Below, one piece after another: positions 1-39,609 of a stretch of 39,609 bases of DNA; the first letter of the stretch is position 1; every line of letters begins with the position of its first letter. Location: NCBI GenBank assembly GCA_020051955.1, contig JAGVQB010000047.1:1-39609 (forward strand). Reading direction: 5' to 3'. The notes beneath the pieces were generated by a model. That model saw only the letters and a list, made by a program, of their open reading frames with translations. It was not told the DNA's origin and did no database searches. Both the position numbers and the translations under genes were made by a program. The stretch comes from a bacterium (GTDB lineage: Bacteria; Patescibacteriota; Patescibacteriia; UBA9934; GWF2-40-263).

Positions 1-20
1 GCCGTAACCAGATATGCCGT

Positions 21-99
21 GTTATGTGATGTGCATGTTTTACTTTAATCCCGATAGCAATCGGGATTGCTCTAAAAAAGAATTTTAATTTTGTTTTTT
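21..99. repeat. Left inverted repeat (putative recombination-site arm) of the RM/Shedu cassette
   Basis: 21-46 GTTATGTGATGTGCATGTTTTACTTT matches the reverse complement of 5955-5980 at 24/26. 69-99 matches the reverse complement of 5910-5940 at 30/31. A palindrome AATCCCGAT-AGCA-ATCGGGATT (47-68) sits between the two blocks. Confidence 0.9.
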
Positions 100-205
100 G
101 TTTTGGATTTTGGGCAGAGGGGTTAGGGGTGAATGCCCAAAATCCAAAACTCCTTATTCTGTTTGAGGGAGGGGCAAGAGGGGAACTAAAGGGGTGAATT
201 GCCCC
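100..205. other. Two tandem hairpins with related G-rich loops downstream of res
   Basis: Perfect 17-bp stem 100-116/134-150 with loop GAGGGGTTAGGGGTGAA. 7-bp stem 171-177/199-205 with loop GAGGGGAACTAAAGGGGTGAA. Confidence 0.75.
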
Positions 206-219
206 GACCGAAAACTTCC

Positions 220-2913
220 CTATCTGTTTTCAATTAACTGTTTTTCAAACACTTCTTCAAACTTTTCACGCAAAGTACTATTGACTTGTCCTTCGTTGAA
301 GAAAGGCAAACCAATCAAACGAAAATCCTTATTTTCTATCTTCAAATCAACTGTATGACTTTTTTCAATTTCAATCAAAAGTTTCTGTTTCCAACCTTCT
401 TTTGATTGCTCAAAAGTATTTTGCGCGTCCAAAAATTGATCACCTTTCGGCTCAACAAAAATCTGATACATAACTTCTTGCTTTGTCTTCTTCTCTGTCA
501 GAAACAAAACGAAATCTGGATAAAATGGCTCGCCGTTTTCATAGCTGTAAATTTTGAAAAACTGTTCATTGCGGAGTAAGGCAATGTCTTGATATTTTTT
601 CTTTAACTTTGTTATTGCCTCATCAATAAAGCGCAAAAATGATTCTTCCTCGCTCGTTCCCCGGATTTCGTTTTGAGCAAACCAATCCCGAGAAGAAAAA
701 TCAAAATCTCGCATATTTTGCGCTCGCGGACTTTCGCTATCTAATTGCAATACCTTGTCACTTTCAAATATTTTTTGGATCAAATGAGCTTTGAATTCCT
801 TTGTTCCGTAGTATTCCTTTTTCTCTTTGCCAGCGATTTCCAGCACTTTATCAATCACAAATCCGGCAATATTCAATTTTTCAATCTGCAAAAGATTTTC
901 AACCTGCTCGCTTGTGCCTTTCACCTTGATTTTTATTCCGCCAAGATATTTTTCATTTAAAATAAAATCTTTTGTGGATTCTATATTGCCGAATATCTTT
1001 TTTAGCTCATTAAATCGTCCGGCAGGCATTTTTGCCAAAGCGGTGCGGACAATATGTGTTCCCAAATCAGCAATTTTATAATCCCGAATTTCTATTTTTG
1101 CTTTTACTCCGGCGCCAGCCCCCGCAACAAACAAATCTTTTTCTATGGCTTCTCGCGTTGGTAGTTGAAAGATGTTTATTTCAGCATTGTGGTCAAATTC
1201 CGCTTTGGCGTCCGAGAGCGCAAAAACATCCTTTCCTAAATTTTCCTTGCGAGAATTTAAGAAAATATAACCTTTCTTCCAAAAATCACTGTTTTTAAAA
1301 TCACCTTTGATTTTGATCTCTTTTTGTACTGTTCGCGACGGCATAATACCTTCACGAACCAAAACACTTTCCAATTCTTGAATATAGCGAGGATTCGTTA
1401 CGCTGTGATAATAAAGCTGTTCCAAAATCCGAAGTTCGTTTTGTATGTCGGTATCAAATTTTCGCCTATATGCGTCCGTAAATTCGCCGAGCGTAAATGG
1501 ATAATATCTAGCGCCTCGTCCGATAAGTTGCGCCTCTTGCACAGTTGTTTTACCCGGTTTATTGCTTTTGGCGTCACGGCTGTTATACAAACGGACAATG
1601 TCAAAAAGATTTAAAACATCCCAACCCTCATTTAATTTTTCTGTTGCAAAAATAGCGCGGATTTCATTGTTTTGATCTTCCAACGAATTAAGTAAAATTT
1701 GTTTTTGCTCTAAATCTTTATCTTCATCAACCGTCAAGCATTTTTCCGGTGCAAAATCGCTTTTAATTTCTGCCACTAAATCCGCGAGAGTAATTTTTTG
1801 CTCATTGAAAAATTCAAATGCTTTTTGCAATGTCGCGTCTTTAATTGCCGTTTGCTGTTTTAGGTGTTTTTCGCCGAGTTCAGAAATAAGTTTGTGAAAA
1901 GAATCTTTGAAAATACTTGAAACGACAATTTGCGGATTATGTTCTTTTGATATTCCTTCTTTCGGAATACTTACTCTGTTAGCTTTGAACATAACCACGG
2001 GCTTTAGTGCGATTTTATACTTTTCTGCCACCTTACGGCGATATTGTGAAATAATCACCGCCGAAAGCGCGCGTTCCATAATCGGCGCGTTTATTTGTAA
2101 AGTTCGCACATCTTTTGAAAACCCGTCCAAGCGATATTCTTTCAGATCATAGCGATAAATTGCTTTGTCTTTATACTTTTCCAAAATTTCCGGATATTCC
2201 TGCTCCAAACGAGCCGTCGCCGTAAATTCCAAAAGCACATTATCCTTTTGGCTGTTGGCGTTCAAAATCCGCATCACTGTATTTTCCCAATTGCGTCGGT
2301 CTTCTTCTTCGGTTTTGCTTATCTTGGCATTTGTTTCCGCGGATAGATTATGCGCTTCATCCGCAATCAAAACAATTTTCTTGTCCTCAAAATCTTCATA
2401 AGTCAAAACATTTTCGCGAGCGAAATTAAAGCGAGAATGCAAAAGCGCAGTCGTGGAAAAGATAATATTTATATCGTCGTCATTTACTCCTTCAAAATTA
2501 TCCACCTCTTTGATTTTTATTTCCTGTCCGCCAAGTGAAATTTTATCGGCAAATAAATACTTTTTAGAATTCGGATCAAGAAAATTGGCCTTGGTCTTTT
2601 GGATAATGTTGCCAAGGCGAGTAAAAAAAATGAAATTGCGGTATCCCTTTTGATAAAAATACAAAAAATTGGCGGACATGATGAGCGTCTTGCCCGAGCC
2701 GGTCGCCATATTAAACATCAAATGAATCGGTTTTTGTTTTTGGTGGTATTCCTCAACATAATAATAAAAACGCCCCAGCGCTTCTTTTTGGTATTCGCGC
2801 GCCGGAAAAGCCGGATTTAGATTTTTCAAAATATCCGTTTTTTCCGTCGCCTTGTTTTTGAAAACATCAGCACCGGCAAAGTTTTTATATGAGTTAAATT
2901 CGTCGTATAACAT
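220..2913 (-). CDS. res: Type III restriction-modification system restriction (Res) subunit, SF2 helicase plus C-terminal PD-(D/E)xK nuclease
   Basis: Motifs MATGSGKT (I), DEAH (II), TAT (III), LNEGWDV (V), QLIGRGAR (VI); C-terminal YPDFVLF...VEPKG; same strand as and downstream of mod. Confidence 0.92.
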   Translation of the reverse strand: MLYDEFNSYKNFAGADVFKNKATEKTDILKNLNPAFPAREYQKEALGRFYYYVEEYHQKQKPIHLMFNMATGSGKTLIMSANFLYFYQKGYRNFIFFTRLGNIIQKTKANFLDPNSKKYLFADKISLGGQEIKIKEVDNFEGVNDDDINIIFSTTALLHSRFNFARENVLTYEDFEDKKIVLIADEAHNLSAETNAKISKTEEEDRRNWENTVMRILNANSQKDNVLLEFTATARLEQEYPEILEKYKDKAIYRYDLKEYRLDGFSKDVRTLQINAPIMERALSAVIISQYRRKVAEKYKIALKPVVMFKANRVSIPKEGISKEHNPQIVVSSIFKDSFHKLISELGEKHLKQQTAIKDATLQKAFEFFNEQKITLADLVAEIKSDFAPEKCLTVDEDKDLEQKQILLNSLEDQNNEIRAIFATEKLNEGWDVLNLFDIVRLYNSRDAKSNKPGKTTVQEAQLIGRGARYYPFTLGEFTDAYRRKFDTDIQNELRILEQLYYHSVTNPRYIQELESVLVREGIMPSRTVQKEIKIKGDFKNSDFWKKGYIFLNSRKENLGKDVFALSDAKAEFDHNAEINIFQLPTREAIEKDLFVAGAGAGVKAKIEIRDYKIADLGTHIVRTALAKMPAGRFNELKKIFGNIESTKDFILNEKYLGGIKIKVKGTSEQVENLLQIEKLNIAGFVIDKVLEIAGKEKKEYYGTKEFKAHLIQKIFESDKVLQLDSESPRAQNMRDFDFSSRDWFAQNEIRGTSEEESFLRFIDEAITKLKKKYQDIALLRNEQFFKIYSYENGEPFYPDFVLFLTEKKTKQEVMYQIFVEPKGDQFLDAQNTFEQSKEGWKQKLLIEIEKSHTVDLKIENKDFRLIGLPFFNEGQVNSTLREKFEEVFEKQLIENR

Positions 2914-2914
2914 A

Positions 2915-3955
2915 TTATTCTTTTAATAAGCTCAAAAATGTCTGTATTCTTCCAAATAATTCATCGAAGGTTATGATTTCAACCTCTTTAGAGAAAGACC
3001 GATACAATTCAAAAGATTTTTTCTCATCATTGTTTTGTAAGTTTTTTATTTTACCAATAACTAAAATACATTTGGCATTATGTAAAAATTTTCCATTATT
3101 ATCACCATGGGTATTTATATAGATTTTTCTTTGATTTAAAACTTGATTTATTCCGCCGGTCAATTCGTCGCTCATACTAAAAATAACATTGTCTTTTCCG
3201 TCCTCGTCTCCGCGATATTTACTGCCAACAATTTTTGTTTCTGGTGTTTTTATTTCAATAAAAGCTAAATTACCCGTAAGATCATTTTTATACAATAAAT
3301 CACCTTTTACGCCCCCCTTATCGTCGTCTTCTTTCCCTCCACAATAAAATTTTTTTCCTATCAATATGAATGGACAAGAAAATATTTGAGATAATATCCA
3401 TGTATGATTCTGGAATAACTGTTGCCAAAATTCCTCGTTATTATTACCTATGTTGTCATTCCAATTTTTTATGATGTCTTCTAAACGCGCAACACTAACC
3501 AAGGAATCAATATTTTTTAGCTTATTTTGATTTAAGTGTTTGATAAATGAAAAATCAATTTCTTCCGGATTATCAATAATTACTTTTTTCTTTTCAATCT
3601 TTTGTCCGATTGCATGATATTGTGCATTAAGAAATTCTGTTAATTTTTTAACAGCTTCTCCATTACCAGCATCGATTTTCATCGACTGAAAATCGCCATG
3701 AAAATGATCCTCTGCTTCATCAACTACAGCCTCCCATGCGTCAGTGGTCTTTTTTCTTTTATATTTGTTTAATTTCAAATCAAAATGGTGAATTGTTCCG
3801 TCTTTCTTGGGAATATGAAAAGCATGAGCGATTATTGTAGTAAAATCTGTTTTATAAATTACTTGTCTTGAAACACCAAAACCTCTTGATTTAGCGTCAA
3901 TAGAAATTGCCTCAATTTCATCGTTTAGTTTTACATCAAAATTATTTTGATCCAT
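2915..3955 (-). CDS. Shedu-like (DUF4263) anti-phage nuclease with unassigned N-terminal domain
   Basis: C-terminal half NEEFWQQLFQNHTWIL...GDLL...FIEIKTP...ELTGGINQV...CILVIG...SFELYR...VEIITFDEL follows the DUF4263/SduA PD-(D/E)xK pattern. Confidence 0.85.
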   Translation of the reverse strand: MDQNNFDVKLNDEIEAISIDAKSRGFGVSRQVIYKTDFTTIIAHAFHIPKKDGTIHHFDLKLNKYKRKKTTDAWEAVVDEAEDHFHGDFQSMKIDAGNGEAVKKLTEFLNAQYHAIGQKIEKKKVIIDNPEEIDFSFIKHLNQNKLKNIDSLVSVARLEDIIKNWNDNIGNNNEEFWQQLFQNHTWILSQIFSCPFILIGKKFYCGGKEDDDKGGVKGDLLYKNDLTGNLAFIEIKTPETKIVGSKYRGDEDGKDNVIFSMSDELTGGINQVLNQRKIYINTHGDNNGKFLHNAKCILVIGKIKNLQNNDEKKSFELYRSFSKEVEIITFDELFGRIQTFLSLLKE

Positions 3956-5798
3956 AAAAATTCTCGTTTAACTCTTTGTCTTTCTTACTTACTCCGTACT
4001 CTTTGTCTTCAATCTCGCTCAAATTGACATAAAGCTGATTTTTATCCAAACATGCAATCAAAAACTTTTTTTGATCGGCAATACTCAAATCCTCAAAATC
4101 TTTGGCGTTGGCGACAATCATTTCCGGCTTTACTTTATAGCTCAAAAATGCGGTTTCTTTCATTTCGTCCCAAAGTTTAGCGAGTTCTTTTCCTGTTTTT
4201 GTATCGCGAATATTTTCTATCCATTCCTCGTTCCATTTAGCGAGTTCCATATAAACAAAATCCCCGCCACCTTTCCAATTTACATCTTTTGAAATTCCAC
4301 CCTGATCGCCAGCGATAACCTCTTTCAATCTCGCTTCCGGCAGATCATGAATGTAATCCATTTGCTCAATACCGATATATTGCCGACCTGTCTTGTGTGC
4401 GGTCGCTAATGTAGTGCCCGTACCCGCAAAAAAATCTAACACCAAATCGTTATTGTCTATTGTTAAATCAAAAATTCTTTGTAAAAGTTTTTCTGGCTTT
4501 TGTCCGGAGAATCCCGTGTCTTCACTTTTACTCCTATTCATGTTTCCGATATCTCCCCACAAGTTATCTATCTGTTTTCCAATTTTCAGTCTTTCATTCA
4601 GATAATATTTTTCTCTAATAGTTTTATCGGTAATATATAATCTTCCTTCCTTTTCTTTCGCTTTTAATTTTTCTTTCGTCATTCTCCATCCTTTTGCTGG
4701 ACATTTCCAAATCCTTCCCTTGTTGTCTTTATAATCGTAAGTTGTTTGCGGACCAGGACCACCTGTTTTTTGCAGACTAACGGTTGTGTACTTACCTTTT
4801 CCGTCATTATCGTCCTTATTAAACGAAGCTATATCGATCTCGGTTAATTCTTTTGTAATGTTATTTATTCCGGAACTTGGATTTTTTGAGTAAAACAAAA
4901 TTGTATCAATATTCCAAGGTAAATTTTTACTTATAGTTTTACCCGCATATGTTCTATGCCAGTATATTGAATTTCTATAATTATCTCTTCCAAAAATATC
5001 ATCTAACAAAACTTTCAGATATGCTTGTTCGCTATCGTCGCATTGCACAAAAATAAAACCATCATCCCTCAATAAAGTTTTTGCAACTTCTAATCTATTC
5101 TTCATAAATACCAACCACGAGGAGTGATTGAAAGAATCGTTATAATTAAAACCATCGTTTCCCGTATTATATGGCGGGTCAATGTAAATCAATTTTACTT
5201 TTCCGGAGAATTCTTTTTTGAGCGAGGCGAGGGCGAGTAAGTTATTGCCTTTAATAATCAAATTATCTTTGATCGTTCCTTTTTCATCGCGATTGAAGCC
5301 GTCCAGTTTGTGTTCGCCTTTTTTGTCTATCCGCTTAAAATTGGTAAAAACTTTGGCGTCTAGCAAGCGATTGATGTCGTCCGGCGCCAACGTTTCGTTA
5401 TAAAAAATCTCGTCTCTTTTTTGGTCTTCCTTGGTCATTCCGCCTTCCAAAACACAATCTTTATATGGCCAAGTTAAAACAATTTCTTTGTTTTCGCTCA
5501 CATATTCATCGCCAGCAGTTAAGCCGATTTTGTTCTTAAAAGCGGTATAAGAATCCGGCAGAAATTGTTTATTGGAAACAAAACGGATAAATTTCTCTTT
5601 ATCAAAAATCAACGTCTTTTCTACTTCAAAAAAGAAGTGTTGCTTGATCGCTTTTTCGGAAAGCAAAAGTTTTATAAGTTCAGGGTCATTTTTTCGTGCC
5701 AATTCCTGTGTTTGGTTTTTTAAAAGTACGCCGTCTTGCGAAACAAGGCGTTCGTCTTTTTTTAATAAATCTGTTAACTGTTCAAATATGTTTTTCAT
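3942..5798 (-). CDS. mod: Type III RM DNA methyltransferase (Mod), beta-class N6-adenine MTase
   Basis: NLIIKGNNLLAL, then catalytic YIDPPYN preceding SAM-binding LDFFAGTGTT, with a variable target-recognition region between them. Confidence 0.93.
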   Translation of the reverse strand: MKNIFEQLTDLLKKDERLVSQDGVLLKNQTQELARKNDPELIKLLLSEKAIKQHFFFEVEKTLIFDKEKFIRFVSNKQFLPDSYTAFKNKIGLTAGDEYVSENKEIVLTWPYKDCVLEGGMTKEDQKRDEIFYNETLAPDDINRLLDAKVFTNFKRIDKKGEHKLDGFNRDEKGTIKDNLIIKGNNLLALASLKKEFSGKVKLIYIDPPYNTGNDGFNYNDSFNHSSWLVFMKNRLEVAKTLLRDDGFIFVQCDDSEQAYLKVLLDDIFGRDNYRNSIYWHRTYAGKTISKNLPWNIDTILFYSKNPSSGINNITKELTEIDIASFNKDDNDGKGKYTTVSLQKTGGPGPQTTYDYKDNKGRIWKCPAKGWRMTKEKLKAKEKEGRLYITDKTIREKYYLNERLKIGKQIDNLWGDIGNMNRSKSEDTGFSGQKPEKLLQRIFDLTIDNNDLVLDFFAGTGTTLATAHKTGRQYIGIEQMDYIHDLPEARLKEVIAGDQGGISKDVNWKGGGDFVYMELAKWNEEWIENIRDTKTGKELAKLWDEMKETAFLSYKVKPEMIVANAKDFEDLSIADQKKFLIACLDKNQLYVNLSEIEDKEYGVSKKDKELNENFYGSK

Positions 5799-5909
5799 AG
5801 TTTTTAGTTTCGTAAATCAAGTTATTAATATTGTATTCGTTTTCCCCTTATAAATAAATCGTTTTCGTAGCGGAGCGGAGAAAACACCTTATACCCCTTT
5901 CTAATAAAT

Positions 5910-5980
5910 AAAAAACAAAATTCAAATTCTTTTTTAGAGCTGGGCGATAGCCCAAAAGTAAAACATGCATTTCACATAAC
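5910..5980. repeat. Right inverted repeat of the RM/Shedu cassette, ending in CACATAAC
   Basis: Reverse complement of 21-99 except that the internal palindrome is TGGGC-GATA-GCCCA (5941-5954). Confidence 0.9.
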
Positions 5981-5993
5981 TGGTTTTTATACG

Positions 5994-6045
5994 AACTGTT
6001 TTCGGATACACACACGTATTCGTTGTGTATCTGATGTGGACAGTT
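5994..6045. other. Imperfect hairpin between cassette end and recombinase (candidate att-site structure)
   Basis: AACTGT(5994-5999)/ACAGTT(6040-6045) outer stem; TCGGATACACA(6002-6012)/TGTGTATCTGA(6024-6034) inner stem, a single bulged C, then ACG-TATT-CGT. Confidence 0.55.
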
Positions 6046-6092
6046 TAGCATTGACAGAAGTTAAAAAACAAGTAAATATTAATAGCAGAAAT

Positions 6093-6131
6093 AACCTCCC
6101 CTCTATCTTAAGAGCTGGGAGGTTTTTGTTT
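6093..6131 (+). terminator. Intrinsic terminator-like hairpin in the recombinase leader
   Basis: AACCTCCC(6093-6100)/GGGAGGTT(6117-6124) with inner CTCT/AGAG, followed by TTTGTTT; TTGACA at 6051-6056 lies upstream. Confidence 0.5.
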
Positions 6132-6155
6132 AATTCACTTTAGTTACTAATTTTT

Positions 6156-6992
6156 ATGGCAAATATTCAATTTCATAATTTGGATCAAGCGTTTCTGGAA
6201 CTCGAGAGGGTTCTCACTCTTAGAAACTATAGTCGTGCAACCTGTAAAAGCTACAGAGGATGTCTTTTGCGTTTCCTGCAGACGCATCCAGATGAGATGA
6301 ACAAACCAAATAAAACGTCGATTGAGAATTTTCTGCTTGATCTGTATGGAAAAAATTCTTCTGCGCAGACAGTGACATCATACCTACAAGCGATTCAGTT
6401 CTATTACCGTGAGGTAATCGGTGTGAATATTGACCTGCAGATCAAAACACCCAGGCGGCCATCTCGGCTTCCTGTTACATTGAGCCACAAGGAAATTGAA
6501 AGGATTCTATCAAACGTTTCGAACGATAAGCACCGCACTATGATTGCGCTTGCGTACGGATCGGGACTTCGCGTGTCTGAACTTACAGATTTGCGCGCGG
6601 GAAGCATAGATTTTGACGAAGGCGTCATATATGTCTATCAGGGGAAAGGTAAAAAGGATCGAATCACGCTTTTGCCGCAGGTAATCATTAAGGAGTTGCG
6701 AAAAAGTACAGCAGGCAAATGTCCGAACGACTATCTATTTGAGAGTGAACGTGGAGGCAGACTCTCATCACGCTCGATACAAAAAGTATTTTCACACTCT
6801 TTAAAAGTTTCGGAAATAAAAAAGCCAGCGACCTTTCATTCACTTCGGCATAGTTTTGCAACGCATATTCTCGAACAGGGAACGGATTTGCGATTTATTC
6901 AAAAACTTCTTGGACACTCGAATATTCGAACGACACAACGCTATACACACGTCTCGACCGCATCACTTCGTGCGATTCAGAGCCCGCTATGA
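6156..6992 (+). CDS. Tyrosine recombinase, integron-integrase-like/XerD-like
   Basis: N-terminal LRNYSRATCKSY SAM-like domain; full catalytic set R (GLRVSE), K (GKGKKDR), HxxR (HSLRH), H (LLGH), Y (TTQRYTH). There is no obvious IntI-specific insertion between YLF and HSLRH. Confidence 0.9.
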   Translation: MANIQFHNLDQAFLELERVLTLRNYSRATCKSYRGCLLRFLQTHPDEMNKPNKTSIENFLLDLYGKNSSAQTVTSYLQAIQFYYREVIGVNIDLQIKTPRRPSRLPVTLSHKEIERILSNVSNDKHRTMIALAYGSGLRVSELTDLRAGSIDFDEGVIYVYQGKGKKDRITLLPQVIIKELRKSTAGKCPNDYLFESERGGRLSSRSIQKVFSHSLKVSEIKKPATFHSLRHSFATHILEQGTDLRFIQKLLGHSNIRTTQRYTHVSTASLRAIQSPL

Positions 6993-7202
6993 TGTCATTA
7001 GCGGTTGTCTCCGTTAGTTACATAACAACCCTGACCCCTCCATGCGGGATAACCACCCCCGACCCCTCCTTAAAAAGATTTCTATTACATCTTCTCTTCT
7101 CTCCACTTCCCAACCTCGATAACCTTGATTCCCTCGCAAACCTTGTAGCTTCTGTACCAATATATTTTCATTCCCCCACAATTTTGATAGGATGATCCTA
7201 CT

Positions 7203-8639
7203 GTGAGCATTGATGTTGCAAGAAATACAGCATTTCTAACAACAGCTTCCGTTGGGCAAAAGATAATAGCTTTTGTCTATTTTTTGTTTCTCGCGCGAGT
7301 GATGATGCCAGAGGCGACTGGTCAATATTTTTTGGCGGTTTCGATTACGGTCATTTTCACCGTGTTCGCGGACATGGGGATTACGCCTGTCATTATCCGC
7401 GAGGTGGCAAAACAGCCGTCTCGCGCTCGCGACCTTTTATCTCACGCCATTTCTCTCAAGATCCCGCTGATTATTTTTTCAATGTGCGGTGCGATATTCA
7501 CCGCGATGGCGCTTGGGTATGATCCGCTGATTGTAAAGTTGGTTGCTCTGGCGACTTTTGTTCTCGCGCTGGACACGACACATCTTTTGTTTTACGGAGT
7601 TCTGCGCGGCTTTCAACAGTTGAGATTTGAATCACTGGGTGTTTGTGTTGGCCAGCTTGCGACAGGAGTAATCGGTGGCCTGATACTCTGGCTACATCCA
7701 TCGCTAACTTTGCTTGTTGTAGCGCTCATATCAGGCTCGACAATGAACGTTCTTATTTCAAGCTCGAAGGTTGTAAAATTACTTGGCGCGCGCGCCCTAT
7801 TGCCGCGATGGCAACGTGCTGACACGAAGTGGATTATCAAAAGCGCTATCCCGTTCGCGCTCTCTTCAATTTTTGTTAAGGTCTATTCTTATGTTGATTC
7901 AATTTTGATTTCAAAATTCTTAGACGTAACAGCGGTCGGGATTTATAGTGTTGCGTATCGGTTCACTTACGCGTTTCAGTTTTTGCCACTCGCGTTTGTC
8001 GCGGCTTTGTACCCTGGCATGAGCGCTGTGGTAGGGAAGGACGAGGGGGCGCTCAAGCGAATATTTTTGCGGGGCATGTGGTACGTTGCGCTGTTGTGCG
8101 CGCCACTTGTGTTTGGCATTTGGGCTGTCGCGCCTGAAATGGTTCTGCTCGTGGGTGATGGCTATGCGAGCGCCGCACCAGTTCTTGGTGTGCTGGTTTT
8201 TGTCCTGATTCCAATTTTTTTGGATTTTCCAGTTGGCTCTCTTCTCAACGCGTCGGGTCATCAATCAGTGAAAACAGCAATCATGGGCGTTACGATGATA
8301 ATCAATGGCGCGCTGAATTGGATTCTTATTCCACGTCTTGGAATTATTGGAGCCGCGTACTCGGCGCTGGCGTGTTTTTCTTTTATGCTAATTGCAGGCT
8401 TGTGTTTTGTGCCGAGGATACTTCCGACCTTCCGATATTTTGTCTTGCTTAAATCGCTGTTCCCGATTTTTCTAAGCGGTGGGTTGATGCTGTTGGTTGT
8501 CGTGTATCTAAAACCGATCACTGGTTGGTATGCTGTTATTCCTGTTGGCGCCGTTGTGTATCTTGTATCCTTGTTTCTTACACGCGCGGTTAATCGTGAT
8601 GACATAGCCCTATTCCGCAAAAGTTTTAGACGTTTATGA
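7203..8639 (+). CDS. Wzx/MOP-family oligosaccharide flippase
   Basis: About 12-14 hydrophobic segments; VARNTAFLT start, DMGI..IIREVAK, DSILISKF...VGIYSVAY; first gene of a glycosyltransferase cluster. Confidence 0.88.
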   Translation: MSIDVARNTAFLTTASVGQKIIAFVYFLFLARVMMPEATGQYFLAVSITVIFTVFADMGITPVIIREVAKQPSRARDLLSHAISLKIPLIIFSMCGAIFTAMALGYDPLIVKLVALATFVLALDTTHLLFYGVLRGFQQLRFESLGVCVGQLATGVIGGLILWLHPSLTLLVVALISGSTMNVLISSSKVVKLLGARALLPRWQRADTKWIIKSAIPFALSSIFVKVYSYVDSILISKFLDVTAVGIYSVAYRFTYAFQFLPLAFVAALYPGMSAVVGKDEGALKRIFLRGMWYVALLCAPLVFGIWAVAPEMVLLVGDGYASAAPVLGVLVFVLIPIFLDFPVGSLLNASGHQSVKTAIMGVTMIINGALNWILIPRLGIIGAAYSALACFSFMLIAGLCFVPRILPTFRYFVLLKSLFPIFLSGGLMLLVVVYLKPITGWYAVIPVGAVVYLVSLFLTRAVNRDDIALFRKSFRRL

Positions 8640-9727
8640 GTGATAAGAAAGTATTACTTTTAACATCGGATTTTCCACCAAAAGAAGGCGGTGTGGCCAG
8701 ATACCTGCGCGCGCTGGCGGGTTTTTTTCATGACCAGATTGAGGTTGTGTGCGATCCAGATGAACACTGGCAGGAGTTTGATCCAATGGCTGGATATCCG
8801 ATTTTTCGTCGAGAGCTATTATCAAAAAGCGGAATCATGCGTTGGCGAAAGTCGGTTTCATTTTTGCGAGAGTTCAAAGATCGCTACCGCGCTGTCATCG
8901 TCAGCCACGTGTTGCCGTTTGGCACTGCCGCGTGGATCGCGAGCAAGTTTACTAAGTTGCCATACATTGTCATCGTGCACGGAATGGACATCCGACTTGC
9001 TTCTCGAACATTGAAAAAAAAATGGATCGCGAAAAAAGTTTTGACTGGCGCGCGCGTGGTAGTCGCGAACTCTAACGCGCTCGCGCAAGAAGTTGCTGAT
9101 ACTTTTGGATTGAAACAAGTCCTGGTTGTTTATCCGTGCGTGTCAGATTGTGTTTTGACAAAGCGAGATATGGATCAAGAATCATTTAGACTATTAACGG
9201 TGAGTCGTCTTGTTGAGCGGAAGGGTCACGTGTGCGTGTTAAACGCGCTTGCTCTTTTGAAACAATCTGGAAAACTTGGAAAGATCAGATATGACATTGT
9301 CGGAGATGGCCCAATGGAAGGAAGCCTGAAAAGCATAGTTGATGAACTTGGTTTGACCGATTGCGTTGCGTTTCTAGGACGTGTCAGCGACGAAAAGCGA
9401 GGGGCGCTATTTTCTGGCGCGGATCTGTTTGTCATGCCAGTGTCAAACGACCCTGTGGATAAGGAAGGCTTTGGACTTGTGTACATTGAAGCGGCGTCGC
9501 ACGGCGTTGCGTCTGTCGCGACGAGAGTCGCTGGGGTTGATGAGGCTGTGATTGATGGGCAGACTGGAATTTTGCTTGATGGGCAGGACGCGAACACGCT
9601 TGCGAGCGTGATTTTACAGCTAGTCAATGATTCGCAATTGCGTGAACGCCTTGGACTTGGTGCTTTTGCGCACGCGAAAAAGTTTGTGTGCGGTGAACAG
9701 ATGGAAAAACTACGGCCGTTTTTATGA
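8636..9727 (+). CDS. Glycosyltransferase family 4 (GT-B)
   Basis: DFPPKEGGVARY, VSRLVERKG, EGFGLVYIEA (ExFGxxxxE). Confidence 0.92.
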   Translation: MSDKKVLLLTSDFPPKEGGVARYLRALAGFFHDQIEVVCDPDEHWQEFDPMAGYPIFRRELLSKSGIMRWRKSVSFLREFKDRYRAVIVSHVLPFGTAAWIASKFTKLPYIVIVHGMDIRLASRTLKKKWIAKKVLTGARVVVANSNALAQEVADTFGLKQVLVVYPCVSDCVLTKRDMDQESFRLLTVSRLVERKGHVCVLNALALLKQSGKLGKIRYDIVGDGPMEGSLKSIVDELGLTDCVAFLGRVSDEKRGALFSGADLFVMPVSNDPVDKEGFGLVYIEAASHGVASVATRVAGVDEAVIDGQTGILLDGQDANTLASVILQLVNDSQLRERLGLGAFAHAKKFVCGEQMEKLRPFL

Positions 9728-10431
9728 GAAGTATTTCTGTCATCATTCCAACATATCAGCACGCGGGTTCGATCGTTAAATGTTTGGAATCGCTTTTCGC
9801 GCAAACAAGACTTCCCGATGAGATAATTGTGGTTGACGATGGGAGCACTGATAACACACAAGATAGGCTCGCGCGGTTTGAATCGAAGATTACGTACATC
9901 GCACAGAACAATGAGGGCGCGCCATCCGCGAGGATGCGTGGGTTTGGTGCGTCAACTGGGGCTCTCGTGCTTTTTTGTGACGCGGACGTATTGTTAGCGC
10001 GAAACGCGCTTGAAAAATTAGAACAAGCCCTTGATTTGAATCCTGGCGCTTCGTACGCGTATTCGAGTTTTGCGTGGGGAACAAAGAAATTTTCTTCCAG
10101 ACCGTTTGACGCGCGAGAACTTCAAAAGGGAAATTTTATCCACACAACAGCCCTAATACGTCGAGAACATTTTCCTGGTTTTGATATTGATCTGAAACGC
10201 TTTCAAGATTGGGATCTGTGGTTGACAATGTTTGAGCAAGGACATATTGGTGTGTTCGTGAATGAGGAATTATTCAGTGTTACTCAAGAACGAGGAAGAA
10301 AAAATATTTCTCGTTGGCTTCCATCGTTCGTTTATAACATACCTTGGCAGAAGATCGGTTGGGCACCGCGAGCTGTTCGTGAGTATCTGAATTCAAAAAA
10401 AATTGTTTTTAAAAAACATCATCTATTATGA
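9724..10431 (+). CDS. Glycosyltransferase family 2 (GT-A)
   Basis: ISVIIPTY, IIVVDDGSTD, FCDAD, QDWDLWL. Confidence 0.92.
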   Translation: MRSISVIIPTYQHAGSIVKCLESLFAQTRLPDEIIVVDDGSTDNTQDRLARFESKITYIAQNNEGAPSARMRGFGASTGALVLFCDADVLLARNALEKLEQALDLNPGASYAYSSFAWGTKKFSSRPFDARELQKGNFIHTTALIRREHFPGFDIDLKRFQDWDLWLTMFEQGHIGVFVNEELFSVTQERGRKNISRWLPSFVYNIPWQKIGWAPRAVREYLNSKKIVFKKHHLL

Positions 10432-11957
10432 GACAATTTTTCGACAAGATGTTTTGGCGATCGTTTTCGGTTATTGTTGTTATTTACCTAATAGCAACAC
10501 TGGCGTACCAAAGCGATTACTCAGGCTTGATTCTATTCGTAATGGCTGTGGCTTCAGCGTTTTTGTCATACAAGAGTTTGCACAGGGGGCTGGCTCTTGC
10601 GTTCCTAGAATTATTTTGTAATCCCCACGGAGTGCTTGTTATTGCCCCGTTTTTTGGTTTCAGTTTCACGTTGCGCATGGCGATCTTTGTTGGCGTGATG
10701 TTAGGGTGGGGGATTGGCATCTTTACGCGCCGTTACCATATCAGCATTCACGATGTTCGTTTGAAGCAGTTTATACTTTTAGCTCTTGCCATCGCGATTG
10801 GGTTTATTATGGGCGGTGTCTCAAGAGACCCATCAATTGTTTTCTCCGATGGAAACGCGTATTTCTTTCTATTGTATATTTTTCCGATCCTGTCGGTTCA
10901 CTGGACCCAAGAGCGTCGCCACGAATTACTGCAACTTCTTGCCTCCGGCGCTGTGTGGGTGTTATTTCTTTCGCTCGGACTTTTGTATGTATTTTCACAC
11001 TTTGGCGAAAATACACTGCGAACAGTTTATACTTTTTTTCGAGATTTACGGGTCGCGGAGATAACGAACCTTGGCAGTGGTGCATATCGAATCTTTATTC
11101 AATCTCAAACTTTTGTTGTTATATTTGGGTTGATGTTCTTTTCGTTTTGCGCGTTCGTGAATTGCAAACGATGGTGGATACTTTTCGAAAGTTTAATTAT
11201 TACTATTCTTCTTTTGTCTTTATCGAGAAGTTTCTGGGTTGGACTTGCTCCCGCGGTTGTGTTGATTATTGCTTTGATTTGTTCCAAAGGTCGCGCGTCT
11301 TGTCGCGCGCTGATGAAACAAGTTCCGCTCCATCTAGCCGCCGTTTTTTTAGGTGTCGCGATGATATACATCGTCGTACTTTTTCCAATCCCGCCACAGC
11401 GCGTTGATAGTTCTTTTTTGGCGGAGACCTTCAAAGATCGTGCGGTTGAGGATCAAGAGGTCGCGATTTCGAGCCGATGGAATCTTTTGCGTCCGATGGT
11501 TAATTTAATTATTGAAAGTCCGCTTGTTGGGCATGGCTTTGGAAAAGGCGTGACATTCCAAACAGACGATCCTCGCGCGCGCGAGGTTTCTCCCGATGGA
11601 ACATGGACAACGTATTCAATGGAATGGGGATGGCTTGAGTTGTGGATCAAGATGGGATTACTGGGGCCGGTGGGGTTTCTTTACCTAGCATTTGAGATTG
11701 TAAAAAGATTTTTGAGAGGTATTAATGGCGAGAATGGTTGGTTGTCAATTGGTTTGATTGCAAGCCTCGTATTTATCTACGCCACACATTTGTTCTCGCC
11801 CTATCTCAATCATCCCATTGGTCTTGGTTTACTTCTATTCTTGATTCCGTTTCTTCCAACAAAAAACAGCGACGCTATACCAGTCGCCGTCCTCGAATTC
11901 GAACCAAGACTGAAGGCGGCAAAAGAGATGCCTGTTACCGCGTCTCGATCTACGTAA
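10428..11957 (+). CDS. O-antigen ligase/Wzy_C-like polytopic membrane protein
   Basis: Multiple transmembrane segments; LSLSRSFWVG, then a soluble loop with SRW..., PLVGHGFG and WLELWIKMGLLG. Confidence 0.8.
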   Translation: MRQFFDKMFWRSFSVIVVIYLIATLAYQSDYSGLILFVMAVASAFLSYKSLHRGLALAFLELFCNPHGVLVIAPFFGFSFTLRMAIFVGVMLGWGIGIFTRRYHISIHDVRLKQFILLALAIAIGFIMGGVSRDPSIVFSDGNAYFFLLYIFPILSVHWTQERRHELLQLLASGAVWVLFLSLGLLYVFSHFGENTLRTVYTFFRDLRVAEITNLGSGAYRIFIQSQTFVVIFGLMFFSFCAFVNCKRWWILFESLIITILLLSLSRSFWVGLAPAVVLIIALICSKGRASCRALMKQVPLHLAAVFLGVAMIYIVVLFPIPPQRVDSSFLAETFKDRAVEDQEVAISSRWNLLRPMVNLIIESPLVGHGFGKGVTFQTDDPRAREVSPDGTWTTYSMEWGWLELWIKMGLLGPVGFLYLAFEIVKRFLRGINGENGWLSIGLIASLVFIYATHLFSPYLNHPIGLGLLLFLIPFLPTKNSDAIPVAVLEFEPRLKAAKEMPVTASRST

Positions 11958-12897
11958 GTACCGTGCCGTCAATGTCGGGGTGGCCAGCAATAAACGCGGA
12001 GGCTGACATTTTTGGTTTGCCTTCGGGTTGTAGTTCAAGAATTTCCAATGTCCCATTTGACGCAGAAACAAACACGCGATCTTTTTTAATTGAAATTGTC
12101 CCAGCCGGTAAATCAGCGGATAAATCTGTTAGTCGCATTCGTATCAGCTTAATGCGCACGGTTGAATCGTCAGATGATCGCACAAGACACCACAACCCCG
12201 GCCAGACGCCAAATGCCCTGTGTTTGCGTTCAATTACGTCCATTGGTTCAGACCAGTCCACGTGCCCATCCTCACGTGCAAGAAGCTTTGTAAGCGTCGC
12301 CTTGGATTCATCCTGACGCATTGGGACGATATCGCCGCAAGCGTGACGCTTAAGAGTTTCTACGAGGAGCCTAGTGCCGGTCGCCTTCACTTTTTCCTCC
12401 AGGCACTCATACGTCTCATCTGAATCAATTGTGATAGGTTCGCTTGCGAGGATTGGTCCGGTGTCCATTCCCTCGTCCAACAGCATAACCGAAACGCCGC
12501 CTTGAGCGTCACCAGAAAGAATTGTTCCTTGCATTGGTGATGGTCCGCGGTGGCGTGGAAGTAGAGAAGGATGCACATTAACAACTCCTAATTTTGGTAT
12601 CTGCAAAACAGCTGGAGGCAGAAGTTTGCCGTACGCTACGACCACAAAAATATCAGCAGCGAATTTTTTTAGATCCTCGACGGCCGCTAGATCACGCCTT
12701 AAGGATTCTGGTGAGACCACAGGTAAACCATTTTCCATCGCAAGAACTTTTATCGGTGAAGGAGTAAGATTTTTCCCTCTTCCGACTTGTTTGTCAGGCT
12801 GTGTTACAACGCAAACAACATTGAACTTTTTTTCGTCAATAAGCGCTTTAAGAAATGGGCAACTAAACGTTGGTGTGCCAAAGAAAATAATCTTCAT
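11950..12897 (-). CDS. fmt: Methionyl-tRNA formyltransferase
   Basis: MKIIFFGTP, VTQPDK, NVHPSLLPRHRGPSP, MDTGPI. Confidence 0.97.
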   Translation of the reverse strand: MKIIFFGTPTFSCPFLKALIDEKKFNVVCVVTQPDKQVGRGKNLTPSPIKVLAMENGLPVVSPESLRRDLAAVEDLKKFAADIFVVVAYGKLLPPAVLQIPKLGVVNVHPSLLPRHRGPSPMQGTILSGDAQGGVSVMLLDEGMDTGPILASEPITIDSDETYECLEEKVKATGTRLLVETLKRHACGDIVPMRQDESKATLTKLLAREDGHVDWSEPMDVIERKHRAFGVWPGLWCLVRSSDDSTVRIKLIRMRLTDLSADLPAGTISIKKDRVFVSASNGTLEILELQPEGKPKMSASAFIAGHPDIDGTVLT

Positions 12898-13367
12898 AAT
12901 TCTGGCGTGCTTGTGAAACGGACCACTTTATCTATAAACAATATCCCGTCCAAATGATCGATCTCATGCTGAAGAACGATTGCAAGCAACCTGCTGGCTT
13001 TGATGTCTAGTTTATTTCCATCACGTGAAAGCGCGCTTACCTTCACCTCACGGTGTCTGCGGACAATTCCTTTGAAACCAGGGATCGAAAGGCAACCTTC
13101 TTCTGATTTAATCTTTCGTAACGAGACAGAAACGATTTTTGGATTGATAAATACTTGCGCGCCGTCCCCAACATCAACAATGATGATTCGTTTATTCTCG
13201 CCAATTTGTGGCGCCGCGAGGCCGACCCCATTTTCTACGTAAAGCGTCTGTATGAGATCGTCAATCAGTGTTTGTGTTTCCAGGTTTGTGATCTCTTCAA
13301 TTTTAAGAGTGGTTGATTTTTTTCGAAGCCTGTCGTCTGGGTGCCTGATTATTTGGCGGCTAGTCAT
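12894..13367 (-). CDS. def: Peptide deformylase
   Basis: GVGLAAPQIG, EGCLS, QHEIDHLDG. Confidence 0.98.
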   Translation of the reverse strand: MTSRQIIRHPDDRLRKKSTTLKIEEITNLETQTLIDDLIQTLYVENGVGLAAPQIGENKRIIIVDVGDGAQVFINPKIVSVSLRKIKSEEGCLSIPGFKGIVRRHREVKVSALSRDGNKLDIKASRLLAIVLQHEIDHLDGILFIDKVVRFTSTPEL

Positions 13368-13382
13368 AGGTTGGAAACGCTA

Positions 13383-15203
13383 TCAAGAGTATAGCGTTGT
13401 GTCAATGATATATCTATCTGGAAGTTGAGAAAAGATGGCGCCAAGTTCATGGAATCTTTCGTTGGAAATGCCGATCTCAAGAATTGCTCCCTTGCATGAT
13501 TGAGTTTGTTTTTTGCCGAGCACTATTCCTGGAATTGTCGTAAGTGTTTTTTGTAACAGTTCCAACGCGACTTGTGCCTTATGATCTTCAGGCTCTGTGA
13601 TTGTGACGCGCGCCCAACGAACTGTTGGTGGCAATCGATAATCTCGTCTGGAAGTCTGCTCTTCAGTAGCCAACGAGATCGGATCGTTCAACACACTTGT
13701 GAGTAGCTCTGGGCTGGAGGTCTGAATGATAAACGGTGAGCGTGATGAATATGCGACGAATCTCCACTGCCACACATCTCGCACAAGCGAAGTAAGCGCC
13801 GACGGCTCCGATGAGTATATTGGCATGTCTATGTTTGTGGCTACAATAAGATTAAATCGTTCTGGCGAAAAGGGGTCGTAGATAGTTTCAAGATAAAAGT
13901 TTGTCGCGACTACAATTGATGCGTCCGAGGAAGTCGCGTGTTCCTTATCGACGATCCGTACACTTGTGTTTGGAAAATGACGTGAAAGCTCTTGAGCGAT
14001 TTCTTGATTTCCGGGTCCAACGCGCGAAAAGTCGCGTCCTCGACATGATGGACAATGCAGAGGCAGAGGTAAAGCTTGGTGACAACGGGCGCATTCAAGC
14101 CGATTTGGAAACACGGCAAGAGACGTCTCACAAGCAGGACACAACCATCGGTGCGCGCACGACTTGCACATGAGCAATCTTGAGACTCCTTTCTGGTTAT
14201 GAGCGCAAAGCACGCGTCCTCCCTGATTCAGAACTTCAGAAATTGCCTCGAGAGTTTGATAGCACATGGTCTCGCGATCGCGTTCTTGTTTGATATCAAC
14301 GACTTGAGTCTGCGCGTTAGAATTCCACAAAAGAATTTCCGATTCATCGAAACGATCGAGGACATTGGATGTTGGCGCGTTGTCAAATAGAAAGATGTTA
14401 GCCCCAAATCGTTTATGAATCGTCCAAGCAAGTGATCGCGCGTCAAAACGTGGATTGCGATCTGTCTGCTTAAAGTTGCTGTCGCCTGAGCGCACTATGA
14501 ATATGGAAGTAATCTTTGAGTCGATCATCAAAAGAGCGGCACGCGTCCCAATCATTATTCCAGTTGGTGACGCGCGAAAGTGTTCCCATCGACGGAATCG
14601 TTGTGTTGGCGATTCATCTCCGGTTATAACGCACGTATCAAAACCAGTTATGTGAGTTCGTATCAGATCTACGTCACGCACAGTCGGCGCTAAAATCAGA
14701 ACCTTGTGATTTTCCTGAGACTGCAAGTATCCCATGATTAACGCGGTGGAGCGGCGTATGTCTGGCGATTGAATGAATAGTTTATTGCGTCCGTGCATCA
14801 GCCTAACAATTTGTCCGATATGTTCCGCCTCGGATCGCGGAAGCATTACTGGTAAATTGCTTACACTTTGGACCTCGGCTTCCTCACTGCGTTTTGGTGG
14901 ATGTTGTATAGCGCAATACAAAACAGTACTAGCTGATACTGCCAGATCATCAGCTAGCCATTCAAAAAAAGAGAGCTCATCCTCCCTTAGTGCCAAGCCT
15001 TCATAACGCGCCTTAATTGTTTTTAGTTTGATTCCGCGTTCTGGTTTATCTTTGAGTCTCTTTACGATCCCCCAAAGTGTTTCGTTCCGATAGGGCACTT
15101 CGATTAAATCGCCACACGAAAGATTCACGCCTTCCGGGACAAGATAATCAAAGACTCGCAGACGACGGCTTTGGCGTTTTAGTGGGTAAACCTCGGCGAT
15201 CAT
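13383..15203 (-). CDS. priA: Primosomal protein N' (PriA)-like, helicase motifs degenerate
   Basis: N-terminal FDYLVP...GDLIEVPY 3'-binding domain; IGTRAAL; four CxxC pairs (CKSC, CPAC, CARC, CPSC); IIQT; YRLPP. No Walker A GxxGxGKT and no DExH. Confidence 0.82.
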   Translation of the reverse strand: MIAEVYPLKRQSRRLRVFDYLVPEGVNLSCGDLIEVPYRNETLWGIVKRLKDKPERGIKLKTIKARYEGLALREDELSFFEWLADDLAVSASTVLYCAIQHPPKRSEEAEVQSVSNLPVMLPRSEAEHIGQIVRLMHGRNKLFIQSPDIRRSTALIMGYLQSQENHKVLILAPTVRDVDLIRTHITGFDTCVITGDESPTQRFRRWEHFRASPTGIMIGTRAALLMIDSKITSIFIVRSGDSNFKQTDRNPRFDARSLAWTIHKRFGANIFLFDNAPTSNVLDRFDESEILLWNSNAQTQVVDIKQERDRETMCYQTLEAISEVLNQGGRVLCAHNQKGVSRLLMCKSCAHRWLCPACETSLAVFPNRLECARCHQALPLPLHCPSCRGRDFSRVGPGNQEIAQELSRHFPNTSVRIVDKEHATSSDASIVVATNFYLETIYDPFSPERFNLIVATNIDMPIYSSEPSALTSLVRDVWQWRFVAYSSRSPFIIQTSSPELLTSVLNDPISLATEEQTSRRDYRLPPTVRWARVTITEPEDHKAQVALELLQKTLTTIPGIVLGKKQTQSCKGAILEIGISNERFHELGAIFSQLPDRYIIDTTLYS

Positions 15204-15994
15204 AAATCGTTCAAATGGAATTGCGCGACCAGGTATCCAACACCAAACGGCGCTTCATACGACAAAATTTCTGGGCGGACGTTCTTCTTTTCTAAAACGC
15301 CAAACAGGATCAAGATTTGCTCATAAAGGCATTGACCTGAAGCAGAAATAATTTTGGACTCAAGATTAAGAAGCGCGGAGGTTGAGAGATTTTTGACCGC
15401 CTCAAGAACTGCGTGATCGTATTGTTCGCCTTCTGGATGGAAACCAAGTGGTGCCTGTGTAGTGAGACAGTGAGAGAGATCGCCTGACGCCACTACCGCG
15501 ATTCGTTTGTTGCTCGCGTCAATTACTTCTTTCAAAGCCGAACCAAAACGTAAGTGTTCGCGGTTGTCCAAGCCTGAATAGGTAGCTGGAATTATTTTTG
15601 CGTCAAGATCTCGCGATAGGTAATACAGAGGGACGCCAGTACCAAAATCCAAAGACGCAAAAGAGTCGAGTGTGAATGGAATTAATTCCTTTCGCATTCG
15701 ACGTTGAATTTGAGCAATTAGTTCAAGATCGGGCGACAACTCTTGGTTGATACTTAGATTCCCAAACTCTTTGAAATCAATAGTATATTCATCGTGAAGA
15801 TTCACTGAAAACGCGTCGTGGTGTTGTCCTGAATGTGACGAAAATACAATAATTGTTTCAGGACGAGCCAAAAATAATTCATCAGTAAGACGCTCAAGGG
15901 CTTTTTGTGTCTTCTCGAGAGATTTAAGATTCTCCTTTCCGATAGATGGGATGAGAAGAGGGGTGTGAGGTGTGATAGCTGAAAAAATCAACAT
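15200..15994 (-). CDS. Memo/AmmeMemoRadiSam protein B-like (class III extradiol dioxygenase fold)
   Basis: PHTPLLIP, SSH, ASGDLSH, SYEAPFGVGY. Confidence 0.82.
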   Translation of the reverse strand: MLIFSAITPHTPLLIPSIGKENLKSLEKTQKALERLTDELFLARPETIIVFSSHSGQHHDAFSVNLHDEYTIDFKEFGNLSINQELSPDLELIAQIQRRMRKELIPFTLDSFASLDFGTGVPLYYLSRDLDAKIIPATYSGLDNREHLRFGSALKEVIDASNKRIAVVASGDLSHCLTTQAPLGFHPEGEQYDHAVLEAVKNLSTSALLNLESKIISASGQCLYEQILILFGVLEKKNVRPEILSYEAPFGVGYLVAQFHLNDL

Positions 15995-15998
15995 AATT

Positions 15999-17435
15999 TT
16001 AGTTTATTGCCGATTCGATTTCAGAGGGTTTTTTGAGTGTTTCGAGGGCTGTCGTAAGAGGTTGAGAGAGAGGATGAATTGTCACAGAACGTTCATCTGT
16101 CCAAACGACTTGATTCCATTTCCAACCGTATGCGACAAAAGTCGCCTCGTCGGCAATGTGTCTACGAGCGCCTTCAGAGATAACAAAAACTTCTGCTGTG
16201 CCGCGCGAGGCAATAAGAGTGCCATCTTGAAAAGTTATTGGTTCGCCGCGTTCGTAAGCATTTAGATCAGCGAGTTCTGCTGGAACAATTGGGCGGCCAG
16301 CGAAGCGATTTACCAAAATTTCTTTTGAGAAAATCGGGCGCTTAAAACCATTCTCAACGTAGAATACCCCGCCAGTTGTTTTGTCTTGCAAGAGAATACC
16401 ATCAGGGTGCACAGACGAAACAGTGATCGGATCTCCCTCGGCGTACGGTTTTAATTCTTCAAAAGAGACATCAACAATTTCATCTTGTGAAAAACCAGTC
16501 GTCTTGAATGCTTCTTGTGATGTAAAACCGCGGCGCGTGTCGTCGACGATCAGGTACACTGTCCCGCGTGGTGAGCGAAGCAGAGAATAATTTGGGAAGG
16601 TAATTGCTTGTCCGATCGGATATGCATCAAGCGCGCTTGGCGGAACCTGGACAAGAGTGTTTGGATTGAAACGCGAAAAGAAGGCCGCTCTTGAGGTGAT
16701 CGGTCTGCGTGATCCGTTTTGAATAAGCCATATTCCGCCAGACGTTTCGTCTTGAAGAAGCGCGCCCGTTGGATATTCAGAATAAAACCAACGAGTCCAA
16801 ATGGCTACGAAGTTTTTATTTCCATTAAGGTGTGGCGTGTACGTGTAAAGCGATGCGGTCGCGTTATTAACTGGCATCACGAGAGTGCCGTCAATAACCG
16901 CTTCGATTCCTGGGCCTACGCCAGCTTCAGTAAATCCGCGACGCGTGAGATCTGATAAGTACGATTCGCGGATGCGTTGAGCTGAATAAAAAACTTGAGC
17001 CGCGAACCCGCGAAATTTTTGCAACCGTGGGTCAGACTTTGAACAATCATCGCAAATCGCATAACCCATTGCCCAATCCAGCTGATCCTTTGAGGGGCTA
17101 TCGTCCTCAACAAGACTCTGTTCGCGTTGTAATAATACGAGAAGAAATTTTGGGCTAATGTCAAAAGCCGAAGAAGCGTTCAGGATCATCTCTGCGGCGG
17201 ATCTCTCAACTCCATCTATGTCCCTCGCGCGATATTGAGCAAGTGAACCTCGCGAGAGGAATGCCTGAATCTGCGCGAGGCTCATGCTTTCAACATCCAG
17301 CATTTCCTCATCAGAAATAAGATAATTCAAATTTACATTCTGTTCATCTTGAGCACGCAAAAATAGGGAAGGGGAGGGGCAACTAAAAATCACCAGAAAC
17401 AACAAAAGTGTAGGGGCTCTTCGCATAACCATCAC
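15999..17435 (-). CDS. Secreted protein with putative lysozyme-like N-terminal domain and four C-terminal repeats
   Basis: N-terminal hydrophobic signal; ISPKFLLVLLQREQSL...AMGY...C..C...LYTYTPH domain; repeats GALLQ..GGIWLIQNGSRRPI, SLLRS..TVYLIVDDTRRGF, GILLQ..GGVFYVENGFKRPI, GTLIA..EVFVISEGARRHI. Confidence 0.65.
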   Translation of the reverse strand: MMVMRRAPTLLLFLVIFSCPSPSLFLRAQDEQNVNLNYLISDEEMLDVESMSLAQIQAFLSRGSLAQYRARDIDGVERSAAEMILNASSAFDISPKFLLVLLQREQSLVEDDSPSKDQLDWAMGYAICDDCSKSDPRLQKFRGFAAQVFYSAQRIRESYLSDLTRRGFTEAGVGPGIEAVIDGTLVMPVNNATASLYTYTPHLNGNKNFVAIWTRWFYSEYPTGALLQDETSGGIWLIQNGSRRPITSRAAFFSRFNPNTLVQVPPSALDAYPIGQAITFPNYSLLRSPRGTVYLIVDDTRRGFTSQEAFKTTGFSQDEIVDVSFEELKPYAEGDPITVSSVHPDGILLQDKTTGGVFYVENGFKRPIFSKEILVNRFAGRPIVPAELADLNAYERGEPITFQDGTLIASRGTAEVFVISEGARRHIADEATFVAYGWKWNQVVWTDERSVTIHPLSQPLTTALETLKKPSEIESAIN

Positions 17436-17449
17436 AGTATAGCGCGTTT

Positions 17450-20110
17450 TTAGACTTTTGCCTTCGCGTTTTTTTTGTTGCCAACGATGAGCTCTTCACC
17501 TTTGGCTGATATTGAAACGGTTTGTCCTTCTTTGATTTCCCCACCGACAATCTTTAGCGCGAGCGGGTCAAGCAGTAGGGATTGAATTACTCGTTTAAGT
17601 GGCCGCGCTCCATACGAAGGATCGAAACCCTTGTTGGCAAGTAATTCTTTCGCTGATTCCGACACGGATAGCAAGATACCTCTATGGGTCTTGAGACGTT
17701 TTTCGGTTTGTTTCAATTGGAGGTCAACTATCTTTGCGATGTCTTGTTTGCTAAGCGAATGGAAAATAATCGCGTCGTCAATACGGTTAAGGAACTCAGG
17801 ACGGAATTCGTCTTTGAGAAGTTTCATTATCTGGTCGCGCGTTTCAAGCTCGCGGCTAAGCTCTGTATCGCCATCGACAAATCCCATCGAGGCCTTTGTG
17901 TTCCCAGCGTTTAGAATTACGTCTGAACCAAGATTGCTAGTCATGATTATTATCGTGTTTTTGAAATTGACCTTGCGGCCCTTCGCGTCAGTCAAGTGAC
18001 CTTCGTCAAGAATCTGAAGTAGCAGGTTGAAAGTGTCGGGATGCGCTTTTTCTATTTCGTCAAACAGCAGGACCGCGTACGGGCGACGGCGCACGATCTC
18101 TGTCAACTGTCCGCCTTCTTCATATCCGACATAGCCAGGAGGCGATCCAATAATTTTCGCGACAGCGTGTTTTTCCATGTACTCGGACATATCCAAGCGA
18201 ATCAACGAGGCTTCCTCGTTGAACATAAACTCCGCGAGCGCGCGAGCGAGCTCGGTTTTTCCAACGCCTGTTGGACCCAGGAAAATAAATGTTCCGATTG
18301 GCCTGTTTTCCTCACCAATGCCCGCGCGAGATCGGCGCAATGCGTTTGACACCGCTCTTATCGCTTCCTCCTGTCCCACTACGCGCTTTGACAATACATC
18401 TTCCATTAGTGCGAGTTTTTCCATTTCCGACTCTAGCATTTTGGAAACGGGGATACTTGTCCATCTTGAAACAACGTGTGCTATGTCTTCTTCGGAAACT
18501 ACTTCTTTGAGTAGTCCTCGTTCCTTTTGCAAACCAGCGAGTTCTTGACCGGCCGCGCGCAGTCGCTTTTCCGCGTTCGGAGTTTTTCCATAACGAATCT
18601 CCGCCACCTTCTCAAGATCGCCCTTGCGCTCTTCAAGCTCAGCTTGCGCGCGCAGTTTTTCGATCTCTGATTTGATTTCCTGAATCTCCGTGATTTTCTT
18701 TTTTTCGTTTTGCCATCGCCCCTCAAGCGAACCAGTTTTTTCGCGCAGATCCGCTATTTGCCTTTCGATATCCTTAAGCCGATTTTTTGATTCCTTATCT
18801 TCTTCCTTTAGCAAAGCGCGTTGTTCAATTTCAAGTCGCATCAGATCACGCTTCAAAACATCAAGCTCCTCTGGCATTGAGTCAATTTGCATGCGCAAAG
18901 CTGACCCAGCCTCGTCAATTAAATCAACGGCCTTGTCTGGCAAATGGCGATCTGTAATGTAACGCGCTGAAAGTTGCGCCGCGGCAACGATCGCGAGATC
19001 AGAGATGCGCACTCCGTGATGCACCTCATACTTCTCCTTGATTCCGCGCAAGATAGCGATTGTGTCCTCAACGCTTGGTTCATCGATAAGTACTGGTTGA
19101 AATCTTCGCTCTAGCGCTGGGTCCTTCTCGATGTGGCGTTGATATTCCTTCAGTGTAGTCGCGCCGATCGCCCGTAACTTTCCACGAGATAGCGCTGGCT
19201 TGAGCATGTTTGACGCGTCAAGCGATCCGCCTTCAGTGGTTCCAGCACCGACGATTGTGTGAAGCTCGTCAATAAATAAAATAATTTTGCCACCAGAATT
19301 TTCTATTTCCTTTATCACTGCCTTGAGCCGATCTTCAAACTCACCGCGGTATTTTGTGCCAGCCACCATTGATCCCAAATCAAGCGCCATGATTGTTTTA
19401 TCCTTAAGTAATTCAGGAACGTCACCAGCGACTATTCTTTGCGCCAGCCCCTCAACAACAGCCGTTTTACCAACGCCCGCTTCGCCAATAAGTACAGGAT
19501 TATTTTTTGTTCGTCGAGATAAAACCTGCATGAGCCTACGAATTTCCATGTCGCGTCCGATAATTGGATCCAGCTCGCCGTTACGAGCTGACTGAGTTAA
19601 ATCAAAACCATATTTTTGAAGCGCTTGATATCGTCCTTCTGGTTCAGGGGAATCCACGCGCTGATTTCCACGGATATCTTTGAGCGCCGCCATGACTGAT
19701 TCCTCTGTAACATCGTAACCTGACAACAGGCGCGCGATCGCTTTGTTTGTCATCAGACCCAAGAATAAGTGTTCGGTCGAAATATATTCATCCTTGAACA
19801 TTTTTGTTTTTTTGTGTGCCTCGGAAAGCGCCTTTGCCATTTGTTGGCTCATGTAAATCTGCCCAAGATCGTTTGGTGGCATTGCATTTCCATGAGGTAG
19901 TGACTGAAGTATCTGCTCAACCTCACCTCTTAAATCAGCGCGGCGAGGAGAAATTTTATCTATAATCGCCCCGACGATTCCATCTTCCTGCGTAATAAGT
20001 GACATGAGTAAATGAATGGGTTCAAGCGCCTGTTGGCCGAAATCAACAGCTATTCGGTGTGCCATCTGAAGCGCCTCCTGTGACTTGAGTGTAAAATTAT
20101 TTGGCATCAT
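17450..20110 (-). CDS. clpB: ATP-dependent chaperone ClpB (start placed at MMPNNF)
   Basis: Clp N domain, GEAGVGKT, middle coiled-coil domain, [24 protein letters not shown]. Confidence 0.97.
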
Positions 20111-20222
20111 AACAAAAAACAATGAAAGGCTGTGATATGATTAGCACTCACGAGTATAGAGTGCCAATCCGCGTCTGTCAACTGGAATTATGTGTATATT
20201 TTGGTATGATAACAGCGAAAAT

Positions 20223-21035
20223 ATGGCGCATGAAATATTTGTAGTACGAATTGATGACATTTCGATTGATGAGTTTGAATCGCGCGTCCGACAGTGGTTG
20301 GATGGGGAAGGCGGCAAAGTTATCTTCACGCCAAACGCAGAGTTTCTTTTGCTGGCAAGCCGAAATGACGCATTTCGTATACTTCTAAATCAGAGCGACC
20401 TTTCGATTCCTGATTCTGTCAGTTTGCGATTTGCTGTCGCCGCTTTGACTGACGGTAGTTTGAAGAATCGGATACCTGGCGTTGATGCGCTAAATAAAAT
20501 TGTAGAGCTGTGCGCGACTAAGAATCAAAGGGTTGTTCTTTTGGGTGGTGAGGACGGTGTTCAGACAAAAGCGGCTGGAGCGTTCAAGACGCAATTTCCT
20601 GCGCTTGCTGTGGTAGGTGTTGATCCAGGAGTAGTTGCTTTCGACGGGACTAAAGTTGAGATTGCCGAATCTGTTGTGTCAAAATTGCGAGAGCTTGCCC
20701 CTGATGTTGTTGCCGTCGCTTTGGGGCAGGGGAGACAGGAGTTCGCAATCGAAAAACTTAAGGCGTTGATTCCAGGAGTAAAGATTTGGATAGGAGTCGG
20801 TGGCGCACTGGATATGATAGCGGGAGGGAAACCAAGGGCGCCAAGATGGATTTGTCATTTTGGTTTTGAGTGGTTTTGGCGTCTGTGCATTGAGCCCTGT
20901 CGTTGGCGGCGCACAGTAAACGCGGCCGTTATCTTTCCACTTATCGTAATCAGAGATACACTGAAGTCGCGTTGTTTTGTGCGCGCGGCAGTGCGCGTTG
21001 CTAAGGAAATATTTTTGCAGATCAAAGGTCTATGA
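20223..21035 (+). CDS. WecB/TagA/CpsF family glycosyltransferase (start placed at MAHEIF)
   Basis: IFTPNAE, RIPGVD, ALGQGRQE, GVGGALD, RAPRW, EWFWRL. Confidence 0.9.
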   Translation: MAHEIFVVRIDDISIDEFESRVRQWLDGEGGKVIFTPNAEFLLLASRNDAFRILLNQSDLSIPDSVSLRFAVAALTDGSLKNRIPGVDALNKIVELCATKNQRVVLLGGEDGVQTKAAGAFKTQFPALAVVGVDPGVVAFDGTKVEIAESVVSKLRELAPDVVAVALGQGRQEFAIEKLKALIPGVKIWIGVGGALDMIAGGKPRAPRWICHFGFEWFWRLCIEPCRWRRTVNAAVIFPLIVIRDTLKSRCFVRAAVRVAKEIFLQIKGL

Positions 21036-22450
21036 CAGTTAAAACACGTTTTGCGCCATCACCTACAGGTTATTTACATATCGGAGGACTTCGAACTGCT
21101 CTTTATAATTATTTATTTGCAAAAAAACACAGTGGTACTTTTTTGTTGCGAATAGAGGATACTGATCAGACAAGGTATGTAGAAGGGGCGGTCGAGTCGC
21201 TTATTGAGACGCTAAAGAGGATGGGGCTGACTTATCAAGAGGGTCCATTTTTGCAGTCCCAGCGGCTTGAAATTTATCATAAATACGCAGACCAACTTTT
21301 GAGTGCTGGACACGCGTATCGATGTTTTTGTTCGAAAGAACGTCTTGAGGAATTACGCAAACAGCAAGAGGCGATGAAGCTTTCGACTAAATATGATCGC
21401 CGCTGTTTAAATCTTACTAAGGAGGAGGTCGAAGACAAAATCAAGAATGGTGAAAGCTCTGTTATCCGTTTACGAATTCCAGACGGTGAGACGACCTTCG
21501 ATGATGCGATTCGCGGCACAATTACAATTCCAAATTCTGAGATTGACGATCAGGTTCTTATCAAAACAGATGGATTCCCAACTTATCATCTTGCTGTGGT
21601 CGTTGATGATCACCTAATGGGCATCACGCACATTATTCGCGGTGAAGAATGGATTTCCGCGGTTCCAAAACACGTCATCATGTATCAAGCGTTTGGTTTT
21701 GAGATGCCAATATTCGCGCATCTTCCACACGTGCTCAACCCTGACAGATCCAAGCTCTCCAAACGCCAGGGTGACGTTGCAGTTGAAGATTATCTTAACA
21801 AAGGGTATCTACCAGAGGCGCTAAATAATTACGTCGCGCTCTTGGGGTTTAATCCGTCAGGGGATCGTGAGATTTACACAATCGAGGAACTCGTCGAGGC
21901 TTTTGATCTGTCTCGTGTAAACAAAAGTGGAGCGATCTTCGACGTCGCGAAGCTCAATTGGATGAACGCGTACTACATTCGAAATATCGACATCAACGTG
22001 CTTCTGGAACTCGTCAAGCCTTTTTTGGGTGACATGGTTATCAAAACAGAGACGCTTGAGAAGGTATTGATGGTTGAACGCTCAAGAGCTACGACGCTTG
22101 CCGATTTCGCGCCGTTGGCGCGGATGTATACAACACAACAAAGTTATAATCCCGAGGCACTGATATGGAAAAAAGCAGATAAAGCAGACGCGTCTAAACA
22201 ACTCGAAGGAGTAATCACGTTTATTCAAAATCTTGAGCTTTCTATTTTTGATGACAGCGCGTTGCTAGAAAGCAGAATAAAAGAGTATATTGAAAAGGGA
22301 AATCTTCAAACAGGAAACGTCTTGTGGCCAATGCGAGTGGCTCTTTCTGGATCAGAGCAATCAGCAAGCCCATTTGAGATAGCGTGGGTTTTGGGAAAAG
22401 AAGAAACGCTGTTAAGACTTAGAAACGCAGTCGAAAAATTAAACACATGA
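21032..22450 (+). CDS. gltX: Glutamate--tRNA ligase
   Basis: RFAPSPTGYLHIGG, LRIEDTD, KLSKR. Confidence 0.98.
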   Translation: MTVKTRFAPSPTGYLHIGGLRTALYNYLFAKKHSGTFLLRIEDTDQTRYVEGAVESLIETLKRMGLTYQEGPFLQSQRLEIYHKYADQLLSAGHAYRCFCSKERLEELRKQQEAMKLSTKYDRRCLNLTKEEVEDKIKNGESSVIRLRIPDGETTFDDAIRGTITIPNSEIDDQVLIKTDGFPTYHLAVVVDDHLMGITHIIRGEEWISAVPKHVIMYQAFGFEMPIFAHLPHVLNPDRSKLSKRQGDVAVEDYLNKGYLPEALNNYVALLGFNPSGDREIYTIEELVEAFDLSRVNKSGAIFDVAKLNWMNAYYIRNIDINVLLELVKPFLGDMVIKTETLEKVLMVERSRATTLADFAPLARMYTTQQSYNPEALIWKKADKADASKQLEGVITFIQNLELSIFDDSALLESRIKEYIEKGNLQTGNVLWPMRVALSGSEQSASPFEIAWVLGKEETLLRLRNAVEKLNT

Positions 22451-23661
22451 GTAGGACATCCTTCAATAATTCGGCGTTGTTAGTTCTGATTTTGTGCGTC
22501 TCGCTTGGCGCCAATGTGTTAAATGTGGCGCAAGCGCAAGACGCTGACACTTCTACTGATATAGAAGTCTTGAATTTGAAGGTTAAAGAAAAACAGAGCG
22601 CGATTGATCAATTGAATCGACAGATAGAGATTTATCAAACGAAGATAGATCAAGCGCAGTCAAAAGAGGCGAGTTTGAAGAATGAAGTAGAACTTTTATC
22701 AAATCGGATTGCTAAAACAGAATTGGATATTGAATCGGTTGAAGCATCAATCGACCTTGCTAATTCGGAGCTTGTAGTGATTGAGCGCGAAATTCAATCG
22801 GTTCAGGTTGAACTCGAAAAAAACAGAAAATTGATAGCAGATGTTTTGCGGGAAATACAGTCTCAAGATAACCGATTGCCACTTCTGTTGATGTTTGGAA
22901 CGGATTCATTGTCGGAATTATTTGACACGTTACAACAGCTTGAAAATGTATCGTCTGATTTAAAAGGCGCGGTCGAAAACGCAAGATCCACGGAAGCGAG
23001 ACTTGTTGAACGCAGAACATCCGCGGATGTAAAACATGGACAGTTGTTATCACTTGAGACATCACTAAAACGTGAGCGTCTATCTCTTGATGACGAGGTT
23101 GGGGCAAAGGAGATTCTGATTGCCGCTACAAGTGATTCTGAAGCGCGGTTTAAACAGCTGATGGTTGAACTGAAAGAAGAACAGGATTACATTGATTATC
23201 AAGTTTCATTATTGCAAGAAGAAATTGAAGGCAAACTTAACGCTGGCGATTTGGTGGGGGATAGCTCTGTACTTTCGTGGCCGATTGATCCACGGGTTAA
23301 AGGCATATCGGCATATTTTCATGATCCAACTTATCCATTTAGACACTTATTTGAGCACTCGGGGATTGATCTACCGTCTCCAACAGGCACTTCGGTTGGC
23401 TGTGCCGCGCCTGGATATGTTGCTTGGACAAAAAAAGGACAGATGTATGGAAATTACGTGATGGTCATTCACGCAAACGGAATTGCGACGCTTTACGCTC
23501 ACTTGTCGCGGATAGATGTCATCGCGGATCAATTCGTCGCAAGAGGGGACACAATAGGCGCGGTGGGTAGTACTGGATTTTCTACTGGTCCGCACTTGCA
23601 CTTTGAGGTTCGCTTAAACGGTATTCCATCCGATCCATTCAGCCACCTTATTGGATTGTAA
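22447..23661 (+). CDS. Secreted coiled-coil M23 family peptidoglycan endopeptidase
   Basis: Signal peptide, long coiled coil, HSGID (HxxxD) and GPHLHFEV (HxH) intact. Confidence 0.92.
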   Translation: MSRTSFNNSALLVLILCVSLGANVLNVAQAQDADTSTDIEVLNLKVKEKQSAIDQLNRQIEIYQTKIDQAQSKEASLKNEVELLSNRIAKTELDIESVEASIDLANSELVVIEREIQSVQVELEKNRKLIADVLREIQSQDNRLPLLLMFGTDSLSELFDTLQQLENVSSDLKGAVENARSTEARLVERRTSADVKHGQLLSLETSLKRERLSLDDEVGAKEILIAATSDSEARFKQLMVELKEEQDYIDYQVSLLQEEIEGKLNAGDLVGDSSVLSWPIDPRVKGISAYFHDPTYPFRHLFEHSGIDLPSPTGTSVGCAAPGYVAWTKKGQMYGNYVMVIHANGIATLYAHLSRIDVIADQFVARGDTIGAVGSTGFSTGPHLHFEVRLNGIPSDPFSHLIGL

Positions 23662-23667
23662 AAAAAT

Positions 23668-23871
23668 ATGGTTCTAGAATTTGTTTTAAAATTTCTTGGC
23701 TGGGCGTTTGTGCTTGTCCCAACAATAATTTTTTTTGGAGTCAGCTTCATGATGATAAAAGGGGCAGGGGAGGATGACACGATGATTAAGACCCTCACGC
23801 TTATTGGGCTTTCAGTTTTTTTGATTGGCGCCGTCACCCTGGCTCTAGTTTACACGACAAAGTTGCTTTAG
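23668..23871 (+). CDS. Small two-TM membrane protein
   Basis: Starts 6 nt after the M23 gene on the same strand; two hydrophobic helices. Confidence 0.6.
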   Translation: MVLEFVLKFLGWAFVLVPTIIFFGVSFMMIKGAGEDDTMIKTLTLIGLSVFLIGAVTLALVYTTKLL

Positions 23872-24014
23872 TGAGAAGTATTCACAAAAGTTATGGGTGA
23901 TAGGTTTGTGAATAGGGAAGAGGAGGAAAACAAACTTAAGGAAGGGTGAGAAGGCGTCGCACAATATACCTTCTACGTAACTAGAGGACACGGCTAGGAA
24001 AGAAAGAGAGGTCT

Positions 24015-24857
24015 TCATTTATAATAAATCTGCTCACCGAAGCGTAGGTCAACGTACTCAATGGAGGCTGGATCAATTAATTTCTGATCAAGAAGGGTCT
24101 TTAAATGCGCTACCTGCGTTTCTATATCTCCGGATGCGTCAAAATACACTTCATAACCATTTGAGGTCACAAGGCTCATCCATTTACCAGCAACGCGATT
24201 TATATTGGTCTGTGTAAAGGTAATGCCTAACTCCCCTATTTGTTTATGGAAATTTGAGATATCCAGAATTTCTTCTTTTGTAAGAACATTCGATCCTATA
24301 TTTATCTCACTCTCATTTAAATCAACGAATAGCAGTAGTGAACTTTCGTTTAATGATGAGGGCGACATTTCTCGCACTATTAGACCATCAAGATCAACCA
24401 CGTAGGTTTTAGATCCTGATCTCCACAAATAGTTTGATGTTCGCTCTTCAATTTTGATCTTTATCCCCTTGTCATAGTTATCAATCTCCACATTAGCAAG
24501 GCTTAAATTTTTCGTCAGTTGGATATTGAGTTCATCCTTGTTAAATAAAAACATGTTTGACTTGTGAAAGAAAAGTAATGAACGAGAATCAAGATATGCA
24601 TTCACCTGTGACTCGAAATCAATCTTTGATGTTTGCCTAAGACCAAAGACAGATACGGTTTCAATTTGAAATGCCTGGTGAGAAAAAAGAAAACATAAGC
24701 CCACCACGACTAACGCTGGAGTACATATGGCAACAACTATAGTTTTCCATGGCCAAAAATGTTTTTCATGCGAAAAATACGGGTTGTGGTATTTACCACG
24801 CTGGTATCTGTCACGGTTTGATTTTTTTAGGGAATTCATTTTGAACACACTAAACAA
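24015..24857 (-). CDS. FtsQ/DivIB-like cell division protein
   Basis: Basic N-terminal tail, single TM, FQIETVSVFG POTRA-like start, IKIEER, C-terminal YVDLRFG. Confidence 0.75.
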   Translation of the reverse strand: MFSVFKMNSLKKSNRDRYQRGKYHNPYFSHEKHFWPWKTIVVAICTPALVVVGLCFLFSHQAFQIETVSVFGLRQTSKIDFESQVNAYLDSRSLLFFHKSNMFLFNKDELNIQLTKNLSLANVEIDNYDKGIKIKIEERTSNYLWRSGSKTYVVDLDGLIVREMSPSSLNESSLLLFVDLNESEINIGSNVLTKEEILDISNFHKQIGELGITFTQTNINRVAGKWMSLVTSNGYEVYFDASGDIETQVAHLKTLLDQKLIDPASIEYVDLRFGEQIYYK

Positions 24858-25989
24858 TGATTCTAGGAAGCCCGCGATTAATTTGCGCTATCACCTCATA
24901 ATTAACTGTAGAAGATTTTTGGGCGATGTCTTCAGCTGAAATTCGATGTCGTCCGTCCGTACCCAAGAGTATTACTTCGTCTTCTTTTGCAACCGAAGGC
25001 ACATCAGAAACATCAACCATCATCATATTCATACACACCCTTCCAATGATTTTGCATCGCTGCCCACGTAATAGAACCTCACCAATTGATGATAAAGACC
25101 TTCTGTAACCGTCAAAATAACCAACCGGCAATACAGCGATCCTCCCACTTCGTTTTATTTTTTCAGTAAGACCATAACCCACAGGCGTTCCCATTGATAC
25201 GTTTTTAATTTGCGCGACAATTGTCTTCCATGTCATGACTGGGACGAGATCAAGATTCATGTTTAGTTTGCGTGCGGTATTTTGTACTGATTCAGATGGC
25301 CATAAACCGTACATTGAAATCCCGGCACGGACCAATGTCTGATGTGTTTGTGGATAAAGGATTATCGCGGCTGAACACGCGCAATGTCTGTACGTTGGCA
25401 CAAGCCCATAAGAAGCAAGGGTTTCTGCCCCTTGACCAAGTAATGTGAATTGTTGCGCGGCAAAATCAGAGGTATCGGCATCCTCGATATTCGCGAAGTG
25501 TGTTGAAAGACCCTCAAGCTTTACATAAGGGGATCGCAAAAATTGTTGCGCTAAATCAGGTAGATCATCTAATGAAGCCCCCTGGCGTTGAGTGCCTGTT
25601 TCGATTTTTAGATGTACGTTAATTGTTTTTGCTAGTTCGCTCCCAACCTTCTGCGCCCACTCAATCCCCTCTTTATCATATAGGGTCAAATGGATTCCCG
25701 CGTTGATCGCTTCCTTAAATCGATCAAACATCGTGTATCCCAGGACAATAATGAGAGCCGATGGAAAAATCTCCTGTAGATAAAGCGCATCATCAATATC
25801 GTCCACCGCGTACGCGTCTACCCCGGCACGGTTAGCAATTGTAACCACCTCCTTCAAGCCATGCCCATAAGCGTTTGCTTTTACAACAGCACAAAAACGC
25901 GCGCGCGGTTCAAGAATGGCACGCATTGATTCGATGTTATGAACGAGAGCTCGTTCACTAATCTCAATCCATGTTCGACAACGCTTCAT
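24850..25989 (-). CDS. alr: Alanine racemase
   Basis: AVVKANAYGHG (PLP lysine), VGYG, GYFDG, GRVCMN. Confidence 0.96.
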   Translation of the reverse strand: MKRCRTWIEISERALVHNIESMRAILEPRARFCAVVKANAYGHGLKEVVTIANRAGVDAYAVDDIDDALYLQEIFPSALIIVLGYTMFDRFKEAINAGIHLTLYDKEGIEWAQKVGSELAKTINVHLKIETGTQRQGASLDDLPDLAQQFLRSPYVKLEGLSTHFANIEDADTSDFAAQQFTLLGQGAETLASYGLVPTYRHCACSAAIILYPQTHQTLVRAGISMYGLWPSESVQNTARKLNMNLDLVPVMTWKTIVAQIKNVSMGTPVGYGLTEKIKRSGRIAVLPVGYFDGYRRSLSSIGEVLLRGQRCKIIGRVCMNMMMVDVSDVPSVAKEDEVILLGTDGRHRISAEDIAQKSSTVNYEVIAQINRGLPRIIV

Positions 25990-26398
25990 GAAAAAATGTA
26001 TTTACAATATTTTTGTTAGCTTCGAGTATATCCATTTTAAGTAACTCGCGTTTCGTAACCCATTTGTGTTGATAAGCTTTTGTCTCTTCCAATTTGGTCA
26101 ACCCCTCCCCTACCAACGAATGGAAACAGTGGATGTGTACTCGCAGAATGTGATCATCAAGATGCCAATCGTGAGTGTGGATTCCAAAGAAGCGAGATTG
26201 TAAAGCCATTATGCCTATTTCCTCGACGATTTCCCTATTTATAGCGGTATTAGGATCCTCCCCTATTTTGAACTTCCCTCCGGGGAATTCCCACTTTTTA
26301 TCAAACAAAGGATTATTATCTCGTCGTTGAATCAACAAAAAACGGTCCTCACGTTCGCAGATGCTTACCACAATGTCGAGTTCTTTAATTGGCATCAT
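25964..26398 (-). CDS. NUDIX hydrolase (MutT-like)
   Basis: WEFPGGK...GE....AINREIVEEIG Nudix box. Confidence 0.9.
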   Translation of the reverse strand: MMPIKELDIVVSICEREDRFLLIQRRDNNPLFDKKWEFPGGKFKIGEDPNTAINREIVEEIGIMALQSRFFGIHTHDWHLDDHILRVHIHCFHSLVGEGLTKLEETKAYQHKWVTKRELLKMDILEANKNIVNTFFHEALSNMD

Positions 26399-26762
26399 AT
26401 TTTCTCGCGCGCACGAGTTTTACATTGCGATTGTTTTTGAGAAGCCAACTTTGAAGCGCGTTAAATAAACAATCCTGATCGTGACCGATTAGGATGATGT
26501 CTGGACGGACAGAATCGATTATTTCAAATGACCCAAGCTCGACATCACACAAACGAGCATCGTAAACACCAGGGTATCCCAAAACAGAACTCAACCGTTG
26601 TTGCTCTGGAAAACGCGGTACCTTATTTTTCAATACTATGACATGAGCATCTCTCGCGACGCCAACCACAACCTCCGCGCCTAACGCTTTGGCTTGATCC
26701 AAAAACGATTCGTGTCCTTTGTGAAGTCCGTCGAACGTGCCAAATACCAAAGCTTTTGTCAT
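26385..26762 (-). CDS. Cytidylyltransferase-family nucleotidyltransferase (RibL/FAD synthetase-like)
   Basis: FGTFDGLHKGH (HxGH), VARD, PDIILIGHDQ. Confidence 0.8.
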   Translation of the reverse strand: MTKALVFGTFDGLHKGHESFLDQAKALGAEVVVGVARDAHVIVLKNKVPRFPEQQRLSSVLGYPGVYDARLCDVELGSFEIIDSVRPDIILIGHDQDCLFNALQSWLLKNNRNVKLVRARKYDAN

Positions 26763-28240
26763 ACCACTCCCCTATCAGGCCGCAGTGTTGGGAATAAAAT
26801 GACCTCTTTTATATTGTTTGATCCTGTTAAAAGCATAACCATCCGATCAATCCCAATTCCAATTCCGCAAGCAGGGGGCATCCCGTGTTTGATTGCTTCC
26901 AAATAATCATCATCAGTCTGGTGAGCTTCTGCAAAGCCTGCTTTTTCTCGTTGTTTTTCTACGACAAATCTCTTCTCGAGGTCGACAGGATCATTTAGCT
27001 CGGAATAATTATTTCCGATCTCGCTACCAAGGGCAAAAGCCTCAAACCGCTCGACGAAACGCGCGTCATCCACGCACCGTTTTGCCAGAGGAGAAACTTC
27101 GACTGGGTAATCGTAAATAATTGTTGGTTGGATCAGTTTTTCTTCGACGAGGTTCTCAAAAGCTAGCGCCATGAGTTCTCCGATGGTTTGTATTCGTTCG
27201 ATGTCTTCTTTAATACCCTTAGAAAGTTTTAGCATTGTCTTCTTAGCAGTATCCAAGTCATTCCAGGTTGATGTTGGTACCCCACCTATCTGTTCGACAG
27301 CCTCAATAAGACGTAACCGTTTCCATGGTCTTTGAAGTTCAATCAAAACGTCATCGCTTTTTACTTTCGTCGTTCCAATCGCGTTGATCGCCGCCTGCTC
27401 GAAAATTTCTTCAAAGATCGCCATTCCATATTCATAATTCTCGTAAGCGATCTGTGCCTCCAGCATCGTAAACTCTGGATTGTGGTCGTGATCGATCCCC
27501 TCGTTTCGAAAAACTTTCGTAATCTCATAAACTTTCTCAAAACCACCAACAAGAAGACGCTTCAAATACATCTCATCTGATATGCGCAAATAAAAATCAG
27601 CGTCCAGTGCGTTGTGATGCGTGATGAACGGTCGCGCAAAACCACCACCGTACACAGGTTGTAGTGTTGGTGTCTCGACCTCGAGGAACCCGCGCGAGTC
27701 TAATAACTGGCGAATGGCAGTGATTATTTTTGTGCGCGTTTTTAGTCGTGAACGCACCTCGTCGTTCATGATTAGATCAAGATACCTTTTGCGGAAACGC
27801 GTTTCGATGTCACTGATGCCGTGCCATTTTTCTGGTAGAGGTAAGGTTGACTTGGTAAGAAGCACAAAAGTTTTTACCTCCAAAGATTTTTCTCCCTTCT
27901 GTGTTGTAAAAGACGTGCCAGTAACCTCAACGAAATCTCCAACATCCATTGTCTTGTGGAAAAACTCGTATCGGTCGTCGCCTAGTTCGTTTTTCCGAAG
28001 AGCAATCTGCACAAATCCTGATTCATCAAACAATTGCGCGAATGTTAAACCGCCGTGCTTGCGCACAAGTTTCAGCCTTCCAAGAAGAGTTACTACATCC
28101 TTGCGCGCGCAGATACCATCAAAACCATCGACGAATTCTTTGATCATGTGTGATCGCGTGCCCTTCGATGGATATGGATTAATTCCAGCGTCTCGTATCG
28201 CGCAAAGCCTCGCGAGACGGTCGTTTTCTTCTTGAATCAT
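26759..28240 (-). CDS. lysS: Lysine--tRNA ligase (class II)
   Basis: LPLPEKWHG, FLEVETP, FRNEGID..HNPEFT, GMPPACGIGIGIDR. Confidence 0.98.
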   Translation of the reverse strand: MIQEENDRLARLCAIRDAGINPYPSKGTRSHMIKEFVDGFDGICARKDVVTLLGRLKLVRKHGGLTFAQLFDESGFVQIALRKNELGDDRYEFFHKTMDVGDFVEVTGTSFTTQKGEKSLEVKTFVLLTKSTLPLPEKWHGISDIETRFRKRYLDLIMNDEVRSRLKTRTKIITAIRQLLDSRGFLEVETPTLQPVYGGGFARPFITHHNALDADFYLRISDEMYLKRLLVGGFEKVYEITKVFRNEGIDHDHNPEFTMLEAQIAYENYEYGMAIFEEIFEQAAINAIGTTKVKSDDVLIELQRPWKRLRLIEAVEQIGGVPTSTWNDLDTAKKTMLKLSKGIKEDIERIQTIGELMALAFENLVEEKLIQPTIIYDYPVEVSPLAKRCVDDARFVERFEAFALGSEIGNNYSELNDPVDLEKRFVVEKQREKAGFAEAHQTDDDYLEAIKHGMPPACGIGIGIDRMVMLLTGSNNIKEVILFPTLRPDRGVV

Positions 28241-28279
28241 ATGTTTTGATCTGAGTAAAAAGTAGCAAAAGATAAAGCA

Positions 28280-28309
28280 ATTTTAGCTGGTTTATCTCGT
28301 TGTTGTCAA
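28280..28309 (-). promoter_or_regulatory. Sigma70-type promoter for the lysS operon
   Basis: On the minus strand, TTGACA (28309-28304), 18-nt spacer, TAAAAT (28285-28280). Confidence 0.6.
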
Positions 28310-28345
28310 AAAAATCATCCCCCCTTCGCGGGTAGATGATTCTTT
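28308..28345 (-). terminator. Intrinsic terminator after greA
   Basis: Minus strand AATCATC..CCC-loop-GGG..GATGATT running into a T tract, about 10 nt after the greA stop. Confidence 0.7.
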
Positions 28346-28355
28346 GCAGAGACCT

Positions 28356-28811
28356 CTAAATAATTTTCAGAATCTCAAATTCTATTACTCCGGTTACCAA
28401 ATCAACTGCCACGCGATCCCCTACCCTACGGCTCATGAATGCCTGCCCAATCGGAGATTCATTACTTATCTTTCCTTCCACTGGATTTGCTTCATGTGAC
28501 CCAACCATTGAATATGTCTTCTCGCCTTTTTCTGTCATGACCACGAATGTTGTTCCAAGCGTTATCTCGTCTCCACCCGTGGAAGCAGTCACCATTATTA
28601 CGTCATGAATCTGCGATTCGATTTCCGCAATGTGCGCTTCATTGAAACCTTGTTCCTCTTTTGATTCTTGATATTCAAAATTCTCGGAGAGATCCCCAAG
28701 CTCCTTTGCGCCAGCAATTTTTTCCGCGATTTGCTTTCGAAGATCCTTTTTTCGATACTGAAGCTCTTTCATCTTTTCTTCCAAAGCCTTCTTGGACAGA
28801 TAAGTTGGCAT
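28356..28811 (-). CDS. greA: Transcription elongation factor GreA
   Basis: GDLSENFEY, ISNESPIG. Confidence 0.96.
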   Translation of the reverse strand: MPTYLSKKALEEKMKELQYRKKDLRKQIAEKIAGAKELGDLSENFEYQESKEEQGFNEAHIAEIESQIHDVIMVTASTGGDEITLGTTFVVMTEKGEKTYSMVGSHEANPVEGKISNESPIGQAFMSRRVGDRVAVDLVTGVIEFEILKII

Positions 28812-28816
28812 ACTTC

Positions 28817-28845
28817 AAAAAATTAACACCCGCTTGTGGGTGTTA
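28817..28845 (-). terminator. Terminator-like hairpin between mrdA and greA
   Basis: TAACACCC(28824-28831)/GGGTGTTA(28838-28845), followed by ATTTTTT on the minus strand. Confidence 0.6.
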
Positions 28846-28849
28846 CTTC

Positions 28850-28878
28850 AGACTATCGTCTTGTGAGGCGCGTGTCAA
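28850..28878 (-). promoter_or_regulatory. Sigma70-type promoter for greA
   Basis: Minus strand TTGACA (28878-28873), 17-nt spacer, TAGTCT (28855-28850). Confidence 0.55.
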
Positions 28879-28902
28879 TCACACAATGTGGAAAAGTTAT
28901 TT

Positions 28903-30825
28903 TCATTTACCATAAAGGAACCACCAACTAAACAACTCGCGTGCAAGCGGAACAGCCGCATCAGTACTCTCACCGCCTTCTTCGATAAGAACTACCAGGG
29001 TCAGGGTCGGATTTTCGTATGGAGCAAAACCCGTAAACCAGGAATGAAACGGAAGATCGCCTGGTGTTTGTGCTGTCCCTGTCTTTCCTGCCACAGATTC
29101 CGCAAGACCATTCAGCGACCTCGCGCTTCCAGTGCTTACAGTTTGCCTCATTCCCTCTCTAACAACACGCAAGGCTTCTTCGTTCAGGCCATCAATCGGT
29201 TCGACTAACACTTCGCCTTCAACCACACTTGGAGTGACTTTATACCCGCCGTTAGCGATAACTGATGTCGCGACAGCCATTTGAAGTGGTGTTGTTAAAA
29301 AATCCCCTTGTCCAATCGCGTAATGGTACGTATCACCAACATACCAGCGTTCACCTTTTACAGATTCTTTCCATTCCTTTGACGGCAAAAAACCATCGGT
29401 CTCGCCAGGCAAATCAATTCCAGTTTTAGAACCGAATCCGAATCGTCTCGCGTAATCACTAATACGTTCGACTCCTAGTCCAGTAACTTGATCGAGTCCT
29501 CCACCAATGATGTAAAAATAAGTATTCACCGATTCTGCTATAGCCTTTCGTACGTCTGTGACACCGTGACCGCCCTCTTTCCAATCAGGAAAAAACCACT
29601 GTCCGATTCTGACGCCACCAGTAGAAACGAAAGATGAGTGCTCCCCAACGATTTTTTCAGCGAGAGCCGCGTAGGCCACAAACGGTTTAAATATGGATCC
29701 AGATGGATATTCCCCAGCGATGGCTCGTGGAAAAAGTGGCTGGGCAGGATCTTCAAGAAGTTGTGCATACCTTGTGGCGTCAATTCCACCAATAAAATCA
29801 TTACTGTCAAACGTTGGTAAACTAACAAGAGCGCGAATTTTTCCACTTGCTGGATCCATAGCGATCACGGCGCCTTTTTGAGCGCCGATTCTTCGAAGTA
29901 ATACGTCAAGTCGTTCCGCAATGTACTTCTGAAAAGCTCCATCAATACACAACGTGATGTCAGCGCCCTGAATTGGATTTTCTTTTGAGACAATACTTAA
30001 TCGTCTTCCTCGGGCGTCAACCTCGTAAATCAACTTTCCTGGAGTACCACGCAGCTGTGTTTCATACCAACGTTCTATTCCTGATTTCCCTACATCATCG
30101 ATCAGACGATAATCGTCTTGAGAGTACTCTTCAAGATCCTGGACACTAACACCGCCAGTAAAACCAAGTACGTGGGAAAGAGATGGAATTGTTGGAGTAT
30201 ACAGGCGCTTATTTTTTGTTTTTAATTCAAAACCATCAAAACTGGCTATGTCCACCGCGATTCGCATTGCCGCGTCATAATCCAACGAATCAATAACTGG
30301 AACTGGATCATGTGGTGTGGATGATTTTAATGAGTAAAGTAATTCTAAATCGATCGGATTTAATCCAATAATTTTAGAGACTTCGTAAAAAATGCCGTTG
30401 CGCTCGTCTTCCCCGCGCGGAAGCTTAGAAATTGTCATCGTAAGAATGAAGGCTGGTTCGTTCCACGCAAGCTGTTCACCGTCTCTGTCAAAAATCCGAC
30501 CACGTAACGGCACAACAAGTTCAGTTTGGTAACGATTCTTTGTCGCCAATTCCTGATAGTGTTGACCATTGACGATTTGTAACTGAATTGATCGAATTGC
30601 GAAACATAATATACAAACGATGGCTACAATTGTAACCGTACGGAATCGTTTAGAAGACACACAGCTATTGAGCGCCGGTGCTGGTCTAGCAGACCCGTTC
30701 TTGGTAGAGGCTGAACTCAAAAAGTGTTCTATCTCATTATGAACGTGTTTTGACCCAACGCTGGCTCCTGTGCCTTGCTGGAGTCGAAAGATTCTTGATG
30801 GTTGTTGTTTTCGAAAAAAAGTCAT
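28903..30825 (-). CDS. mrdA: Penicillin-binding protein 2
   Basis: TM anchor, RGRIFDR, SxxK (GSIFK), SxN (SVN), KTG; follows mreBCD. Confidence 0.95.
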   Translation of the reverse strand: MTFFRKQQPSRIFRLQQGTGASVGSKHVHNEIEHFLSSASTKNGSARPAPALNSCVSSKRFRTVTIVAIVCILCFAIRSIQLQIVNGQHYQELATKNRYQTELVVPLRGRIFDRDGEQLAWNEPAFILTMTISKLPRGEDERNGIFYEVSKIIGLNPIDLELLYSLKSSTPHDPVPVIDSLDYDAAMRIAVDIASFDGFELKTKNKRLYTPTIPSLSHVLGFTGGVSVQDLEEYSQDDYRLIDDVGKSGIERWYETQLRGTPGKLIYEVDARGRRLSIVSKENPIQGADITLCIDGAFQKYIAERLDVLLRRIGAQKGAVIAMDPASGKIRALVSLPTFDSNDFIGGIDATRYAQLLEDPAQPLFPRAIAGEYPSGSIFKPFVAYAALAEKIVGEHSSFVSTGGVRIGQWFFPDWKEGGHGVTDVRKAIAESVNTYFYIIGGGLDQVTGLGVERISDYARRFGFGSKTGIDLPGETDGFLPSKEWKESVKGERWYVGDTYHYAIGQGDFLTTPLQMAVATSVIANGGYKVTPSVVEGEVLVEPIDGLNEEALRVVREGMRQTVSTGSARSLNGLAESVAGKTGTAQTPGDLPFHSWFTGFAPYENPTLTLVVLIEEGGESTDAAVPLARELFSWWFLYGK

Positions 30826-30829
30826 TGCA

Positions 30830-31342
30830 CTAAATCGGCAAAAGAAGTTGAATTAATCTACGGGTAGGATTAGCTAGTGGAAAGAGTAGAAGTAATATCG
30901 GGAGAGAAAGCATTGCGCCAAAAAGTCGGACGGTAAAAATTCCTATTGAATCCAAAACATTCGAAAAAAACATAACAAAAAATATCGCGATTACCATCTC
31001 AACAATCGCTACTGTGATCAAGCCGAGGATCGTGGTTGCCGCCAATCCGTAATAAGAGTGATTTGAAAATAAGTGTCTTGACGCAAGGAAAATACATATC
31101 GCGGAAATTGAGTACGCCACCGTCTCAATTGGTATTGCGCCGATCCCCAACAAATCAAGAAAAGCGCCCTCAAGTACAACCCACCAAATAGCCCCTGATA
31201 CAGATACGTACTGGAAAAGAAAAACAGAGCAAACAAAAATAAGAGGTATCATACAAAAGGGTTGGGGCAAGGAATTGATGAAACTGACCTGCAACACGAT
31301 CAATAGTATGAACGCGAGAATTGATGCAAAAAAACGGATCAT
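30830..31342 (-). CDS. mreD: Rod shape-determining protein MreD-like
   Basis: Fully hydrophobic 170 aa with LQVSF and GAFLDL; located between mreC and mrdA. Confidence 0.7.
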   Translation of the reverse strand: MIRFFASILAFILLIVLQVSFINSLPQPFCMIPLIFVCSVFLFQYVSVSGAIWWVVLEGAFLDLLGIGAIPIETVAYSISAICIFLASRHLFSNHSYYGLAATTILGLITVAIVEMVIAIFFVMFFSNVLDSIGIFTVRLFGAMLSLPILLLLFPLANPTRRLIQLLLPI

Positions 31343-32139
31343 AGTATCTCTTGTGTCAGGATGATAACAGAAGACAAAAGACGCATATCGATCAATGGTT
31401 CGACAACAGCCGATTTAAACAAACTAGCTTCATCTTGCTCAACGGCGTTTACGATTCCAACAATTAGTCCGCTTGGGACACTTGCCTCAAGCCCCGATGT
31501 CACGACGATGTCATTAATTGAGATGGACTCATCCAGCGGAATAAATGAAATCGAAAGAAGCCCACTTTGTGTGCCTCGCGCAATCCCGATTGTCTGGTGC
31601 TCGTTTACGAGGCTAACTGCCGTGGCGTGATCTGGGTCTGAAATTGTCACAACTGTAGATGAGTTTGATGTAACCTTAACAACCTTTCCCACTAAGACAC
31701 CCTGGTCAGCAACAACCGGATCATTAATTTTGACACCCTGTACGCTACCTGCGTTGACCACGAACCGACTCACTGTATTTTCAAGACTTTTTGCTAGGAT
31801 TTTAGCAGACACAAAGGGAGACTCTGTTCGTTCGATAAATCCAACCATCTGTTTCAATTCGTTGTTTTCTTTCTTTAGTCTTTCAAACTCAACACGATCC
31901 AAAGCTAAGTGTTCAAGAGTTTCAGAGATCTCTTTTAATTCACTCGGAGTGATCTCTTGCGAATTATTGAACCAATACGTGGAATTATAAATACCTGTGC
32001 CAATACGAGTGAAGAAGCCCGCGACAGGTGAAATAAAAAGAGCGGCAAGACCTGGAAAAATAACAAATATCAAAAAAATGAGTGCAACGAAATAAAACGA
32101 CAACAACCGCCTACGTTTTCCCATTGGGAAGACGCGCAT
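31339..32139 (-). CDS. mreC: Rod shape-determining protein MreC
   Basis: TM, LKKENNELK coiled coil, GVLVGKV, VVTSGL, PSGLIVG. Confidence 0.93.
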   Translation of the reverse strand: MRVFPMGKRRRLLSFYFVALIFLIFVIFPGLAALFISPVAGFFTRIGTGIYNSTYWFNNSQEITPSELKEISETLEHLALDRVEFERLKKENNELKQMVGFIERTESPFVSAKILAKSLENTVSRFVVNAGSVQGVKINDPVVADQGVLVGKVVKVTSNSSTVVTISDPDHATAVSLVNEHQTIGIARGTQSGLLSISFIPLDESISINDIVVTSGLEASVPSGLIVGIVNAVEQDEASLFKSAVVEPLIDMRLLSSVIILTQEIL

Positions 32140-32145
32140 AAATTT

Positions 32146-33198
32146 TTAAATTATACTGCCCTCGCTCGCGGATGGCAGTGAGATATCCTTGAGTAGATTT
32201 TCATTTTCAAGAAGCATCCCAGCTCCTCGAACCACACAGGTCAAAGGATCTTCCGCGACACGCACTGGCACGGATGCTTGACGAGATATCAGCGTATCAA
32301 TGCCTCTTAGTAGAGCGCCGCCGCCAGTAAGCACGACACCGCGTTCGTATATATCGGCAACAAGTTCTGGTGGGGTCATTTCAAGCGTTGCCTTTACGTT
32401 TTCGACAATTATTCGGACTGAACGCGCGAGAGCTTCGCGTACCTGCGTGTCCGTTATCATTATTTCCTTTGGCAACCCAGTTAACAGATCTCGACCGCGC
32501 ATTTCCATTTCCATTGGTTCCTCAAGTTCGATGGCGCTTCCTATTCGCATCTTGATTCGTTCCGCGATTCGTTCTCCCAAAACAAGATTAAACTGCTCAC
32601 GCGCGTATTGAATAATATTTTTGTTCATTTCTTCACCGGCAATTTCAAGTGACTTCCACGTGACAACGCCTGCCAGTGACATAACCGCTATTTCAGTCGT
32701 GCCACCACCGATGTCTACCACCATCATTCCAACAGATTCAGAAAGAGGAAGCCTGGCGCCAAGCGCCGCGAGCATTGAGTTTTCAACCAGATGAACCTTG
32801 CGCGCGCCCGCGGAGAGAGCGGCGTCTTCGATTGCTTTTCGCTCAACTTCCGTTGTCTCAAGCGGAACACCGATTACAATTGTTGGACGGGGGATAAATG
32901 TAAACGACTCTTCATGAACACGATCAATGAAATACTTTAACATCTTTTCTGTTACCTCAAAATCGGAAATGACCCCTTTTGTAAGCGGATGTGAGATTAA
33001 AATGTGTGGCGGCGTCTTTCCCATCATGTCCTTAGCATCCTTCCCGACAGAAAGAATTTGATCAGTTCTTGTATTTACAGCAACGACCGATGGCTCATCA
33101 ATTACAATGCCACCGTCTTTGGAATAGACCCTTGTGTTTGACGTGCCAAGGTCAATACCGAGGTCCTTTGAGAAGTGCCCAAGTATCTTGTTGAACAT
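32146..33198 (-). CDS. mreB: Rod shape-determining protein MreB
   Basis: GIDLGTSNT, EPSVVA, VDIGGGTTE, LTGGGALL. Confidence 0.97.
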   Translation of the reverse strand: MFNKILGHFSKDLGIDLGTSNTRVYSKDGGIVIDEPSVVAVNTRTDQILSVGKDAKDMMGKTPPHILISHPLTKGVISDFEVTEKMLKYFIDRVHEESFTFIPRPTIVIGVPLETTEVERKAIEDAALSAGARKVHLVENSMLAALGARLPLSESVGMMVVDIGGGTTEIAVMSLAGVVTWKSLEIAGEEMNKNIIQYAREQFNLVLGERIAERIKMRIGSAIELEEPMEMEMRGRDLLTGLPKEIMITDTQVREALARSVRIIVENVKATLEMTPPELVADIYERGVVLTGGGALLRGIDTLISRQASVPVRVAEDPLTCVVRGAGMLLENENLLKDISLPSASEGSII

Positions 33199-33279
33199 AC
33201 AAAAAAAGAGACCCTTAGGTCATTGATTCTACAGCAACAATTTATCAACAGCAAGCTAATTATTGGACAGTTTTAGTGT

Positions 33280-33660
33280 TCAATGACCATGCCTGCGCGA
33301 TTGTGTTATAAGTTCTAAAAGCCCCACAATAAGCACGCACAACAACATTGTCCACCAACGAAACCAACCTTGTGAAAACAAGCATAGAGACACTAAACAC
33401 AGACAAGTAAAAAGAAAAGCCTGTCTTGAAGCGTCAACTGTCACACGTTGCGCGATTGTGTCCTTATACCTCCAGAGTCTGACAAGAACTCCAAGGACAG
33501 AAAAAGTTCCAAACAACGAAATTGACAACGCCCCATAAAAAAGTAGGAAACCCAGAAATCCAGCTTGTGTTGGATCCACTCCATGCAAAACAAGTGTCCA
33601 CGCGATCCACGCGCCGGCAGTCGCGAGACTCATCAAAACAAGAAAGCTACGAAAATTCAT
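33280..33660 (-). CDS. Hypothetical four-TM membrane protein
   Basis: Four hydrophobic segments; overlaps the upstream gene in operon fashion. Confidence 0.7.
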   Translation of the reverse strand: MNFRSFLVLMSLATAGAWIAWTLVLHGVDPTQAGFLGFLLFYGALSISLFGTFSVLGVLVRLWRYKDTIAQRVTVDASRQAFLFTCLCLVSLCLFSQGWFRWWTMLLCVLIVGLLELITQSRRHGH

Positions 33661-33973
33661 ATTGAGGAGTTGGTCTTTGAAGTTTAATCGTAACTTTATT
33701 CATTGGAAGGGTCGGAAATTGCTGTTGCAGATTTGTCAGAAGTTCAGTCTCCTGACCTTTTATTGAAAAACGAGCTGCTGCTGTCTTTGCGGCTAAATGT
33801 ACGACCCCATCTTTATAAGAGATCGCAATAATGTCCTTTGACCTGGTTGAAGGCAGATAAGCTGGTAGAGCGCGATTTGCAGCCTCAACCACCATTGAAG
33901 CGTCCACTGATCGCATTATCCCCGCGCGCGTCAAAGAGCCAGAAAGCAGATTTCGAAGCGATGAAAGAGCCAT
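33647..33973 (-). CDS. DciA/DUF721-like protein (start placed at MALSSL)
   Basis: About 108 aa; ISYKDGVVHLAAKTAAARFSIKGQETELLTNL resembles the DUF721 core. Confidence 0.6.
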   Translation of the reverse strand: MALSSLRNLLSGSLTRAGIMRSVDASMVVEAANRALPAYLPSTRSKDIIAISYKDGVVHLAAKTAAARFSIKGQETELLTNLQQQFPTLPMNKVTIKLQRPTPQYEFS

Positions 33974-33993
33974 ACAAAAGTATTGTATCAGAC

Positions 33994-36921
33994 TTATTTT
34001 TCTCGAAATTCGCAAATGTCCGCAAAATCACAATAGCGGCATTGATAACCTGGAGATGGGTCAAATTTTGAATCACGAATTGTTTTTGCGCGATCCACAA
34101 TCATCTCTTGAAAATCCAACAAGTCTTCGTCGTTACCGAGAAACGACACGCAAGAATTATCTTGCAAGTAGTGATATGTAAGACGTTTGGGAATAAGGCC
34201 GAGGACATCGCGAGCAACAAGCTGATAAAGGAAAAGCTGTTCCTTATCTTCTTTTTCTAATTTTTGTTTTGGCGTGCCTGTTTTGTAATCAATAATCTCC
34301 ACACCATCTTCGAACGCGTCAATGCGATCTATCCTGCCTTTGATTACAACATCCCCGAGCTTCAGAGTAAACCCTGTCTCTATGAACAATGGCTTTGGTG
34401 TATTCACCTCCCAGCGCTTGTACAGCTCGCGTAGAGAATCCTTTCCCTGCTTGCGATATTTTTCTCGCTCATCATCATTTGTAAACCAGTCGTCTTGCCA
34501 GCACACTCGGTAATTCTCAAGTAGCTCATCAAGCGACACTGGCAATCCATCGTCGCTTTGTGCCACTGAAGTTTCAAACAGACTTGTTTGTTTTACTCCC
34601 GTGCGCTCAAGCCATAATCTAAAAAATCTTTCGAGTGTGTTGTGCATTGTTTTCCCGAACGAAAATGTCCACTTTCCCATCACAGGCACTTTGAGCACGT
34701 GAGCAAACTTGTACTGAAGCGGACAAGCGTTATAAGCCGCGAGTTGTGTAAATGAAAATTGCTTTGGCAATGGTATACAAGGCGCTGATTCGTCAGGCGC
34801 GGTAGTATCGTGGTCAATCAGTTCTAATGTGATTGGTTCGCGGATCGAAGGTTGTTGATAACCTAATTCGTGTAAAAATTGCGAAATTTTGCGCTTGCGG
34901 GTTCCGCCGTAATCATCTGCTGACGCGAAGAAAAGCCCCTCCTTCGCGCGTGTCATAGCAACGTAAAACAGTCGCCGCTCCTCTTCAATGTGCGCGTCCC
35001 CAACCTCTGGCGCTTTTACTCCGAGTCCTTCGGGCAATTCAATTGGATCTCGCATCGCGCGGGTTGGAAATTTTTGCGCGACCAGATTAACCACAAATAC
35101 ATAACGGAACTCCAACCCCTTTGACGCGTGAATCGTCATAATACGCACCATGTCAGGCCCAGCATCCAGGTCAACACTTAACGAACCTTCTTCTCCAGCG
35201 TCTCGTTCATGAGTAAACTCAATAAGAAAATTATGGAGGATTGGGTGTTCGTGCGCGCGTTCAAAAGATTTTAGACGCTCGTAAAATTGTTGAAGATGCC
35301 CGAACGATTCCATTTTCTGTCGCTCGCTGTCTTGATTAAGTCGCTCAAGATAGCCTGAATTTTTTGCGATCATCACAAACAACTCTGACACATTGCGAGA
35401 TATCGCGGCATGCTGGAACTCCTTAATTTTTGAAAGAATCCCGCGAATGACGGTTCTATCCCCTTCACATAATTCGTGCGCCATTTGTTCGTGTTCGCAA
35501 ATTTCAAACAAAGATTTCCCCTTTCGATTTGCAACGCGGTTGAGCTCAAAAATTGCTCGTTCTTGTAACCCGACGATTGGACTTGTTAAAAGACGATAGA
35601 AGCTTGGGCTATCAAATGGATTATCAACAACGCGCAAAAGCGCCAACATATCCAAGACGGCTGGCTTGGTATACAAACCAGAAAGAGCGAGAAATTGGTA
35701 AGGGATATTGTGTCGATCCATTGCGAGCGCGAAGTCAGTACCTGCCGCGTTAGACCGCACCAGTATCGCAAAGTCATTCCAAGATGTTTCTGGCTCACGT
35801 TCTCGTAGCTCAAGAATCTTTTTTACAACACTCGCCACCTCCTCCTCGCTCGTTGACGAATGCAAGTGTTCAATAAAACCATCGAACGATTGGGTTGAGA
35901 CAAGCTTCTTTGACAAGGTATTTACAGAGGCCTCCAATCGGTTTGGATTGTTGTGCTGAATAAAAGCGTGGGCAGTATCCAATATGTTTTGCGCTGACCG
36001 ATAGTTTGCTGTCAACACAACGCGTTTGGCTTGCGGATAATCAGCTTCAAAGCGAAGTATGTTCGCAAGCGACGCGCCACGAAAGCGGTAAATTGATTGG
36101 TCATCATCTCCCACGACTGTCAGATTATTGAGAGGCAACGCGATCTCGCGGACAATTTCATACTGCGCGTCGTTTGTATCCTGAAACTCATCAACCAAAA
36201 CATATTTGTAACGACCACGGATGTGATCGCGCACTTTTGGTCGTTCACGCAACAATTTTAGCGTGTAAAGCATCAGGTCGCCGAAATCCAAACAATCGTT
36301 TTCAAGAAGTATTTGTTGGTATGTCGTGTAAGCACCAGCGAGTTCCTCAAGACGCTTTAGCTCGCTTGTTGACTCATCATCTGACTGTGCCGCGTCCAAG
36401 TTCGCACGCTGATCCTCAACGTATTTCAAATAATGTTCTGGATCAACGCCAACGTCCTTGGCGCGCGAAAAGTGTGTGAGCAACGATCGAATATATTTTG
36501 TCGGGTTGCCAAGCGGGCGGAAATAGTCGAGCTTAAAGCGGTCAAAATTCTTGCGCGCCAACAACCAAGCGTCCAATTCGCTTACAACACGGAAGTCGCG
36601 CGACAATCCGATCTCCACGCCGTAATCGCGTAAAAGTTTTTCTGCGAACGCGTGGAAGGTGGAGATTTGAAGTTCCACATATCCATATGGCAACAATCTA
36701 TCCACGCGCTCTTCCATCTCGCTTGCCGCCTTTTCTGTAAACGTGAGCGCCAAAATCTCCTCTGGTTTTGCAAGTCCTTGCTCAATGAGCCAGGCAATAC
36801 GGTGCGTGATAACCATTGTCTTTCCAGTTCCAGCACCCGCCACAATCATCAATGGCCCGGTGACGTGAGTAACAGCTTGCGCCTGCTCTTGGTTCAGTTT
36901 TTCAAGGAGGTTGGTGATCAT
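33994..36921 (-). CDS. UvrD/PcrA-family SF1 helicase fused to C-terminal PD-(D/E)xK nuclease with Fe-S cysteines (AdnAB/AddAB-like; start placed at MITNLL)
   Basis: AGAGTGKT, VDEFQD, VGDDDQSIYRFRGA, TIHASKGLEF, EERRLFYVAMTRA; then CPLQY, GRIDRID, IIDYKTG, CRYCDFADIC. Confidence 0.93.
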   Translation of the reverse strand: MITNLLEKLNQEQAQAVTHVTGPLMIVAGAGTGKTMVITHRIAWLIEQGLAKPEEILALTFTEKAASEMEERVDRLLPYGYVELQISTFHAFAEKLLRDYGVEIGLSRDFRVVSELDAWLLARKNFDRFKLDYFRPLGNPTKYIRSLLTHFSRAKDVGVDPEHYLKYVEDQRANLDAAQSDDESTSELKRLEELAGAYTTYQQILLENDCLDFGDLMLYTLKLLRERPKVRDHIRGRYKYVLVDEFQDTNDAQYEIVREIALPLNNLTVVGDDDQSIYRFRGASLANILRFEADYPQAKRVVLTANYRSAQNILDTAHAFIQHNNPNRLEASVNTLSKKLVSTQSFDGFIEHLHSSTSEEEVASVVKKILELREREPETSWNDFAILVRSNAAGTDFALAMDRHNIPYQFLALSGLYTKPAVLDMLALLRVVDNPFDSPSFYRLLTSPIVGLQERAIFELNRVANRKGKSLFEICEHEQMAHELCEGDRTVIRGILSKIKEFQHAAISRNVSELFVMIAKNSGYLERLNQDSERQKMESFGHLQQFYERLKSFERAHEHPILHNFLIEFTHERDAGEEGSLSVDLDAGPDMVRIMTIHASKGLEFRYVFVVNLVAQKFPTRAMRDPIELPEGLGVKAPEVGDAHIEEERRLFYVAMTRAKEGLFFASADDYGGTRKRKISQFLHELGYQQPSIREPITLELIDHDTTAPDESAPCIPLPKQFSFTQLAAYNACPLQYKFAHVLKVPVMGKWTFSFGKTMHNTLERFFRLWLERTGVKQTSLFETSVAQSDDGLPVSLDELLENYRVCWQDDWFTNDDEREKYRKQGKDSLRELYKRWEVNTPKPLFIETGFTLKLGDVVIKGRIDRIDAFEDGVEIIDYKTGTPKQKLEKEDKEQLFLYQLVARDVLGLIPKRLTYHYLQDNSCVSFLGNDEDLLDFQEMIVDRAKTIRDSKFDPSPGYQCRYCDFADICEFREK

Positions 36922-37049
36922 AGTCGGTGATATGGTATCACAATTCCAGGCTGTTTGACGGATGACAAAGGGTCTGTAAAAATTGTGGCTGAGGAAATTC
37001 CCCTCCTCCACCAAGGGGGGAGATTAACAACTTCATCAAGGAGGATGCA

Positions 37050-37283
37050 GTGAACGAACAGACGATCACAACAAGCCAAGTCGCCGAGCTTCTACTTGCT
37101 CAAGGTCGTCGAGCCCTCGCGTTTCGGCTAGAGCTCATCGCGTTGCTTGAGCGCGAGCGACCAGATCTCATCGAAGTAGACAAGATGCCCATGGGGGAAC
37201 TCGTTGGGCATGTGATCAAGCTGGAGTTGGATACCGACCCGCTTGGAAGTACCACTCAGACGATCCTCTCGATCGAAGCATAG
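37050..37283 (+). CDS. Small hypothetical protein
   Basis: Strong RBS AAGGAGG (37038-37044) before a GTG start; terminator downstream. Confidence 0.6.
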   Translation: MNEQTITTSQVAELLLAQGRRALAFRLELIALLERERPDLIEVDKMPMGELVGHVIKLELDTDPLGSTTQTILSIEA

Positions 37284-37295
37284 CCCCTATTTCTC

Positions 37296-37328
37296 AAGGG
37301 TTTCCGCACGACACGGAAACTCTTTTTT
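37296..37328 (+). terminator. Intrinsic terminator
   Basis: AAGGGTTTCCG-CACGACA-CGGAAACTCTT followed by a T run. Confidence 0.75.
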
Positions 37329-37346
37329 CATATCCAATATCTTCAT

Positions 37347-37493
37347 GGCACTGACACAATGCTAAATATCAGCCCCCGGGAGCATTGTCCCTCGCTACCC
37401 ACGAACCCATGCCGGCAATTCAACATTGCTCCAACCTACCAACCCTCAACCCCTGGGGCGACCAGGGTTGATATTTAGCATTGTGTCAGTGCC
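37347..37493. mobile_element. 147-bp MITE-like element with perfect 25-bp terminal inverted repeats
   Basis: GGCACTGACACAATGCTAAATATCA (37347-37371) and TGATATTTAGCATTGTGTCAGTGCC (37469-37493); non-coding interior; no target-site duplication seen. Confidence 0.6.
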
Positions 37494-37570
37494 GCACCCT
37501 TTTTCCCTTGACGGAATCGCTAAAAAGCTGTAAAGATTTGGTGCCACTTGTGGCGAAAACGGAGGACGAC

Positions 37571-38890
37571 ATGGCGTTCATTCCAGCGCGTCAGCAACAG
37601 TTTCTGGACGTGAGGGTTACCCTCGGACGGGCAGTGACTCTGTGCGTGCCCCCAGCAGTGCGTGTTCAGGTTCTCGTGGAGACCGCGCCGTGCTCGAAGT
37701 TGTCGGACGCGAAGGTCGACACTCGGCTCGTGGTGGATCGCTCAAGTTCCATGGCGGAGCAAGCAGGTCAAGGCTTGACCAAGATTGCGTTGGCACAGCA
37801 GGCGCTCAAGGCGTTCTGCGACCAAATGCGATCGGGCGATCGAGTCCTCCTCGCAAGCTTCAACGAGCGTGGAAGCCTGGACGTACCCCATTCGCAAGCG
37901 GATATGTTCGGTCTTGAGAAGCACCGCCTTGCCAAGGCGATCGGACGCCTGCAAGCCAATGGCAATACTTTCATCAGCGAGGCGCTGGACTTCGCTCTGG
38001 ATCCCAACGCGGCGAGCGGAACTGTCCCCAGGGTCTTCCTGTTCACGGACGGCGAGTCGACGATAGATGTCGCAAGGGATCACGCGCGTCTGGTCGAGCT
38101 TGCTGATGTCGCGCGCGCTTCCAACGTCCCGCTTGCCATCTACGGCACTGGCATCCGGTACAACTGGAGCCTGCTCCAACAGCTGGCAATCCGCGCTGGC
38201 AACGGGTCCTTCTGCAAGCACGTCTCCAACGTCGCGGAGCTGGAGGGCCACCTGCTTGGCGAGCTCGCGTTCATGCGCGGCACAGCGATCGAACAGCTTC
38301 GCGTGTCAGGCTCGACCAAGAGCGGCGTCAACATCGTCAGCGTCACTGTGATGGCGCCGATGATTCGTGAGCTTCCCAACCGCGATGTCGAACACGAAGC
38401 CCCGGACTTCTTCATCCCGCGAATGTTCCAGGACTCGGCAGGTTCCCTGGATGTTCACCGAGGTCAGCAGTACCTCATCGAGATGGAGGTTGTGAGTCCA
38501 AAGCCAGGAACCCTGGATCTCATCAAGATCCTTTTCGGTGGCAAGATCCTGGCAACCCGGGTTCCACTCACCGAGTCCGTGGAGGTGCGAGCCACGTTCA
38601 CACAGGATCCTGGACAAGAGTCCCCTGTTGACCCTCGCGTGATGCAGGTCGTCACAATGATGGCCGGCGCCAAGGCGGCACATGCCGGAAAGTACGACCG
38701 TGCGAGTGACTTGTTCGCACGGGCTGGCGACCCAAGGACATCAGAGGCGATGAAGACGCTTCACCAGATGTCCGTCGGAAGAGGTCCAGATGAGGACATC
38801 AGACGTACGGGATGTACGTCAGTGGATGATTCCATTTGCACGTCGTTGGGACCAATTGATGCCCTGCGACGCGGACGAGGAGACAAGTGA
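37571..38890 (+). CDS. von Willebrand factor A domain protein with intact MIDAS
   Basis: RBS GGAGG at 37561 before ATG 37571; VVDRSSSM (DxSxS), NGNTFISEAL (T), FLFTDGE (D); beta-rich region and helical C-terminal tail. Confidence 0.88.
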   Translation: MAFIPARQQQFLDVRVTLGRAVTLCVPPAVRVQVLVETAPCSKLSDAKVDTRLVVDRSSSMAEQAGQGLTKIALAQQALKAFCDQMRSGDRVLLASFNERGSLDVPHSQADMFGLEKHRLAKAIGRLQANGNTFISEALDFALDPNAASGTVPRVFLFTDGESTIDVARDHARLVELADVARASNVPLAIYGTGIRYNWSLLQQLAIRAGNGSFCKHVSNVAELEGHLLGELAFMRGTAIEQLRVSGSTKSGVNIVSVTVMAPMIRELPNRDVEHEAPDFFIPRMFQDSAGSLDVHRGQQYLIEMEVVSPKPGTLDLIKILFGGKILATRVPLTESVEVRATFTQDPGQESPVDPRVMQVVTMMAGAKAAHAGKYDRASDLFARAGDPRTSEAMKTLHQMSVGRGPDEDIRRTGCTSVDDSICTSLGPIDALRRGRGDK

Positions 38891-39468
38891 TGCCGCAATG
38901 CCCCAACTGCAGTCGTGAGTACCCGCACGGCACGCTCGCGTGTATGGACTGTGCGGAGATGCTGGTCGTGGATCTTGTCCAAGACACTGACTCAGACGGT
39001 CTACAACAAGCAATCATACTGCGGCCAAGCACAGGACAAGTTGATCTGAACGAACCTCATCTCGACCTGCACGTCATCCACGTTGACGGCACTGACTTCG
39101 AGGAGGGTGTCTGGGTCGCTCGGGTGCCAATCGCGACATTGAGCAGACCTGTTCGCATCGGGCGACAGGATCTCGACCAGATTCCGCCAATCGTTCCAGA
39201 GATCGATCTAGGTTTCCTACTGGCGCAGTGTTCACCAGATGGAAAGTGGGTCGTGTCGCGCTTGCACGCGGCTCTGGAGCTGGACGAATTCGAGAATCCT
39301 GCCCTGCGTCAGGTTGGCATGGATCACAGTCTCACCTGGACATGCCATTCGGGCGAGAGGCACTACCACACGGTCGGATTCAGACACACTTCCGTTCTCT
39401 GGATCGGCGATGTGATCCTGCTGGGTCAGCCTGGCGGACGCAACGTGAAGATCAGAGTTCGAACGTAA
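38887..39468 (+). CDS. Zinc-ribbon plus FHA domain protein
   Basis: CPNC...CMDC at the N-terminus; IGR, PEIDL, VSRLHA, GDVILLG of an FHA fold; start overlaps the vWA stop (GTGATG). Confidence 0.8.
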   Translation: MMPQCPNCSREYPHGTLACMDCAEMLVVDLVQDTDSDGLQQAIILRPSTGQVDLNEPHLDLHVIHVDGTDFEEGVWVARVPIATLSRPVRIGRQDLDQIPPIVPEIDLGFLLAQCSPDGKWVVSRLHAALELDEFENPALRQVGMDHSLTWTCHSGERHYHTVGFRHTSVLWIGDVILLGQPGGRNVKIRVRT

Positions 39469-39474
39469 CGCGCT

Positions 39475-39500
39475 GCGAGCCCACCAACGGCTCGCTTTTT
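39475..39500 (+). terminator. Intrinsic terminator after the vWA-FHA operon
   Basis: GCGAGCC-CACCAAC-GGCTCGC-TTTTT. Confidence 0.85.
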
Positions 39501-39609
39501 ATATCCAATCAAAAATCGAGTTAATAGACTTTTTCCAGTTGGTAAAAAACAGTTTTCTTTGCTAGTGTTTGGCATATTCTTGAACTTACTTAGCTATGGC
39601 TACTAAAAA

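What the first reader, a model, noticed from the sequence alone, without database searches (positions are those of the whole stretch)
21..6992. Integron-like defence cassette: type III RM plus Shedu bounded by long inverted repeats beside an IntI-like recombinase
Seen: the 5.96-kb mod-shedu-res block starts with GTTATGTG (21) and ends with CACATAAC (5980). These ends are the outer tips of inverted repeats matching at 54/57 aligned positions (21-99 vs 5910-5980). A catalytically complete tyrosine recombinase is transcribed divergently 175 bp away. Known: integron recombination cores are GTT/AAC, intI is typically divergent from the cassette array, and true IntI carries an extra insertion (the I2 helix) before the HxxR box. 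This enzyme appears to lack that insertion, and canonical cassettes are usually single genes without long internal terminal repeats. Inference: this is a non-canonical integron-like or invertible cassette system that captures, excises or flips multi-gene defence cargo. The window begins 20 bp outside the left end, so further cassettes may lie beyond it.
Basis: partly seen in the sequence, partly recalled or inferred. Interest (0 to 1): 0.85.

Follow-up and report, generated by a model that had tools for sequence, protein, structure and literature searches.

The report
Integron-like defence gene cassette, CPR bacterium
A restriction-modification plus Shedu defence operon sits as a swappable gene cassette beside a small recombinase, in what looks like an undescribed integron-like gene-capture system shared by many ultra-small (CPR) bacteria and some phages.

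Summary
The inverted repeat is real: 26 nt at 92% plus 35 nt at 94%, found nowhere else in the genome. It bounds a low-GC mod-sduA-res operon 175 bp from a 278-aa tyrosine recombinase.

It is one instance of a large family that ten literature searches did not find described.
- **Spread:** the recombinase has at least 3,002 protein clusters and occurs in 41 of 400 sampled genomes of the phylum.
- **Cassettes:** arrays lie upstream of it. Each cassette is bounded by GTTnnnnGATGT ... ATTTCnnnnAAC inverted ends.
- **Junctions:** cassettes are joined by attC-like palindromes (AAC, 4 nt, 11-nt stem ... stem, T, GTT) with covarying stems. These lie on one strand and only upstream of the recombinase (47/47, and 7/7 in a fresh sample).
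- **attI-like site:** a conserved site abuts the gene.
- **Turnover:** recombinase genes 93-95% identical carry unrelated cargo, and homology starts at AAC|.
- **Enzyme:** it lacks the ~43-aa IntI insertion.
- **Phages:** a distant clade with the same sites occurs in AT-rich phages. Polaribacter phage Freya isolates differ by 4.9 kb at these boxes.

Verdict: an integron-like cassette platform, not an invertible switch. Recombination is inferred, not shown. The contig starts inside a junction, so the array probably continues.

The parts
1..20 (+). 3' half of an attC-like junction: L' box CAGATATGCCG at 9-19 and spacer T at 20. The contig begins inside the junction.
   Evidence: The same 24 nt precede GTTATGTGATGT in L054, where the partner L'' box CGGCATATCTG lies 88 nt upstream after AAC-GTTT. 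Window 8-32 is identical over 25 nt to L027/L110.
21..32 (+). Distal R box of the cassette, GTTATGTGATGT ('A end').
   Evidence: The family pattern GTTnnnnG-x-x-G-T sits at the recombinase-distal end of 36 of 36 CPR cassettes.
21..103 (+). Left arm of the terminal inverted repeat: 21-46, arm-specific hairpin 47-68, then 69-103.
   Evidence: In 36 cassettes the arm similarity reaches a median of about 71 nt into the arm.
94..215 (.). Conserved 3' non-coding element of cassettes, with a perfect 17-bp hairpin at 100-116/134-150 and a direct repeat at 125-164/190-229.
   Evidence: I11, D4. BLAST matches of 75-88% to other cassettes in L096, L042 and L065. Related hairpins occur genome-wide.
220..2913 (-). 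res, the type III restriction enzyme subunit (897 aa).
   Evidence: Pfam ResIII 2.6e-23. PADLOC REase_III 8.1e-112.
2915..3955 (-). sduA, a Shedu nuclease-family gene (346 aa) wedged between mod and res.
   Evidence: Pfam SduA_C 5.9e-22. PADLOC SduA 5.9e-63. In contigs of runs X1 and X5 this slot holds 1025 other letters.
3942..5798 (-). mod, the type III methyltransferase (618 aa).
   Evidence: Pfam N6_N4_Mtase 7.1e-46 and TypeIII_RM_meth 1.8e-24. PADLOC MTase_III 5.5e-189.
5829..5905 (-). Conserved 5' non-coding leader of cassettes.
   Evidence: Window 5840-6008 is 92% identical to L054, and 5820-5980 is 98% identical to L064. The stretch 5848-5922 recurs in many cassettes. Position 5829 is a recurrent breakpoint in metagenome contigs.
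5906..5980 (-). Right arm of the terminal inverted repeat. The proximal R box ATTTCACATAAC ('B end') is at 5969-5980.
   Evidence: The pattern ATTTCnnnnAAC sits next to the recombinase in relatives. Position 11 is A here and G in the distal box.
5981..6040 (+). attI-like region: AAC|TGGTTTT, then box TTATACGAAC (5987-5996), then hairpin 6003-6012/6024-6033.
   Evidence: AAC|T(C/G)GTTTnTATRCGAA is conserved upstream of the recombinase across CPR loci. BLAST matches of 70-71% to L029/L032 and L030/L033.
6051..6080 (+). Promoter-like site TTGACA-18-AATATT ahead of the recombinase gene.
   Evidence: TTGACA stands at the same place in the three nearest relatives. This is a consensus match only.
6094..6133 (+). 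G+C-rich hairpin followed by a T run, between the promoter-like site and the start codon.
   Evidence: Read. An equivalent hairpin plus T run is present in L032, L033 and L025. Its function was not tested.
6156..6992 (+). Tyrosine recombinase, 278 aa, IntI/XerA-like, without the IntI insertion.
   Evidence: Pfam Phage_integrase 2.5e-44 and Phage_int_SAM_4 7.6e-11. NF040815 scores 222.8 bits against a cut-off of 220; TIGR02249 scores 204.2 against 265. PDB matches are XerA 4a8e and 5hxy, and IntI4 in two pieces.
14634..14658 (+). Third copy of the attI/R-box joint (22 of 25 positions identical to the proximal joint), in the opposite orientation, inside priA.
   Evidence: Unexplained.

Best explanation
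**What it is.** The 5.96-kb mod-sduA-res block is a gene cassette. It occupies the first, recombinase-proximal position of an integron-like gene-capture platform in a CPR (Uhrbacteria-like) bacterium.

**Components of the platform**
- A small tyrosine recombinase (6156-6992) related to both XerA and IntI, but lacking IntI's insertion.
- An attI-like site abutting its 5' end (5981-about 6040).
- Cassettes that each begin and end with inverted R boxes (GTTnnnnGATGT ... ATTTCnnnnAAC) plus a cassette-specific extension.
- Between cassettes, attC-like palindromic junctions.

**How it most likely works (inferred).**
1. The recombinase cuts and rejoins at the invariant AAC|/|GTT of the R boxes. It recombines the site of a free circular cassette with the attI-like site (capture), or two sites of the array (excision).
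2. The cassette ends pair with each other and the junction stems covary. One strand carries G.T wobbles where the other has mismatches. The site is therefore most likely recognised as a folded single strand, as in integrons.

**Shown:** the anatomy, its exclusive link to the recombinase gene in position and strand, variable cargo, and breakpoints at AAC|.
**Inferred:** that this recombinase does the reaction, that the substrate is single-stranded, and that the cassette here is still mobile.
For: **1. Family of cassettes**
- 33 GTT-tipped inverted pairs lie upstream of the recombinase against 0 downstream, in 51 of the 80 loci (311 kb against 432 kb).
- After dropping 5 pairs (two of 47 bp, one with tRNA-like arms, one nested, one of 88 bp), 28 remain. 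With 7 from L025 and the window's own, that makes 36 cassettes.
- All 36 have G at box position 11 distally and A proximally.

**2. Junctions**
- Of 42 junction candidates defined only by R-box motifs, 19 have at least 9 of 11 complementary L''/L' bases at a fixed register, and 12 are perfect. The shuffled control gives 1 of 42.
- A structure-only search found 47 sites in 81 loci. All 47 were on the recombinase's strand and upstream, with 0 elsewhere in 335 kb upstream plus 661 kb downstream.
- Among the 47 sites there are 39 distinct stem sequences, and the 3' spacer is T in 47 of 47.
- In a fresh sample of 10 loci the search gave 7 of 7 upstream on the same strand.
- Single-strand DNA folds have z-scores from -2.5 to -5.9. 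The plus strand is the more stable in 44 of 47 junctions.

**3. attI-like site**
- It is conserved across CPR loci.

**4. Turnover**
- L039, L041 and L044 have recombinase genes 93-95% identical but 0 alignable bases in the 1.9 kb upstream.
- Between L041 and L044, homology starts 3 nt before AAC|.
- A metagenome contig continues from window position 5979 into a junction instead of attI.

**5. Cargo**
- ORFs run 46 to 6 antisense to the recombinase, in cassettes of 268-5434 bp.
- Functions are mixed defence and accessory.
- The window cassette has 30-38% GC in a genome of 48.8%.

**6. Not a housekeeping Xer**
- The recombinase is present in 41 of 400 sampled genomes of the phylum, in one copy each.
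- 29 of 80 loci break within 500 bp upstream of the gene.

**7. Distant clade**
- In phage contigs the search found 83 sites upstream and 2 downstream, all 85 on the plus strand.
- Freya_1 and Freya_10 are 100% and 99.8% identical on either side of a 4,921-bp block that lies between two ATTGTnnnnAAC boxes next to the integrase.
Against: - No recombination product was seen in this genome. It holds only this one cassette and half a junction. No public run holds more than 20% of the sampled words of the stretch.
- The enzyme lacks the I2-bearing insertion. Escudero et al. 2020 (PMC7790495, passages read) describe that insertion as what allows integron integrases to use folded attC sites and to avoid a second strand exchange.
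- The R boxes fit the canonical 7-nt integron consensus (recalled from memory) in only 13 of 47 (R') and 8 of 47 (R'') cases.
- Nearly identical non-coding cassette ends (98.8% over 162 nt) carry unrelated cargo in L054, L064 and L065. A simple 'whole cassette moves' model does not explain this.
- Only 28 of 81 CPR loci and 33 of 80 phage loci gave a junction hit. In 29 of the CPR loci there is under 500 bp upstream to search.
- The junction search itself demands complementarity. So covariation rests, while the position and strand bias rests.
- Nearly all the CPR data come from metagenome-assembled genomes.
Confidence: 0.75

Rival explanations
1. The platform and cassettes are as described, but the chemistry is classical double-strand Xer-type recombination. 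The recombinase would bind ordinary duplex core sites (R arm, 7-8-bp spacer, TAT-containing L arm) and exchange both strand pairs. This resembles Xer at dif, IMEX elements, or the pdif modules of Acinetobacter plasmids.
For: - The enzyme's best matches are XerA: NF040815 above its cut-off and PDB 4a8e and 5hxy.
- It has no IntI insertion.
- The B end plus the attI-like site reads as an imperfect palindrome with a short spacer, and the L boxes keep a TAT core.
Against: - The spacers between R and L boxes differ between sites. Double-strand exchange normally needs identical overlap regions; this is established knowledge of tyrosine recombinases, not tested here.
- A duplex site needs neither the covariation of L''/L' (39 distinct stems) nor pairing of the two cassette ends.
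- Position 11 is a G.T wobble on one strand and a C.A mismatch on the other, in 36 of 36 CPR and 112 of 126 phage cassettes. The plus strand folds better in 44 of 47 junctions. Both point to one folded strand.
Confidence: 0.15
2. The inverted repeats are the sites of a phase-variable inversion. The neighbouring recombinase would flip the whole defence operon on and off.
For: - Long inverted repeats flank the operon, with a tyrosine recombinase 175 bp away.
- NCBIfam shows weak similarity to tyrosine-type DNA invertases: 58-61 bits against cut-offs of 221-222.
Against: - All 36 of 36 CPR cassettes have the G-type box distal and the A-type box proximal. Inversion at the tips would swap them.
- Cargo ORFs run 46 to 6 on one strand.
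- The contigs of four metagenome runs listed no strand-changing joint at the arms. Contigs drop rare forms, so this is weak evidence.
- The promoter-side leader lies inside the repeat, so flipping would not uncouple it.
Confidence: 0.04
3. The block is a transposon or MITE-like 'chassis' with terminal inverted repeats, moved by an enzyme encoded elsewhere. The recombinase would merely be a neighbour or an insertion hotspot marker.
For: - Near-identical 160-bp non-coding ends carry different cargo in distant hosts.
- The recombinase plus attI-like unit of about 1 kb itself sits in different contexts.
Against: - No transposase lies in or near the cassette.
- There is no target-site duplication at 20/21 and 5980/5981.
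- Cassettes and junctions were found only upstream of this recombinase family, always in one orientation relative to it.
Confidence: 0.04
4. The repeats are regulatory duplicates, such as promoter or terminator modules, or a decayed relic with no present mobility.
For: - The conserved ends coincide with the 5' leader and the 3' region of the operon.
- Hairpins of the 100-150 type occur genome-wide.
- This genome holds only one cassette.
Against: - The tips carry no good promoter or terminator match on the cargo strand.
- Regulation does not explain the R-box and junction grammar, nor its exclusive link to the recombinase.
- The ends are 98.8% identical to copies in hosts whose recombinases are only 47% identical. 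That argues for recent movement.
Confidence: 0.02

Closest known systems
Integrons (IntI integrase, attI, Pc, gene cassettes with attC sites)
   Same: - A tyrosine recombinase with a SAM_4-type N-domain sits next to an attI-like site.
- The array holds mostly single-gene cassettes of uniform orientation, divergent from the recombinase in the CPR clade.
- Inter-cassette sites are imperfect palindromes with invariant AAC ... GTT and stems kept by covariation rather than by sequence.
- The two strands are asymmetric.
- Cargo is variable and includes defence genes.
- The first bases of each cassette are complementary to its own distal box.
   Different: - The recombinase lacks the ~43-aa IntI insertion and scores below the IntI model cut-off.
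- The R boxes are 12 nt long and rarely fit the canonical 7-nt consensus (13/47 and 8/47).
- The L stem is 11 bp, with a 4-nt against 1-nt spacer asymmetry instead of the canonical bubble and extrahelical bases.
- The complementarity of cassette ends runs for about 26-80 nt rather than about 7.
- Cassettes carry conserved leader and trailer modules.
- In the phage clade the cargo is co-directional with the recombinase.
Archaeal XerA / bacterial Xer at dif, and IMEX elements
   Same: - These are the best sequence matches: NF040815, and PDB 4a8e and 5hxy.
- Size is similar and there is no insertion.
- The half-sites resemble inverted arms around a short spacer.
   Different: - This is not a housekeeping gene: 41 of 400 genomes have it, and the genome has another, universal Xer-like gene on contig C5.
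- Many sites are arranged in arrays with cargo between them.
- The sites are palindromic hairpins with covarying stems.
pdif (Xer-site-bounded) modules of Acinetobacter plasmids (recalled from memory; one review, PMC9771954, was seen only in a search listing)
   Same: Discrete cargo modules are bounded by inverted recombination sites of a Xer-like enzyme, and cargo differs between otherwise similar backbones.
   Different: - Here a dedicated single recombinase is encoded beside the array.
- The sites are not 28-bp XerC/XerD sites.
- The location is chromosomal in CPR bacteria, or on phages.
- Junction hairpins are present.
Tyrosine-recombinase invertons and shufflons (e.g. phase-variable RM loci; recalled from memory)
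   Same: An RM system flanked by inverted repeats next to a tyrosine recombinase.
   Different: - The polarity of the ends is fixed (36/36).
- The repeats lie outside the genes and include the leader.
- No inverted forms were seen.

Membership tests
Integron | Integrase of the IntI family with the IntI-specific insertion (I2 helix region). | tested here: not met
   TIGR02249 scores 204.2 bits against a cut-off of 265, in 2 stretches. NF011946 scores 133 against 435. In the alignment to IntI4 (2a3v), 16 query residues stand opposite 59.
Integron | attC sites: imperfect palindromes with R''/L''/L'/R' boxes and AAC/GTT cores, conserved in structure rather than sequence. | tested here: inconclusive
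   An analogous architecture is present: 47 sites, 39 distinct stems, with AAC and GTT set by the search. However, the canonical consensus (recalled) is met in only 13/47 and 8/47, and the spacing differs. IntegronFinder's attC model is not on hand.
Integron | attI site adjacent to the integrase gene, where cassettes are inserted. | tested here: met
   The motif AAC|T(C/G)GTTTnTATRCGAA is conserved directly upstream of the gene. Homology between near-identical platforms starts at AAC|. Function was not tested.
Integron | Array of cassettes of uniform orientation with variable content between relatives. | tested here: met
   There are at least 8 cassettes in L025. ORFs run 46 to 6. Cargo beside 93-95% identical recombinases is unrelated. 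The window itself shows only one cassette.
Integron | Recombination of the folded bottom strand with a single strand exchange. | not testable with these tools
   Only indirect signs are available: a G.T wobble on one strand in 36/36 cassettes, and the plus strand more stable in 44/47 junctions.
Xer/dif chromosome dimer resolution | Near-universal, single chromosomal site, no cargo. | tested here: not met
   41 of 400 genomes have the gene. A second, universal Xer-like gene is present. The sites lie in arrays with cargo.
Tyrosine-recombinase inverton | Both orientations of the segment occur. | tested here: not met
   Polarity is fixed in 36/36 cassettes, and the contigs show no strand-changing joint at the arms. 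Rare forms could have been missed.
Type III restriction-modification system | A Mod methyltransferase and a Res helicase-nuclease in one operon. | tested here: met
   PADLOC MTase_III 5.5e-189 and REase_III 8.1e-112. Pfam agrees.
Shedu (SduA) | The DUF4263 / SduA C-terminal nuclease domain. | tested here: met
   PF14082 5.9e-22. PADLOC SduA 5.9e-63. Catalytic residues were not checked.

The most novel reading that the evidence does not exclude
I2-less IntI/XerA-like recombinases run a second, very large lineage of integron-type gene-capture systems, in CPR bacteria and in phages. They would use hairpin-forming sites without the domain thought to have made single-strand recombination possible. 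This lineage could be either the long-missing intermediate between Xer enzymes and integron integrases or an independent invention. Its conserved cassette 'chassis' carrying swapped cargo may expose how cassettes are born.
Probability: 0.45. Interest if true: 0.92.

Novelty: new variant of a known kind. Interest (0 to 1): 0.85.

Why it matters
- **Reach of integrons.** Integrons are known mainly from Proteobacteria and are defined by an integrase with a unique insertion. Escudero et al. 2020 (PMC7790495, passages read) note the lack of intermediates between Xer-like enzymes and integron integrases, and mention speculation about a viral origin.
- **What this finding adds.** A cassette-array system with attC-like hairpin sites, run by an insertion-less relative, would make that question directly testable. 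The system is present in about a tenth of sampled CPR genomes and in cultured flavobacterial phages.
- **Gene exchange in CPR bacteria.** It would show how genome-reduced CPR bacteria trade defence and accessory genes. Nearly identical cassette ends occur in hosts whose recombinases are only 47% identical.
- **Phage 'integrases'.** It would give these phage genes a role other than lysogeny.
- **Assembly gaps.** It explains why these regions break metagenome assemblies.
- **Origin of cassettes.** The conserved leader and trailer 'chassis' with exchangeable cargo bears on the open problem of how integron cassettes originate.

Tried and rejected
**Searches and tests that gave nothing useful**
- **More cassettes in the window's own genome.** The strict paired-end search found only 21-5980. 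A loose junction search gave 71 hits against 62 in the reversed-sequence control, so it was uninformative. The stricter finder gave 0.
- **Extending the contig leftwards.** No other contig shares the first 20-31 bases of the window.
- **Known RNA families.** An Rfam scan of 1-7200 at E up to 1 gave no match.
- **Sequencing runs.** No run holds more than 0.20 of the sampled words. So no read-level test of excision was possible in the source population.
- **Contigs of four runs.** These show related res and mod genes and cassette ends in other contexts. Parts without cover mean nothing. The joints 164/215 to 5829 have 'between: not known' and were not used as evidence of empty cassettes.
- **The priA site.** A DNA search of 25 relatives found nothing, so conservation of that site could not be judged.
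- **Phage contigs as a control.** IMG/VR was meant as a negative control for the junction finder. It turned out positive and became a finding instead.
- **Promoter and terminator scan.** Hits were no more frequent than in shuffles: 12 against 21.1 expected, and 7 against 5.7.

**Literature**
- Ten searches found no description of cassette arrays or attC-like sites in CPR bacteria or phages.
- Passages were read in PMC8138268, PMC12259885, PMC9024848, PMC7790495 and PMC8776804. No whole texts or supplements were read. Supplements of PMC8776804 (genome maps, gene tables) might mention the Freya variable region.
- Papers outside the held library cannot be excluded.

**Not done**
- No phylogeny against IntI, XerC and XerD, and no structure prediction.

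Full report
**1. The observation**

- The window is a whole 39,609-bp contig (C61) of a 999,590-bp, 63-contig genome that is 93.8% complete. The genome has 48.8% GC.
- The repeat finder gives two inverted segments that bracket positions 21-5980: 21-46 / 5955-5980 (26 nt, 92%) and 69-103 / 5906-5940 (35 nt, 94%). Between the two segments each arm has its own, different hairpin.
- The 26-nt tip occurs only at these two places in the genome, even with 3 mismatches allowed. The backwards-read control gives 0.
- The enclosed genes, all on the minus strand, are:
  - res, 220-2913 (PADLOC REase_III 8.1e-112);
  - an SduA/Shedu gene, 2915-3955 (5.9e-63);
  - mod, 3942-5798 (MTase_III 5.5e-189).
- The block has 30-38% GC. 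The rest of the contig has 41-49% for most of its length.
- A 278-aa tyrosine recombinase lies 175 bp to the right, on the other strand.

**2. The recombinase**

- It just passes NCBIfam NF040815, 'XerA / integron integrase' (222.8 bits against a cut-off of 220). It fails the IntI model TIGR02249 (204.2 against 265, in two stretches).
- The best solved relatives are XerA of Pyrococcus (4a8e) and Thermoplasma (5hxy). IntI4 (2a3v) aligns in two pieces, leaving 16 query residues opposite 59 of IntI4. So the IntI insertion is absent.
- The genome has one other tyrosine recombinase, on contig C5 (34% identity). Hits at that level are the only or second match in almost all of the 40 relatives searched.
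- Close relatives of the window's enzyme are patchy: 14 of 40 relatives and 41 of 400 evenly drawn genomes of the phylum, always in one copy.
- At least 3,002 protein clusters match at E up to 1e-40. They are named 'tyrosine-type recombinase/integrase', 'XerD' or 'site-specific tyrosine recombinase/integron integrase'. The nearest named ones come from Candidatus Uhrbacteria.
- The best 80 loci in the species-genome collection are nearly all CPR/Patescibacteria assemblies. In 29 of these 80 the gene starts within 500 bp of a contig end on its upstream side.

**3. The repeat is one member of a family of cassette ends**

- BLAST of the arms against relatives' loci, followed by motif scans, showed a common grammar:
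  - on the recombinase-distal side, ...CC(G/A)nATA-N5-(G/C)TG|TTnnnnGATGT...;
  - on the proximal side, ...ATTTCnnnnAA|C.
- The four variable bases and the following 15-70 nt are complementary between the two ends of one cassette, and differ between cassettes.
- A search for GTT-tipped inverted pairs (22-nt arms, at most 4 mismatches) was run on 51 of the 80 loci. It found 33 pairs upstream of the recombinase (311 kb) and none downstream (432 kb).
- I dropped 5 of the 33: two 47-bp pairs, one with tRNA-like arms, one nested pair and one of 88 bp. I added 7 cassettes from the array in L025 and the window's own, giving 36 in all.
- In all 36, box position 11 is G distally and A proximally. In 26 of the 36 the pentamers are GATGT and GAAAT.
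- The 35 cassettes other than the window's measure 268-5434 bp and have 30-43% GC. Their ORFs run 46 to 6 antisense to the recombinase.
- L025 (G010) has at least 8 cassettes in a row upstream of the gene.

**4. Junctions between cassettes are attC-like**

- In arrays, the end ...AAC of one cassette is followed by GTnn, an 11-nt box, a loop, the complementary 11-nt box, one T, and then GTT... of the next cassette.
- Of 42 candidate junctions defined only by the two R-box motifs, 19 have at least 9 of 11 complementary positions at that fixed register, and 12 are perfect. Shuffling the 3' part gives 1 of 42.
- I then ran a search that asks only for the structure: AACG, 3 nt, N11 ... reverse complement of N11 with at most 1 mismatch, 1 nt, GTT, all within 260 nt.
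  - It found 47 sites in 81 loci, all on the recombinase's strand and upstream of it. None lay on the other strand or downstream (335 kb upstream, 661 kb downstream).
  - The 47 sites have 39 distinct stems. The 3' spacer, which the search left free, is T in 47 of 47. Lengths run from 45 to 186 nt.
- Ten further loci from the phylum sample gave 7 sites, again all upstream on the same strand. Eight or nine of the ten showed the attI-like motif.
- Folded as single-stranded DNA, three junctions give z-scores of -2.5 to -5.9 on both strands. The plus strand is the more stable in 44 of 47 junctions, by 2.9 kcal/mol on average. The reason is that box position 11, and often position 10, pair as G.T or T.G on that strand but are mismatched on the other.

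**5. The attI-like site and the left edge of the window**

- Directly after the proximal AAC, CPR loci share T(C/G)GTTTnTATRCGAA. About 30 nt further on there is a second TATRCGAA-like box.
- The window has AAC|TGGTTTTTATACGAAC.
- The window's bases 1-20 are the L' box and spacer of a junction. In L054 the same 24 nt are preceded, 88 nt upstream, by AAC-GTTT and the complementary box. The contig therefore starts inside a junction, and at least one more cassette should lie to the left.

**6. Evidence of turnover**

- L039, L041 and L044 have recombinase genes 93-95% identical, but no alignable base in the 1.9 kb upstream.
- For L041 and L044, homology runs from 3 nt before AAC| to 4 nt past the stop codon. 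So the roughly 1-kb recombinase plus attI-like unit is itself found in different contexts.
- G011, in the same family as the window's genome, keeps fmt, wzy and a GT2 gene next to the recombinase, as in the window.
- The window's cassette ends (1-161 and 5820/5840-5980/6008) are 92-99% identical to those of cassettes in L054, L064 and L065, whose recombinases are 46-48% identical. Their cargo is unrelated: tblastn with mod, sduA and res finds nothing there. L054 carries a HaeIII-type restriction enzyme and a C5 methylase.
- Contigs of four metagenome runs hold res and mod at 88-99% likeness. In them the sduA slot is replaced by 1025 other letters (X1, X5), and the central part of mod by 529 letters (X1, X3).
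- One contig runs from position 5979 into a junction-type sequence instead of the attI-like site. Two others diverge right after position 32.
- Cargo of 48 ORFs from 35 cassettes includes RM genes, an AbiEii-like ATPase, an AGS_C sensor domain, radical-SAM enzymes, methyltransferases, transporters, a racemase and a NUDIX hydrolase.

**7. A distant clade in phages**

- IMG/VR holds only 32-39% identical relatives. Their contigs have 26-35% GC and use the standard code. They encode a family-B polymerase or a large terminase near the gene.
- The same junction finder gave 85 sites there: 83 upstream and 2 downstream, all on the plus strand, in 33 of 80 loci.
- It also found 126 inverted-end cassettes, 112 of them with G distal and A proximal at position 11.
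- Here the small cargo ORFs are co-directional with the recombinase: 80 to 6 in seven loci.
- Freya_1 and Freya_10 are 100% and 99.8% identical on the two sides of a 4,921-bp block with 12 small ORFs. That block lies between ...ATTGTTTACAAC| and ...ATTGTTGCTAAC|, which is followed by the integrase. Freya_6 has another subset.
- The paper describing these phages (PMC8776804, passages read) reports genome sizes of 44.0-48.9 kb and takes the integrase as a sign of a temperate lifestyle.
- The Freya enzyme is 27% identical to the window's.

**8. Interpretation**

- The anatomy matches an integron in logic: a recombinase, an adjacent attachment site, polar arrays of cassettes and hairpin sites with AAC/GTT cores.
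- It fails the defining protein feature, and it differs in box length, spacing and the long complementarity of cassette ends. I therefore file it as integron-like and not as an integron.
- The inversion reading is disfavoured by the fixed polarity of the ends (36/36) and the ORF bias.
- A classical duplex Xer-type mechanism remains possible. It would not, however, explain the covarying stems, the pairing of cassette ends or the strand-specific wobble.

**9. What remains unexplained**

- Identical non-coding 'chassis' with different cargo.
- A third copy of the attI/R-box joint (22 of 25 positions) in the opposite orientation inside priA, at 14634-14658.
- The role of the arm-specific hairpins.
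- How an enzyme without the I2 region would handle a folded site.

**10. Prior knowledge**

- Smyshlyaev et al. 2021 (PMC8138268, passages read) group Xer-related recombinases of candidate phyla as 'Cand', listing the group among class-specific recombinases that may compensate for Xer function.
- The IntegronFinder 2.0 paper (PMC9024848, passages read) does not mention CPR.
- The aquifer defensome paper (PMC12259885, passages read) counts integrons found with IntegronFinder across its MAGs, with the highest MGE representation in Pseudomonadota.
- None of the ten searches found these arrays described.

Noticed in passing
L125-L204 (IMG/VR contigs), e.g. L147:1000-8000, L178:3300-7700, L143:1500-6800: AT-rich phage contigs (PolB in L204, TerL in L126) carry a 32-39% identical, insertion-less recombinase. 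Arrays of small ORFs precede it, separated by the same AAC...GTT hairpin junctions. The finder gave 85 sites, 83 of them upstream and all on the plus strand. Cargo is co-directional with the recombinase.
   Followed up: partly
L205/L209 (Polaribacter phage Freya_10, MT732472.1) against L206/L207 (Freya_1, MT732463.1) and L208 (Freya_6): Isolates of one cultured phage species have identical backbones but differ by a 4,921-bp block of 12 small ORFs. The block lies immediately upstream of the 'integrase', with breakpoints at ATTGTnnnnAAC boxes. This offers a tractable laboratory system for the whole family.
   Followed up: partly
window 2915-3950 and 4401-5082: In metagenome contigs that hold res and mod at 88-99% likeness, the sduA slot is replaced by 1025 other letters (runs X1, X5). 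The central part of mod is replaced by 529 letters (X1, X3). So the type III system has an exchangeable middle gene and a variable Mod core.
   Followed up: partly
window 14634-14658 (+), inside priA ORF 13383-15203 (-): A third copy of the attI/R-box joint (22 of 25 positions, including a 16-nt exact run) lies in the opposite orientation, inside a housekeeping gene 8.6 kb beyond the recombinase. No DNA match was found in 25 relatives. It could be a secondary site, a relic or chance; this is unresolved.
   Followed up: partly
window 1-161 and 5829-5980; L054:7218-7379 and 9759-9927; L065; L064: Non-coding cassette ends (leader, trailer and R boxes) are 92-99% identical in hosts with 46-48% identical recombinases, yet they enclose unrelated cargo. 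The homology stops at the ORF boundaries. This hints at a reusable cassette 'chassis'.
   Followed up: partly
L041:9875-10817 against L044:9820-10781: The recombinase gene plus the attI-like site (about 1 kb) is 90% identical in these two assemblies. Everything on both sides is unrelated, so the platform itself may move.
   Followed up: partly
window 6051-6133; the same place in L032, L033 and L025: A TTGACA-type promoter-like site is followed by a G+C-rich hairpin with a T run, just before the recombinase start codon. It is conserved in the window and its three nearest relatives, and could be an attenuator controlling the recombinase.
   Followed up: no
L025:3826-3995, 5153-5320, 6665-6830, 7420-7585, 10338-10480, 12470-12600, 14212-14350: In G010 a composite junction of about 170 nt is repeated about seven times between cassettes. 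It has a GGCCGGCGGC.../...GCCGCCGGCC outer stem, two inner hairpins, and a 37-nt mini-palindrome with R-box-like tips.
   Followed up: no
G000 contigs C8, C16, C35, C42, C43, C44, C46, C48, C52, C53, C54 (about 70 nt from an end): Eleven contigs of the window's genome end with the same sequence (CTGTGGGGCAAC ... AAAAGGAGATA ... TATCTCCTTTT ...). It may be a repeat or an artefact that breaks the assembly.
   Followed up: no
window 100-150; G000 contigs C8, C24, C25, C26, C30, C44, C48, C54: Hairpins built on TTTTGGATTTT / AAAATCCAAAA, like the perfect 17-bp hairpin in the cassette's 3' region, recur across the genome.
   Followed up: no
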